DNA of 60,268 nucleotides, counting the filler, from Globobulimina sp. (taxonomy: Eukaryota): the NCBI GenBank assembly GCA_003354225.1. It is 12 parts of 12 records of this genome, joined end to end, with 100 filler letters (N's around TTAATTAATTAA, not from the genome) between each part and the next. Parts side by side here need not be neighbours in the genome. Positions count along the whole stretch, not along the records: positions 45,307 to 50,229 come from PIVH01000840.1; 11 more parts are not named here. One strand, 5' to 3'. Under the pieces are notes generated by a model that made no database searches, was not told where the DNA came from, and was given only the letters and a program-made list of their open reading frames with translations. This document shows, one piece after another, positions 1 through 60,268 of the stretch. The translations under genes were made by a program, and so were the position numbers. Numbering within the stretch: position 1 is the stretch's first letter; the number at the start of each line of letters is the position of its first letter.

Positions 1-2466
1 ACAATATTCATATTCCTGTTCAATATTATTCATATTTATATTCTCCGTCAACCTGAATTTTATACTTTTCTTCTTCGCTAACAATGGTCCATGTATTTGC
101 GTGTTAGTATTATTTGGTGGCGAAATCTTTAAAATATCCATGTCATTTGGCAAAGGAACAGTATCTGCACTTTGATAAATATCTAAATCAATACTGTCCC
201 TCCGTTTATTGCCTTGTTTGTATTCACATTTCTCCTCATTTATAATCCCAATGTGTTTATGCTTTGTTTCAGTGTCACTCAACAACGCACCAAACGTATG
301 TGCAAATTGCCGAATTATCAATGATATCAATGTCTCATTACCATCACTCTCCATCTCCTCATTACACATTGGCTGCGACATATTTTCAATGCTATGGATA
401 ATACGCAACAATGCTTGGTTTTGAACATGCGATCTATGAAAGGGCAAAATATTGGTCAAAGAACTACTTTTCCTGTTGGAATATGCGGCATTCCTCATCA
501 TACGGATCATTTTATTGTTATAACTGGTTAACGAAGCAACACTTTTTATTTTATTATTATAATGAATAGATTGTGTATCTAATATTTTATCATCAATTAT
601 CTGCAATTCCTGATCAATTTCCTCCGTCAATGATTTCAATTCATTCAATATATCACTGCCACAGGTCAGAGATCTCTGTGTATGGTTACTTTGAATTTTA
701 TAAAAATCTTTATGTTTTCCTGTAGAATATACATCGTCATCGGAAGTGTCTGCTGGTTTGTTATTATTTTGATTGGAAGGGAAGGAGCCATATAACTCAT
801 CAATGGTAGACACCGTATTTTCGTCGGGAATATCTGGCAAACTCATCACCTCAATCAAAGATGTCGCAGCTTTTTCGTGTACAATGATAGTTTTTTGTGT
901 GCTCGCAATGGATGGATTTGTATTACTTTGGCTGTTTTGTTTGCGTCTCACAATGCGTTCTTGTAACTTCTCTTCTTCTCCTTTTTGTTTCCGTATTGTT
1001 TCTCTGATGTTTTTCTGTTGTTGGCGTAGCATTAACTTCCGTTCCATCAATAACTGTGCATGCAAGCGAATGCCTAAGCTGTCATCGGTCATTATCTCGT
1101 CAAAATCATCCCATTCTTGTTCGATATTGACTGTACTCCGCAGACTCTCATTCAATTTCATATCGGTTTGTTTATGTTCATCATTGGAGCCATTTAAAGT
1201 TAAATCATCGTCAAAACTCATGGATTGTACTGCCGATTTGGACTGGTTTTTCTTTAATACATTGACATAATCATCAGAGAATCTTCTTGTTTTTTGACGT
1301 TTTTGTAATTCGGATTGCTTCGGAGATATAAAAACACATAGAAACACTGGTGTAATTATCAAAAAACGCACACAAACATACCACGGATAGTTTGATTTTC
1401 GGTGTGTTTGATTTTTTTTCCATTTTAGCTGTATTGCACTCCGACAATAAAGAAGCACCGCGAGCTCTTTTGCGTGAATTTAGAGAATTTATGCTTTTAT
1501 TTAATTTGACAGCATCTTCATCACTCACTGATTCACTCTCGATTTGTTTTAAAATATCTGCATTTAACTTTAAATCAACGGTATTAAACATTTTTGTTCC
1601 TTTTTTATTCCTTGCAATTGAATATAATCCTTTTTTGTTCTTTTCTTCATTCAAATATTCTACCGGTCCGATTATTTTCTGTTATTATTAAAAACCACAA
1701 AAACAAGTGTTTCGTTTCCATAGTATTGGTATAAAAATATATCATTGAACTTTACCTCAACAATTTGGATGCCTTCAGTTAAATCTTTGCGTCCTTTCGG
1801 TACGGAAATCATTAATGTCAATGCTTCAACGCGGCAGGTCCCAATATTTTTGACCATCAATTCCTTGTTCAGTTGGTATAATTTAACCGGATCATAGCAC
1901 TGTGTCATTTGGTGCTCGTTTAGCAATAATTTGAACTCTGTTTTATGCAGGTTTTGTGATGATGATTTTAATTGTTTTCGTTTATGTGCATATGGTTTGC
2001 GATTATTCCAATTGTGCTGCAGCTGCAACAATGCATATGTTTGAGCTTTATCGCGTGACAAGTTTTGGCCATGGCGCCGTTTGTTAGGTTTGCAATTGTT
2101 GCTTATTTTGGAGGTTTGTTGCTGTGGTGGGGTTTTAAATGCATTCGATTTGTTGTTTTGCTGCAACGGTTGAGATGTTGCTTGCGGAGGTTTTGATGTT
2201 TTCGGTTTATTAATGGTCATTGGTTTGGACTTTTTATATTTGAAATATGATTTTTTGGGGTTGTTGTTTGACTCTATTTGGGGCTGTTTCTTACGGTCTG
2301 ACATTGCTTGATAACTATGTGCACGATAAGGGTGACTGTGACCACGATCTGGCTGTTTTAAATGCAAATGGTACGCCATGATTATACAGCGAAAAAGTGA
2401 AAACTGTTTTACTTGGAACAATGGAACCAGATTTGTCAGCCAAATTGGCCCGATCGCAGGCGTCAT
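1..2466 (-). CDS. Hypothetical hydrophilic protein, 3 exons, 3'-truncated at contig edge
   Basis: ORFs 1672..2466 and 1274..1654 plus an open frame 1..1317 join in phase via GT-AG introns 1679..1755 (IVE|KIIG) and 1318..1381 (KLSV|QSEL). Start is at 2466 or 2379. No domain recognised. Confidence 0.75.
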
Positions 2467-2647
2467 TGCAGCATATCATTACTGTAATTTTGGAAAGGAT
2501 GGTCGCTGTGGTGTGTGTTGAACAGTTTTATGCTTCCGTCCATGTAGACACATAACAATATTAAATCAAATCAAAAACAAAAAGTTTTATATTTTATATT
2601 CGGGCAGACCCGGCTACGTAACATGTTGTGGCATCATTGGAAGTGCC

Positions 2648-4651
2648 ATGTTTTATATCCGCGGCTATCTGTTAGCATTTCCACCGCCAAACATATTGAG
2701 TGACATTAACGATAACAATGACATAAATATATATTATTTAGCATCAAATATATTACCCTTTGAAACATTTGTTCACATCGCATTATTATTTCTGGCATCC
2801 ATCACGTATTGGAAAGTACAAAATATTTTATCATTTTGTATGGTGAAATGCGGCTGTTTCTATCTTTTCATTCATTCAATATTTTCATTAATACTGCTTT
2901 CCAAATATTTCTACACATACTACGAAAGCACAAATTATGCCATGATCACAGTGCCATTGACCTTCATTTGCTGGTTTTTAATTGCCTCGTTTTTCGGTTT
3001 TGTAATTGTGAGCAAACAGCATGCTTCCAATCAAGAATTGAAATATAAATGGAAGCAAATCAAAAACACCAAGCACCAAAACAAAAACTACCAACAACTC
3101 AGCTCAGACGACGTCGACCACCAAAATGAAAACGAAAACGAAGCAGAAAGCCAACACCAATGCGACCAACAATTTATTAATCGGCAATATTGGTCGTATT
3201 ACATTTATGTTTTGCTGGGACTCAATGTTTTGTGGTATATTTCTTATTCGTTGGCTCAGTGCATCAATAATCTGTATTCGATGCGGCAATGCGGCCCAGA
3301 CTCGATATTGACAGTCGGTGCGTGGATTGCTGGCTACACTCAGTCATTTACGCAGTGCTTCCACCACGCCTTCATACTGTCGTGCATTTACAACATAGTG
3401 TTCCGGCCATGGTGCCACAACACGGTCTACATCGCCATTGGAGCCACGTTGACCTCTTTCTTGTTGCACGCCGGCTATTTATTGCTGTTTCTCTCCGAAA
3501 TGGAATGGAAATTCGAATTCGAGGCCGGCCACATTGCCACTTTCCACTCGCTTTCGTTGGGATTAATATTGAGCAAAACCGGCATCTTATCGCTTTTGCT
3601 GGTTTGCGAGCGCAAATTGTACCACTTATTGTCGCCGAAAAAGGAATACAATAAACACGAGTTGGTGCGCAAAAGACCCACAATGCTCGACATCTTATCT
3701 TTTGATGGCATGACTCGGAGACAAATGAAAGCTTTGTATGCCATTACAATGTCAAGCACCTTCTTCTTCGTCTCGATGCATTTGGAGATAATATTTATGT
3801 TATGCGCCTCGACGTTTTTGTTCAGAGAGGAGCAGAATCCGTGGCTCATTTTCAATGAGATGTTGTTGTGGTCCTTCCATCTCTGCACAGTGTACGTCCA
3901 CGCAATGGTGGTTTCGGTGCAGTTCAGCGACTCTTTTGTGAGAGCCTCGCGATTGTTGGCAAGCTTGAACGCCTCGCTCTTAATATTTGCAGTTTGCAAT
4001 ATAGGCTATGTTTCTTATGCGATTTATCGGAGCCCGACGGCGAAATATGTCTATTTGGACTACATTGTGATTGTGTTTTGTTTGCTGCGTTGCTTGGCTT
4101 CGTTTGGAGGCTGGATCGGATTCAGCAAATTAAAAACCATCCAACCATTTTCAATGCCGGTCTACAAATACGATGAGATTACGGAGAATGACAAGAAACG
4201 CACAAAATTGCCGGTGCGCTATGTCTGGGGCTACGCCGCCTTGTTGTTGCTGTATTTTGTGGCTTGTTTGTATCGCTTGGAGTGGAACGGCAATTTATTT
4301 GGGTTGCACGGCTGTAATTGGCCCATCATTTGCAGCGACACGCCGTTGTATGGATTATTATTTCACAGCGGTTTGTTAAACATGATATTCATTTTCGATG
4401 CCGGCATTTCAAAGCGATGGGCGCCGACCTGGGATCTGAGCCGCTTGTTTTTGGCATCCATCGCCATTTTGGGAGCTGTGCAAATTGTTAATTGCTTGCT
4501 ATTGTATTGCGGAGACATTTATGCCTACAATAAGTGTGAAATCGCATTGTTGCTCTCGTTGCTGGTTTGGATGGCTTTCTCTCTCAAAATGAGCACAAAA
4601 TTGCACGCATTGGACAATCTATTTCTGTACAAAAGGAAAATATTCATCTAA
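2648..4651 (+). CDS. Polytopic membrane protein of unknown family (667 aa, more than 10 hydrophobic segments)
   Basis: Long ORF with many TM-length hydrophobic stretches. A possible acceptor at 2607 suggests the true start may lie in an upstream exon. Confidence 0.75.
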   Translation: MFYIRGYLLAFPPPNILSDINDNNDINIYYLASNILPFETFVHIALLFLASITYWKVQNILSFCMVKCGCFYLFIHSIFSLILLSKYFYTYYESTNYAMITVPLTFICWFLIASFFGFVIVSKQHASNQELKYKWKQIKNTKHQNKNYQQLSSDDVDHQNENENEAESQHQCDQQFINRQYWSYYIYVLLGLNVLWYISYSLAQCINNLYSMRQCGPDSILTVGAWIAGYTQSFTQCFHHAFILSCIYNIVFRPWCHNTVYIAIGATLTSFLLHAGYLLLFLSEMEWKFEFEAGHIATFHSLSLGLILSKTGILSLLLVCERKLYHLLSPKKEYNKHELVRKRPTMLDILSFDGMTRRQMKALYAITMSSTFFFVSMHLEIIFMLCASTFLFREEQNPWLIFNEMLLWSFHLCTVYVHAMVVSVQFSDSFVRASRLLASLNASLLIFAVCNIGYVSYAIYRSPTAKYVYLDYIVIVFCLLRCLASFGGWIGFSKLKTIQPFSMPVYKYDEITENDKKRTKLPVRYVWGYAALLLLYFVACLYRLEWNGNLFGLHGCNWPIICSDTPLYGLLFHSGLLNMIFIFDAGISKRWAPTWDLSRLFLASIAILGAVQIVNCLLLYCGDIYAYNKCEIALLLSLLVWMAFSLKMSTKLHALDNLFLYKRKIFI

Positions 4652-4940
4652 AATCTAAAATGGTCCTTCCTTCACACAAACAATCTTCAATTCATTTCAA
4701 AAATAACCTACAAATTTACTTTGAACATTGACATGAAGCATCTTTTAATTTAATCCCAGTTATAACTACAGCCCTATTGGCCATTGTATAACTACAGCCT
4801 AGCCTAGCCTGTCAATTTGACACAGCAGCTCTCAAGTGGAATCTTACGTACAAGTACAAGGGGATACCATGAGGGTTTTTGCTTTTAGTTAATTTCTTCA
4901 ATGAACGCTTTGATAATTGAAGAAAAAAAAACTTTTGTCA

Positions 4941-5040
4941 NNNNNNNNNNNNNNNNNNNNNNNNNNNNNNNNNNNNNNNNNNNNTTAATTAATTAANNNN
5001 NNNNNNNNNNNNNNNNNNNNNNNNNNNNNNNNNNNNNNNN
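4941..5040. other. Artificial contig spacer (N44-TTAATTAATTAA-N44), first of 11
   Basis: Identical 100-nt spacers at 4941, 9980, 15018, 20055, 25092, 30125, 35154, 40183, 45207, 50230 and 55251. The core places stops in all six frames. Contig lengths run in descending order (4940 to 4918). Confidence 0.99.
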
Positions 5041-6684
5041 AACAGCAGCACCACCGTAGCAGCCACTATGTACATATCCTATTTATGTGGAATATCAATA
5101 TTTGTAACTGGCGGTGTTGGCGGTGTACATCGCGGCGTCCAGGAAACCTGGGACATTTCAGCTGATTTAATTGAATTATCTCATACCCCAATCACTGTGA
5201 TTTGTGCTGGAATAAAATCAATTTTAGACATTGCAAAAACATTGGAATACTTAGAGACAAATGGCGTTACTGTCACGACATTAAAACAAGACAATTTCCC
5301 TGCTTTTTTTATGTCTGATTCGAAAATAAAATCACCGTTAAAATCAAATAGCATCTCTCAAATCGCTGAAATGATCAAAATATCAAAGGAATTAAAATTA
5401 AATAATGGAATATTAGTTGCCGTTCCAAACACATTTGATGATAAATCGGATGATAGTTTTTCAAAAACCATTGAGAAAGCTACGGATATTTCATTACGAG
5501 AAATAAAAGAAAAGCACATTACAGGACGTGATATCACACCATATATTTTAGATCGTGTGCATACATTAACAAACGGACAGTCTTTAAATGCAAATATAAA
5601 ATTAATACATAACAATGCTGAAGTTGGTGCGCAGATTGCATTGGAATTATATAATAATACGTCTGATGTGTTAGTGATTGGAGGCTGTGTTTGTGATATT
5701 ATTGCAGCACCAAACAAAAATAATAAATCCTTAGTAACTTACACATCAAATCCAGGATTATCACAGATTAGCTTTGGCGGAACCGGTCGTAATATATCTG
5801 AATGCATTGCAAAATTAAATCATTCTGTTACTATGTTAAGTGCTGTTGGTGATGATGTTTTTGGTCAGAAAATCATAAAACATTTGAATAAATATGCAAT
5901 AAATACATCAAATATTATAAAATCAAAGAAATATGCCACTAGTAAATATATTGCAATCTTGGATGGAAATAATGATTTATTTGTGTCTGTTGCGGATCTG
6001 TCAGTATTAGAAAATGAAATGGATGCAAATTATTTTAATGATTCAAAGATTAAAAATATTATAAAATGTGCAAGATTTATTGTATTGGATGGGAATTTAA
6101 CATATGACGTATTAGAACAAATAACATCAAATATAAATATTAAGAATGTTGCCATTTGGTATGAACCGATATCTGTTGAAAAGAGCAAACGTATTGTAAA
6201 TAAAACCAATAATAAAATATTGCCTGGAATCACATATATATCACCAAATGAAATGGAATTATTTGCATTGTTAAAAGAAACAAAATATCCATTTCTAATT
6301 AATGACAATATTATTAATACTGCAGATATTGCTGAATATGTTAAATATTGTACATATATCATACAATGTGGTGTTGAAAATATTATATTAACAATGGGAG
6401 CAAATGGAGTTTTAGTTGTAATGAGGAATAAGAATAATGGATATATTACACATGAACATATTAAAGTAAATCAACTTCAATCGTCACAAATAAAAAATAC
6501 AAATGGTGCAGGGGATAATTTATGCGGTGCGACAATATGTTCGTTGCTTGAAGGCAATGATTTAATTCAATCAGTTGCAAAATATGGAATTGCTGCTTCA
6601 AGATTATGTTTACAATCAAAGGATGCTGTAAATCATAAACTCTCTCCACAGCTATTAAAGCTAGCGCTTCGATCTAATCTCTGA
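5041..6684 (+). CDS. psuG: Bifunctional pseudouridine-5'-phosphate glycosidase / PfkB-family pseudouridine kinase (5'-truncated)
   Basis: PsuG motifs TTVAATM, FVTGGVGGVHRG, DISADLIEL, GIKSILDIAKTLEYLET and GRDITPYIL, followed by PfkB motifs GGTGRNI, AVGDDVFG and NTNGAGD. The frame is open to the contig edge. Confidence 0.93.
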   Translation, partial: NSSTTVAATMYISYLCGISIFVTGGVGGVHRGVQETWDISADLIELSHTPITVICAGIKSILDIAKTLEYLETNGVTVTTLKQDNFPAFFMSDSKIKSPLKSNSISQIAEMIKISKELKLNNGILVAVPNTFDDKSDDSFSKTIEKATDISLREIKEKHITGRDITPYILDRVHTLTNGQSLNANIKLIHNNAEVGAQIALELYNNTSDVLVIGGCVCDIIAAPNKNNKSLVTYTSNPGLSQISFGGTGRNISECIAKLNHSVTMLSAVGDDVFGQKIIKHLNKYAINTSNIIKSKKYATSKYIAILDGNNDLFVSVADLSVLENEMDANYFNDSKIKNIIKCARFIVLDGNLTYDVLEQITSNINIKNVAIWYEPISVEKSKRIVNKTNNKILPGITYISPNEMELFALLKETKYPFLINDNIINTADIAEYVKYCTYIIQCGVENIILTMGANGVLVVMRNKNNGYITHEHIKVNQLQSSQIKNTNGAGDNLCGATICSLLEGNDLIQSVAKYGIAASRLCLQSKDAVNHKLSPQLLKLALRSNL

Positions 6685-6740
6685 CAAAATGTGCATTAAA
6701 CTGAAAACCCTTCTTAGAAAATAGTATTTTAAAACTTCTG

Positions 6741-8018
6741 ATGGGAAACAAGTGCACTGGAATTGCAAGGAAACATAACAATTCAAATTCAAAACATAGT
6801 TCAAAAGCAGAACTTAAATCTCAATCCGATAGAATAAATTTATTGTTGCCAACAGGATACATTCGTCACATAGAGAAACAGTATTATAATTTATTCGTAC
6901 CAGACACTATCAAATCCATCATCTGTCAATATGCACGACACTCAAAGTATAAGATTCATCAAATTGGTGGAGATAATGGTGTGTCTGCCAGTGCATTGGA
7001 ACAAAGAATAGGAAATGTCTCAGTATATAACTTTTATAAGAACCATCGCGAATTACTGGTAATAAATGACCAATACGATGTTGTAAAATGGGGAAACAAA
7101 ACGGGAGCTATTAATTTTATCCATAAAATAGAACAAATTGTTTTATTATCGACTGGGTGCTACAATAAATATCATACAGTTGCATTGAGCCAAGACAATA
7201 AGATTTATGTAGCAGGTTGTAATGTATTTGGACGTACAGCACATGGCAACCATCCGTCGTATATTAAAAAGGATGGTAATAATTTTTGGGAATTACTTGA
7301 AATACCATTTTTTTTAAATGATATTAATGATCAAGTCGTTGATATTCGATGTGGAGTCAAACATTGTTTATTCTTAACCCAATGTCATAATTTATATGCT
7401 GTTGGCTCCAATTCTGATGGACAACTTTGTAAAAACACTTCAAATCCATATCCAAATATGCCTACATTGGTCCTAACAGAGATTATTGCCATGGATGTGG
7501 GAATGAATCATAATTTATTGATACATAATAATGGTAATTTACTATGTTACGGACAATTGGATTGTTCGCCATTTTTAGATAACAAATCAATAATGGATTA
7601 TTTTAAGAGAAACAAAATTTCATTTAAAATGGTAAGGTGCGGTGCAAATCATTGTATATGTGTCTCTGACGAGAATTTGTTATATGCATTTGGACATAAT
7701 GATTATCATCAACTTGGACATAAAGATTTGACAAATTATGTCGAGTTGAGATATTTTAAGGAACCGATCCAACTGTTAACTCAATGTCGAGTGTCAACAG
7801 CTGATTGTGGTATGAATCATAATCTAGTTTTGCTAAAAAACGGTGATTTAGTATGTTTTGGTCGAAATAATAATAATCAATGTGGGAGAAACACCAATTG
7901 GGATACAGTACCTTCACCGTACATCATAAACAAAGAAAAAGATTTATTGCTTCCTTCTTCAACATGTATTTGGTCTATTATTGCATTTGCAGACAACTCA
8001 CTCATTTTTGTTGATTGA
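6741..8018 (+). CDS. RCC1/BLIP-II repeat protein with MGNKC N-terminus (possible myristoylation)
   Basis: Repeated CGxxH(C/N)L...LY(A/C)FGxNxxxQ(L/C)G motifs typical of RCC1 blades. Confidence 0.88.
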   Translation: MGNKCTGIARKHNNSNSKHSSKAELKSQSDRINLLLPTGYIRHIEKQYYNLFVPDTIKSIICQYARHSKYKIHQIGGDNGVSASALEQRIGNVSVYNFYKNHRELLVINDQYDVVKWGNKTGAINFIHKIEQIVLLSTGCYNKYHTVALSQDNKIYVAGCNVFGRTAHGNHPSYIKKDGNNFWELLEIPFFLNDINDQVVDIRCGVKHCLFLTQCHNLYAVGSNSDGQLCKNTSNPYPNMPTLVLTEIIAMDVGMNHNLLIHNNGNLLCYGQLDCSPFLDNKSIMDYFKRNKISFKMVRCGANHCICVSDENLLYAFGHNDYHQLGHKDLTNYVELRYFKEPIQLLTQCRVSTADCGMNHNLVLLKNGDLVCFGRNNNNQCGRNTNWDTVPSPYIINKEKDLLLPSSTCIWSIIAFADNSLIFVD

Positions 8019-8057
8019 TTTTGCGAAATTAATTTTGTTGATTAATTGTAAAAAAAG

Positions 8058-9947
8058 TTACAACTCCGAATCACTTATTACAAATTCAAGTTTTCTTTTT
8101 TTCTTTTGTTTGAATATTTTTTTCATTTCATTTCTTATCCCGATTTGTGGTATCAACACAGCCCAATCACTCGACTCTAAATCATTCAATCTGTCATCTG
8201 TCACCTGATGATGTTTAAATACACCCAATACATTGACATAGTGTTTCAGACTTATTTGTTTCAATGTTTTCTCAATCCATTCATACTTTTTATTGCCATT
8301 TAATATTGCAACAGGAGAGAATGTGTCGACTGCCAAATTGTATTTCATTTCATCGCTTATAGCATTAATTGGATTTGATACTTTTTTTTCTTCTTCTTCT
8401 TCCTTGGCATCCTTGCCATCATTAAATGTTTCCAGAAACGGTATACGTAAATCCATATTATTATTAGTTAATATCTCTACTATTCCACTTTGATTATTAT
8501 TGCGATCATCTGTATCTGTATCAGTTTCAATGTACAATAAACTGCCAACATCGAACGTAAACCCATCTGCTGAATTATTCACAGAGTTATTTTTACGATT
8601 TTTAGTTTGTTTAACTTTGTGTATTTGTTCTTGTAACAATAAGCGATGATTATTAATATTATGATATGGATTATCGTCAATAATGCCATACGAATGTAAG
8701 TTTTTATTTGCTATTTTGAGTGAGTTTAGGTTCATATTATCGCTGATTGGATTCCCCCAGCTCCAATTCCCAGAGGTCTCGTCCGGATCCATTACGATAG
8801 CTTCATACATTCGAGTTTGAGCATTCACGATTTCAATAAAAGTGGTGAATGATATATGTTGGATTGCATCTTCACTTTTTAATCCAAACTCATCCGAATT
8901 CCATGAAAACTCTGAAACGGAGCTGTTGTTCAGTCGAAATGTCTCCACTTTTGCGTTTGCATAACTTGTTCCATTGCATTCCACCAAAATATGCCATAAC
9001 ACATCAATGGATGTAATATTAGGAGGCAATGATAGTAAATGTAGCCGAATGACTAACTCATGCGTCCAGGCATATACTTGGGCAAATACTAAACACCAAT
9101 TATTATCTAATAAGGGTGACGAATATATCTTTTTTTCAGGATTAAGTGATGGATTTAATGTCCATTTATACTCGATGCGTTTACACATTCTTGTATTTGA
9201 ATGATAGACACTTAATATATTACGTTGTGTGTCTAAAATATCAACATGTAATAAGTCTAAATTTCCAGTGAATTGAACAGATTCAAATGATTTTAAATCT
9301 TCAGCTCTAAAAAATGCAGAATGGTCTAACTCTGTTAATATTTCTATATTATCCACCATAGCAAATGAAGTATTAATGATGGATTGAAATTGTTTGTTTA
9401 ATGGTTTGCAATAAATCGTAACCAAAGCAACAATTTTAGCGGTTTTTTGTTGTGGTAATAGTGAATGTGTGAAGTTAGTGTAAAGGTACAAACGTTGAGA
9501 GTTTCCTGCAAAATCCCACGAACTGTTTGACTCTTGTTTTTTAATAATAATTTGAAAATTCATATGGTTGCAACAAAATATTTTGCTTTTATAATAATGG
9601 TATTTATTTAGATGGATAGATTGCACATCGAATGAAAACCCAACCAATCCAAACATATTAAGACATAATGCCAATATATCATTTGGTACTGATTTAGAAT
9701 GGCTCATTCTTCCATATCCAAATACTAAATATTCTCTGTCAATTTTCGATGAAATAACAATTTCGTTTTCTGTGGATGTCCATTTCTCATAATTACAAGG
9801 AGGTGTTATATCCCAATCCCATGTAAAATCTATGTTAAACAGATAATTTTTGTATCAATGCAGGTATATATCATCGCCTTAACTCGAATTTACGTTGGAA
9901 TTTCCTGGTACACCAGAAATACTCGAATCAAAATCCCAACCAGACAT
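8058..9947 (-). CDS. Hypothetical protein with MATH-like beta-sandwich region(s) and C-terminal SAM-like domain
   Basis: ORF 8058..9707 extends upstream in frame (YLVFGYGRM). A putative first exon starts at ATG 9947, with an intron at ~9830..9883. The C-terminus WIEKTLKQI...FKHHQVTDDRLNDL...LIPQIGIR is SAM-like. Confidence 0.65.
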
Positions 9948-10079
9948 TATTAATTATTTAGTATGTTATAAAACTGAACNNNNNNNNNNNNNNNNNNNNN
10001 NNNNNNNNNNNNNNNNNNNNNNNTTAATTAATTAANNNNNNNNNNNNNNNNNNNNNNNNNNNNNNNNNNNNNNNNNNNN

Positions 10080-11379
10080 AATATACAATTGGCGAAGAAG
10101 AAGCGGTATCAATCAATTACGCTGAAATAGAATCGTCCGATGCTGGCTGGACAAATAATGTCGTTACAGATATCGGTATAAGAACTTCAAAATCAAATAC
10201 TGAGCATAGTAAATATGGATTACACCAAGAATGTGTTGCATTGACCACAACGATAAGATTTCCTGAAATCTATGCGGATACAAACTGGAAAAAGGTACAG
10301 GTTACTTATAGTAAACAGGAATGTATTGCTTTTTTGGAGGGGGACATTGACGATTGCAAGAAAATTGAATTAAAACCAAACCAGATGCCAATGCTACGCC
10401 AAACAACGCGTGATATGCAAATATTTTATTGTAAATCTAACAACATGATATATTGTGTTAGTAATGAGTTGGTAGAAAAATCCATTGTTTTTTGCGGTGA
10501 TGAATATGCAAAATCAGCAAAGAATCGGCGGTTTGGCTTAGTTCGTAAATGTGTGTGGCTTAGACGTATCCGCAGGCATGGGTTTATGATAAATATTATC
10601 CGTTTTTCCATCAAAATATTACTGAGGCAGTATGGATTTGTGCGCGGTATAACTGGATTAAACATTGTCTGTATGGACAAGATAATGAATTCAATATATT
10701 CAGATCGTTATGCTTTGTTGGGCCATATGCAGGGTTTGGTGAAGTACTCCGATTATCGATTGGCGTCCTTTGTTTGCTGTTGCAAGTAATATTAAGTGTG
10801 GGTATCGTATGGGAGGTGGTGGAAACGTGGGATAATGAGATGTTTAGTAATGATGTGATGATTTGGTTAATATCAATCATTGCATTCTCATTTTTATCGT
10901 ATGCGTATTCATTCACTGTGCGGAAATATTATGAATTTTATGAGAATATGCATTACATTTGCGATATTTCGTGGTTTATAGTAATACTCGATTTTACATC
11001 CAATATATTTATTGGATTTGTCATTTGTTGTATATCTTTTTTTTATTTGTTGCAATCGCCCTCTATGACCGATGTTGTGTTGAATAGTTTTGCTTTAGCT
11101 TTTGTGATCGAGTTGGATGACTTTGCAAATCTGTGGGAAGCGGATGAAGATCAATTGATGGCGGCAGATTGGGAAATGTTAGGAAATGAGAATATATTCT
11201 ATCCCGATTGGGACGAAGTAAGTAGGAAAAGAAAGATTGGATTGGATAAATGGTCATTTATGAGCATTCCTATTATTTTATTATCGCCATTTTTCATATT
11301 TTATGCATTTTTTGCCAATATCTATTGGATGGTACGTTATCTTAAAACTAGAAAAAGTTTGTTTGTTTATTATCATTAA
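10080..11379 (+). CDS. Membrane protein (C-terminal DVVLNSFALAFVIELDD motif), 5'-truncated, with frame change near 10540-10565
   Basis: The frame of ORF 10241 is open from the contig start. The frame of ORF 10774 is open back to a TAG at 10561-10563. Joining them needs an intron or an indel. Confidence 0.6.
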
Positions 11380-11592
11380 AATTATTTTACTGAATAGTCT
11401 TCATTTTAAACAGTATATTAATATTTTATAATTTGACATTTTAATTATTTGTGTAGAAACCTAACAAAACAATAAAAGCTTGAACTGCTATGAAATTACA
11501 ATTATTTGATTCTCACATAGCACACATACATCAAAAACACATTGTAATCCACCAAAAACAATTTTTTTTAATCAAATCAAAAATACTTTGGT

Positions 11593-13166
11593 TTAATATC
11601 CATTAAATTGATTATTATTTTTTGTATTAAACCATACCAACTTACACATATTCTTTCGACAAAATGCTTTATAAACTTTTTCATTTTTCCGATGCGGTTT
11701 TGTATCCGGCACATGCATAGAAATAATATCCCTGTTCAACTGCACAGGACCATGGATTTGTATCTCCCGATATGACGATTGTTGTTTCCCTCCTTTTTTC
11801 GCATATAACGCAGCTTCAATTAACTCCTTCAATTCATTATTATGCAATTGAACCAACAAATGATTACAATGTTTCACAGTGCCACAATTCCCATTCACAG
11901 CGAAACTATCCTGTATAGTCAATGTCGTTCTCCATCTGACAGTCGCATCATTCATCACAAAATACCCATCGCCATAACCTAAGGCTTGTAAGCATCCTTC
12001 CGGTTGCAATCCAACATTCAAACATCCATACTTTGGTCGCTCAAACACAGTCGCTGCGTTATATACTGGTCCAAACATTGCTTGTTCTGCAACCACTCGC
12101 GTATCGTTTTTATTATAATTTTTCATATTTTTATAGGTCGGACTGATTTCAAACAGTGAGCGATAATGTGTATCCTTCATTAGTATAGGTATTAATGAGG
12201 CCACTTTAATCCGGATAGTCACCGGTACTGTCCATTGCATAAAGTCATACAATTTAGTTAATACATCGCTTGCTTGCGCTGCATAGAAATCATTGTCGAT
12301 TTCAGCAATTTTTTTCAATAATTGTGCGACCACCTTATCATCGGTCGACTTTTTAATACTAATAGCGTTTACATGATTTATTGCGTTTTGTTCACATGGG
12401 GTTAATTTTACATACCAGGCTTGATTATTTGTTGCATTATCAACTGCACCCAATGGATTACAATCTAATACATGATTGTCGTACATATGCGGTACCACAT
12501 AGGCTTGGCATTTTATACAGATTTTTAATTCATTTTTTTGACATTGTAGTATATGATGAACTACATCTAATTCAGGCATATTGCACATCATACAAATGGG
12601 CCGAGATGGATGGTTTACTGTGTAATAAGTTTTGAGCTGTGGTGAAAGTCTGAAACTATAGAGAAACACATACAAAATTGACACTTTCCGCAGCACCAAA
12701 ATCGTTCGATTTTTGATTGTTCTCTACGTCGTTTTTCTTTTAGCCGAAGCATTAATTCTTGCCCATCTTCTTCGTCATATTCTTTATGTTCAATGACTTG
12801 TTGATCATATATTAATTCATCATCATCATCGTCCCAGCCATCGCCATCGGGAAATTCATCTTCATTTTCGTTTTCTTCAAATTGATAATCGTTTTCTTGA
12901 TCATTCTGGTGATCTTCAATGTATTCATTATCATCAATATTAATGTCATCATGTATCATATTACAGTTATTGTTGGTATTGGTGTTATTATTATTATTTA
13001 TATTTGTTTGTGATTGCCACATTTCTTTTGATAATTTCAACGCCATTGCTAATTCTTCATCTTCTGTTTTTGTTGATGATTGGCGTTTTATTCGATTGTT
13101 TTGTTCTTGTTGGTATTCAGCTAATGATGCTCGAATTGCTGTGTCAAAGTCATTATTGTAGGACAT
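11593..13166 (-). CDS. UIM-UIM-RanBP2(NZF) zinc finger-DUF3626 domain protein, 2 exons
   Basis: UIM-like DFDTAIRASLAE and EDEELAMALKLSKE. Intron 12618..12673 reconstitutes WCCGKCQFLNHPSRPICMMC (W-x-C-x2-C-x3-N-x6-C-x2-C). DUF3626-like ERPKYGCLN, YGDGYF and YREIQIHGPVQLNRDI. Confidence 0.82.
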
Positions 13167-13302
13167 TTTTGTTGAAATTGTTAATTAATGCGTGAGGGAC
13201 GATGTTTTTTACAGCAGTTTAAGTTTTTTCGTGGTCTGTACAAATTACAATGGCTTGGTTCTCGATTTCGTTCTCTCATTAATAGCATCATTTGGTTAAA
13301 GA

Positions 13303-14861
13303 ATGTTCGTGCAAATAATTTTGACTTTATGTTGCATTACATCAGTATCATTCAGCCAATTTGGAATAATTTTTGCTGATAATTTTACTGATTTATCACA
13401 ATGGACAATACAACGACAATCAGGCTCATATATACGCGCAGATCCAGCTCCTTCATGGTGTACAACATGTGTATGTCTAAATTCTTTCAATTTCTGTATA
13501 TATTATTTCCATTTCAAAAACGTTTCCATTTACACTTGATTTAAGGATGGTGGCGTTGTACGCTTAGCAGCTGCAGGATCATCTTGGTACGATTCAATAA
13601 GGCAAACAACAATTGACACAACTGGATATTCTGGACCGTTTTATATAAATATTGATTTTTATATGTACGGCAACCAATGGGGTCATTTCTATGTCAAAGC
13701 CAGGTGTCTTACAATCCATATTTGCGGTTTCCCACATAAATGAAAAACAAAATATATTAAAGTTGTGAAGCACTGCCATCATATACAACCATGAGAGAAT
13801 ATCTTGGTGAATATACTGGCGATTCCAACACAGTGCAACAAAATTATATAAATGAAATAATATCCATTGATCCATCATGTTCTGGATCGCAATATATCGG
13901 ACTTGAATTACGTGTTTGGACATCATCTATTTATGAATATACATATGTAGATTCAATCAGATTATGTTCTGGATATAGTCTTAATTTATGTGGTACATTT
14001 CCGCCAACATTTGCACCAACACAACCAACAACATTATCGCCAACTGTTCCAACATCATCACCAACAAAAACACCATCATTTTCGCCAACAACTCCGATTA
14101 ATGGAGTTATTTTTTATGATGACTTTATTAATTTAAATAAATGGAGCATATTACGACAGCAAGGTAGTTATATTTATTTAGCAGAGACAATTCCTGTTTG
14201 GTGTATTGGTTGTAATGGCACAGTGATATTAAGGGCAGGGCCATCATCGTGGTATGATTCAATTGTGACAAATAATATTGATATATCACCATATAAACCA
14301 CCATTTGTAATTAATATTAATTTTTATTTATACGATTATAAAACTGCATATTTTTATATTAAGATAAGATGCGAAGGATATGGGTATACAACAATTGCTC
14401 AATGGAGAAATAGTACAATGCCAGCATACACACCGTTTGATTATTTAAATCAATTGATTCATATTGGTCCATTTTGTGATAATTCAACATGGATCGGGAT
14501 ACAATTAATGGCATATACTTCAACTACACAACAAAGTGTATATGTGGATGATATTAAATTATGTTCTGGATATGGTGCGGATTTATGTGGCACTACACTC
14601 AATCCAACTGTGTTAGAAACAGAACCACCAACTACGAGTATACCTACTCCGCCTTCAATATCACCAACAAACGTACCATCATTGGCACCTACAACTCCCT
14701 CCATCTCACCAACAAAAGCACCATCAATATCGCCATCACAACCATCTAACTCACCAACAACGTTGCCAACAGTGGAGAGCGTGGTACCTGCTTCTTGTAT
14801 AAAAGTGGATTGTTTTTATACTGTGTTTTTAGTGTTTATGATTGTAATAACTTTTCAATAA
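13303..14861 (+). CDS. Secreted/surface glycoprotein: signal peptide, two homologous ~150-aa domains each followed by a Pro/Thr/Ser stalk, C-terminal hydrophobic anchor; 3 exons
   Basis: Introns 13471..13545 and 13704..13762 are phase-compatible. The repeats begin GIIFADNFTDLSQW and GVIFYDDFINLNKW and end YVDSIRLCSGY and YVDDIKLCSGY. PTxxPT repeats follow each. Confidence 0.85.
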
Positions 14862-15117
14862 TTTCAATAATCGTTTTAATCTAAACCAGTCACCCAGTAT
14901 TTAAAAAAACTTAATTAATTCGGTTCAGTTTGCTGAAGAATGTCATCGTTATGTTATTTAGGCCATTTGATATTGATACATTATATGATGCACACCGAAA
15001 GTATAGAATCATTTACTNNNNNNNNNNNNNNNNNNNNNNNNNNNNNNNNNNNNNNNNNNNNTTAATTAATTAANNNNNNNNNNNNNNNNNNNNNNNNNNN
15101 NNNNNNNNNNNNNNNNN

Positions 15118-17342
15118 CTCCAACGATTTGTGTCCGCGGTCTACGAAATCGCCCAAAAAGATGTATTTATAGAAAGAAATGTCACCGATGTTGACGTCGG
15201 GGTAACCGAACGATTTGAACAGCGACATCAAGTCACCTAACTGGCCATGGATGTCGCCGAAGACCTTGACCGGGCCTTCGATTCGGATCAAAGTGGCGTC
15301 CGCCTGGATCAAGGGCAGAGCGCGATGGATGATACGGATTATCTCATGCGGCTCCAATAAAAATGAGGCATCCGGGTCCAATAACGACTCATCGAAATTC
15401 AACAAGATGCGGTCAATGAACTGCCAATGGATGTCGTCGTCGTACGCACCATCGATAGTTTCGCCGCGTATATCCTCGTCCAAGCCGGTGATCTTATGGT
15501 TGGCGGCTTCGCTCTCAAACATGGCAAAGGTGGAGCTTTCAAACATGTGCACCGGCAAAGATTTGGCGCGAACCGGCGTCTGCACTATGCTCACTCGCTT
15601 GGTTCGGTTCTTTTTCACGGTCGAAGTGGGCCGCTCGTCGACGCTGCTTTCTGTACTTTTGACGGGATGCAGGTGCTTCTGGTTCAATTGGCGGATCTCC
15701 CTCGTGGCGGCCGCCACTTTTTTGGTCTGTTGGTCTCTCCGCATTGGAGTCACGTCGCAAAAGGCGCGATTTCCGATGGTGCTGTGGCTGTTGTCTATGG
15801 ATTTCTTTTTATTCTCCTTATTGGCGGTGCTCTTTTTGTCGGTGTCTTTGAAGATGGGCGTGTTTGTAAATAAACACTTATGATTCAAGATTTTGCACGG
15901 TTGGGAAGAGAATTTGAACGAATATAACTGATTGGAACACTTTCGCGTCGAAGGGGAGTAGCCGCCGAACACGAACAACCGCTCCAAAATCTGGTTGTTG
16001 CAGCCCAAACACTTGAATTCCTTCAAACTTTTATGCGACTCTAATAAGGCAGTGGCGGGCCGACAGGTTCCCGACGGTTTGTTGTTGTCATTGGTGTCGG
16101 TGGTCTGGCGGGGATTTATCACTTTGATTTGGGTGCATCGGCCGCAATGCTCAGAGGTCACATTGCCGCCCAATAAATGCGTGGAGGCCTTTTGCGGCGC
16201 AAAGATAATTAAATCGCAATTTTTGGACAGGAAATGCGAGGAATGGTGTCCTTTGGATAAGGCGTTGGAAATGCCGGGGACCATGTCCTTATCGCCCAAT
16301 TTGAAGAATTTGCCGGCGCGCAAATCTAATTTGAAGATGTCGGCCGGCGCGGGGTTGGCCTGCGTGTCGCGTACACCTCCTAATAATAACATTTGTTGCT
16401 GCGAGTCGACAAAGGCGGAATGGAAGGCGCGCTGCATGGGATTGCGCCGCGTGGCCAACTCGACCCAGCCTTGTTTGTGGAGGTCTAAGCCCCATAAATC
16501 GTTGAAAAATAAGCTGCCGCGCTGTCCTCCGAATAATAGAAAGGAGCCTTCTTTCCAGGGACATAGCGACGAACCACGACGGCCGCACGGCCCTTTGGGT
16601 AAATGTATACTTTCGATTTTTAATAAATTGTTGTTGATGGACTGCGAGGCGGGAAAGGAGCTGATGTTTTTCACTACGATCAAATCGTCCAAATAGGTGT
16701 CTTTGCATTTACCGCCAAAGATTAAACATCGATCGCCATTTTGGCCAAAAGAGACGGCGGCGTGGTCGGCACGAGCGACCTGTACAGGTTTGTATGTGTT
16801 ATATGTGTTTGTTTGCAATCGGAAATAGAGAATAAACAACAAAACTGGATTGAAGTTAGATTTTATATATGGTTTGTATTCGTTTACTATGTCTTTGCCT
16901 AAAATTTTGACCCATTTTAAGGTGCTTAAATCCAATAAATACATATCGTCCAAATATTGTCGCGATGCTAATAAGGAGGATTCACCAAAGGTTACTAGTA
17001 ATTTGCCGTGGATGTTATTGGTTTGTTGCTTTTCTGTGTTAGCAGTGTTATTTGTGTTGCCTAGCGAGTTAAAGTCGATGCCATGAACTGTCAATGTATG
17101 ACCACATCGAGCCGATGGTCCTTCGTACTCATTGACCGTTGGAATCCATTCCCATTCGCCAGTGAATTGTGCTTTAGAATTTAAAATCAAATTAAAGGAT
17201 ATCTGAAAATAAAAATAATTCAAATCGTGTTGTAACTTGAATATCGTTGTTTCAGTGTTTGATGTTTCATTGTCGAGGTACCATGTAATTGAACTGAGGA
17301 AGTGGAGACTAACAATGTTTTTTTAAAAACTATGTCAGGCAT
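15118..17342 (-). CDS. PPKL: Kelch-repeat Ser/Thr phosphatase (PPKL/BSU1-like PPP family), 3'-truncated
   Basis: Kelch motifs (PSARCGH, LIFGG, LLFGG, RAFHSA, LFVFGG), then [16 protein letters not shown]...GDI...[16 protein letters not shown]. Probable in-frame intron 16780..16887 and a putative upstream exon from ATG 17342. Confidence 0.9.
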
Positions 17343-17727
17343 CCTTGTTTTTGGAAGAGATGCAAGAGAATAAAAGAGATTAACGATAATATTCAAAATA
17401 AATAGAATTAAAACAAAACAAAAACAAAAGAACGTAGAAAAAAACTAAAAGAGAATAAACAACAAGTTTCACAAAATATTTTATAAAAAAATTATATAGT
17501 CCTACAATCTGCAATAGCAACAATTTTAAATTTGTTACCAGACTGTAAATGGAACAAAATACGAAATAAAAAATGTTTACAAAACAAATTCATTAATGGT
17601 TTTCAGATATAATTCAAAGGATATTATTAATTTGAATACCCATTAATTGTATTGTCATAAACCCTTAATTCTGCGGAGAGATAAGTATTTGATATAAAAC
17701 AGTTACAATTTAGTTAATAAACTGTAT

Positions 17728-20054
17728 TTATACATCATTATTCCCATCAAAATTATTTTTCTTTGGTTTATGTTTAAATGAACCAAAATATGCATCGTTT
17801 TGAAACGTTTGTCTTTTTTCTGTGGGCAATTCACTTTGTTGTATCTCTTTTTCTTTATAATATTTACTATCAACTGTTAACATTTGAGAAAGAGAAACAT
17901 TATCAATAATCTGTCTATTTATAATTTCGTCATTCTGCAATAATATAAATTTGTCTTGTACCGTATGTGGATGATGCGGAGAACAACAGCAACGATGAAC
18001 AGACGAACAATTCCATCCCAAATTATTCATATTATGCATACCTACTTTATTCAATAATAACTGCTGAGATAACATCACTGATTCTTTATATTGCAATTCT
18101 GATAAACTTTTAATGGCCACGTCCCTATCACTCTCACTTCCAAGTTTAAGAAAAGCAACACCCAAATCCTTATAATACTCATTCTGTCGATATACTGCGT
18201 CTTTAACGAACTTATCATTATGTTTACCATCAATATCATATAATTCGTATTCTCTTTCTAAATACTCACATAATTGCTGCATTTTCTGCATTGATAGATT
18301 TGAGATCTTTAATGATTTGTTGTCATATAAATTATGCATTGCTTCCTTCCTCAAAACACCAAACTGATTCATTTTGTTTCTGTATTGATCATATTTGCCG
18401 GTATCGTTAATATGATTTTGTAATTCTTTCCAATCTTCATTTAGATGCAACGTATTACAAAATGGATGCGAATGCGAATGACTTACACACTGCAAATCGT
18501 TTGAACAGTGTTTAACAACATTCGTTTTTGCGATATTAAAGGATTTGAGCACAGCGTGTGAAAATGGGATGGATCGATCTAATATTAATCGACGAAGAGC
18601 TTGGTAGAAATGTCTGGTAAATGTAGTTGCTGTGTTGGCCCATATTTTAACAAACGGATGAATACATATCACGTTTTCAACATATTTGCTAAATATTTTA
18701 CCTAAAATGTAAGAATGACAGCCATTTAATATTAACAATTTTATTTGACATTCTTTTTTTGACTTCAAATGTTTCTTAATAAGCTTTGAAATCGGGTCTG
18801 TTTTTTGTTGTTTAATATCAACGGAATATAGTTTTTCTTGCATTTTGCCCATAAATCCAACTTGTTTCTGCGTATCGCAATCGCCGTTGCATATGGTTCT
18901 AAATTGTATATCATAATGGTGATGAACATCAATTTTTGCTTTAATTTTATTAATTTCCTTCGTGGCTTCACGCAGTGAATATTTATTTGCAAAGCGGATT
19001 ATATGAACATTCTTTGCTGCGCCAGAGCTAAAATCTAAAATTATCGGTATGACTGTGGATTGTTTGAGTGTTGTCACTAATTCGTTTTTGAACTTTGATA
19101 CTTTTTGAATTAATTTTTTAAGTTTTTCTCCCGGCCCATAATCGGATCGATTAATATTTATGGGAACGATTTTAAGCTCACGCGTTAATTCCTGAATATC
19201 ACCAAACTTTATTTGCGTTCTTCTTTCTTCATTGATACAATGCAATGCTTTTGATAATAATTTTGCTAATATTTTCCAATTAAATTTATAAATATTATTA
19301 TTATACTCACCATTAATGTGCTTATACTCAGCATCAATCTCAGCATAAATGTGTTGAACGTGCCGGTCACTTTGATATAATTCGGCGAATTGATATTGAT
19401 TAATTGGGGAATGCGGTGGTACAAATCGTTTGTTTTCATATTTCCCCCAAAATATTTCAATGCATCCAATTATTGGATTTGCTCGATAATAACAACCAAA
19501 ACGATCCAATATACATTGTAAAATTGCTTGATATATTTTGTTGATTTTAGTATCGTGCAATAAGGCAATGCATAATTTATTGGGATTTGTACTGTTTTTA
19601 TGTTTAATTCCATATTGAACAAAATGGTTAATTTCCATCTCAAAAAATATGGCAATGGCAGCAAAATATGCAGAATATTTAGGATGTTCATCGAGTAAAT
19701 ATCTCAACGTTTGTTTCTCTTCTAAAGCGATTTGGAATTCATTTCGGTTATTTATTTTTTGATCTTGGTGGGTGCCATGAGTTGAAATATGAACAATTGG
19801 TGGTGATTCAAGTAATATTTTTTCAAAATTTGCTATTGTCAGCACAGAACGGGAAAATTTAAAACCTGATTTTTTTATATCTTCTTCTTCTGTATCTAAG
19901 CCAAAATTTGAATCATAATTGATTCCCAAAAATCCAATCTCTAATTCGTTTGCTGATTTGTTGATTGGCCTTTTCTTATTACTGACAGATTTGGTGTTTG
20001 ATAGTCCGGTCGTAGTCGTGGTATTGTTCGGTATATTTGTACCTAAATCGTGAA
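17728..20054 (-). CDS. CHAT/caspase-fold protease-like protein (5'-truncated)
   Basis: PPIVHISTHG...IALEE and LLILNGCHS...VENVICI...FTRHFYQAL...SFNIAK match CHAT His and Cys dyad motifs. The frame is open to the contig edge. Confidence 0.7.
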
Positions 20055-20156
20055 NNNNNNNNNNNNNNNNNNNNNNNNNNNNNNNNNNNNNNNNNNNNTT
20101 AATTAATTAANNNNNNNNNNNNNNNNNNNNNNNNNNNNNNNNNNNNNNNNNNNNTT

Positions 20157-23100
20157 TTCCACAGTGATCCGCAACTTTGTGGTGAACAAAAACTACGACC
20201 GTATGAATTACCAATAGCTGGTAATAAATACAAAGGACTGTCTATATTTGAACAGAACCATTGCATACTAAATAGACAACATAGAATGCATAAAATATAC
20301 AGCAAAATATCGATATCCGATGTAATGCTAAAAATACCACAAACAGAGTTACAACAAAAAAGAATAAGTAAGACAAAAGATAAGAATATATCCGACATAT
20401 CCTGGCACTGTAAAATCAATAAAACAATGCACAAACAGAACAATGCCAATGAATTGGAGCCGGAAATATGTAAATCACACAAATTGGAAATAGAACAGAA
20501 AACAGTGACAACAGAACAACACAAATTATGCATATTTAAAATTAATATATTGAAATCTTGCAACATCTGCCCACTTGCTCTAAAACAAAAGTACATAGAC
20601 AGTAAATTGAACAGACACAAAAATACACAAAATAAAAAAAACAACAACAAAAAACCTCGCAGTCAGCAAAGAAAATCAAAAAAGCATCCTCAACACAAAA
20701 AAAGCAAAAACAAAACAACACCAAGCCATAACAAAATGTCAACAAAAAAAAAGAAACAAACAAAGCTACAAATTGGAAATAGTGGGAAGAAACAGAAAAA
20801 CAAAAACAAAAAAAACACAAAAAACACCAAAAACAACAAAGGAAAACAAAAGAGACCAATACAACAAACATTAAAAGAACATGAAATCAATGATCCAACT
20901 CCTCCAACAAAACGACGTAAAACAGATGATAAAAGAGCGAATTTACGAGCAAATCTATTACGTGACAGAGAAATTGCAAGAAATGCAGTGGCACCAATAT
21001 CATACAAAGATAAATTATTACACAACAAAGACAGTCAGCAAAATAAGAATGAGACACCAATACCTGTTACGCCTCAACAACAACCACCAAAACCAAAAGC
21101 GCCACCTCCAATTTATGAAGAATCATCATCTGATCCAGACGATGATGTACCAGTAAATCAATTATTAACGCAAAGCAAAAACAAAAAGAAAAACTCCGAA
21201 AAAATACCAAAAAAACAGAAACCAAAATTAAATTTAACAAACATAAATAGCGCACAAAAACCAAATGATCCGCGCACACCAATAACACCGCGTGCAAATC
21301 CATTAAATGAGCAAGATTTCAACAACTTGAAATACCAAAACCGAAAACTCACCGAACATAACAACTATTTAGATCAAAAATTAAAGACACAAAACCGACA
21401 TATCATTACGCATCAACAAGAAGCAAAAAAACAATATGACAAATACAAAAAAGAAGAAAAGCAAGTATCATATTTACGCGCCTCCAACAATGCATTACAA
21501 CGGAAAAATGAGGAATTTGAAGAAAATTATGAAGACGCCACAAAACTACGCAAGCAATTAAATGAATCAATGGAGACGGCGGCATCCTACAAAACAAAAA
21601 TTGCGCAACAAAAACAGGCATTGAAAAAGCAAAAAGTCATTCATGAGATTGAGGTAAATGATAGGAAACAATGGGTTGATGCATACCATCATATCAAAGA
21701 AAAAGAAAAAGCGGATGAAGATAAAAAAAAAGCCAATGAAGCAAAATCAAAAGAATTGAAGGAAAAAGAGCAACAATTAAGAGCAATGAACACAAATTTG
21801 ATGCAACGCGAAGAAGAGCTCAAAAATCGGAAAAAAACAGAAATTTCTGCAATGGATATGGATAACAAACAAATCGATGAATTAGAAATCGCGAATTCGC
21901 AACTTAATGATGAAATTATTCGACAGCGGACAGAATACATACAAAAAATGCAAGAAAATGAAGCGAAATTTAATAATGACATCCAAGAATTAGTCAGAAA
22001 ACACAACGAAGAAATAAAACAATTACAAAATGAACAAAGATCACCATCGATCATATCCAACCAAACCGAAGCATTTTTAACAATGCATAGTATCAATGAA
22101 AATGATGAAAATGATGAAAATGATGAAAATGAAGAGGATGATGACAATGATGATGATATGAATGAGACAGAATCATCATTCATCGATAGCACAGACAACA
22201 CATCAAATTCCTCAGAAAACAACACAATTATTACACCAACTCCGCAACAAATGTATCAAACACCACTCAGTGTACTTGGCATGCAATTCCTACCACGTTT
22301 GGGAATACATATTCCTGCAACATTAAAAATTGAAATTGCAAAATGTCCGGTCAATTACCAGACAATTGGCATAAATAAAGAAAGAAAATTAAAGGAAATT
22401 GACCTAAGCCACGCGACAGAAACCAAAAAGATATTAAAAAATGCATGGAAATTAGAAAATAAAGCAGTATACAACTGGTCAACGCATGCATTACCATTTA
22501 ACATCAAACCATGGACCTCATCCTTTGACGGAGTATATTCACTATCACCAGACAAGAAAACGAATGATTTTAAAATTTATTTAAAAAAAAAAGACAAAGC
22601 AACCGGTGAGAATATGAGTCTTTCCGCCAATGCGCAAGAAATAACCACTGAATGGTTGGATATCAGCAAAGCAATAACGGGAATTGAAGCAAATGTCATA
22701 TATGCCATACAATTGGAAGCAGATAAATGTGATGATCCAATATCATATGAAATAAAATTGGACGACATAGCCGATCAAAATGACGTAATGGCGATTGTAT
22801 TGAACACAAAAACATCCATCAGATACAAAATTAATCAACATCGACTCCAAACTGGTGGCCGAGGATATGATAAATCCGCAATAATCCTACCTACAAACAC
22901 ACAATCAATACAAATTGTATCCACAGCCAGCAAATTGAATGGAAAACCAAAAATTGATGCATCAGAACCAGAATTTGTTGTAGAATTATTCATTATTTGT
23001 AGCAAAAAAAGCGAAATTATGCCAACATATGAAGGAAAATATGATATTGCCAAATTAAACGAAAAAATCCGCAATGAACTCGTCACAGAAAAAGCAACTG

Positions 23101-25091
23101 ACACTGGGCTCCAACGACGAATCCAGCGAAACAAAGACCGCATGAAACTCCGTCCAAGGTATGATTCTTACACTAAAATCACAATAACACACACACGCAA
23201 CCACTATACAACAGAAATAACAGTAGAAATACCAACAATTAATGAAAAAACACAACAACACAAAAGACAACATAAATCCATTTATTTTTATGTACAAAAT
23301 ACACAAATTTATAATATATTATATATTTTACTATATTTAGTTTATTTTTTTTTATTACCCCAAAAAATACAGACACAACAACAGATAAAGCAATTAAATT
23401 CAAATAAAAACAAAAAAAAACAAATAAAAATTAAAATAACCATTATTATCAAAGAAAAAAATACATTCAAGGATGCCTCTATGATAAACAAACTATTCAC
23501 AAAGCATTGCAATCCTCCAATCATAGATGACCTTTTTTTACTAATTAGAATAATATGTCTCCCCCTTTTTTGCATATTATTCCAAAAATTTACACATTTT
23601 TGTGTCAAAATCAATGTATTTCTTTATAATATAAAAAGAAAAATTGACATCTATCTTGTTGACTGCCTCTGTGACATTAATTTTATACTTATATTATGTT
23701 TTTTTGCATGTATATATATTGTGTTGTTGTTATTCATTAATTTTCAAATATTCAAATATATTTATCACCATTTAACACATATCCTTGCACAAAAACAATA
23801 TAATTCAGTAAAACAAAAAAATAGCTTGATTCGACTTAACTACTATCAAAATATAAAAAAAAAGAAAGACGAACGGTATAAATATAAAAAACAGAAAATA
23901 CAAAAAAAAGAAGAAGCAACAAATTCAATACATCAATATAATCCATACAGAAAATACACAATAAATAAAATCCAATCTCACAAACAGCCATTAACAGGAC
24001 ATACAAGAAATGGACAATGCAAACCACTCTCCTCCTTACTCAATCTCATAACTCTCTGTGCCTCTCCACTGACCCACACTAAACTTCGTTTACGTACATT
24101 TTTTGCAAAAATATTACAAGTCCCATCAAAAATTGCCTTTGCAAATAAATCCTCAATTGATAAAAATGAAATAGCAGATGATACAACCTTCTCTGTTGAT
24201 AAATGTTCAATCACTTCATTCTTTCCTACATCAAACGAAAAAATTGTTTTATTACAGATTGATAACACATATTCACCTCCCATGCAACGTTCCATCTCCA
24301 TTGAAATTAATTTGCTATATTTAAACTTTAAAAGCCGCGTAAGTATATTATATAATCTCTCTACCTCTTCACCATCCGATGTATCCCAATCCTCTTTACT
24401 CTCCACGCGCTTTGAACAAATTACAGCTAAACAAAGCACATTCAAAATCAATACACAAAACAGCCCTAAAAAAATACAACGCATACCCAAAAGCTTTCGA
24501 ACTTTCTTAACATGCATATTTAATGAAATACTACAAACATATCGATTCTGTGCATGGGTAAAAACCAATACTTGGTTATATTCATACAAAATTGGCAGGA
24601 TTTTCTTAACCAAAAAAACGAGATATCCAGTCAAATCCAATGAAACTGACTGCATTTGCTTTGTACGACATTCCTCATTTGATTTGATTTCATACATTTG
24701 CTTCGCACGCCATCCCCTATACTCAATCAATAATCGCTTATTTTCACCAGATAACCAATGCCACATCGTTTTAAATCGTATATATCCACGCCAATCACGA
24801 CCATGCGTAAAATACTCAACTCCCTCCCTATGGCTTTCCCACAAAGAGAATTGCTCCACAATACAGGTTGGATCTGCTAATACCAATTCATGCAAATCAT
24901 TTGGACCATACCCAGTTGGCCACAACACAATCCCAGATACATTACTATCCCATACTGATAACTCATCCACTTCCTCAACATCAACGGTCTTAACCTCAGC
25001 CATGCACAAAAACCAAATATTCTCTGTAAATATAAAAAACACAAACTTCACAAAAAACCCACTTACCAAAAATAATCAGTATCCGCCACAA
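20157..25091 (+). CDS. Contig-spanning open reading frame (about 1645 codons, both ends truncated): Lys-rich region, long coiled coil, acidic patch, globular domain, TM-like segments
   Basis: ORF track 20286 runs into the spacer and the frame is also open upstream to 20157. The region ~20736-23160 is clearly protein-like. The + strand is strongly A/C-rich. Confidence 0.7.
23978..25003 (-). CDS. Hypothetical protein encoded antisense inside the giant ORF; spliced
   Basis: ATG 25003 (MAEVKTVD). In-frame intron 24427..24486 (GTATGC...TTTAG, 60 nt). Upstream intron 25024..25066 (GTAAGT...TTTACAG). Composition is globular-like. Confidence 0.65.
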   Translation of the reverse strand: MAEVKTVDVEEVDELSVWDSNVSGIVLWPTGYGPNDLHELVLADPTCIVEQFSLWESHREGVEYFTHGRDWRGYIRFKTMWHWLSGENKRLLIEYRGWRAKQMYEIKSNEECRTKQMQSVSLDLTGYLVFLVKKILPILYEYNQVLVFTHAQNRYVCSISLNMHVKKVRKLLGMRCIFLGLFCVLILNVLCLAVICSKRVESKEDWDTSDGEEVERLYNILTRLLKFKYSKLISMEMERCMGGEYVLSICNKTIFSFDVGKNEVIEHLSTEKVVSSAISFLSIEDLFAKAIFDGTCNIFAKNVRKRSLVWVSGEAQRVMRLSKEESGLHCPFLVCPVNGCL

Positions 25092-25191
25092 NNNNNNNNN
25101 NNNNNNNNNNNNNNNNNNNNNNNNNNNNNNNNNNNTTAATTAATTAANNNNNNNNNNNNNNNNNNNNNNNNNNNNNNNNNNNNNNNNNNNN

Positions 25192-28100
25192 ATCCTCCAT
25201 CCAATCCACGGACCCGTAATATAAACCCATTTAATGCTAACCTCAACAATCACATCAACGATCCCATCATGTTTGTAGCGGCCAAACCAAGAAAAGAGGA
25301 ACATTGTGACCATCTTCTGCTTCCGCCTCCCCCCCACTAGAAGCCGCTTGCAATGACTCGGAGGTCTGGCTACACCAAAATCATATTGAAGGTATACCCT
25401 GTTTCAACCCAGATCGTCTCTCTCCGCATGAACCCGAACAAAATGAGATGTTCCAACTTGAACAGAAGTCCATACAAAACATAACAGATAGCGATGATAA
25501 TGACAGCATAATTGACGGCATAACTACCAACACTGTAGGCAACCAAATCAATCCCCCCAGTTCACCGCAAATCCATTCTTCTCCAGACAGTGCAGACCAT
25601 GATGCAGACACAAAACGTCTCAAATACTCATCAGTGGAAGCTGCAATTATTGCCGCCTAGGTTCCATTATCTCGATCTTAAAAACACCAGACGGTAATAC
25701 ACCGAACCAATACCGCCCAATAACCCTCTTGCCCCTTATATTCAAAACTTATGAACGCCTGATATTGTGGAGAATGAATATTGACCATAAGTTCAGGAGA
25801 AACCTGCACATCCTCCAAGGTGGCAACAGAGCAAAACGTGGGGTTCCAGAGCAGATTGGCACTCTCCATTTGGTCTCTGAAACTGCTAAACACCAAAATA
25901 AACCCCTTTACTGCGCCTCCCTTGATATTAGAAAAGCATTTGACACCGTGTGGCGCAAAGGACTATTATATAAATTGCACCACCATTTTGATATTCCAAT
26001 CAATCTCTGCAAAATAATCAAAGCTATCTACAACAATTCACAATCAGCCATCCGTGATATCCCATTCATCACTGAACTCTTCAAATTGCACAATGGTGTC
26101 CTTCAGGGCTCTGTCCTCAGTCCCATACTGTTTGCTGCCTTTATAAATGACATGATTGATATCCTCCAATCCTCCAAAAAAGGTGCCGTTTCCCCTGATC
26201 GTGACCGTTTAATCGCTTGCATATTCTATGCTGATGACGTTGTCCTCACAGCAAATACCATTGAAAATCTTGCTTCTTTGCTAAAAATATGTGAGGAACA
26301 CAGCCACCATTGGGCGTACACATTTAATTCAAAAAAATGCAAAGCCATAATACATAACGACCCCTCCATTCTCACCAACAACACCCACCATCATAGCAGC
26401 GCGCAGAAAACCAAACTAACACAAGAGTACCATAATAAAATCAATCAGCCAACACAGAAACAAGCCCCGATGGTCCTAATCTCTGCTCTCACCAACAACC
26501 AATTGATGGCCATTGACATTGACGGCACAGTCTGCTCTTACAATGCAGAGGAAATCCCCCCTGAAATATTAACTCCCTTTAAAACACATTGCAGTTATTA
26601 CCAAAATAAAATATCAAACAAACCGTACCACATCATTTGGGACAATATAATCCATGATAATAGCTGGACCATCTCCAAAATGCACCATTTATGTCTCATG
26701 AATGGCAAGCCTCTGCAGATTGTCTCCTATCTGAGATATCTCGGCGCCCACCTTTGCTCGCATGATGCAGACAACATAGTATCGACAAAACGCACAAACA
26801 AAGTGTTTCTCAATAAGCTAGACCAAAAAGCCAAACTGCTATCACAGTTAGACTTCAACCATGATTTTATCTCCTTAAGTGACAAAATACGCATTCTAAA
26901 AACCTTCTATTTAGTTTACACTGAAATATTTGCTCAAGTACTCGACAGCAAAATTATTAATTTGACTGCTGCTTTAGACAAACAAATCCGCACAATAACG
27001 ACACAAACACAAATCAAAAATTTCGTATTTGAGCAGTTCTCAATCTTTGCAGGCATCCCTCCCCCTACGAACGATGGGTTGTATTGAAACTAGCTTTCTA
27101 TTGGAAGCTTTGCAAAGGAGAACCCATTTCATATATGCATAAATGGAATAACCTCCCAAACATATCCGATTACACCCTCTACAATCAATACAAATCCTTG
27201 AAACAAAAATGGCTGCCAAATCAAACCAAAATAATCAACAACATCTCAATCAGCGCAGACCCCTTCAATGACATACTCCATTCATCTGACCTAAGACCGT
27301 TGGTGGTAGTAAAACAACACCGAGAATTGGTTGCTACCTTCCACAATAAACACCCTTTCAATATCCTCCAGCATCATCTTTCTGACTACAAAGCAATGAA
27401 CACATTTGAGGTGCAGGACCTTGAAAATTACATAAAGCAACATATGATTATCCAATATCGCGAATTATTCTACGCTTTCAATCAAAAACCATCCCATTGT
27501 AACCTTTGCATGACACACACTCCAAATCCAATTGAATACCATCTCTGTATTGATTGCCCGCGACTGAGCACAATGAGGTATTCCTATTGGAACCATTCAA
27601 GACTGCCACTATCAAAAATTGGCTCTAAAATAAATCGCTGTCACAATCAAATTTTCATGCAACGAGTTATTGAATACTTTTCTGATGTCCGCCCCAACCC
27701 AGAGATACTATGGCTGTTAATATGCGGAGCAAATTTCTATATGATGAAAAAAACAATAATTTCACTTACCACCACCAGTCCATAGATATATCTCATCCCA
27801 GGAACACCTTTTACAAACACATTGTCTCCCTATCCCACCAATTCCTTGATTACGTGTACAGAATACATAAAAACAAACTCACCATCAAACACTGCACCAA
27901 TAAATACAGCCCAATATATGACCGCAATATAATCCACCACATCAGAAATGATACCATAAATGATTGGTACAATTATAAACACAAAATCAGACCCACAGAC
28001 ATACTAATCTCCACTGACTCCTCCAGCGAAGACAACCGCACAGGAATTGGAATAGCAATAAGAAACTACAACAAAATCCATTTCTTTGCTCAACCTATTG

Positions 28101-28790
28101 GCGCCCAAACGAACCATCACGGAGAGCTCCTTGCCATTGGCAAAACCAAATTCCTTCTGAAACACCACCAAATAGATTGCACTGATAGACGTGTCATCCT
28201 GTTCACTGATTCAATGACCAACTTTGTGTCGCTCATTGTCACCCCAAGAAATATAAAAAAATTAACATATGCAGGCCTCTTCAGAGAAACACAAAAACAC
28301 ATTATTGATAATAAAATCATCCTTTGGAAGATAAAGTCACATACTGAACCAGAGCAGCAAGTATATAATCAAATAGCTGACAGATTAGCGACGGTTGGAA
28401 GAATGCACCCCAAAAATAACAATCTCATAATCCCCGGCATAAACTCTACAAATCATGCTATTTCCAAATCGTTTGATATCCCCTTTGGATCCAGCGATGG
28501 ATCCTTGTTAAACCTCACGGGGATGTTCCTGCAATCCGTGAGCCTGGAATCAGACCTCCGGCCTGATTGAATTTTGTACCACTACTACTAGAGCTTTTAC
28601 TAACACATAACAAAGATGTATGGCAATATAAAAAATAGATATGGAGAAAGATGGGAAAGAGGATAAAGATGATAATTCAGATTCAAGCAGTGGCAGTCTA
28701 AGCCTGTCAGAATATATGGAAACAATGGACTGAACAACAAAAAAAAATGTGAATTTGCGCACAATATGACAAAAAATAAAAAAAAAAATA
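25192..28790 (+). mobile_element. Decayed non-LTR retrotransposon (LINE): RT, CCHC knuckle, RNase H
   Basis: RT motifs YRPITLL, LDIRKAFD, GVLQGSVLSP, YADD and RYLG; CNLC-x9-H-x4-C at ~27498-27557; RNase H-like ISTDSS, NHHGELLAI, LFTDS, WKIKSH and NQIADRLA. Stop at 28570 and an A-rich tract at 28772-28790 that may be the 3' end. Confidence 0.92.
25603..28570 (+). pseudogene. Frameshifted retrotransposon pol (ORF2) fragment
   Basis: Three track ORFs (25729, 27084, 27710) are collinear parts of one pol, broken at a C-run near 27060 and a TAT/ATG-A-run near 27740. No endonuclease is seen upstream. Confidence 0.85.
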
Positions 28791-29151
28791 TTAACCCGCA
28801 CAAATTACGAAACATGGACAAATAAGGTTACGTACAGTGCTTGTTTTACTGAGCGATTTGATGCATTTTTTTACTGAGCGACTTTTTTACTCCATGCCGT
28901 GAGCGAGTTTATGATTTCACAAAATAATTCTTTCGGGGTCACGTACAGCGGTTTTTTTTACTGCATGTTGATATGTACTGCAAGAGTCCTCACTACATTG
29001 TACTACAAGAGCAGAAAGCTCATCTGGTCTTCTTTCGATTTACAAATTTATCGCAAAGGGAAAAGAAAAACTTCGCTCCTACTACCAACTACTCAATCAT
29101 CCTGTAACCACTTCACATATAAAATATCAACTAATCGTAATCGTATAGAAT

Positions 29152-30124
29152 ATGGACGCTCAAGAAATTACTTTCAACCACGACCCAGAATCAGGCGCCA
29201 CTGATATTGAAGAGCCAGACCATCCAAACAATTGTTGCTGTCAGGTATTATGCTGTCAATTCAGATTATTTTATTGGTATATCTCGCCATTAACATGTGA
29301 ATTATGTCACACATTAAAATGTCTATTATTCCATCCAATTAATTTTGCATTTGCCATATTTTTAATGGTATTTGACATCACAATGTTATCCGTTGGCATT
29401 GGGATAATTGCTGTCTGTTGTATGGGATTACCATTTTTATGGGTTAGCTTGGAATTTATCATTGCATTCTCTCGCATCGATTTAGGTATTCATCCCTTGC
29501 GAATTTGCGTATTGATAACGCACATCCTCACCAATCAAAAAAACACAAACAGGTTTTCATTATTATATGGTAGAAACGAGCAAAAAATTAGATGCATCCC
29601 GCCAACATTTATTGTCCTTATCATTGTATTTTACCGCAGTCCCATTATGTTGCTGTTATAACCAGCACGGACAGAGTTGGATTAATACAATGTTTGAACG
29701 TACGAAATTTTTATTTACCAATCTAGACATTTATAAATATGTTTTTTTCCATATATTGCCGCGGCCATTTGTTACATTTTGTAGCTGGTGGATTGTAATT
29801 GTCGTCGCAGTGAATATTGGATTGGTTGGGTTTCCAATATGGTACTTAGCGAACGATTCAATGTTTGTGCAGAATCGAGTTATTTTAGGCTGGGCAGATG
29901 ACTGTAAATGGCCGGATAGCGAGCCAGATGATGGCGTTGTATGCGATAAAGATTACGTTTGGATCATTAATACCTTTGGCAGAGCTTTTGTGGTTGGCCT
30001 TGTTTCGTTGTTGGTGTTACCGTTGACATTGAGGCTAAATAATTGGTTTGCGGAGTTAAATAAGATCGTTGCTTATAAGTTTTATACATTTTATTACACC
30101 AAAAATACCGAAGAAATTGAAGCA
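29152..30124 (+). CDS. Membrane protein with putative-sensor-like domain (PF13796-like), 2 exons, 3' end at contig edge
   Basis: Intron 29486..29552 is in phase. LLFHPINFAFAI...LSVGIGIIAVCCMGLPFL...FSRIDL resembles the sensor-domain TM pattern. Confidence 0.65.
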
Positions 30125-30233
30125 NNNNNNNNNNNNNNNNNNNNNNNNNNNNNNNNNNNNNNNNNNNNTTAATTAATTAANNNNNNNNNNNNNNNNNNNN
30201 NNNNNNNNNNNNNNNNNNNNNNNNCCAAAATCT

Positions 30234-31160
30234 CTAGATTTGATCTTCATAACTTTGTGATTGCGGTGTTTGTATAAAAAGATTATTGTTTTGATCATAT
30301 TGCATTTGGGTCTGTGGTTTTGTGAATTGTATCCATGAAAAGTTAAAATTGGAACCAGATTTCACAATAAATGTTCTTGAATGATTTGTCATTGAACAGG
30401 TATTAATATGGCCATTGCCAGACAATATAATGTCAATTCCATTGATTTTGTCAGCCAATACATTGTCATATAATAGTTTTGAATGAGTCAATGCTACAAT
30501 GATATCAACATTGTGATCTCGGCGCAATTTATTTACATATTTTTTAGTGATTTCGATCATATGCATATAAACTATATCTTGTGCATTATCCAATCTGTTA
30601 CTAATTAAATCTAACCAATTCTGAGAGATTCCAATCACACCAATTTTCAATGCATTTTGGGTTTGTGTTGCTTGCGTTTCGTCCGTTTCGTCAGATTCGT
30701 CGGTTTTTTCTTGTTTATTTTCGATATTTATGTCATTAATGATCTTAACTGCTTGCAATTGGCTTTGATTGTAATTTATAATGAAATAGTCGTGGATTAA
30801 GGGTTTGTTATTTGGTGTTGGTGATGAACTAAATAATATGTTGGTATTTATAACTGGGAAATTCAATTTTTTTACGATGTTATATGCATTATTTTCTCCA
30901 AAATCAAAGTCATGATTACCTAAAATAGCACCATTTATTCCAAATTTATTCATTATAGCAACCATATGTTCTCCTTTAGTGATACATGATATGTCTGACT
31001 GTGATATGAAATTACCACTGAAAAAGATTAACGGGTTTAATGATTCTTTTTTAAACATCTCTAAGACCGACATGAAGCGGGATGATCCTCCTTTACTATC
31101 ACCACAAATGTCGTAGACATCACTAAAATGAATTATGTTAAATACAGGTGATTCTGCCAT
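30234..31160 (-). CDS. 5'-nucleotidase-type metallophosphoesterase N-terminal domain, degenerate active site
   Basis: IIHFSDVY, TKGEHMV, LGNHDFDFG, KIGVIG, DIIVALTH, GIDIILSGNGH and IVKSG. The C-terminal domain is not seen. Confidence 0.85.
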   Translation of the reverse strand: MAESPVFNIIHFSDVYDICGDSKGGSSRFMSVLEMFKKESLNPLIFFSGNFISQSDISCITKGEHMVAIMNKFGINGAILGNHDFDFGENNAYNIVKKLNFPVINTNILFSSSPTPNNKPLIHDYFIINYNQSQLQAVKIINDINIENKQEKTDESDETDETQATQTQNALKIGVIGISQNWLDLISNRLDNAQDIVYMHMIEITKKYVNKLRRDHNVDIIVALTHSKLLYDNVLADKINGIDIILSGNGHINTCSMTNHSRTFIVKSGSNFNFSWIQFTKPQTQMQYDQNNNLFIQTPQSQSYEDQI

Positions 31161-31581
31161 GCTAATTGTAGCGACTAGAGAGCTTTTAGTTACAAAGTTT
31201 ATTTTCTACGACGCAAAAGGTGTGATGAAAACACAACCTGCGTTATTTTCATCCTACTTTTTGGAAAAATGCATAATTGAATTACTTAGGTCCATAACTT
31301 AGATTTGAATAATTACCTACAATTCTCAAATATTGGAAACCAACACCACAAACATAAATATATATATTCAATAATTGAAACTTATGTTGGTATATTGTGT
31401 TTAATATTTAATGATTAGTAGTCAAAAAGTTATATTACTTTGCTTGACCAACTTAACTATTTCTTGTTGCTTTTTGCTTTGTTTTCCATTTTTCCGCGGT
31501 GTATTCATACCATACATAACATACATATGGACCGACTACAAAACTTCGAAGTCAAAAATCGTTATCGAGCACGCAACTAAA

Positions 31582-32292
31582 ATGCCAAAAAAGAAATCAA
31601 GCAAAAAGTCGCGTAGAAATAAGTCTCGTGGCTCATCATCACATCGCAATGCATCGTCATCATCATCGAACACTAAAATATCGAGATCTCAGCAATCAAC
31701 AATATATTACTTGCTAGGCGCATTTATGGTTATATTTTTATTTTGTGCATTTTTTATCTATTTACCAAAAATACGGACAATGTTCGGATTTGCTGATACT
31801 TCAATCGACCCAGCCACATTAAGAGGATATAGAGCACGGCTAAGGAGATTGTATGAGAAGTATAATCCAAATAAATTGGATGAGATCGATGATATTTTAT
31901 TAAAATACAGAGGGAGAGAGAAGCAATTATTTAAAAAATTACATAAGAAATATGTGAAACCAAATATAAAGAAAAGGAAAGTGGACCGAGAGAAAAGAAA
32001 GCGAAAAAGGGCGGCATTGAATGACGACATAATTCCGGAGAATGAGACGGAGGAAGAGACCGCGGCGAGGAGGAGGCGCAAAAAAGAGAGAGATCGCACA
32101 AAAAGAAAAAAAGAAAGGACGCAGGAGCGTGGAGGTAAAGGTTATTATGATGATTGGGACGAAGATGATATTTCTGAGAAAAAAAAGAATTATGGCAAAT
32201 ATTTCAGTGATGATGATGAATTTTATGGTGATACCAATGCGCAATATGAAGGCGAAATTGATTTAATGGATGATGATGATGATGAGGACTAA
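31582..32292 (+). CDS. Single-pass membrane protein with YEKYNPNKL...ILLKYRGRE...LHKKY helical domain and charged tail
   Basis: Track ORF 31411..32292. The likely start is MPKKKSS at 31582. One TM segment (IYYLLGAFMVIFLFCAFFIYL). Confidence 0.75.
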   Translation: MPKKKSSKKSRRNKSRGSSSHRNASSSSSNTKISRSQQSTIYYLLGAFMVIFLFCAFFIYLPKIRTMFGFADTSIDPATLRGYRARLRRLYEKYNPNKLDEIDDILLKYRGREKQLFKKLHKKYVKPNIKKRKVDREKRKRKRAALNDDIIPENETEEETAARRRRKKERDRTKRKKERTQERGGKGYYDDWDEDDISEKKKNYGKYFSDDDEFYGDTNAQYEGEIDLMDDDDDED

Positions 32293-32405
32293 AATAGTCA
32301 TCGTGTTTCTCATTATTTGTTATATAATCCTTGCACTCTAAATCAAAGCTAAATCAATTTTGTGTTTTTATTGTGCACAACTTTTACGGCCCCTTTTACT
32401 GAAAC

Positions 32406-33949
32406 ATGGGTAGTTTAATTGGATCGATGTGCACAGGAATATGTTGCAGTGCATGCCGGCAATGTGAAGGTACAATTAAATATAACATATTTACTGCCGC
32501 TGTTGAATATTTCTCAGACAATATATATTTACTTGAATTAAGGCCAAAAGTTTGGAGTAATTTCACGCATTCCGTATATTTTTTTATTTTTTGTAGCCGG
32601 CGTATTTTCGATTGTAATGAGTTTATACGGCACAAAAGCATTAAATCTCGAATTTTATACCACATCAATCTGCAACAGTTCAACCTGCACAGGCAATGGA
32701 TCCGTATATCGCGTATCATTCATGTTATTTATTTTTGAATTGATCCACGTTTTTATTATTGGTGCTGGCGTTGTATCCTTTCATTGGTTATGGTTCATCA
32801 TAAAATTTATCATATTCACGACATGTTTGTCATTAACATTTTTTTTTGGCGATTCTGCGCATTCAAATGCATTTTTTCAAGGTTATGCAGATTATTTTGC
32901 ACGTTTTATTTCTGGCATTTATCTATTTTTGCAAATTTTAATATTTATCGCCTATGGTTATAAAGTTAATGAATATCTTCAAGAAAAAGGCAACGACACC
33001 AACGCATCCACAGAACCATCAGAATCAATGCGATCAAAATCTGTGGATACAGCAAGCAAAAATAATTCATGTAACAAATATTTTGTTATTTTAGGTGTGT
33101 AACATTTACGTTTCAACATTGCATATCTTATTCTTAATATACGTAGGTTTGGCCACATTCGTTTTGTATATGATATCATTGACTTTCTGCAGTTTATTTT
33201 TTGAATGGTATGCATTGGATGAAAGTTGTACGTTTAACAAAACATTAATATCGTTAACCATTGTAATGATTGTAATAACTTTTATAATCTCCGCGGTGCG
33301 TGGCGATGGCTCATTATTTGTGTCAGCGATCGTGTCCTTTTATATCACCTTTTTATGTCTTTCTGCATTGCAAACAACAAATAATGAAACTTGTAATGTC
33401 TTTGCGGGACACCGTAGTTCTGCTTCATTATGGATTGGATTTATATTTCTATTCATTTCCATATTTTACGCAGCATTTACTGCGGATCGGATCGGTGTTT
33501 TGTGGGAAAAGAATGACGATGAATATATATTAATGGATGGCAGTGACAATATTGACATGTCATTGGATGATAAATGGGATAAAAAACGTATGAAAGCACA
33601 GAAACATCAAAAATCAAAGCAAGCAGAAAGTAGTTATGATGATATTGTTGATGATGATCAAATGTCAATGCATGCGCAGGTACAATGCAATGAGAGGAGT
33701 GATGATCATATCAGTCATCGAACACAAAGAATCAGTAATACCTATTTTCATGTGATATTGGCATTGGCGTCGTGTTATTTTGCAATGTTATTAAGTGACT
33801 GGGGCGCGGGCACTATTTTAACCTCCTCTGGCAAACAATCAATGGCTGTTAATATTGCTACACAGTATGCGACTGTATTATTATTCTGGTGGACTTTGTT
33901 AGCGCCGGCTATTTGTCCTTCGCGATTTAAACAAACTGTGCAAGAATAA
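32406..33949 (+). CDS. SERINC: Serine incorporator (Serinc/TDE/TMS1) family protein, 3 exons
   Basis: Cys-rich MG N-terminus, GSVYRVSF, YFHVILALASCYFAMLLSDWG and WTLLAPAICPSRF. Introns 32470..32542 and 33095..33146. Confidence 0.92.
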
Positions 33950-34189
33950 AATAAATTAAATCTTGTTGTAAGTATTAGTTTTGATATGTTCTCACACAAA
34001 ATCGTACCTAAACCTTCTTTTAAACATGAAATTATTGCATAATAGAAATTTAATAATAACCAATAAACCAACAACCACAGAAAATGTAAATAAATAATAT
34101 AATATACAAAAAAACAAAATGTCTTTAAATTTTAATATAAAATGGCATAATAATAAATATTTTTTTTTAGAATTTCCCTTTTAATACTT

Positions 34190-35153
34190 TTAATATGTAG
34201 ATGTTCCGCCACTTAAATCATAACAAAAGCCCGTAGTATACGTATTTTCCTCCGACGCAATAAACGCCACAGTCCCGGCCAACTCCTCCATGTCAATGGC
34301 TCTCCCCATCGGCACTTTGCCTGCCTTCTCATACACTTCCTTTCCCAACTTATCCGTATGATACTCATCATATTGCGGAGCAATGCAATTCACCGTAATG
34401 CCCGTCCCCGCATATTCCTGCCCCAACGTTTTGGTCACATTAATAACCGCCGCCTTCGCCGCACTAAATGCCAAACACTTTGCATGTCCATTCTTGCCAT
34501 CCACATTCGCCAAATTCACAATGCGCCCATAACTCTCTTTCTTCATATACGGTATCACCGCATTGCACACATTCACAGTGGAATACAAATTTAATCGCAT
34601 TATCCGCTCAAACGACTCCGCTTTGAGGTCATGCGAATGCGTACAGCCATAATCGCGGCCAGTCGTATTCACGCAGTTAAGCACCACATCAATGTAACCC
34701 CTCTCCCCGACGATGCTATCAATGGCAGCCTGCGCCTGTCCGGCATCCGTCACATCGCATTTCTTATGAAACACTCGCTCTTTGAACCGCAATTTGCGCG
34801 GTTTCTGCGCCTTCGTTTTATTTTTATTCGACTTACTTAACTCATGGCACTCTGCGCGGTATCCCGCCATTGCTGCTTTATATTTGGCGTCATGCAATTC
34901 CCGCTGCACGTCGCTGATTGCATTTTCAGTCTCTTTCCATCGCACATTATCCAAAATATATATGATCCCACCTTCTTGCGCCAATCTATTCAAATAAAGC
35001 ATAAAAACGCTTTTTTGATTGGTTCAAACTGGGAAATATGAGCAAACCTTAAGGCGCATGCTTTGCCAATGCCTCTGCCACCACCGGTCACCACGCAAAC
35101 GTGATCTTTAAATCGTTTTGTTAGATTATGGAATGGCACGAATTTGGTCTGAT
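34190..35153 (-). CDS. Short-chain dehydrogenase/reductase (FabG-like), 5'-truncated, catalytic Tyr replaced
   Basis: TGGGRGIG on an upstream exon (intron 34986..35047), CDV, YGRIVN, FSAAK, GITVNCIAP, VPMGR and DLSGG. Confidence 0.9.
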
Positions 35154-35253
35154 NNNNNNNNNNNNNNNNNNNNNNNNNNNNNNNNNNNNNNNNNNNNTTA
35201 ATTAATTAANNNNNNNNNNNNNNNNNNNNNNNNNNNNNNNNNNNNNNNNNNNN

Positions 35254-38200
35254 CTTTCAACACATTAATAAACTGTTCTGCAGTAATCTGTTTTGTTGCG
35301 TTTGTATCAAAACATGACCATACATCTCGCCACAAAGCAATTATCTTAAACCTATGTTGGTTATTAAATAAGGTGCGATTTTCTTGAAATGCATCCAAAA
35401 CCACAGCAATCAGCAAATTGATCAAAAGCAATGTGCCAAACACAAAAAAGGAGATAAAGTAAACATAGACTTTAATTATCTCTGTCCTCTCTTTATATGA
35501 TTCTAAATATGCATAATAAATATCAGTCCATCCATCTTCTGTTCCGACACGAAATAATAAACTTATCGAACTGCCAAATGTGTCGAAATTAACTTCATCA
35601 TCAACAGCAGTTTTATAATCAGTTAACATTCGCATTCCAATGATTGAGAAAATGAAAAACGTGACAAATATTAATGAGCCGATATTAAATAATGATGGAA
35701 GCGAATATATTATTGTCCAAAACATAATTTTTAATGTTTTTGCTTTGTGCAACAATCGCAGCAATCTACCAATTCGAAATAATCTCAGTGCAGATATTCC
35801 TAAACCACTCTGACTGATTAAACCAATTAAACCGAGCAAAGATATGATAAAATCAAATTTATTCCAATTACTATAAATATAGGAAATAAAACCATATGCA
35901 ATAATTTTGGATATCGCTTCAATCACAAATATAATGACAAATATTGCATCGATAATATTCAGTACAAACGTAAACATTTCTGATTGGTTATAATGCTCAC
36001 AACTCATACTTACGGTGTTTAATATAATGCAAATCACAATGAATGCTTCAAAATAATTATTTTCCACAATTTTAAACATATAATATTTCAATTTATTTTG
36101 ATCTTTATATGGAACACTGATCAAAGTCTGGTCCAATGTTATTCGATTTAAAATGCGCTGATTATTTGTCCACGTGATTTGTTCTTCTGTTTTAAATATA
36201 GACCCGTCCTTTTCCGCTTTTATTTTATTAAAATTGTCGATCACCACCGAAATAATCAAATTCAGCGTAAAAAAAGAACATATGATGACGACAAATATAA
36301 AATATATCGCAAAAATGGGTTTATTATCTTTTCTTAATTTTTGGTTTATTTGATTGGGTGAATCTATTCCTTGATACATTATATTATGCCATCCGGATAA
36401 CGTTGATATGAGAAATAATGTGTGCATGGATTGGAAAATATTATCAAAATTATAGACAGATTGTCGCCATATGAACCCGTCAATGTTGTCACATTCATTT
36501 TTATTGTAAATATAGGCAATCTCGCTCTCATTATCTGTTAAATGAGAGGTGGAGGCACAGTGAGAATATAAGCCAGAGAACCAGTTAACGCCCGTTATTC
36601 CAAAGACATACCAGAACATTATGATAAATACAAAAGTATTTAATAGGCCGGGTATGGATTTTAATAAGGCACCGATTATAACCTTTATTGTCTTAAACCT
36701 TATCATAATACGTAACGGTCTAAACGCTCGCAATGCAGTCAAGAATGAAACATTTGGTAAACCCGTTCCTAAGACGGCAATAAAAACAACAAATGAATCC
36801 AAACGGTTCCAATTGGATGAAAAATATGATAACACATTGTCGTCTGTCAAATCAATTGATTTTAATATTTTTATTAAATCATCAGCCAGTTCTAATTGCG
36901 TATTATTGTTTAGTTCGGGATGCCATACTACAAACTCTCCAGTGTCGATATTATTTAATTTGTAGCAACTCGCAAAGCTTCCATTATAATATACGATTCG
37001 CAGTAATTGTATGCCCCAAAATTGAATGATTGCATAGCCATCATTGGACTCAATACATTCAATCACTAAGCCCGGAAAGTTTAATATTTCTCCATTTAAA
37101 TAGTTCATAAATCGAATGCTTTTAAAAGCAGTGTCTGTCCAACCGGTTAAACTTGCGTCGTCTGTGATTTTTGTCCATTTTCTTTTTTGCCGTCCCCAAA
37201 ATGACCATTCTTTTTGAAATAAACCAAATGCAATTATTTTAATCAAAAATTCCAAAATGAAGATAATTGTCAAGAAAATGTTAACAACATTAAATAATTT
37301 CTTATATGTTTCATTTTGTAGCGTTTGTTTATTTTCAAGAGCCAGAAATACGCAATTCAGCAATATCAAAATATTGATAATTATTTCAAACAAAGGTGCG
37401 GTGGCAATTTTATGTGCAAATATTCTGAATTTATTTGTGTTGCTAAAAATTAATAATGATTTTGATTTCGGTATTTCATGTTTGTTTGTTTTGAGATAAT
37501 GCTTTTTCCATTTTTTTTGTTTGTTTTTTAATAATTTTCTGTACTGAATCATTTCGACGCGGATCAGTAATCTCTGAACTTGGTCTTCAATCTCAATGCG
37601 TTGCGCAAACATAGTTATTGAGTCCTTTACTAAACAGTCCATTTTTGTTGATTCCGATGTCCATGACATACGACTCAGTAATAAGGCAATAAACACATTC
37701 ATTACAATAAAAGTACCAAAAACAAATAATAATATAAAATATAGACATGATATTTTGGAATTGGTCGCTTTAACGGTATCATACATTATTTCGTTCCACG
37801 AATCGCCACTCACGACCATGAATACATTTATTACCGACCAAAAAAAGCTGTCAAATCTCCATCGTCCACCTCTTTCCTCCCCCAATTCGATCAGACGACC
37901 ACCAAACAATGACATGCCTAACACAGAAAAAGTAAATAAAAATATGGAAAGTAATAATGTCAATATAATTACTTCGCCAATCGAGTCAATCACAACCATG
38001 AATAACCGATGCAAATTGTCATATTTATTTAATATTTTAAACACACGAATCGCTCTGAAACACCGAAATGACGCAATGACTGCTAAATTATTTGACGATT
38101 TAAATATTAATTCAGCCGCAGCTATCACAATAACAAAAAAATCAAATCTGTTCCAATTGCTTCGAAAATAGGATTTATATCCAACACCGATGATTTTTAA

Positions 38201-40182
38201 TATGCATTCGACTGCGAATATTGAATTACAAAACAGATTAATGTCTTCAACAATATTTTCCCACTTTTTACTCATTGCAGGATAAACAATGGATAAACTG
38301 ATGGTGTTCAAAATAATTACACATAAAATGAACATTGAAAAATAGTCAGAAACAACAACTGCATTTATCAACTTTACAAATGTGCCATGTTGATTGATAT
38401 AATAAACCCAATCTGGCTCTTCATTCGCTGAATGGATTGCAGTCCGCACTAAAATCTCGTTTTCCTTTTTTTGCTGCCTTGTTCGCAGTTGTATGTTTTT
38501 GATTTCTTCACTGTTTTCATCATAAAATTCATTCGGATTTCGAAGGTCTGACATAGACACATTCAGAAAAGACGTATTGTTATTTTTGTTAATCATTGCT
38601 TGTTGGTCTGGTTCTTCTTGTTTTTCGTCATCAATGACAAATGAATACAATCTCATTCTGGATAACGATGAACCAATTTTGTTGGAACTATTCCGAGCAG
38701 CAAACATTGGAAGATTGCAAATTTTGGGCGGTAAAGTTGGTAAATGTTTTGCTGAAATGGTTACTTTCTTCGATGTATGTGTTATTGTGTTGATATTGTA
38801 ATTTTCGTCAGTTATTACAAAATCATTGACATTCACATCGCACTGATCTGAAACTGTCAATCTGTACATTGATTGCACGAATGATTTTGATCCTACTCCC
38901 AATTTTCTGTTCAAACCAATGGAGGATTTCGTCCTTGTAAGCCTTCTTTGATCGTGGTGGTCTTTCTTAGAATGAAAGTTTCGATTTGCATTTGCTGCTT
39001 GAATGAATATACTCAGTGCTGGTTCTTTGCTGTTTGAACCGCCATCAATTGATGTCCAAATTTTATTTGTTTCTAATTTGGCGCGTGCTCTATGATTATT
39101 TTCTTCTCCCTCAGCGGCATTATTGTCTTTGTACTGCTCCATCTCAGCCCTGTAAACAGACTCAATAACAGCTATATAATCATATATTATAATTATAATT
39201 ACAAAGATAAATAAATAAAATAAATAACTAACCTAAAAATAAATTGATGACAAAGAATCCAACGATTAATGTTAGTAAAACGAAATATATCCAACAAAAA
39301 GCTGAACCGGTGGCTTGAAGCATATATTGAATAGAAACCCATCCTTTTTGTGATGTTGTTTGAAACAAAACAGTATATAATATACAGCATACAATACACT
39401 TTGGTATTTTAAGACATAACGTAAGAAATGAAAATAAATACCTTCTAATGATACAGTGATGAATACGTTTAACATCGCATATATAAAATTGTCAAAACCG
39501 GTTAAACCGTTATTTGGATTTGGTGCAATTTGTAAACACCAGGGGAAATCTGTGGGACATCCATTATTTTTGTTAGTTCCAACATCATAGCAAAGGTTCT
39601 CTCCATTTACAAAATGCAATTCATTGTTTAACCACAGCTGTTGCCCATTGTTGTCATATTCGGTGAAGTTATGGCTGAAACATTGTTGATGTAACAATCC
39701 ATTAAAGAGCTGTACGCCAAACATTGCAAACAACACAAAAAAAAACAATGATAGTAAGGCAACCTCAGTTAAACCCCGAATGGATAATAAAATTGTGGTA
39801 ATCAATAATTTCAATTTTTTTATTTTTGTGACGGTTCTTAATGGACGTAATACTCTCAATACTCTGATTGCTGTTAAATTATTGGATTTTGCGTCAAGAG
39901 GAAGGAACTCAATCCACGAAGTCAGCACAATGACAAAGTCTAATAAATTCCAATTATCTCGGAAATATCCAACATGATGCTTACTATCTGCCTCTTTAAC
40001 AAATAAACCATTACAAAACATTTTAATCACCATTTCAACCGTAAATATCATACAAAAGACAGTTTCCGAGACGTTGACAATTCTATTTATTTAAATTAGT
40101 ATTTTATAAATATGGCTCTTTTCGTAAAAACGTTACCTTTTTGAATTGTACTCTGTTTGTTTGCTTTGATTTATAACTAGTC
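35254..40182 (-). CDS. Four-domain voltage-gated Na+/Ca2+ channel alpha subunit (both ends truncated)
   Basis: Four 6-TM repeats with S4 motifs (IRVLRVLRPLR, FRCFRAIRVFK, LRAFRPLR, LRLFRIGRLLR), WNxFD motifs, P-loops and a C-terminal EF-hand-like WSCFD. Introns 40083..40136, 39344..39441 and 39172..39232. Confidence 0.95.
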
Positions 40183-40282
40183 NNNNNNNNNNNNNNNNNN
40201 NNNNNNNNNNNNNNNNNNNNNNNNNNTTAATTAATTAANNNNNNNNNNNNNNNNNNNNNNNNNNNNNNNNNNNNNNNNNNNN

Positions 40283-40616
40283 GGGCTCATCGGACAGTGT
40301 GTTGCCTGGCGAGCATACCACACCGGAAAAGCCGGAGGATGGCAATGGGGATAGTCAGGAGACGGAGACAAAGGCGAAGGAGAAGGAAAATGAGGAGATT
40401 GTGAATGATGAAAAATATCATGAGAATGATTTAGAAATACCAGAAATCGCGAAACCAGAAGCAACTGTAATCGCAACTAATGAACAAGAACAAGAACAGG
40501 AACAAGAGATTAATGTAGAGGATGAGTTGGAGAATGAACAAGATGCAAATAAGAATATATTAGCTAATGATGAGAATGATAATGAGGATAAACAATTAGA
40601 TTCAAATCAGTTATAA
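40283..40616 (+). CDS. Acidic low-complexity C-terminus of a truncated gene
   Basis: Glu/Asn/Asp-rich open frame from the contig edge to TAA 40616. Confidence 0.6.
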
Positions 40617-40620
40617 TGTT

Positions 40621-41133
40621 TTAATCATACGCAATAAAAACACTTTTCCGCGGGAGATGATTGACGGAAGTCGAATAATGACCTTTTCCATTTGTATCTT
40701 TGACCATAAATACTTGTCCAGTTTTTAATATGATTGAATTACCGTCACTTGTAGTAATATGAACCGGTGCATCTAGATTGACAATAAATTGTTTTCTTGG
40801 CGCAGTGTGCCAAGCATAATTGTAATTACTTGGCGTTGTTCGGAATTTAAATGATTTAACAGGGATTTCAGCTGATAGCTTGCCAATATCTCCTTTGTCT
40901 TTTAAATTAAAATACTGTTTGGTAATGTATGATGATCCATCTTCATTACATGATATGACTGGTACTTCCCATTTATTATTTTCAATTCGGTTAACATCTT
41001 GTTGTGTATCCACTGCTTTAGCCATTAATTTTCTATGTATGGTTAGTCCAATTACTACACCTACGGCAGTGCATGCAATCCATTTACATGATGCACAGAT
41101 ATCAAATGAATATGATTTGTCTCGAATTGACAT
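40621..41133 (-). CDS. Cupin-fold protein with N-terminal membrane anchor
   Basis: WHTAPRKQFIVNL...SDG...GQVFMVKDTNGKGH matches a small bacterial-type cupin family. TM segment WIACTAVGVVIGLTI. Confidence 0.8.
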   Translation of the reverse strand: MSIRDKSYSFDICASCKWIACTAVGVVIGLTIHRKLMAKAVDTQQDVNRIENNKWEVPVISCNEDGSSYITKQYFNLKDKGDIGKLSAEIPVKSFKFRTTPSNYNYAWHTAPRKQFIVNLDAPVHITTSDGNSIILKTGQVFMVKDTNGKGHYSTSVNHLPRKSVFIAYD

Positions 41134-41200
41134 GCTCAGAATTCGAGGTTTTTCTGACGCTGAAAAAAACTAAACATTCCCACATTTCCCCCGAGAAACA

Positions 41201-43487
41201 ATGAGCACCGCAACAGACTCGAATCTCATTGCGCTACGAATATATGTCAATACAGACTTTGAGGAAACGAAATCATTTGATGGCACAAAAGATATTTTGA
41301 AAATAGCTGAGGTATCACGAGATGAGATTAAATTGGATACATTGCAACAGACAATCAAACATCATTCATTTTTAGGTGAAAAATGGGTAAATGATCTACT
41401 GAGAAGTGACGAATATATTTGCAAATTAGCATCATTTGAGTATCCAGAAATTGCAATTGATGGAGATGATGAATTGCGCGATGAAATTGAAACATTCGTT
41501 GATTTAGACGCTGGAACGGAAGAATACGACATTACTGATACAGCCACTTGTTGTAAATTACGAATGTATTTTAAGAAAATCAAAGAATATCCACAGATTG
41601 AATATGATTCGTCGCCGGGGATTCCAGATAATGATGATTATAATAATGAGAGTAAGAACAGTAATGATGAATTATCGGATTCACATATTGCTGAAGAAAG
41701 TGAAAACGAAGAATGGGAATGTTCAAAATGTACATTTTTAAATACAGGAACATCATCACATTGTGAAATTTGTCAAAATAATAAAAACAGTCAAAATAAT
41801 GGAAATAATATGATGGAAACAACAGATGTTTGGGAATGGAAAGGAGATATTCAATCTGCAGACAATCATATGTTTAATGGACCATCACCGTCACTTTTGG
41901 AACCAGCTCCTACGCATTCTTTCAGTACACCCAATACGATTTGTGACGAGCCATTGGAGCATAAGAATGATTTGCAAGTTGCTCGACTGCACATTGCTGA
42001 TATAGCATGTAATTCGTGTAATTTTAAATTAGGACAACATAAATTGTATTTTTGTGATAACTGTGAGTCAGATAAGATTTATTGCATAGAATGCGGACCT
42101 TTTTCACATCGTTCTGCCACAGGAAAGGATCATAAATGGGGTGTGGGTGTTGTTGAAATACCAATTATAAATTCCAGTAACTATCAAGTTATGTGACCTA
42201 TATCGCATATCATATTTTATCTTATTATAATTATACAGGATGGCGCGAACTACATTATTAATTTACTTGGTGCTGAAAGATATAACAATGTAATTGTACC
42301 CCAACTTCGCGTATTCTCAAAAACAGTACTCACTGTTAACAGCGCTGCGGCAGTAATGAACAATGGCAAAAATATGTATTTAGCATACAATCTTAGTAAA
42401 GCCTCCACCGCGGCAGTTTCAGCAGCCAACAAATTTGGTAACGCCGCAATGAAAGCGATCAAAACTCAAAGTGACGTGGCCAAAGCAGCAAAACATGCAT
42501 TGCAAGCAGCAAATGACGCAAAAGATGCTGTGTGCCATGCACAAGAAATGCGCGAAATATATACTGTTGCGTCTGACCATAATCCATTTTATTGGCTATA
42601 CAATTGGCTCTATAAAGATCACGCAGACGAAGCTGTTACAATCTATAAGGAAGCAGTAGCAGCGAGGGAGTTGGCACATAGTAAAGCTGCCGAATATGCC
42701 AAACAGTCTTTACAGGCACGCAATGTCGCAGCCTCTGCACAGCAAAAGGTACGGAAATATTTATATAAAATATAAATATATTACACTTGCATGCTAGGCA
42801 CAATTAGCAAAACAATTCGCAGAGTCAAAGGGAGCAGAAGCGACTACCGCCGCAGCAGTAGCTCAAGATTCAATGAAACTGAGTAATACTTTAAAATCTG
42901 CTGCGTATGTCACTGCAGGATTGACTGTGCTCGAAATGTTTGTTCATGGATATAAATATGGAAGGAACCAAATTTCTGGTCGTGAATTTTGTAGATTATC
43001 AGGAAAATCATTAAGTCGTAATACTGCTTCAATGGTAGGGACTGCGATTGGTACACAAATCGGGGTATTGGCTGGCAGTCAATTGGGCAGTGTGTTGGGT
43101 GATAGTATATGCCCTGGATTTGGTGCAATTGCTGGTACCGGAGTTGGTTTGCTCGGTGCGATGTTTTTAAGTTGGAAACTTGGAGCATACGCAGAAGATC
43201 TGTATGAAAGAGCATTCCCGCCAAGAAATGAGGTGATTCATGAAGCGTTGATATATTTTCATTTCACTGAAGAAGATATTGATAATCCACAAGTTTTTAA
43301 TTTGAAACGGATCAAAAAGGAATATAAAAATGCTGCTTTACTTGCACATCCTGATAAGAATGATGGCAGTCATACAAAATGGAACATATTGTCCACAAAC
43401 TATGGCATTTTGATGGGTTTGTTAGAACAAAACAACCAAAATAAAAAAATTGTAAAAGATTCGGTGATTCAGAGTTTACAGCAATAA
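41201..43487 (+). CDS. NZF zinc finger / B-box / Ala-rich helical / glycine-zipper / C-terminal DnaJ-domain protein, 3 exons
   Basis: WECSKCTFLN...CEIC; CNSC...FCDNC...CIEC...H...H; GxxxG repeats; YKNAALLAHPDK. Introns 42188..42238 and 42749..42797 are in phase. Confidence 0.85.
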
Positions 43488-43859
43488 AATTTATTATAAG
43501 AATAGATTAACTATATTTCCATTAATTAATTACTAAGAACATATGCAATTGCCAATGAGATAAAGTATTGATACGCAAATAGCTAATTTAAGCGAGTGAA
43601 TATTAGCAATTCTATTTTTCTTTTTTTTATGTGTTCTAATTCCACTGTGTTGTAATGACTAGATGTTACTGCTTTTTCTATCAATTAGTTACGATGATGG
43701 GGAGAGTAACATAGTTAATATAATATTTATTTATATAATATTAAGTTGATTATGTTGGTCAATGTCACGACAATGTGCAGCTGTCACATTAAATTTTTTT
43801 ACCATGCTAATTCGCACTACATTTCACTTGTAAGTTGGTATCTAACCTCAATCAATTCA

Positions 43860-44861
43860 ATGTCAACTAAATGTATTACTATTATGATTTTAAACATTTT
43901 ATCAATGAGTACCTGCAGTAACATGAGCCTAGTAATAGGTTCAGATGATTTATCAACTCACATCTATCAATGGTTACCATTAAGTGAATTAGTAAACAAA
44001 TATTTAAATCCGGAAAACATTCGTTTTAAGAAAGTTGCAGAGTATGTACTGAAACAAAGAGATTCAGAAACTGTAAATAATACCATACACTCTCACGATT
44101 ACACAAGATTAATAAATGCATTTATGAGAGAAGAAAAACAAAACGGTACAATTGGCTGTGCAGCAAAAAGATTAAAGTTTGATCAGAATTTGAAAAAACA
44201 AATCAAAACAACATATTCAAACATGATTTGTCCAATGATTAGAGAAAGAATAGAATGCAAGAGGTTCGGTTGGTTTTTAATATTAATTATAAACAAGAAA
44301 ACGTTTTTAAATCAAGATTTGTTACAATATTTGGAAATTGCTGACCGTACATTTAAAATTCCAATATTATCTGTCGTTGAATTAGAAGGTAATAATTTAG
44401 ATTCATTACAAAAGTTTTTATTTCAACGTACTGTATATTTATCAATTGCGGATAATAAGTTTACGCGATTAGATCATGACACATTTGGTATGCCATTCTC
44501 TTTGGGGCAGGTTGATGTTTCTAATAATCCAATTCAAGGAGCTATTGATTTCAATGCATGCAATTCTACTCTTACAATGACAGTGTTTTTTACTATGAAG
44601 GGGTGCAAATATGTCACAAGACTTGTAAACATACCCAATGCATTGCAAAATCTTAACATTTTTGATTCAGGGATTACATCGCCAGATCAATTAATATTTG
44701 AAAATGAAATTGGGTTAATATCTATTACAACCAATCGGAATCAAACAAAACAATGGAAAACGTTTTTCCTTCAAAATGGCACAGATGTGCGGGTTTGTGA
44801 TTATGGGCTGGATTCTGATGTAGTAACTATATATATTTATGCCAGCATTTGGGTCTGTTAA
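43860..44861 (+). CDS. Leucine-rich repeat protein, putative signal peptide
   Basis: LEGNNLDSL, LSIADNKF, VDVSNNPI and LNIFDSGI. Paralogous to 59474..60268. Confidence 0.8.
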   Translation: MSTKCITIMILNILSMSTCSNMSLVIGSDDLSTHIYQWLPLSELVNKYLNPENIRFKKVAEYVLKQRDSETVNNTIHSHDYTRLINAFMREEKQNGTIGCAAKRLKFDQNLKKQIKTTYSNMICPMIRERIECKRFGWFLILIINKKTFLNQDLLQYLEIADRTFKIPILSVVELEGNNLDSLQKFLFQRTVYLSIADNKFTRLDHDTFGMPFSLGQVDVSNNPIQGAIDFNACNSTLTMTVFFTMKGCKYVTRLVNIPNALQNLNIFDSGITSPDQLIFENEIGLISITTNRNQTKQWKTFFLQNGTDVRVCDYGLDSDVVTIYIYASIWVC

Positions 44862-45015
44862 CAGTGCTTTTGTGGTGCGTCTAAATTACTCGTTGGGTTT
44901 CATGGTGACACAAGTGACTTTAGTTCTGTTGATATAAAGCTTTCTCTCTTTGTTGCAAACTTGTGAAAATGCTGCGCTTCTTATTTTCCACTGAACTAAA
45001 GTTTTTGAAACGAAA

Positions 45016-45206
45016 ATGGCAACTCTACATGCGTTTGCTTCATTGTTTCTATCTGCAATCATTGCGTTAGTTTATGGCAAAACAGAAATATTAATTGGTC
45101 AAAATTATCAAACAGAATTTGAGTCTTACGTAAGTGCTGCAGGTGCACCAGATGGTGCATCGTTTTATACAACTTTTAAAACACCATCAGCATTCCAAGG
45201 TATATA
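45016..45206 (+). CDS. Secreted protein N-terminus, GH26-like glycoside hydrolase candidate (truncated)
   Basis: Signal peptide, then ILIGQ-x8-Y-x6-PDGASFY, resembling the first strands of GH26 beta-1,3-xylanase-like enzymes. Only 63 codons are visible. Confidence 0.45.
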
Positions 45207-45422
45207 NNNNNNNNNNNNNNNNNNNNNNNNNNNNNNNNNNNNNNNNNNNNTTAATTAATTAANNNNNNNNNNNNNNNNNNNNNNNNNNNNNNNNNNNNNN
45301 NNNNNNAGATGTTTCGTATGTACACCGCTATCGTAGTTTAAAAATCCAATCTCGGCTAGAAGTGACTGTAAAAGTGACATGCTTTCAAATGTTAAGCCTC
45401 CGAACTTAAATGGCAGTAGTCA

Positions 45423-45830
45423 ATTAAGGCGGCGAGAATAAGAAAAGCAAAGCTGTCATATATTCAGGCGGCGAGTATCTAGCATATAATTGTCGCTTAG
45501 CTCAAGAAGAGCACTGAGCACTGGAATGGATGGACATGTCCAGAAGATTCAGGTGCAAATACTGAGGCGATCCCAAAGACCCAAACCAAATAAAAAGGAA
45601 TTATTTAATTGATTGGGAATTAAAAATGGTAAATGGATGAAAAAGGATTGATTGAATTGGATGGATTGAGAGGAGAAATAAAGAAAAAAATAGTTTTGGA
45701 TGAATTTGATGAAAATGAAATGTTTGATGGTTTTGATGATGGCGTATTGTATGGCCATCATCACCATCACAAACCACACAAAATGACAAACATTTTCATT
45801 TTTTGTTTTGTTTTGTGCGTTTTGTTTTGT
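45423..45830 (+). mobile_element. tRNA-related SINE-like element, left copy (2 hairpin units, tRNA-like module 45491..45571, conserved tail 45739..45830)
   Basis: TAGCTCAAGAAGAGC (A-box-like) and GGTGCAAATAC (degenerate B box). The modules are shared with the opposite-strand copy. Confidence 0.6.
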
Positions 45831-45991
45831 CAGATCTTATCCTTGCACAAATAAAAAATGTCTGTTGATGTATCAATTAACAAACTCAAATAAAATCACA
45901 TAAAAACGCACAAAACGCACAAAACAAAAAATTAAAATGTTTGTCATTTTGTGTGGTTTGTGATGGTGAAGATGTCCATACAATACGCCAT
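45739..45991. repeat. Long inverted repeat (~85-bp arms, ~75-nt spacer)
   Basis: ATGGCGTATTGTATGGCCATCATCACCATCACAAACCACACAAAATGACAAACATTTT at 45739 and its reverse complement ending at 45991, with 3 mismatches in the first ~70 nt. Confidence 0.95.
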
Positions 45992-46133
45992 TTCTCGACG
46001 CCTTAATATATAACGGCTTTTCCTTTCTCATTCTCACCGCCTTAATATATGGCGGATTCTTTCTCATTATCGCCGTCTTAATATATGACGGGATTCTTTC
46101 TCATTATCGCCGCCTTAATACGTGACGGCATTG
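45991..46133. repeat. Four tandem 33-37 bp units, each containing a stem-loop
   Basis: Units start at 45991, 46024, 46060 and 46097. Consensus TTTCTCATT(A/C)TCGCCGCCTTAATATATGRCGG-ATTC. Confidence 0.92.
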
Positions 46134-46155
46134 CATCCCATCCAAATCGATATCG

Positions 46156-46222
46156 CTGTCGCCTCAGGATTTGAACCTGAATCTTCTGGATTAATCCAGT
46201 GCTCTGCTTGAGCTATGCGGTC
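46156..46222 (-). pseudogene. tRNA-like cloverleaf with 4-nt anticodon loop and broken acceptor stem
   Basis: Paired D, anticodon and T stems with a canonical GGTTCAAATCC B box. No 7-nt anticodon loop and no GG in the D loop. Confidence 0.75.
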
Positions 46223-46622
46223 ATATGTACAAATGTATTAATTAATGGTGAGATATTTATTATAAAATGTAATGGTTAAATTCATATAAAAAACCAATAC
46301 GAACACCAATATAACATCTCTCGTTGCGATAATATTGAATGGATCCATCATTTAGATGACGTGTTTGAGGTGTTTCTCATTTCTAATTTTATACTATCGC
46401 TTAATTAATTGTGGAGTTCGACCATGCGACTCTAGCAAAGGACTGTGTCGTTGAGTGCCATGACGAAAGCAAAATGTTATGTTTCTAATGACAAAAGTTT
46501 TTTTTTCTTCAATTATCAAAGCGTTCATTGAAGAAATGAACTAAAAGCAAAAACCCTATTATGTATTAAAATCATCTGCCTTAGCTTCAAATTAAAAAAA
46601 CTTTTACTCCGCTGTGTAAACC

Positions 46623-48438
46623 ATGCAATACGACTCTTTAGTAATATCAATCGCATTGATTGGCATTGGCGAATTGCTTTTGATATCAGTATTCTGGTTC
46701 GTCCATTTAAAAAAATACAAAAACAACCCAATTTACCATATCAGAAATATAAATTTTTGGATGTTATCAATATTAACTTCTGCTGTTGCTTTCACGACAA
46801 GAGCTATCATGACATATTTTAGAGCTAATGGTTATATCTCAAAACAGCTATTCTTTATTATATCAACATTTATTGTAATAATGATAGGTTTTAGTTTTGA
46901 TTTTGGAAGGTTTGTAAATTAATAACTTTCGTGTGTTTTTAAACAACAACAACAAAATTACAGAGTGTTATTTCTATGGTATTCACTTAAATTACAGCGT
47001 TTTGAACAGGATTCATTTCTTAAAAAGCATTTATATGGAAAACAAAGGGATATATCAAAAACGCCTTTTCTATATAGAAACGCAAACTTTTTTGGTAAAC
47101 CAAGCAGAGCATTCATGGTATTAGAAATCTGGATGTTTTTCTTTTGGATTGCATACACATTAACTATTCTAATCGCTGATGATTTCGAGTTGGCGAACAA
47201 GATTCTTTCATTCTCATTAACATTTTTAATGATTCCTGTGCTTATATTAGTATTTCAGTTATGGTGTTACAACCAAAGCTCCGTTAAAAGTATCAAAAAA
47301 CAGAATAAAAATTCAGATTCTGCTGAGCTAGCGCTGTATGCATATAATACCACATTCCGCGACGTATTTCGGTTCAGATTAGAAATTACTTTATTTTTAG
47401 TTATGTTTGTTATAATATTACCAGGAGTTGCTATATTGCAACAGAAATATGACCTTACTGTCATCGACGAAGACGGTATATATGCAATAGTTATATTTAG
47501 TTTACTTGAATCCATTTCAAATACAATCAGTATCTTTATACAAGTGTTCATTCCTTATTTGACATTCAAACAAAACATATCTAAATTCCATCAGGCAGAC
47601 ACTACAAATTCATCAATCTCTTTATTGGATGTATTATCTCAAAAATACAGCTTTTTTCTATTTATTGAGCAGTTAGTTCAGGTATATAATTATATATAAT
47701 ATATGCGAATTAATTGATATGTTTCCATGTTTTCAGGAATTGTCTTTTGAAAATTTATCATTTTTGATTGAAGTGTATCAGTTTAAGAATATAACAAAGG
47801 ATATGCTCAAACGTAGAGAGAAAAGGCGACAAATTAAACAAAGTCAGATATCGATGTCTATGAAAAATGAAGAAATAAAGGAAACTGAAGTCAGCGCACA
47901 AAGTGTGACTGATGAGTTTTCAGCAACATTTCTAAGCTCACCACATTCCATAAATTCTAAAATGAGCGGATACTCTCAATATTCGCAACAAATAAATGGT
48001 GCAGATTCCCTTTATTTTTCTCAAATATTATGTAGATTTCCGTGGAGAGGGTTGCCATTAACTGATACCATTGTCAATTCAACAGATTTTAATAAAATGA
48101 ACCAAGCACAAAATATCTATGATAAGTATATCAATGAGACATCGTATTATGCGATAAATATTAAAGGGAGCGCATTTGATGAGGTATATAACAGAATGAA
48201 TGAATTAAAATTATGGAAAGCTGTGAGAATGAATGAAGAAGAGATTGTTTACGAACAAAACGCTGTGAAATCGGAAACTGACTTAGAAATGGAATGCATT
48301 AAAACAGAATACGAATGGAATGAGGCGATGCTAAAAGTGTTTGATTATGCATTGCCAGATATATTTCAAAATTTAGAAGACTCCATGATGAGGTTCCGTA
48401 AAACGGAACAATTTTTATTGTTGATTGGGTCGCAATAA
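46623..48438 (+). CDS. 7TM-RGS protein (seven TM helices fused to a regulator of G-protein signalling domain), 3 exons
   Basis: Seven hydrophobic segments, then FIEQLVQ|ELSFENLSFLIEV, AQNIYDKYI, AINI and VFD...LEDSMMRF. Introns 46910..46963 and 47682..47736. Confidence 0.88.
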
Positions 48439-48671
48439 AAAGTGTTTTTATTGTGTACATTAGTGTTTCAATTACAGTGTTCAGCATACAATTATGCATC
48501 GTATTTTTTTGTATCTGTTTCGTTGAACAGGTTACAAAAACACAATAATAGTCACAAAACAAAATATAGACATACAACAAGAATATATACGTTATAATTA
48601 TCACGGAAACAAAACTTTTTTTGAAGTGATCTAGCCGAGTCATCAACACATTTATTCTGCGACCAAAAAGA

Positions 48672-49616
48672 ATGAGCGTCAGAGGTGCTTGGTGTACACA
48701 TGAGTTGTCAATATCTGATGAAGTGTTAAAATACTTACAATCAAATGTTGATTTCATATTGCTTGAAGAGAAAGAATTAGAAAGTAATGGATTTACACGT
48801 TGCGTGGATCATCCATCAGTGCCAAATCATATATATTATGAAGGATATTTTCATGGTTTAGGCACAACATCGGGCGCAGTAAACAGTATAAATCCACGCT
48901 TAGGTTCAAATATGATGAAACCCGCTGCATCATTATCACTTCGTGCATTTATCAATGTATTTAAAGAAATCAATGCTTTTTGGATTGATAACGCAATTAA
49001 AGATACATTTGTTGAGAATGGACAATTGAAGAAACAATTATTTTGTGATTTTGCTGTACAAATCCATTTTGGTGATCACATTGACTCAAAACATGTCGGA
49101 TGGCATATGGATTCGTGTAACTCTATGCTTCATTTAGCATTGTCATTGCATAGTAAACGCGCAGTGCATTATAAAGTGAATAAAGATATGGTTACAATTA
49201 AAGTTGAAGACAATGATTTGGACGGAAAAGAAAGCGTAGATTCAGAATATAAAGATGGTGAAATAAAAGTAAGATGGCAAAAAGAGGGCGATGCTTATTT
49301 ATCATCACCGTATGCATTTTTGCATGGCGTGGAATATCCAGAAATGTCATGGGAGGATAGGATTATTGCAGTTCAATGTCGATGGTTATTTAATAGGGAG
49401 CAATACAATGATATGTTTAATCATCATAAGGAATGGGATGCGCTCATGAATCAAATTACTGATATTTCCAATAAAACTCAAGTTATGATGCCGACACTAC
49501 AGCTAGTTATTGAAATGGAGAAAAGAATTGCAGCAACACAAAGTGATAAAGATATACAACAAATTAACAATGAAAATGCGGAAACAAAGAGTGAGAATAC
49601 ATGTGTTATTTTGTAA
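48672..49616 (+). CDS. Putative Fe(II)/2-oxoglutarate dioxygenase-fold protein with C-terminal CaaX (CVIL)
   Basis: WHMD (HxD)...GDAY...FLHGV...RIIAVQCR pattern; terminal CVIL-stop. Confidence 0.65.
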   Translation: MSVRGAWCTHELSISDEVLKYLQSNVDFILLEEKELESNGFTRCVDHPSVPNHIYYEGYFHGLGTTSGAVNSINPRLGSNMMKPAASLSLRAFINVFKEINAFWIDNAIKDTFVENGQLKKQLFCDFAVQIHFGDHIDSKHVGWHMDSCNSMLHLALSLHSKRAVHYKVNKDMVTIKVEDNDLDGKESVDSEYKDGEIKVRWQKEGDAYLSSPYAFLHGVEYPEMSWEDRIIAVQCRWLFNREQYNDMFNHHKEWDALMNQITDISNKTQVMMPTLQLVIEMEKRIAATQSDKDIQQINNENAETKSENTCVIL

Positions 49617-49772
49617 GGAAATTGGGTACTTTTTTACTCTCACTTTTTATCCAGTATACCAGGCAAATTTGTATTGATTGAAATTGACTTTTTAGGGAAT
49701 CAAAAAAGCAAGCAAAATGATGACCGAGTTAGTGTGACTATACAATGCAAAACACTATGAACGTTAACAACT

Positions 49773-50229
49773 TTATTGACGTGTTAGTCGATCATTACCC
49801 GCAGTAATTCCCTGCGGTGTCGCTGGCGTAATGTCATTATTTGGTTGATCTTGATACAAATCTTCACCATCACCGTCGATACCATTCCCTTCAGCAAATA
49901 TATTCTCTCCAATATCCACTGGACTCATAGCATCACTGTCATCACTCATCACACTCAATGATTTAACAGTCATCCTAACGGGAACTGTAATATTATCCAA
50001 TTCACCGGATGCATCTGATGGTGTTACATAAAAAATATTATCTATATCATCAATGGTAATGTTGCCCACATTGTTTACCTGCGGAGCCAACTCAATATTA
50101 TTTAATTTATTTTTGGTTGCTTTGTTTTTATTTTGTTTTTGTTTTTGAATAAATACGTATACTGTTATTGCGCAGGAAATTAATATTAATATCAGTACAA
50201 TACAAATAAGTATGATAACGAATGTTAGA
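49773..50229 (-). CDS. TM helix and acidic cytoplasmic tail of a truncated type I membrane protein
   Basis: The frame is open upstream of track ORF 49773..50090, through a basic stop-transfer patch and a long hydrophobic helix at the contig edge. Confidence 0.7.
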
Positions 50230-50444
50230 NNNNNNNNNNNNNNNNNNNNNNNNNNNNNNNNNNNNNNNNNNNNTTAATTAATTAANNNNNNNNNNNNNNN
50301 NNNNNNNNNNNNNNNNNNNNNNNNNNNNNGGGTTAAATTCATTATCTAAAAACCGATTTAAAGTTGGCAATCTAAAGCGTAAGTGCCATGTAATCGAACC
50401 TTTTTGAGTTAGGTCACAGAAAATACTTAGTTAGCACTAGTCTA

Positions 50445-51056
50445 ATGGCTGAACAGAAAGAAGGGAAATCGGAGGATAATAACAATGCATTTGAAAACAG
50501 CTGCATTTTATTGATAGACCTGCAAAAAGCATGGACTGAAGACAAAAAAATATCAAAGTCATTTCCAAATATTCAGCAGAATGTTCAAAGATTGATATCA
50601 TTTGGAAGAGGCAATAAAATGCCCATTATTTATGTTTTTGCAGATTGCACAGAGGATAACAATTTATGGTGGAACTTTTTTAACAGCAAATTAAGTGACA
50701 CAAAATATGAGAAATGTCCTTTTTCAATTTCAAATAATAAACCGGATGAATCATTTGTAACACCATTGGAGACTGAAAAGATATTTTATAAATCAACATT
50801 TGATGCATTTCATGAAACCGCATTGCATGAATACTTACAAAGCAATAATATTACTGTAATTTATGGAGCCGGACTAAGAACATCAGTCTGCGTTTTACTG
50901 TCTCTCTATGGCGCCTTTATCAGAGGATATCATACATATATTGTTGAGGATTGTTGTGGTGATTTGACAAAAACTATCCACGATTCAGTCATCACGTCAT
51001 ATAATAAAGTCATGTGGAAACCAGTCACCATTTCGGAAAATCTAAAAATGACATAG
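50445..51056 (+). CDS. Isochorismatase-family cysteine hydrolase
   Basis: LLIDLQ, KSTFDAF and GLRTSVCV (Asp-Lys-Cys triad), plus RGY...VEDCCG. Confidence 0.92.
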   Translation: MAEQKEGKSEDNNNAFENSCILLIDLQKAWTEDKKISKSFPNIQQNVQRLISFGRGNKMPIIYVFADCTEDNNLWWNFFNSKLSDTKYEKCPFSISNNKPDESFVTPLETEKIFYKSTFDAFHETALHEYLQSNNITVIYGAGLRTSVCVLLSLYGAFIRGYHTYIVEDCCGDLTKTIHDSVITSYNKVMWKPVTISENLKMT

Positions 51057-51278
51057 CACTGCAAACAAATACCAATTCTGTTTTAAAGAAAAAATCATAA
51101 TGTTATAGAGATATATGAAAGAAAATATAATCCACATTATGAGAAAAAGGATAAATAAAACGACAAAAAAACATGTCAGAACATCCAAAATTAAACCAAA
51201 AAAAATAAACAAACAAATGCAAATTCACAAATTCATTCAAACAAATTCAAAAATATATTAAATCAAATAAATCAATGA

Positions 51279-54200
51279 TTAATTTGTGGTCCCGGTCCGA
51301 TTCGAATCAACAGTCACTTGATAATCCAATACAAAGTCCTTTTCTATTTTGAATAAAGTCTCGGAGTCCACAATTTGTCGCCCATCATTCAAATCAATTG
51401 GTACCGAAATCACAATTTGATGCCACAAAATAGTGCCAAAGCCCCATGCTACGGAATAACCCCATTCTTTACCATTAAGAGGCACCGTCGACGCAAACTC
51501 GCCTAAAAACTCAATTAAAATCACCTGCGCCACGATAGAAATCACAATAATTAACCAAAAAATTGGATTTTTATGTATCCATTCAAACACATTCCGTTCG
51601 TTGTTGACTTTCCGTGCATTTATCTCATTAAATATCTGCATCCATACAAACACATTAAACACAACCGTCAAATGTTCCGTGTATCGGCCAGATCTCTCAT
51701 CCGGTTCCTCTTCGATGCCTAACCACTCCTTTCCCATCGCCAAGGTCAACACCAACGCAGTTAACTGATAAATGGAATGACCAAAAATAAATCTCCATAG
51801 TACTTTGGTAATTAAATGCGAATCTTTCTTAAATGGATGGCGATCCAACAAGGCACGCGTTGGTTGCTCAGTTGCTATATACAAACAAACACAAACCATT
51901 TAAGCAAAAATGTAAGCCATATTATGCATATTTCACTGTACCTAAAGCCAAGGCAGCCATTGTATCCATAATCAAATTGACCCACAATAATTGTACCGCA
52001 GTCAACGGGTTTTGCCACGGCTGGTAAAAGGCACCAACTAATGATATGGTCAGAGCCGTCACATTCACCGTCAATTGGAATTGCACAAATTTCTTGATAT
52101 TGTCATACACGGAGCGTCCCCACATTACAGTCTTTTCGATAGAGGCAAAATTATCATCCATTATGATCACATCAGACGCCTCTTTCGCGACATCCGTGCC
52201 TTGTATACCCATTGAAAGGCCCACATCTGCGTTTTTTAGTGCCAACGCATCATTGGCACCATCTCCAGTCACCGCGACGATGTCTTTTGGCTCATTACAG
52301 GTCTTATACCAAATCACTAATTCTTCCTTATCCGCCGGTTTACTCCGTGCTAGCACTCTCAATCGAGGTAATATGGATTTTTTATCTTCGTTTGATAATT
52401 CTCGAAATTCACCGCCAGTCATACATATCTGAAAAATATTTTTGTTTAGAATTTAAAAGGTTTTTTTGAGTGAGGTCAGTTAAGAATGCATGGCGAAGCA
52501 TGGTGACTTAACGTGATCGGAGCAGGTTAAGATGCCACATTGTTTTGCGATATGTTTGGCAGTTTCTAAATGATCGCCAGTCACCATTCGAACCACAATG
52601 CCGGCTTTCTGACAGGTTTTAACTGCATCGGGTACTTCGGCACGAACCGGATCAGCAATACCTACACAACTGATCCATACCATGTTATTAAATAAACATT
52701 CTGCGTCTACGTCTTCTAATTTATACGACACAGTGGATTTAAATGGGATTTCATCCACGGAATACACTCGATATCCTACGCCTAAACATCGCAAACCTGT
52801 ACATGTCATTCGGTCCATCGCCTCAGATATCTGACTACGATTCGTATCGTTTAATTCGTCAATTTCCCCTTTTTTATTCATACGATAAGCACATAAATTC
52901 AATATTTGTTCCGCTGCTCCTTTTACATACATGACAAATTTGCTATTTGTAACGATGGTATCTCGAACTAATACGGAGGATCGCTTCACTTTACTGTCAA
53001 ATGGGAAAAATTTGGTCACTGGATTTTGTTCGCGAATTTCCTTATAATTGGATGCCCCCAAATCGATCACCCATTGCAATATGGCACAATCGGTCTGATT
53101 TCCACCCGTCAACGGCGGCTTTTGTTTGCCGTCAGCAATGGCTCTCCGTTCCGCATCTGATTTAGGCTCATCTTGAAAGGACTGAATAATTATTTGTATT
53201 AAGGGTTGGGTGCGAGGATAGGATGAAAAGGCTAAACTTTGGTGTTTACGCAGACAGCGACAGAAATGCGTTTATATGCAGCATCGGACATATCCTGACG
53301 ACTTGGTAAGTTTTTAAAATAACCCTGATTTGCATATAAATGGCATTTGGATACACTCATTTTGTTTGTGGTTAATGTGCCTGTTTTATCTGAACATATG
53401 GTAGTGGCATTTCCCATGGTCTCACAGGCGGCTAAATGACGCACGAAATTGTTATCTTTTAGCATTTTTTTCATCGAATAGGCCAAAGATATGGTCACTG
53501 CTAATGGCAAACCTTCGGGCACGGCCACAACGACAATGGTGACTGCGATAATAAAGAATTCGATGATTTTCACGTCCGGATCGACGGGGTCGTCCACTGC
53601 CCAATAAATGATTAAGATTAAAAACAAGGCGATTGCTACGGCCATGCCACCCCAACCAATTTGGGCGCCGAGGATTTCCAATTTATCCTGCAATGGCGTA
53701 TTATCGCGATCGTCATCCAATCTGTAAAAAAAACAAACACAGTGTGGTGACAGGGTCAAAATAAAAAAGATTTTCGCAACATGTTGAAGTAAAGCCACAC
53801 TCAAAAAAGATCTGCACTCAGTAACTTTGAGTGCAAGGAGGCGCATGACCCGCTATATAGAGCATATAGCAGCGAATATGCGCACTGCAGTACAACATAA
53901 CTTTGCCATCAATCGGCCCCATTCCGTCTTATCGCCAACGGCAATGGCAATCATCAACCCTTCGCCAGACACAATATTAGTGCCCTTCATCAACAAGGGA
54001 TGGAATCTATTCTTAGCTAATTCCTTGGACTCACCCGTCAAACCCGCTTCTTGCGCTTTTAAGTTCTCAGTGCCTAATACAAATATGCCATCCGCGGGGA
54101 TGGTAAATCCGTCCCTCAACACCACCAAATCGCCCACCACCACATCGCCAAACGGGATCTTCTTCTCTTCCCCGGCACGTAACACAATGCAGAACTTCAA

Positions 54201-54743
54201 TTTGCTCGCCGCCTCTTGCTTTCTGAATTGCTTTTCTTTTTGGAAATTGTTAAAACCGCCCACTAATACCACAATAACCACTGCTAATAATATGGCCAAG
54301 CCATCGATCCAGCCGTCCTCTGGGTGCTGAATGGCGCCGGTTATGATGGAGATGATACCGGCAATAATCAGTACGCGCAACATTGGGTCTTCCGTTTCTG
54401 CATAACATAATTTCCAAAATGGTATCGATGGCTTCTCGGTCACGTAATTGGAGCCGTATAAGGTTCGCCTATGTTGGAAGGCGTCGCCTTGTTCGTCGTT
54501 TACCTCATCTTTGCCTAAACCGTTGGACATATTTGTACGCAATGAATAGGAGATGCCTTCGACGCCGCCCATTTGTGCTAATATGCTGATGGCGGTGGAT
54601 TCTTCTTGGAAATGAGACATTAAATATGATAAATCGTCTTCTTCGAATAAAAATTTATGTTCAAACACATCTTTGCTTCGTTTAAAATCTGCTGCTTCTC
54701 TTTTGTGCGTGTAATAGGATTCTGTGTTTTGAATGAAACTCAT
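51279..54743 (-). CDS. PMCA: P2B-type (PMCA-like) Ca2+-transporting ATPase, at least 5 exons
   Basis: [51 protein letters not shown] and [10 protein letters not shown]. Introns 53722..53901, 53182..53237, 52429..52512 and 51875..51941. The start is uncertain. Confidence 0.95.
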
Positions 54744-55432
54744 TTTTTATGCACTAGGCTCACTTCAATGGGCGGAGCCAAGGAAGAATCGGTTGGTGCT
54801 TTGTTTTTTTTTATTGGTTTGTGTCGATGATGGTGTCTGTGGTTGATTTTTTCTTTAAGTTTTTCTAAAGCTTTTGAGCCAAATGTTGTTTTGGTGATAA
54901 CATTATTTTGGTACGATTTTATTTTGTTTTTTTGAATAAGCAGAAATACTGCAATTGTGCGCTTAATATCAAAGAAAAGAATAAACGTCTTGATGTATGC
55001 AAACATAATAAGAAAAAGAAAAGAAAATGAATTGGAATTAATTTTATTATAATTTGTGTATGAAATTATTGAAATATCAATATATATATTATTATTATAA
55101 CACAACTATTGAGCTAATTTTCATTGTGGTGATCGGACTTCAACTTTTGCAGTCGATTGCAGTGATCCATTACCAATCTGATTGTGACTATTGAGCAAAC
55201 GCACGTCTACTAATATACAAATAAGACTGTATACACAAATTCAGACTTTANNNNNNNNNNNNNNNNNNNNNNNNNNNNNNNNNNNNNNNNNNNNTTAATT
55301 AATTAANNNNNNNNNNNNNNNNNNNNNNNNNNNNNNNNNNNNNNNNNNNNTTTTTTTTTTCGCAAAATAATATTAATTCTGACATATGTAAATTATAAAT
55401 ATCGTCATGCTTATAACAAATTGCATGCATCA

Positions 55433-56961
55433 TCATTGCAAAATTGGTTCCCAAATTCCTAATGTCATCAACTCAGTTTTTTGTACCTTGTCTTTTTCAC
55501 CTTTTTCATCATCTGTTACAACATGATCTTGTCTTCCAACCAGTGACTGACCTCTAATTAGACGATATCGATGTGTTATTTTATCATTATCTTCATTAAA
55601 ATCAATATTTTTCTGTGTTAATGACAAAATATCATTAATTTGTTGCGTGTCATTAGAAATTCCCTGTAACGCTTTTGTATGATTTGATATTAATTCATTT
55701 AAATGTTGCTCAAATAATATTTTCTGTTCATTGACTCGATTTTTCAAATCGTCACAAATTGGCGCTTTTGATACTAATTTTTCTCTCAAATGTTCGTGTT
55801 TATTTGCCATTTCTTCATATTTAATTTGCTGATAATTTAATGTTGTTTTTATTTTTTCTATTTCATATTCATTTTGTTGCATCATTGAATCCATTTCATT
55901 ATTATAAGTAGTCTTTAATTCATTTAATTGTGTATATAAATTTGTTTTTTCTTCATTCAATTTTATAATATGAGTATCCAATCGATTTAAAGTAATCATT
56001 TTTTGTTTCAATGCATTTTCCAATTCGGTTTGCTCCTTTTTAGAATTTAATAATTCCCCTAACGTATTTTCATACAATTCCTTATTTTTTAGCAACTGCC
56101 CATGCAAATTATCTCTATCTTTTACAGCCATTTCCAATTTATTATTTTCTTCAATTAATTGAGAAATTTCGTTTTTTAAATTGTTTACTTTTTTCTCATT
56201 TTCATTAATATAATTTAGTAGTTTGCATTTCTCATTTTTTAAATTTTTCATTATATTCTTATTGGACTCATCGTTTGAAGCAATAACACCATTACAAAAA
56301 AGTATTTTCTTTTGCAAGTGATCAATATCCAGTTTTAGCTGATCATTCTGTGCCGATATCTGCTTTATTTTATTGTTTGCATTCGATTCTCTTTTTGCAT
56401 TCTCCTGCAATTTATTTTTATATGCACTGTGTTCACTTTTTAATAGTTTTAGTTTATTTTCAATGCCGGTCATGGAAGATACATACTGTTGTCTTTCATT
56501 CTGTAATTGTTGTTGTGTGTTATTTAAATCATATCTTAATTCAGCAATCGTTTTTGTTAACATTTGCAATGCAGAGTCGTCCTGATAGGCTGTGCTAAGT
56601 TTATTGCATTTGGGTGAGTTTAATTCTTTTACTGTCAAGATATTTGACAATCGTTTATTTTCATGGTGTTCCAGCTCTAATTGACTGTCTATGTTTTGTA
56701 AATACTCTTCCAATGATGATATTCTTTGATTTAATTCTTTCATATTTGTACATGTTTTGGGTTTAATTGCTGCAGTTTCATTATAGTTATCATTGTTGGC
56801 TGTTGCACAGTTACCGTTTTTTGTTGATGCGATTTGAGTTAATCTTGTGTTTAAATCAATAAGTTCTGTGGGTTTATATCATGTATAGATGTTATTGTTT
56901 ACAAACAAGGACATATTTGTTAACTTCGCACAAGCGCTTCGTCTCCATCGTCTTGAGTCAT
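55433..56961 (-). CDS. Long coiled-coil protein, 2 exons
   Basis: Heptad-rich ORF 55433..56743 is open upstream to an acceptor near 56866. A short first exon starts at ATG 56961 (MTQDDGDEALVR). Confidence 0.75.
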
Positions 56962-57508
56962 TTTGGGTAGTTTGGATTGATCGGAAAAGATTAATTGCGG
57001 CAGTTGTTTCCTATTTTTAGCCATTTGCAATATTATAATTCACGTGATTATGAAGTGTTTATAATTCTGCAACATTTATTATCATAATTAAGGTAAACTC
57101 GAGTTAGTCGACGCTGGGATCGATGATACCTTGAGTTTTCTGTTATGCTTGGAGTTGACACAGATGATTAATCAGATTAGAAGACTAATATTAGTTTAGT
57201 CTTCTTGAATCATTCAGGCAGTATAAACGGTATAAAATAAAAAAACGTAAAATTATGGATATTACTGGTAAATAAACACTAATTTACAACAGAATGAACG
57301 CAAAATAAAATCTGCAAAACAGAAACAAATATAAAACAATTCCCCATTACCATCAAAGCAACAATGAAAATATACTATCACTGGAATCTCACATTATAAA
57401 AATCCATGAAAGTATACTTTCAGTTTTACAGTGCATATAAAAAAAAACGTACATTAAAATTATAGCGTCAATAATATAAAAAAAATTAAAACGATCAAAT
57501 AAAGTTAA

Positions 57509-59210
57509 TTATTCCTGATAAATCCTAGCAATACGCATATGCGACGCTAAATTCCTCGCCGCATTGGTATGATTATACAAATTCCCATTAAAGTCATTGG
57601 TGACGTCTTTGCCATTCCGCTCCAACAAAATGGCCTTTCCGCCGGGATGCTTATTGTCCGCCACAAACTGCGTCACATCGTACACCACGAAAGAAACCAC
57701 GATATAAATTTTATTGTTTTCCTTTGCATTTCGCATTTCCGCCGCAAACTCCTCCTTTGTCCAAATGGCTAAGCTATGGAGCGGCACTCCGTAATTTATG
57801 CTCTCTTTCCGTTTCGCCAACCTTTTCTCAATCATATCCACCTCGCCTTTGACGATCTCATTCATGGGCAATTGGTACAAATCATCGGCCAAACCGCAGA
57901 CGTTCATGGCGGAAATGAACCATTTGGTCGGGTCATAGTCGTACCATTTGACCCCGTTGCGATAATCGTGCGGGAACTCGTGATGAAAATTGTGATAACC
58001 CTCACCTAAGGTCAGTAAGCCAGCGATGATGGAGTCCCGCGCGGAATTGGTATCGTCGAAGGTCTGCGCACCGACGTAATGAGCCACTGAGTTGATACAC
58101 CACGTGGCGTGATGCACTAATAACATTCTGTGGAGGCAAGGTTTAATTGTTTTAAGTGCGTAGAATCGCCATCATTTTGTCAAGCTGACATGTTTTAAGC
58201 CACTCAAAGTTTTTTCAGTGAGAAACTCTGAATATTCAATGTCAAGCTCTGTACAGTTTTTATTTGCGATTTTGCCAAAAACTGGGAACAAAAAAAAAGT
58301 GGATATTTAATTTGTACCTCAAAGCACCAATGATATAGAAACCACCACGAATATCATTGCAAAACCACCATCCGATCAAAGTGGGGAATATCAACGACAT
58401 AAAGGGCCCAAACCAGGCGTAATTGTTGTGTTGCCATCTTACAATGGGATTGGACTTCAAATCTTTCATATTTACGTGTGCATTGACATGGATATTGTCG
58501 AGCAATAACCAGCCGACGTGCGCATAAAAAAAGCCTCGTTGATAGTTATATGGATCGCTGTCGGTGTCGGTCCAGCGATGATGTGCTCGATGCAATAAGC
58601 ACCACCATTTGATACTGCCTTGCAAGGAACCCGTACCGCCAGCCATTAAAAATAATTCCAACGCTTTGTTCGTTGTATAAGAGCCATGCGACCACAACCT
58701 ATGATAACCTGTGCAGTGCAAGCATTTGTTTGGCCCATTTCGATGGCTTCAGACTGCAACAAATAAGAGTGTCAAAATGAAAAAATGAGTTTGAAAAATA
58801 AAAAAAAGTTTGAAACTGATCGAAAAAAATGATAGATTTGGGTTGTAGTGTTTTGTTCGCAAATTCGCAGTATGCGTCAAAGAGAAATTTCTCAGGGATT
58901 TGTACCTGCGGTGACACCCAATCCGGTCCAGGCATAAAATAAAAAGGCACAGAGCCATGTTTGCCATACAAATGTTTTGATAGTGCAGACCCCGTACAAT
59001 GCTAATAAGGGGACACCGAATACGATGGTACAATTCAACCAATTTATTCGCGACAAGAATGATCTTTGCTGTGTGGTGTTTGTGTGTGTGTTTTTTTGTG
59101 TTATTTGTGTGTATACGTAGACGTACAACTAAGTGATCATCGCGAATCAGTGATTTGGTGAATTCTTTTTGTGATTTTTCTCTACGAATTCTATCTTTAA
59201 GATCTGACAT
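57509..59210 (-). CDS. OLE1: Delta-9 acyl-CoA desaturase with C-terminal cytochrome b5 domain, 4 exons
   Basis: His boxes HRLWSH, HRAHH and GEGYHNFHH; YDPTKW; b5 motif HPGG. Introns 59069..59126, 58709..58905 and 58128..58317. Confidence 0.95.
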
Positions 59211-59473
59211 TGTAGCAACACTGATGCTGAAGGATGGTTTTTGGATATGTGACTGAAATTTTTTATTAATTTGCGAATCTAACAAATCTAATATTATTTG
59301 GTGTTAATGTCAAAGCAATATCTGATTATATTAAACACCTCCAATTCAAATTAAGTTACACAAGTTTTGCAGGAAAGTAGTTAGAGAAAGGATAGTTTTT
59401 AGACATTTTGGGAATATAGTAAATTATGGTCGATATTTGGAGCAATTGCAACAATTAGTCATCAATTTTAAGT

Positions 59474-60268
59474 TTAAATAACAGTCATTAATATTTCCCC
59501 GACACATTGTGTAGTAACACGCACTTTTCTGCCATTTTCACGGAAAAAAGTTTCCCACAGTAACAGTTTTGATTGGTTACGATTCATTTTAACAGATTGT
59601 AATCCAATGCCATTCTCAAATTCTAATTGATTTGGCGATGTAATCCCTGAATCAATAATGTTAAGAAAGTGTAATGTTTTGGGTATGTTTACCAGTCTTG
59701 TTACAAATTTACATTCTGTCATAACAAAGTACTTTGCCATTGTGAGAGTAGCATTGCATGCCTTGAAATCAATAACTCCTTGGATTGGATTATTAGAAAT
59801 ATCAACATACTGCAAAGCGAATGGCAGACCAAATGTTACCTCATCTAACCGCGTAAACTGATTATTAGCAATGAATAAATATTCAATACCATCAAATAAA
59901 AACTGTTGTAATGAATCTAAATTATTATCTTCTAAATTAACATCAATGAATGCTGGAATTTTAAATGCATTGTCAGCAATTTCCAAATATTGCAACAGCT
60001 CTTGATTTAAATACGTTTTATTGTTTAATGCTAAATAATGCCCACCGGACCTCTGATATTTTATTATTTCTCTATTAATCATTGGACCGATCATGTTTGA
60101 ATATGTTGTTTTTATTTGTTTTTTGAAATTCTGATCAAAATCTAATCTGTTTGCGGTGCGTGCAATTGTTCCATTTTCTTTTTCTTTTTCTTGGCTCATA
60201 AATGCATTTATTAATCTTCCATAATCGTCTGAGTGTATTGTATTATTTGCAGTTCCTAAATCTCTTTG
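59474..60268 (-). CDS. Leucine-rich repeat protein, paralog of 43860..44861 (5'-truncated)
   Basis: Shared blocks KKQIKTTYSNMI, LLQYLEIAD, NNLDSLQ, SNNPIQG, VTRLVNIP, DSGITSP and FENxIGL. Confidence 0.85.
   Translation of the reverse strand, partial: QRDLGTANNTIHSDDYGRLINAFMSQEKEKENGTIARTANRLDFDQNFKKQIKTTYSNMIGPMINREIIKYQRSGGHYLALNNKTYLNQELLQYLEIADNAFKIPAFIDVNLEDNNLDSLQQFLFDGIEYLFIANNQFTRLDEVTFGLPFALQYVDISNNPIQGVIDFKACNATLTMAKYFVMTECKFVTRLVNIPKTLHFLNIIDSGITSPNQLEFENGIGLQSVKMNRNQSKLLLWETFFRENGRKVRVTTQCVGEILMTVI

Follow-up and report, generated by a model that had tools for sequence, protein, structure and literature searches.

How can one reading frame run through an entire 4.9 kb contig without meeting a stop, including where the DNA does not look like coding sequence? 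The window, a stretch of 60,268 nucleotides from Globobulimina sp., consists of 12 contigs of ~4.9 kb with N spacers between them, and the frame in question occupies the fifth, at positions 20155–25091. The features on which the argument rests are given below, the three introns being candidates predicted from sequence only.

Positions 20157–25091, plus strand: stop-free frame of 1,645 codons, each beginning at a position divisible by 3, and still open where the contig ends on either side.
Positions 20155–20560, strand not given: member of a repeat family, with 0–5 differences per 76–177 nt in runs X2, X3 and X4.
Positions 20157–20735, plus strand: upstream open stretch of 193 codons.
Positions 20736–23158, plus strand: conventional protein-coding part, with an ATG at 20736 and strong codon periodicity at 20877–23216.
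Positions 23159–23214, plus strand: candidate 56-nt intron (GTATGA...ACAG), with other acceptors at 23223 and 23226.
Positions 23160–23978, plus strand: AT-rich open stretch of 273 codons, GC 0.23.
Positions 23978–25003, minus strand: antisense gene-like ORF of 341 aa (ATG 25003–25001, TGA 23980–23978), with 365 codons open from 25075.
Positions 24427–24486, minus strand: candidate 60-nt in-frame intron (GTATGC...TTTAG) inside the antisense ORF.
Positions 25024–25066, minus strand: candidate 43-nt intron (GTAAGT...TTTACAG), directly 5′ of the antisense ATG.

The counts confirmed the initial annotation, which had reported one plus frame without a stop from 20157 to 25091. No stop was present in the 1,645 codons of this frame versus 87 and 152 in the other two plus frames, and the three minus frames contained 121, 35 and 77. 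By segment, the counts in the open frame and the other two plus frames were 0, 11 and 20 at 20155–20735; 0, 42 and 81 at 20736–23160; 0, 19 and 23 at 23161–23980; and 0, 15 and 28 at 23981–25091. The third segment had been annotated as holding several tens of off-frame stops, which matches the 42 counted. When the contig was divided into 300-nt windows, in-frame stops were absent from every one, with 1–21 in the other frames. None of the other 11 contigs had a zero-stop frame, and their lowest counts, 5 and 9, fell in the frames of long real genes. Based on first-order Markov simulations (2,000 per segment), the in-frame stops expected by chance were 13.3 at 20157–20735 (simulation minimum 3), 47.5 at 20736–23159 (minimum 26), 21.4 at 23160–23978 (minimum 8) and 17.8 at 23979–25091 (minimum 6), or 101.7 for the whole frame (minimum 72). 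Zero was reached by 0 of 2,000 simulations in every case, and each of the four segments was significant alone. The openness is thus very unlikely by chance, as had been supposed. These data support selection against stops as the reason why the frame stays open, including the parts that lie outside the regions of coding signal or antisense to a gene-like ORF.

Contigs of the public run X1 cover 21753–23309 and 23447–25056 with 0–1 other letters. Since these independent contigs carry the same sequence, the stop-free frame is not an assembler artefact. A further 53 upstream letters (23 + 30) of an X1 contig, inspected by eye, added no frame stop. The X1 depth was even along the contig (~20–34), with a haplotype-like bubble at roughly 2:1 depth, and the X4 depth was 0–4 over 20.6–25.1 kb outside low-complexity bins, contig depths being poor copy counters.

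Clear coding signal on the plus strand was confined to about 20877–23216, in line with the earlier view that only ~20736–23160 looks like conventional protein. The codon-usage score of 20736–23158 was 0.188 versus 0.056 for the null (0/500 nulls as high), its codon periodicity likewise surpassed all nulls, 13 of its 18 variants were synonymous (P about 3e-5), and its in-frame indels, +6 and +18, were both multiples of three. None of the 40 variants listed for the contig creates a frame stop. The initial annotation had proposed a comparison of selection by segment; the synonymous excess held for 20736–23158, but only 2 of 15 variant positions were synonymous in 20157–20735. Purifying selection acts on the region at about 20.9–23.2 kb, which is an ordinary gene specific to its lineage. 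Its product appears, by eye, to have a lysine-rich N-terminus with an NLS-like PPTKRRK and a charged helical, possibly coiled-coil stretch encoded at about 21300–22060, followed by an acidic 9-nt repeat at 22096–22153 and a C-terminal domain of roughly 300 aa (22239–23158) of no known family. No relatives of the product were found in Pfam, PDB or HMMER searches. The possible donor noted at 23159, GTATGA, is present, and whichever of the three acceptors is used, splicing brings the frame to a stop at the TAA at 23240–23242.

The two open stretches flanking this gene on the sense side were of another kind. At 20157–20735 neither the codon-position chi-square (431/500 stop-purged nulls at least as high) nor the codon-usage score of 0.026 (318/500) exceeded the null. 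The first ~400 nt, to which membership of the repeat family is limited, had a depth in X2–X4 far above that of the rest of the contig. Other copies of 20155–20560 showed a 34-nt gain and a 61-nt loss, both of which would break the frame, and a partial tandem duplication lies upstream of the contig at an offset of 201 nt (3n). At 23160–23978, no coding signal beyond openness was detected on either strand: the periodicity (171/500) and the codon-usage score of −0.004 (287/500) both equalled those of stop-purged nulls. Within the open frame, TA was followed by T or C (TAY) 22 times and by A or G (TAR) never, compared with 23 and 17 TAY and 17 and 17 TAR off frame; CAA, GAA and TAT were in excess in frame. 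In a 10-nt repeat at 23401–23430, what is missing from the middle copy is precisely the T needed for an in-frame TAA. Both stretches behave as unconstrained sequence from which in-frame TAA, TAG and TGA have been removed. These coding tests are weak, as 25 of 106 360-nt windows in the other long ORFs of the window also lacked periodicity, including windows in a Pfam-confirmed ion channel. The codon-usage scores of both stretches were not outside the range spanned by the control windows, although close to its low end (10th percentile −0.001), and since control windows score alike, both could be real low-constraint or membrane-spanning protein. No orthologous copy of 23160–25091 was recovered.

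Downstream, the frame remains open through an antisense gene-like ORF, as annotated, the minus ORF being open over 23978–25075 (365 codons). The two frames are staggered, with third codon position opposite third codon position. The codon-usage score of the minus ORF was 0.072 (0/500 nulls as high), with a control mean of 0.067 (270-codon windows drawn from another 16 long ORFs in the window), and that of the plus frame over the same bases was −0.035. Atlas recognition was 1530, with hits, for the minus ORF versus 895, with none, for the plus frame; the hits gave a weak beta-propeller lead, and no relatives of the minus ORF were found. Codon usage and Atlas both point to the minus ORF as the coding frame of 23979–25091. 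Because the C>G skew of the plus strand (−0.40, −0.46) persists through it, the minus ORF has a G>C skew of +0.44, the most extreme of 30 ORFs. Removal of the candidate intron at 25024–25066 would join an upstream exon in frame, so the start of the minus gene may lie outside the contig.

The minus ORF avoids every codon pair that would give a stop in the plus frame: none of its 12 TAN codons comes after a codon ending in Y, and none of its 15 CAN codons after one ending in T. When the minus protein was kept fixed and its synonymous codons redrawn, 4.5 plus-frame stops were expected and 2 of 2,000 draws had none; when its codon order was shuffled, 11.5 were expected and 0 of 2,000 had none. In that antisense phase, the stop frequency of six control ORFs of the window was 1.6–4.9 per 100 codons. 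Conversely, with the plus protein of 23982–25073 fixed, synonymous redrawing gave an expectation of 9.1 minus-frame stops and 0 of 2,000 draws without any, so the minus ORF is not a simple by-product of the plus frame.

The initial annotation had attributed the frame to a giant selfish element, either a retroelement or an endogenous virus, with RNA selected for uninterrupted translation. The selection for openness stood, but the element itself received no positive support: depth was even, repeats were limited to the contig's start, and viral matches were lacking. Apart from three rows at chance level, Pfam searches of the contig gave nothing at E up to 0.1, and Pfam and PHROGs searches of both strands gave no reverse transcriptase (RT), endonuclease, integrase, polB, capsid or other domain; the expected RT, integrase and polB were thus missing from these 4.9 kb. 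Such enzymes could lie beyond the contig, which is cut at both ends. No relative was found among 1.84 billion protein representatives, in a word search of 5.8 billion proteins, or in IMG/VR, JGI metagenomes, GenBank phages or PDB, and single-sequence structure models were useless (pLDDT 32–34).

Non-LTR LINEs have an A-rich sense strand, a coiled-coil ORF1 protein and, in mouse L1, tandem 5′ UTR monomers of ~200 bp. The contig resembles them in its A-rich sense strand with C>G (A 0.45, C 0.20, G 0.12, T 0.23), as in the RT-bearing LINE ORFs of the sixth contig, and in a coiled-coil-like protein following a repeated 5′ stretch with the 201-nt tandem offset. The LINE-like A/C skew claimed for the plus strand was recovered, with a GC skew of −0.10 to −0.46 and an AT skew of +0.12 to +0.46 versus −0.28 to −0.30 and +0.13 to +0.21 in those ORFs; as a retroelement feature, this composition is suggestive only. 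Unlike LINEs, the contig has no RT or endonuclease domain and no similarity to the sixth contig, its 20.6–25.1 kb are single-copy-like in depth, and the region of the expected ORF2 start is antisense to a gene-like ORF.

The reading we tentatively favour, at somewhat below an even chance, is that ribosomes may read the plus strand without interruption over 1,645 codons or more, the flanks being selected against termination and not for their peptide. On an RNA that keeps the 56-nt candidate intron, a ribosome starting at or upstream of 20736 would have to meet no stop, either because termination far from the 3′ end would leave the RNA open to decay or because there would be more to translate beyond the contig end. 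An A/C-rich, G/U-poor strand would pair poorly with itself and would suit such an RNA, which could come from a cellular gene or a mobile element, both being compatible. Several points weigh on the other side, among them the weakness of the coding tests and the frame-breaking indels in other copies of the first 400 nt. No documented selection of this sort for cellular eukaryotic DNA was found in a literature search. It would be expensive to make a tail of 640 or more junk residues. If the candidate intron at 23159 is spliced, the gene would reach a normal end at TAA 23240, and the openness downstream would be unnecessary.

Nearly as likely, while itself only a possibility, is that the whole frame is functional as an ordinary, very large lineage-specific protein gene. 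It would encode a low-complexity N-terminal region, a coiled coil, a beta-rich domain, a membrane-spanning part (23160–23978) and a C-terminal tail, with the minus ORF as a by-product of a permissive antisense phase or a nested gene. A single cause would then cover every one of the four open segments. Aperiodic stretches of ~700 nt are found in other long ORFs of the window too (17728–20052, 1–1479 and 8058–9854), and comparable K/N/Q/P-rich, A/C-rich stretches (1672–2475) and F/I/L/Y/C-rich membrane segments (2522–4651) also occur. The translation of 23160–23978 contains three F/I/L/Y-rich, TM-like runs flanked by basic residues. The even, single-copy-like depth with a second haplotype-like variant, the upstream offset being a multiple of three, and antisense ORFs of 197–244 codons opposite real genes elsewhere in the window are likewise consistent with a giant protein. 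Against it, the minus ORF is too improbable for a simple by-product, and over 23979–25091 the plus frame scores below the control 10th percentile while the minus frame is favoured. By the low-power tests, coding signal on the plus strand did not extend along the whole length, and 20157–20735 and 23160–23978 showed only stop avoidance at whole-segment scale. Cysteine makes up about 3–4% of the flank translations, 13 of 15 variants are non-synonymous in 20157–20735, a stretch multi-copy elsewhere, and no recognisable relatives or domains were found in Pfam, HMMER, PDB or the protein representatives. Fast-evolving low-complexity regions in giant proteins of AT-rich protists are usually hydrophilic and codon-periodic. 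The contig shares with such proteins a long ORF, orphan sequence, A-rich codons and in-frame repeat-length variation (+6, +18), but its flanks lack periodicity and abound in C, F, I and Y, and an antisense ORF overlaps one of them.

It is improbable that the contig simply places side by side an upstream repeat, a plus gene ending at TAA 23240 after splicing and a convergent minus gene, with the openness of the non-genic parts historical or hitch-hiking and not currently selected. This would accord with a standard gene model (ATG 20736, an intron of 56–68 nt and the same TAA with any of the three acceptors), with an AT-rich palindromic region at 23296–23337 that resembles a convergent 3′ end, and with intron-like signals on both strands. 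However, the 13.3 + 21.4 + 17.8 stops expected in the other segments are left unexplained, and because about 6% of random changes there create a stop, openness handed down from an ancestor would be lost after a few per cent of divergence. Less probable still is an origin from a co-assembled AT-rich bacterium or phage, the frame being a giant gene or a 'bridge' that holds ribosomes on an operon transcript across a backward gene. Such bridging makes sense in prokaryotes, which couple transcription to translation, but this rationale would not extend to a eukaryote, and in the contig long non-genic stretches are crossed as well. The orphan proteins and AT-rich contig would suit this, but no PHROG, phage-record or IMG/VR relative was found, no Shine-Dalgarno-like motif precedes either ATG by eye, promoter-like (26 versus 21.0) and terminator-like sites (1 versus 2.7) were at the level of shuffles, and the NLS-like motif and spliceosomal-type intron signals seen by eye, together with the X1 bubble, argue against it. 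An artefact of assembly or amplification, for example through a chimeric join or through protein-guided assembly that extends only open frames, is scarcely credible: 23310–23446 is spanned by none of the Logan X1 pieces listed and both contig ends lie at graph branch points, but the two X1 contigs are each stop-free where tens of stops are expected and the other 11 contigs lack such a frame.

Selection against termination in the flanks invites comparison with the ambigrammatic narnaviruses, which carry a reverse ORF opposite the RdRp gene in the account of DeRisi et al. (2019, PMC6884476) and are also treated in Retallack et al. (2021, PMC8316113) and 'Polymorphism of genetic ambigrams' (PMC8155312). 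The likeness lies in a long frame free of all three stops, an apparently unimportant peptide and, as the leading idea, translation for its own sake. Both strands are open in the contig as well, but over 1.1 kb (365 codons) and not the whole molecule. According to PMC6884476, all known narnavirus cases are codon-aligned, the only phase in which synonymous changes always suffice. In the contig the frames are staggered with third positions facing; the matching minus frame has 35 stops over the contig, being open only at 23978–25075. Unlike narnaviruses, the contig is DNA, with intron-like signals that point to cellular DNA; no RdRp or viral relative was found by Pfam, HMMER, word search or IMG/VR, and 466 of its open codons cross sequence that is non-coding-like on both strands. 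Stop avoidance without peptide constraint was seen in 20157–20735 and 23160–23978 by low-power tests. The analogy drawn in the initial annotation is therefore loose.

A stronger version of the favoured reading, which we consider unlikely, is that at a eukaryotic cellular or mobile DNA locus an RNA is kept translatable end to end for the RNA's own sake, with stops purged from the spacer and from the antisense of a neighbour. The benefit might be protection from decay or silencing, and the neighbouring host gene would have adapted its codon pairs and amino-acid order. Such a locus would parallel the narnavirus ambigram in DNA, and would do so in the staggered phase, which is considered the more difficult one. 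Long open frames without peptide constraint are known from a few RNA viruses, where ribosome traffic has been suggested to protect or serve the RNA. If the same signature, here spanning spacer-like sequence and the antisense of a gene-like ORF, does mark a eukaryotic DNA locus, the principle would be wider than RNA viruses. The locus would then be a tractable case for what translation does for an RNA, for how two staggered antisense frames both stay open and for how the neighbouring gene pays. If the frame instead encodes a giant orphan protein, it would serve as a warning that a third of a real ORF from an AT-rich protist can statistically match stop-purged random sequence.

The plus-strand frame of contig 5 (20155-25091) whose codons start at positions divisible by 3 contained 0 stops in 1,645 codons, against 87 and 152 in the other two plus frames; the minus-strand frames contained 121, 35 and 77. 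The contig is one of 12, each of approximately 4.9 kb and separated by N spacers, that make up the 60,268 bases of the window. The stops expected in this frame were calculated with a first-order Markov model, using 2,000 simulations per segment.

In-frame stops in the four segments of contig 5
Segment 1, 20157-20735, plus strand: 13.3 expected, simulation minimum 3, 0 seen
Segment 2, 20736-23159, plus strand: 47.5 expected, simulation minimum 26, 0 seen
Segment 3, 23160-23978, plus strand: 21.4 expected, simulation minimum 8, 0 seen
Segment 4, 23979-25091, plus strand: 17.8 expected, simulation minimum 6, 0 seen

For each of the four segments, zero in-frame stops were obtained in 0/2,000 simulations. 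The frame without stops throughout the contig, as described in the initial annotation, was thus confirmed and lies far beyond chance. The further remark that the stops of the AT-rich segment 3 all fall off frame also held (19 and 23 off frame, 0 in frame). In this segment, TA followed by T or C occurred 22 times in frame and 23 and 17 times off frame, and TA followed by A or G occurred 0 times in frame and 17 times in each of the other frames. The excess of in-frame CAA, GAA and TAT approximately matched the number of missing stops, and in a 10-nt repeat present three times (23401-23430) the middle copy lacked precisely the T needed for an in-frame TAA. The signature of the flanks is pure stop purging. 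As approximately 6% of random changes in contig 5 would make an in-frame stop, the openness of the frame is not a relic.

The other contigs of the window carry eukaryotic genes in the standard code with few introns, including the following.

Contig 8, minus strand: four-domain ion channel, a single 1,326-codon ORF
15118-17322 (contig 4): ORF of Kelch repeats leading into a calcineurin-like phosphatase domain
Contig 2: IndA-PfkB fusion
Contig 2, plus strand: RCC1-repeat-like ORF, recognized by eye
25603-28570 (contig 6): LINE-type reverse transcriptase (RVT_1, E 2.5e-29)

A non-standard genetic code was ruled out, since conserved genes such as the 1,326-codon ion channel are read in the standard code, and since a code change cannot produce an absence of stops. 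Mitochondrial origin was also ruled out, with in-frame TGA absent and Trp encoded by TGG. On contig 4 (15118-20054), a 774-codon orphan ORF (17728-20052, minus strand) lies upstream of the Kelch-repeat/phosphatase ORF and shares its frame, and the 405 nt between them hold all 9 stops of that frame; they may form a single gene interrupted by an in-phase intron or spacer, or be separate genes. On contig 2, the IndA-PfkB ORF ends approximately 20 nt before the RCC1-like ORF, which is in a different frame (6684-6705), reflecting either extreme gene packing or a frame-shifting short intron. The reverse transcriptase of contig 6 occupies three overlapping ORFs, each in a different frame, with a sense strand richer in C than G, and probably represents a degenerate copy disrupted by frameshifts. 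Rfam matched part of a tRNA model on contig 10 (46164-46215, minus strand; positions 8-63 of 71, 33.6 bits), perhaps a fragment of a tRNA or a repeat derived from one; ARAGORN returned no tRNA for the whole window.

The coding signal of contig 5 was assessed by codon-position composition and by a codon-usage score trained on 16 long ORFs from elsewhere in the window, with random sequence purged of in-frame stops as the null (n=500). These tests replaced a first codon-model test, which was set aside as stop penalties dominated it. For segment 2, the composition value was 110 (null 22.5) and the codon-usage score 0.188 (null 0.056), with 0/500 nulls as high in both cases. The composition of segment 4 was 26.2 vs a null of 9.7 (2/500 as high), and segments 1 and 3 were not above the null (431/500 and 171/500 as high), with codon-usage scores of 0.026 (318/500) and -0.004 (287/500), respectively. 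Sliding-window codon periodicity spanned approximately 20877-23216 and 24117-25016. Contig 5 was also compared with contigs from four public sequencing runs (X1-X4), and 40 of the 43 single-letter differences were tallied. Within 20931-22703, 13/18 were synonymous (P ~3e-5, assuming that a quarter of random changes are synonymous), and within 20274-20479, 2/15. None of the 40 made a frame stop, which is uninformative by itself given the ~6% of stop-making changes. Two indels were observed, +6 at 21277 and +18 at 22095, and neither disrupted the frame. Composition, codon usage and variants agree that segment 2 is ordinary coding sequence, bearing out the earlier impression that only approximately 20736-23160 resembles conventional protein. 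A 9-nt repeat within it (ATGAAAATG, 22096-22153, 6.4 copies) gives a length-variable acidic Asn/Glu/Asp run, and an X1 contig has 18 more bases there.

As a control, periodicity was missing in 25 of 106 windows of 360 nt taken from the other long ORFs, several of them in the Pfam-confirmed ion channel, with runs of ~700 nt in three orphan ORFs. The codon-usage scores of segments 1 and 3 fell within the range seen for the control windows, towards its lower end (mean 0.067, 10th percentile -0.001). Because the controls were also aperiodic in places, 'non-coding-like' signifies only that a segment is indistinguishable from stop-purged random sequence, not that it is proven to be non-coding. An ORF on the minus strand of contig 1 has a low-complexity, A/C-rich half (1672-2475; AT skew +0.24, GC skew -0.18) that is rich in K, N, Q, P and H; this half is similar in style to 20157-20876, and such stretches may be common in the genes of this organism.

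Judged from sequence signals, the plus gene would start at 20736, where the ATG has A-rich surroundings. The possible donor GTATGA at 23159, proposed in the initial annotation, is present with three candidate acceptors at 23214, 23223 and 23226 (introns of 56, 65 and 68 nt). All three candidate introns would shift the frame identically, to a protein end at TAA 23240-23242, so that removal of the intron would provide an ordinary gene end and the unbroken frame would be that of unspliced RNA. In the ion-channel gene of contig 8, an apparent 63-nt in-frame intron (39233-39295, minus strand) has a branch site resembling that of yeast (TACTAAC) and the acceptor TTTTTAG. As this candidate intron has three in-frame stops, the ordinary introns of the organism are not stop-free.

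The 5' end of the contig, 20155-20560, is a repeat that was found in X2, X3 and X4 with 0-5 differences per 76-177 nt. X2 and X3 share their sample with X1, and X4 carries another organism label and is from another study. Depth in X4 was 50-93 over the repeat vs 0-4 over the gene body, low-complexity bins excluded. The copies in these runs showed a gain of 34 nt and a loss of 61 nt. Together, the two would bring the frame back, but a stop lies in the shifted part that separates them, and therefore not every copy keeps the plus frame. The upstream X1 contig revealed a partial tandem duplication with an offset of 201 nt, a multiple of 3, and 23 and 30 upstream X1 letters held no further frame stop by eye. 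A 20-base pattern of the repeat had no match in JGI metagenomes or prokaryote genomes; the one IMG/VR match, to a contig of 60% GC with only 22 bases in common, was dismissed as chance. A GTATGA lies within a near-perfect hairpin at 20201-20231 (GTATGAATTACCA / TGGTAATAAATAC), with AACAG ~55 nt further on (20203-20257), equal in donor and size to the candidate intron at 23159. The 406 nt of 20155-20560 folded somewhat better than shuffles (z = -2.5) and were without an Rfam match.

Segment 4 is open on both strands, with the following minus-strand features.

25075 to 23978, minus strand: ORF of 365 codons, ATG at 25003
25066-25024, minus strand: candidate intron GTAAGT...TTTACAG, whose removal would link an exon further upstream to the ORF in frame

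The minus gene may start beyond the contig end. The third codon positions of the minus ORF and the plus frame face each other, and plus stops would come from the minus codon pairs NNY/TAN and NNT/CAN. In the minus ORF, a pyrimidine-ending codon preceded TAN in 0/12 cases (45% of its codons end in a pyrimidine) and a T-ending codon preceded CAN in 0/15 (41% end in T), with a joint probability of ~3e-7. The same pairs were used in 29/51 and 18/59 cases in the ion-channel gene, and six control ORFs had 1.6-4.9 stops per 100 codons in the equivalent antisense phase. With the minus protein fixed and synonymous codons redrawn, 4.5 plus stops were expected and 2/2,000 draws had none; with the codon order shuffled, 11.5 were expected and 0/2,000 had none. 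The stop avoidance is therefore partly encoded in the amino-acid order of the minus protein. With the plus translation fixed, 9.1 minus stops were expected and 0/2,000 draws had none. The codon-usage score of segment 4 was 0.072 for the minus ORF, close to the control mean of 0.067 (0/500 nulls as high), vs -0.035 for the plus frame. A protein atlas gave a weak beta-propeller lead for the minus ORF (0.92, recognition 1530), to be read as a lead only, and no usable match for the plus reading of the segment 4 DNA (recognition 895). These modest indications favour the minus ORF over the plus frame as the gene in segment 4. A comparison ruled out that the minus ORF is an inverted duplicate of a portion of the plus protein. 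A short X1 contig resembled 24988-25056 (6 differences) and then diverged, with a TGA in frame at 25062 by eye; it was attributed to a similar A-rich sequence at another place (cf. repeat families D5 and D14), not to a continuation of the locus.

The plus strand of contig 5 consists of A 0.45, C 0.20, G 0.12 and T 0.23, with GC skews of -0.21, -0.10, -0.40 and -0.46 in segments 1-4, respectively. The reverse transcriptase ORFs of contig 6 had values of -0.28 to -0.30, and the coding strands of the other 26 ORFs of the window ranged from -0.18 to +0.33; the A/C skew earlier likened to that of the contig 6 LINE is correct as a description. The skew persists through the minus ORF, giving it a G>C skew of +0.44, the most extreme of all ORFs compared. 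Contig 5 showed no similarity to the other 11 contigs, contig 6 included, apart from one 44-nt low-complexity match.

No relatives were found for the 808-aa plus protein by word-index search, for the minus ORF by the same search at near and longer lengths, for the 307-aa C-terminal domain of the plus protein by HMMER against 1.84 billion representatives, for the 620-aa plus protein in IMG/VR and JGI metagenomes, or for either reading of segment 4. The PDB sequences gave nothing meaningful (two rows at E ~0.75), Pfam gave three rows only for contig 5 (E 0.027-0.046, below cut-offs) and Rfam none even at E up to 1. AlphaFold single-sequence models were unusable, with mean pLDDT of 34.0 for the minus ORF and 31.9 for the plus C-terminal domain. 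No reverse transcriptase, integrase, polB, capsid or terminus was present on contig 5, which is cut at both ends. Of the initial proposal of a giant selfish element (a retroelement or endogenous virus) selected for uninterrupted translation, the stop-avoiding selection was supported and the selfish element was not.

Among described cases, contig 5 comes nearest to the ambigrammatic narnaviruses, whose reverse ORF likewise is a long frame that lacks all three stops and any evident peptide constraint. Unlike the narnaviruses, contig 5 has no RdRp, is DNA with intron-like signals, is open on two strands over 1.1 kb only, and has staggered instead of codon-aligned frames. According to PMC6884476, codon alignment holds in every known narnavirus case, and in no other phase do synonymous changes always suffice. 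This rule agrees with the residue order of the minus protein, beyond codon choice, accommodating the plus frame. A non-exhaustive word search of the literature returned no comparable frame in cellular eukaryotic DNA.

The reading tentatively preferred, at somewhat under even chances, is that the plus RNA is translated end to end, with the flanks selected only against termination. In its favour are flanks that are aperiodic and show pure purging, a minus ORF that fits coding better than the plus frame, and a plus skew that overrides this ORF. Avoiding termination might spare the RNA the decay that follows a premature stop; alternatively, ribosomes might need to reach a coding sequence past the contig end. 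A somewhat less likely alternative is an ordinary orphan protein of giant size, parts of which span the membrane or are under low constraint; it is consistent with the weak power of the coding tests, the comparable aperiodic, A/C-rich stretches in other ORFs of the organism, the single-copy depth and the 3n upstream duplication. The 365-codon minus ORF would then have to be a by-product of 1-in-1,000-or-rarer occurrence or a nested gene. The end-to-end translation and orphan protein readings remain close. Unrelated neighbours lying side by side are improbable and would leave the openness unexplained. A contig of prokaryotic or phage origin, with the frame as a bridge ORF, is more improbable still; GenBank phages yielded 0 relatives and PHROGs gave none on contig 5. 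An artefact is scarcely credible, because independent X1 contigs, matching 21753-23309 and 23447-25056 with 0-1 differing letters, place the sequence in the reads; no X1 piece among those listed crossed the low-complexity stretch 23310-23446, and the absence of stops was significant separately on either side of it.

The novelty of the frame is provisional, as a giant orphan gene could be the outcome. For in-frame stops to be selected against along 4.9 kb, ribosomes must be reading this frame now, or have done so very recently.

Follow-up and report, generated by a model that had tools for sequence, protein, structure and literature searches.

A candidate pair of convergent, antisense-overlapping genes on a contig whose plus frame is open from end to end

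The locus described here occupies a single contig of a Globobulimina sp. assembly (GCA_003354225.1, record PIVH01000835.1), on which one plus-strand frame runs without interruption from one end to the other and is met, over its last part, by an open frame on the minus strand. The window, meaning the whole stretch of 60,268 nt that was analysed, was assembled from 12 unrelated contigs (pieces of 4,918-4,940 nt), which are separated by 11 linkers of the form 44N+TTAATTAATTAA+44N. Counted along the window, the main features of the contig are as follows.

20155..25091, no strand: contig with the locus, 4937 nt, the 5th piece of the window, with an artificial linker on each side
20157..25090, plus: stop-free frame of 1644-1645 codons, open at both contig ends
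20155..20560, no strand: repeated 5' segment, also found in X2, X3 and X4, with a copy just upstream in X1
20650..23242, plus: coding part of gene A, as judged from periodicity, variants, in-frame indels and the frame model
23159..23214, plus: candidate intron (GTATGA..CAACAG), 56 nt, with an alternative acceptor at 23223, proposed from the sequence
23283..23981, plus: AT-rich spacer, GC ~23%, with no periodicity beyond stop avoidance and 0 in-frame stops
23978..25003, minus: putative nested antisense gene (gene B), 341 codons plus TGA, GC ~36%, an orphan

The plus frame (codons at 20157+3k) contains 0 stops over the entire contig, and the other two plus frames contain 87 and 152. As listed, the giant ORF spans 20286-25139, which places its end inside the linker; the real sequence ends at 25091. 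Because the window consists of joined contigs and the frame reaches the contig ends, the giant ORF is truncated on both sides. On the minus strand, a frame that is closed upstream by TGA at 25078-25076 is open from 25075 to 23981. Gene B begins within it at the first ATG (25003) and ends at the TGA at 23980-23978. A minus-strand ORF from this ATG to 23978, nested in the giant ORF, had been proposed in the first-pass annotation, and both the coordinates and the closing stops agree with that proposal. The plus and minus frames are offset in register such that their third codon positions coincide. Our preferred reading is that the contig carries two genes that converge and overlap on opposite strands.

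The upstream part of the plus frame has the properties of a protein-coding gene. The predicted product of gene A combines a lysine-rich basic/low-complexity region with a long coiled coil, an acidic NEND repeat, and a globular part rich in beta structure. Codon periodicity within gene A reaches chi2 values of 64.8 and 54.3 as compared to means of 24.5 and 14.5 under a null of stop avoidance; along the plus frame, regions 1, 2, and 4 are periodic and the spacer is not. Natural variants were taken from the contigs of run X1, which contains 96% of the sampled words of the contig. Ten of the 12 single-letter variants between 20931 and 22703 are synonymous in the plus frame, and the two indels found in the same interval (6 and 18 nt) are both in frame. 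Judged by these patterns of sequence variation, gene A is a real gene under purifying selection, at least over 20.9-22.7 kb. Further upstream, the repeated segment 20155-20560 is shared among X1, X2, X3, and X4, the last of which is a run of a second organism; a variant copy of this segment has no stop and 12 differences, two of which (20324 and 20378) are silent when taken singly. The second organism matches the contig over 20155-21194 at ~92-100%.

The downstream limit of gene A may be set by the candidate intron at 23159-23214. Splicing of this segment would terminate the plus protein at the TAA at 23240-23242, which is the end of the protein-like part. The 56-nt candidate is, from its sequence, a lead and not a finding. 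A single-sequence AlphaFold2 prediction of the plus product encoded by 22149-23282 gave a mean pLDDT of 33.8, too low for the model to be of use.

Beyond the protein-like part, the plus frame enters the spacer, where stops are distributed 0/16/18 over the three frames, the plus frame having none. The periodicity of the spacer (chi2 14.4) is close to that of the null (13.0), and 31% of simulations reach 14.4. Its plus translation contains three to four hydrophobic stretches, of a kind that AT-rich sequence readily yields. The only variant within the spacer, at 23773 (n=1), changes Leu to Ser and is non-synonymous in the plus frame. That 0.7 kb is stop-free and carries no other coding signature points to selection against stop codons as such. 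From 23982 to 25090, the plus frame then runs antisense through gene B; this plus tail is G-poor and atypical.

The junction between gene A and this tail is also where an assembly error could have created the giant ORF. The independent X1 contigs break exactly at the low-complexity stretch 23310-23446, the X1 contigs on its two sides differ in depth (27.8 versus 33.9), and codon periodicity stops just before it. If the contig were misjoined here, gene A would end elsewhere and the giant ORF would be two unrelated frames that are in phase by chance. However, two X1 contigs appear, from the record offsets, to overlap by ~30 nt inside the stretch, and the right half alone (23447-25091) keeps a plus frame of ~548 codons with 0 stops, antisense to gene B. 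We consider a misjoin to be rather improbable, and because the right half alone (~1.6 kb) stays double-open, the core observation would survive it.

The preferred reading of a convergent gene pair further supposes that the contig belongs to the nuclear genome of the host. Other contigs of the window encode a four-domain ion channel, a Kelch/phosphatase gene, RCC1, a pseudouridine glycosidase-kinase fusion, and an RGS domain, and the next contig (contig 6) carries a frame-shifted reverse transcriptase (RT). A clear intron of 61 nt (GTTAGT..ATATAG) interrupts the channel gene at 39232-39172, and two further likely introns of 56 nt (GTATGT) and 54 nt (GTTTGT) were seen in neighbours. Window GC is ~33%. 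Because the neighbours carry ordinary eukaryotic genes with introns of 54-64 nt, we take the host to be an AT-rich eukaryote with short introns.

The contig itself is an outlier in composition within the window, with an A fraction of 0.51 over 20155-22154 that falls to 0.36-0.44 downstream, and a G fraction of 0.07-0.16. This, together with the fact that neither gene requires an intron to be read, is compatible with origin from some associate of the host, be it bacterial, viral, or other. The locus would then be a fragment of a giant gene, within a linker of which an antisense cassette with its own promoter is nested. Yet an A-rich coiled-coil gene of similar style lies on another contig (55433-56743), and the half-depth variant contigs in X1 look like eukaryotic alleles or paralogues. 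On the minus strand, no sigma-70-type promoter-like site was found upstream of 25003 and no Shine-Dalgarno/AGGAG-like motif within 20 nt before the ATG. Likewise, scans of prokaryote genomes, viruses, metagenomes, and protein libraries returned no relative. Taken together, an associate origin seems quite improbable to us.

Both strands are open over ~1 kb, and we compared this openness with chance in several ways. In shuffles of the plus codons of 23982-25076, the minus frame acquired 13.1 stops on average, and 0 of 20000 were stop-free. The reciprocal shuffle of minus codons gave 11.5 expected stops in the plus frame, again with 0 of 20000 stop-free. Permuting synonymous codons under a constant minus protein gave 4.56 expected plus stops, and 16 of 20000 permutations were open; under a constant plus protein, 8.98 minus stops were expected and 0 of 20000 were open. 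The amino-acid sequence of gene B thus already avoids most plus stops (11.5 reduced to 4.6), and for this reason we regard both strands as probably adapted. Over 23283-25090, the antisense strand stays open for up to 1,095 nt at a time, as compared to a maximum of 609 nt in 3,000 shuffles. Opposite 20157-23282, the longest such stretch (564 nt) is ordinary and was reached in 169 of 3,000 shuffles. As a control, 13 other long ORFs of the window were treated in the same way, and their longest opposite-strand open stretches ranged from 186 to 732 nt as compared to 1095 nt here. Between 23283 and 25076 the plus frame has 0 stops and the other two frames have 31 and 46. By four tests, both frames are open far beyond chance, and the pattern expected of dual coding, in which both frames are open beyond composition, was found in the shuffles, the permutations, and the window control. 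An earlier observation that about 1 kb is open on both strands with codons out of register is borne out by the frame stop counts and by the shuffles.

To describe the minus strand, its smaller features are needed as well.

24427..24486, minus: 60-nt GTATGC..TTTAG segment, phase 1, in frame, no stop, either an intron or the single hydrophobic helix of the protein (IFLGLFCVLILNVLCLAVI)
25024..25066, minus: 43-nt GTAAGT..TTTACAG segment upstream of the ATG, holding the TATA-like module
25027..25057, minus: T-rich TATA-like module with core TGTTTTTTATATTTA, ending 23 nt before the ATG
23879..23909, minus: second copy of the module, 87% identity, 69 nt downstream of the gene B stop

The limits of gene B coincide with a rise in GC content, from 23% in the spacer to 36%. 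Its codon-position make-up is close to that of the genes of the window: G at codon position 1 is 0.31 in gene B and 0.25 in the training genes, as compared to 0.13 when the same DNA is read in the plus direction. Frame models trained on 3909 window codons found the strands inseparable in the overlap, the difference being a few log units. A second locus in X1, described by reading loose contig ends, repeats 24988-25057, an interval that extends from the module through the leader to the ATG and the first five codons. The second locus diverges on either side of this interval, and its minus strand is open for the six codons that are visible. The statistics, the GC domain, the codon-position make-up, and the 5' module all favour gene B as a real gene.

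Neither product could be assigned to a family. A word-indexed protein search found no homologue of the minus ORF, of plus residues 600-1010 (lengths 880-2802), or of the plus globular part (lengths 344-1098). A HMMER scan of 1.84 billion representatives, run with the minus ORF only, gave 0 matches. Locus scans of both proteins against viral, metagenome, and prokaryote genome contigs confirmed no relative. PHROGs gave no match, and Pfam gave no accepted family, the only hit being DUF7532 at E 0.05, below the cut-off. Among PDB sequences, the plus part had no match and the minus ORF had two at chance level (E 0.74 and 0.79). These Pfam, PHROGs, and protein searches are in line with the earlier remark that the minus product has no recognisable motif. 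The minus protein also shows no similarity to the plus protein or to other contigs of the window. At the nucleotide level, no relative in X1-X4 covers the overlap (23950-25091), and X2-X4 give essentially no cover of it. Rfam found nothing in the contig and one partial tRNA-like match elsewhere, and ARAGORN found none.

Structural approaches were similarly uninformative. The single-sequence AlphaFold2 model of the minus ORF had a mean pLDDT of 34.0 and was unusable. In the Atlas, recognition of the minus ORF was low (1530), and the look-alikes were WD40/beta-propeller entries at 0.91-0.92, sharing 113-144 features. This likeness of the minus ORF to beta-propellers is weak, is not backed by Pfam, and could serve as a lead only. 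For the plus reading, Atlas recognition was 1004 with no usable match.

The orphan status of gene B, its poor structure prediction, and its low Atlas recognition would be expected if only the long plus gene were functional and the minus ORF were a non-functional shadow of it. The minus frame whose third positions coincide with those of the plus frame is, moreover, stop-depleted along the whole contig, with 35 stops as compared to 77 and 121 in the other two. Nevertheless, in the overlap no minus frame stayed open in 20000 trials with the plus codons shuffled or with the plus protein fixed, and shuffling produced no stretch approaching the one observed. A shadow frame would also have to share its limits with a domain of distinct composition and with a 5' module that is repeated together with the ATG, and it is the plus reading of the overlap DNA that is the less gene-like of the two. 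That gene B is a shadow of gene A appears to us very improbable.

If gene B is a gene, as the convergent-pair reading holds, it is of interest whether it contains introns. The ends of the two candidate segments resemble the introns of neighbouring contigs (GTATGT/GTTAGT/GTTTGT..YAG, 54-64 nt), and with respect to this local range 60 nt lies inside and 43 nt below. The first-pass annotation had described the longer segment as an in-frame GTATGC..TTTAG intron whose removal leaves a protein of ~320 aa; the segment is present at 24486-24427 and its removal gives 321 aa. Keeping the gene B frame does not require this removal. The segment is the most T-rich of the ORF, with 22 of 964 sixty-nt windows equalling or exceeding it, and it encodes the only strongly hydrophobic window of the protein (Kyte-Doolittle 3.02). 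G content is 0.26-0.27 in the 60- and 43-nt segments as compared to 0.08-0.12 in three local introns. A loose GT..AG scan of the minus ORF, the pattern of which cannot match the donor GTATGC, returned five other in-frame matches from two donors. From the sequence, the 60-nt segment could equally well be an in-frame intron or a membrane helix.

The shorter segment had been proposed as a second, upstream intron and is present as sequence at 25066-25024. In the second X1 locus, the letters at 25018-25026 differ and the proposed acceptor AG is lost. Because that copy has lost the acceptor, a promoter or 5' leader is more likely than a putative 5' intron as a description of the 43-nt segment.

It had also been suggested that the plus strand belongs to a retroelement carrying gene B as an intron-bearing passenger, the plus RNA being the transposition intermediate in which antisense introns survive unspliced. 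The sense strand is indeed A-rich and G-poor like the RT contig (A.36, C.26, G.10, T.28 over 24155-25091; A.35, C.26, G.14, T.25 in contig 6), the contig starts with a repeated segment, and the first part of the plus product, in which a globular part comes after a coiled coil, loosely resembles ORF1 or gag proteins. We nonetheless consider this suggestion highly improbable: Pfam at E<=1 found no RT, RNase H, integrase, endonuclease, or gag, nor any other family, in 1601 plus residues; tblastn against the RT contig gave no match; no LTRs or other terminal repeats and no long direct or inverted repeats were found within the contig, although the ends of any element would lie beyond it; the depth of 21-34 in X1 (one run, contigs and not reads) is like that of a single copy; X1 shows no second copy at >=80% beyond 20155-20991, its variant contigs covering only 20294-20991 and a few short stretches, with none at >=80% over 23950-25091 besides the locus itself; and a retroelement would have no need for an open frame across its passenger gene.

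Our preferred reading is thus of a nuclear locus in an AT-rich, short-intron eukaryote, in which a pair of convergent genes overlap antisense to each other. Gene A, on the plus strand, is under purifying selection, and its product would be a basic protein that joins a coiled coil to a globular part. Its frame continues stop-free for 1.8 kb beyond the protein-like end at ~23.25 kb, first through a 0.7-kb spacer of non-coding look and then antisense through gene B. Gene B, on the minus strand, would be a complete orphan gene of 341 codons that possesses its own TATA-like 5' module, a presumed promoter. Within the overlap, gene B would be the protein-constrained partner and the plus frame would be selected mainly against stop codons, such that ribosomes on the plus mRNA could read into a long, weakly constrained tail. 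This tail may perhaps be translated only in an isoform that retains the candidate 56-nt intron. We infer that both strands are transcribed and translated, that the module acts as a promoter, and that stops are avoided for the reason given. As a whole, a convergent antisense-overlapping gene pair in a eukaryotic nuclear genome is a tentative reading, one that commands a little less than half of our confidence.

A stronger version of this reading is that the locus is a eukaryotic nuclear "ambigram", in which both strands of >1 kb are translated and a frame spanning at least 4.9 kb is maintained without stops even through the spacer. We regard this version as doubtful, although worth stating for what it would mean. 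If true, it would imply that a cellular mRNA is under selection to let ribosomes pass without interruption, and it would be a eukaryotic counterpart of the ambigrammatic narnaviruses. We are aware of no earlier case in which a eukaryotic nuclear mRNA is selected only to lack stops. To our knowledge, long antisense overlaps of protein frames are contested in cells, and eukaryotic nuclear ones of this length are almost unknown. If expression of both strands is confirmed, the locus would offer a tractable eukaryotic case for why a frame stays open and for how two proteins share third codon positions. If it is not confirmed, the locus would stand as a warning that orphan double-open stretches may arise by means not yet understood.

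Antisense genes and open antisense frames are known from several systems with which the locus can be compared. Some retroelements carry antisense ORFs, including HTLV-1 HBZ, HIV-1 ASP, L1 ORF0, and the extra ORFs of plant Ty3/gypsy elements, and such antisense genes are sometimes spliced and lie inside an element with a long sense ORF. Unlike these, the present locus lacks the defining retroelement proteins and multiple copies. In ambigrammatic narnaviruses, the codons of the two strands are aligned in register. These viruses have ~3-kb RNA genomes with an RdRp (bioRxiv 10.1101/761890; PMC8316113). By comparison, the present locus is DNA of a cellular assembly, has no RdRp in Pfam, and has coincident third positions, and only 1095 of its 4937 nt are open in the minus frame. 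Among cellular genes, yeast has a nested antisense protein gene in NAG1, which lies opposite YGR031W. A further yeast example is TAR1, a 375-bp antisense protein gene inside 25S rDNA (PMC3026818). The likeness is that, in a nuclear genome of a eukaryote, a complete protein gene is found on the strand opposite to that of a longer host gene; however, TAR1 sits opposite rRNA, whereas the 1023 coding nt of gene B face a protein frame that is itself open. In further contrast to TAR1, the host frame here is also open through a spacer of non-coding look. The locus therefore differs from TAR1-type yeast genes and from narnaviruses in host, register, or extent.

The 5' end of the minus gene, the antisense ORF nested in the long + frame, is not confined to the studied contig (20155-25091). 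A 70-nt stretch of it is shared with a second locus in X1, the sequencing run that contains this contig, and the two loci diverge on either side of it.

24988-25057: TATA-like module (the T-rich tract upstream of the minus-gene start), leader, and ATG with five codons MAEVK; also present at the second X1 locus.

Judged by sequence, the stretch may mark a small gene family whose members share a 5' end, and the second copy is probably the reason that the studied contig ends there.

The opposite end of the contig is repeated as well. Segment 20155-20560 is also found in runs X2 and X3, and in X4, the run of a second organism, its depth is much higher. In one contig of X1, a partial copy of the segment lies 23 nt before the point where the studied contig begins. 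There is also a variant copy, which carries 12 differences and leaves the + frame open. Further into the + gene, X4 contains low-depth contigs that are 92-95% identical over 20888-21194, and thus an orthologue of the + gene probably exists in the second organism.

The window chains 12 contigs in order of falling size (4940 to 4918 nt), and contigs side by side in it are not implied to be adjacent in the genome. Each linker consists of 44N+TTAATTAATTAA+44N; the first lies at 4941-5040 and ten more follow, spaced about 5.03 kb, so that an ORF running into a linker is a truncated ORF. One contig is occupied entirely by a channel gene, whose predicted intron is the clearest in the window.

35254-40051, minus strand: four-domain voltage-gated cation channel gene.
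39232-39172, minus strand: its single intron, 61 nt, GTTAGT..ATATAG, A+T 90%.

Elsewhere, a pseudouridine-enzyme ORF and an RCC1 ORF are only 56 nt apart (6684-6741), and the stops of two convergent ORFs are separated by 39 nt (8018-8058). Such very tight spacing points to either a compact genome or unrecognised splicing. A partial tRNA-like Rfam match (33.6 bits, model positions 8-63) was detected at 46164-46215 on the minus strand; ARAGORN found no tRNA.

The contig following the studied one carries a reverse transcriptase.

25729-28570, + strand: reverse-transcriptase gene (RVT_1, E 4e-25).

The gene is split over three overlapping + frames and is a non-LTR-like element, now decayed. Its sense strand is A/C-rich and G-poor, as is the + strand of the studied contig.

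Follow-up and report, generated by a model that had tools for sequence, protein, structure and literature searches.

Layout of the locus

The window, that is, the whole 60,268-nt stretch of Globobulimina sp. DNA analysed here, consists of ~5-kb contigs strung together with N linkers, and was drawn from an assembly of an AT-rich eukaryote (70 Mb, 48,370 contigs). The locus of interest (45307–46560) sits on contig G000:C840, which begins at window position 45307. It opens with the type A end of a second, nested Harbinger/Pangu-like element (45307–45422, minus strand). The last ~33 nt of this segment match the end preceding a PF13359 gene at locus L151, the rest of the element lies off the contig, and depth in sequencing run X1 is high. 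The ATT that follows (45423–45425, plus) is the target of this nested insertion within a 37-mer repeat, ~1.5 units of which remain as an array remnant (45423–45475, plus; 85% identity over 53 nt to the array on the right). The left arm then comprises a tRNA-like module of subtype tB with a long anticodon loop and a damaged B box (45491–45573, plus), an A/G-rich spacer of the kind typical of tB arms, here in a shortened form (45574–45738, plus), and a tail with T runs (45739–45829, plus; first T6 at 45799).

An asymmetric conserved centre (45829–45895, plus; 10 matches on 10 contigs) separates this tail from its inverted copy (45891–45991, minus; 92% identity over 89 nt). The right arm continues with a 37-bp tandem array (45992–46132, minus; 44 genome candidates, 40 scored), in which TRF found 3.7 copies at 45995–46132, the linker found after tA in type A elements (46126–46155, minus), and a second tRNA-like module, of subtype tA, with a 4-nt loop, an intact B box and its first bases replaced (46156–46222, minus). 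Beyond it lie a decayed 5′ fragment of a host gene of the triose-phosphate-transporter family (46219–46452, minus; 82% identity to G000:C32428, frame matching PF03151, E = 3.5e−19), an inward-facing type C transposon end that is probably the right boundary of the composite (46448–46557, minus; 191 candidates, 40 scored), and an ATT read directly from the sequence (46558–46560, plus; minus-strand AAT), which would be one of the two copies of the 3-bp target duplication expected here. The two tRNA-like modules on opposite strands, the inverted tails and the 37-bp repeats reported by an earlier, sequence-only reading of this DNA are all present. The 800-nt stretch folded with a z score of −14 relative to 20 shuffles, mainly due to the tails. 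Similarity of the tails to miRNA families in Rfam (MIR5998, 47 bits; gathering threshold 180) was rejected, as it reflects the inverted repeat only.

The modules are subtypes of one high-copy tRNA-like family

The two modules are different subtypes (right tA, left tB) of one high-copy family. Searches of the organism's own genome returned 291 tA and 125 tB candidates, 40 of which were scored for each, and the sequence-only reading was right that the family is multicopy and modular, has undergone recombination and carries tRNA-like modules of Pol III type. The Rfam tRNA model (RF00005) matched the right module at 33.6 bits (gathering threshold 29; E = 3.2e−4); the left module was absent from Rfam matches at E ≤ 10, and ARAGORN called zero tRNAs in the window. 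Parsing anchored on the D-arm and T-loop motifs recovered 94 copies from the fetched loci, of which 92 were counted; the rows left out were L155, without stems, and L177, a real further subtype. At least seven subtypes were distinguished by their stems, with D-arm words common to all.

Two structural claims of the sequence-only reading did not survive comparison between copies. The anticodon loop, said to be a 4-nt palindrome in both modules, has this length only in the right subtype: tA carries a 4-nt loop in 30/33 copies, the whole arm being perfectly palindromic in just 12/33. The loops of tB range from 7 to 26 nt (13 nt in 16/37 copies), with a CATG-centred palindrome lying off-register, within the loop, in 2/37. 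The left copy itself has a local duplication in the anticodon arm and two B box changes. Likewise, the 7-bp acceptor stem was put together from copies of two different subtypes. Within a single copy the stem is 6 bp long, pair 1:72 being paired in 17/85 unique cores and mismatched in most. The 5′ strand of the right copy is spoiled, since its first four bases have been replaced by, and coincide with, the last four of the transporter-gene fragment. The B box is intact in 27/33 tA and 33/37 tB copies, though not in the left copy, and the D-loop GG of a full A box is missing from both subtypes.

Pairing across 78 unique cores was strong: the Watson–Crick fraction reached 0.96 in the T stem (≤0.23 when slid) and 0.76 in acceptor pairs 2–7 (slid, ≤0.29), the copies being related, so that neither these counts nor the T-run counts given below are independent events. 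Two-sided changes were found even within subtypes. Of 33 tA copies, 19 have T-A and 12 have A-T at one T-stem pair, and one acceptor pair of tC is G-C in two and A-T in seven of nine. Because the stems covary while the anticodon loop drifts, these data suggest that the fold has been maintained. The loop is free in length and the module therefore cannot decode. Together with the missing 7-nt anticodon loop, 7-bp acceptor stem and D-loop GG, and the blank ARAGORN result, a functional tRNA gene was rejected.

No close donor was found among the 24 host tRNA genes compared (63/4,169 candidates scored). Amongst the loci examined, L177 (740–803) and L138 carry a further subtype, whose 7-bp acceptor stem is perfect and in which the two copies differ by one two-sided change; L177 scored 49.7 bits against the Rfam tRNA model. 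Genes for tRNA-Thr(CGT) were strikingly common among the top-scoring tRNA loci (L201, L202, L212–L214, L218, L220). Five loci (L197, L199, L200, L204, L216) hold tRNA genes with an encoded CCA end; these look bacterial or organellar, and the assembly may include such DNA.

Tail, centre and arms form a recurrent fold-back

The tail was found on 17 contigs, five of them with two inverted copies and 13 entering the same asymmetric centre. Searching with the centre added five further contigs; in 4/5 the centre was followed by an inverted tail, and two of those four reach an inverted tB. As this tail–centre–tail layout recurs across contigs, the two arms together make up the inside of a fold-back subfamily and do not represent insertions that occurred independently. 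One subfamily is a long fold-back of the order module–spacer–tail–centre–tail–spacer–module. The usual type A order is tA–linker–37-mers, as on the right arm. The module order that had been described as shuffled resolves mostly into two families in their usual order, namely tA–linker–37-mers–tail-like and tB–spacer–tail.

Modules lie just inside transposon ends

The DNA upstream of the modules was shared with another locus in 52/61 copies with at least 50 nt of flank, all taken from loci fetched with module queries. This shared sequence stops ~140–210 nt from the module at sharp ends of the form AWT^AG. An inward-facing end was recognised within 350 nt of the module in 19/40 copies with at least 300 nt of flank, compared to 2/312 control windows; ends in the wrong orientation were found near modules in 1/40, and 21/40 long-flank copies had no recognised end within this distance. 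A first, looser end pattern had matched 33/234 control windows, and the tightened pattern gave the same 19/40. The distance from end to module was 186–206 nt in 12/13 type A cases, 143–173 nt for type B and 142–176 nt for type C, and the same end type can front different module subtypes. Nine of the 61 copies had no shared upstream flank in the blast test; most of them, judged by eye, are junctions, deletions or diverged subterminal DNA.

These ends fall into three high-copy types (A, 282 candidates; B, 108; C, 191). The AWT^AG form (AAT or ATT, then AG) was present at 38/48 type B and 32/36 type C ends, whilst type A ends read ATT^AG in 45/65 and AAT^TG in 10/65, ratios biased upward by the flanking bases contained in the end queries. 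For type A, one end begins with TG, and the two forms are what would be expected of two unlike ends around an ATT duplication. Stronger evidence than these ratios comes from the target duplications themselves: a direct 3-bp AAT/ATT duplication flanked 5/5 complete type B/C elements (four pairs found by script, and L061 by eye). The cloverleaf lies inside four of these five elements, one being without a module, and in 3/4 it faces inward, at 134–210 nt. For type A, none of the 16 pairs found with the loose pattern had a duplication, and no complete element was found. At L095, L040 and L177, type A ends have inserted into ATT sites of tC modules, in two cases at an identical position, so that these elements nest in one another.

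Since the upstream DNA is common to 52/61 copies and stops at sharp ends, the tRNA-like modules are not SINE heads. The elements lack two defining SINE features, a start at the 5′ end of the tRNA and a SINE-type 3′ end, namely a simple repeat or A tail with unique flank and a variable duplication; here the ends lie 140–210 nt upstream of the module, and the tail enters the conserved centre in 13/17 contigs. The duplication is a fixed 3-bp AWT at terminal inverted repeat (TIR) ends, unlike that of a SINE. A comparison of the tail with LINE sequence gave no match to the one LINE contig of the window beyond low-complexity sequence elsewhere; that contig (25603–28570) encodes a LINE-type reverse transcriptase (PF00078, E = 2.5e−29) with a frame break and, by eye, a downstream RNase H-like frame. 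Helitrons, which end in TC...CTRR, leave the target unduplicated and have a Rep/helicase partner, were also rejected, as the ends here are inverted repeats with a 3-bp duplication and the modules had no match in 15 Helitron_like_N loci. The genome does hold at least 23 Helitron_like_N matches (including L074–L088), which are unrelated to the modules.

The ends are linked to a DDE_Tnp_4 transposase

The genome contains 38 matches to PF13359 (DDE_Tnp_4), and 30 of these loci were fetched. In 4/30 (L161, L166, L170, L171) the PF13359 gene is preceded by a type B end of matching orientation, and in 1/30 (L151) by a type A-like end; Pfam confirmed the transposase frames of the end-linked genes. No transposase was seen alongside type C ends. 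In some type B copies the end leads into the DDE_Tnp_4 gene, and in others it leads into the first codons of that gene and then into the tRNA-like module. Because the subterminal stretch before tB matches these first codons, the tB elements appear to be internal-deletion derivatives, which would have been moved in trans by the transposase. None of the transposase-bearing copies is a full-length autonomous element, which in Pangu would also carry a second ORF, and they had no tRNA-like module in the available sequence, their 3′ ends being mostly missing. The undescribed SINE or structured ncRNA family proposed by the sequence-only reading is not supported, as the module is internal and the ends with 3-bp duplications adjoin transposase genes.

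According to Han et al. 2015, the Pangu group of PHIS transposons makes ANT duplications and has ends starting AG or GG; it includes ATT and AWT families, and the group is recorded from plants, fungi, animals, and some algae and oomycetes (PMC4482050). The present elements resemble it in their 3-bp ANT (often AWT/ATT) duplication, AG-starting ends, short terminal inverted repeats and DDE_Tnp_4 transposase, and differ in their tRNA-like modules, none being mentioned in that paper's account of Pangu. The end and target signature fits this group, judged on sequence features. Pangu transposases fall in a clade next to IS5; a search with the L148 protein returned six unnamed relatives.

The copy in the window is a mosaic

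On the left, the type A end and ATT of another element interrupt the 37-mer array at 45423, and loose ends at this position in run X1 continue as uninterrupted 37-mer, that is, the empty-site form. The 37-mer-to-tB junction recurs at L032, where five 37-mer units precede tB. On the right, tA is preceded upstream by the 234-nt transporter-gene fragment, then by the type C end and the ATT at 46558–46560. The junction between this end and the gene fragment recurs at L227 with another flank and target, which suggests that the composite has moved. Amongst the sequencing-run contigs none spans the whole stretch, so that some chance of misassembly is left, and the copy was assigned by its parts because it lacks a matched pair of ends. 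Nested insertion into AWT sites, with recombination at shared motifs, may have built the mosaic, which would comprise a tB arm on the left and a tA arm, gene fragment and type C end on the right. The left module copy is probably dead, and the locus as a whole (45423–46560) is a broken mosaic without sign of a function of its own.

Depth over tA in run X1 was ~8,400 (24,000 at one base) compared to 12 on the neighbouring gene, a ratio that is not a copy number. A metagenome scan gave five matches, four with the same modules at 88–98% identity and one chance-like; these show no wider spread, since they may come from the same or a close organism.

Interpretation and alternative explanations

We consider it probable (roughly three in four) that the stretch represents the interior, now decayed and chimeric, of a non-autonomous cut-and-paste PHIS (PIF/Harbinger-like) element with Pangu-type ends and target. 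On their sequence features, the elements would behave as MITE or fold-back derivatives of Pangu-like PHIS transposons. Two tRNA-headed SINEs lying tail to tail and spread by retrotransposition would give the same look of head, body and T-rich tail, with mostly intact B boxes (27/33 tA, 33/37 tB) and few T runs in the body; a LINE-type reverse transcriptase is encoded on another window contig, and 9/61 copies had no shared upstream flank. Such an origin is nonetheless improbable, given that the other 52 share upstream DNA ending at TIR-type ends, that most of the nine are explained by eye, that the tail runs into the conserved centre in 13/17 contigs and that the region had no match to the window's LINE contig beyond low-complexity sequence elsewhere. 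It is quite improbable, too, that assembly or amplification of near-identical repeats produced the mosaic or the fold-back artificially. The fragmentation of the assembly (48,370 contigs), the many copies at contig ends and the lack of a run contig spanning the stretch would allow it; against this, the arms are unlike each other (tails 92% identical, modules of different subtypes), the asymmetric centre between them is conserved across many contigs, and both the 37-mer-to-tB junction (L032) and the end-to-gene-fragment junction (L227) recur elsewhere with different flanks. We give hardly any credence to a pair of host structured ncRNA genes with a cellular function. A kept cloverleaf with a free anticodon loop is what such genes might show, yet there are hundreds of dispersed candidates inside transposon ends, and this locus is truncated and chimeric with a damaged left B box.

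As to what the module does, within the transposon reading we lean, by a little more than an even chance, towards a Pol III/TFIIIC unit that faces inward and has been retained by the non-autonomous elements, and that would be predicted to produce a short RNA stopping at the T runs of the tail, and which would either help the transposon ends or hitchhike with them. In the 100-nt stretches that follow the modules, T5 runs are rare (11 in 71 windows from related copies; control, 0.48 per window), and on both arms the first T6 lies in the tail, about 220–230 nt downstream of the module. The main rival to this proposal also accepts a transposon and departs from it solely in what the module does: the modules would be separate small retro-elements or tRNA pseudogenes, captured repeatedly inside transposon ends, passive and functionless now. 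This has perhaps one chance in three, in words a serious though less favoured account, to which the seven or more subtypes with different stems, the occurrence of different subtypes behind the same end type and the complete element without a module all lend weight; covariation between subtypes could also come from different donor tRNAs. Repeated passive capture accounts less well for the two-sided changes within subtypes (tA T stem, tC acceptor), the D-arm words common to all subtypes, the lack of a close donor among the 24 host tRNAs compared, and the inward orientation in 3/4 complete elements at 134–210 nt. A bolder possibility, which we regard as unlikely, is that a Pangu-like lineage domesticated a tRNA mimic, with an inward cloverleaf that is under RNA-level selection in several families, is transcribed by Pol III or processed by RNase P/Z, and serves the element. 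If true, the mimic might keep the ends open for the transposase, or might cleave read-through transcripts before silencing double-stranded RNA can form from the fold-back arms, and it would be the DNA-transposon counterpart of the 5S module of Cassandra.

Relation to known systems

Foldback-type elements and Pack-type capture are known for long modular inverted arms with tandem repeats and for a host gene fragment beside an end. The elements described here share the modular inverted arms, the tandem repeats and the host gene fragment by an end, and differ in having Pangu-like ends and tRNA-like modules in the arms. The tRNA mimics mascRNA and menRNA, which RNase P and Z cut, belong to long RNAs of vertebrates and are single-copy; as in these, acceptor and T arms are kept, the D loop is shrunken and the anticodon arm is non-decoding, whereas the modules here are multicopy and known from sequence alone. 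The tRNA-derived SINEs (SINE2) are outlined as having a head/body/tail structure (PMC5786205). With this outline the elements share a tRNA-like module with A/B-box-like words, a body and a T-rich stretch; they depart from it in that the module is internal, the element does not end in the tail, comparison with the one LINE of the window gave no LINE-derived tail and a fixed 3-bp AWT flanks TIR ends. The closest conceptual analogue is Cassandra with its 5S module, summarised as an LTR retroelement that carries 5S rDNA and needs an RNA copy (bioRxiv 10.1101/2023.07.14.548913). It, too, is non-autonomous and has a module derived from a Pol III gene in or near its terminal repeats, whereas the elements here would move as DNA, with no obvious need for a transcript. 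DINE-1, considered as a precedent, lacks tRNA similarity (PMC2374699).

What is unusual is that a tRNA-like fold has been retained close to the ends, on their inner side, in several cut-and-paste transposon families here. Should selection act on this fold, a DNA transposon that lacks an RNA step would be employing either a Pol III site or a tRNA-like RNA. In the literature searched (titles and abstract openings, few subscription journals), no tRNA-like modules inside PHIS or other TIR ends were found, and nothing on a fold-back origin of MITEs. New here are the transposase link, the target duplication and the fold-back of the tRNA-module family. Because such tRNA-shaped units are internal parts of cut-and-paste elements, genomes of this kind will yield inflated tRNA counts and SINE calls.

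Neighbouring sequence

To the right of the locus, a multi-exon gene (46580–48438) encodes a hydrophobic, membrane-like part followed by a weak RGS match (E = 6e−5, just under the cut-off), and is possibly a membrane–RGS fusion, as far as domain matches indicate. Within it, a 54-nt GT..AG stretch (46908–46961) is skipped in contigs of runs X2, X3 and X4 and kept in X1; since this is a spliced intron of the gene, these three runs hold cDNA-derived contigs. Elsewhere in the window, two 462-nt stretches on different contigs (44290–44751 and 59566–60027) are 82% alike in opposite orientation, and are probably paralogous genes or another repeat.
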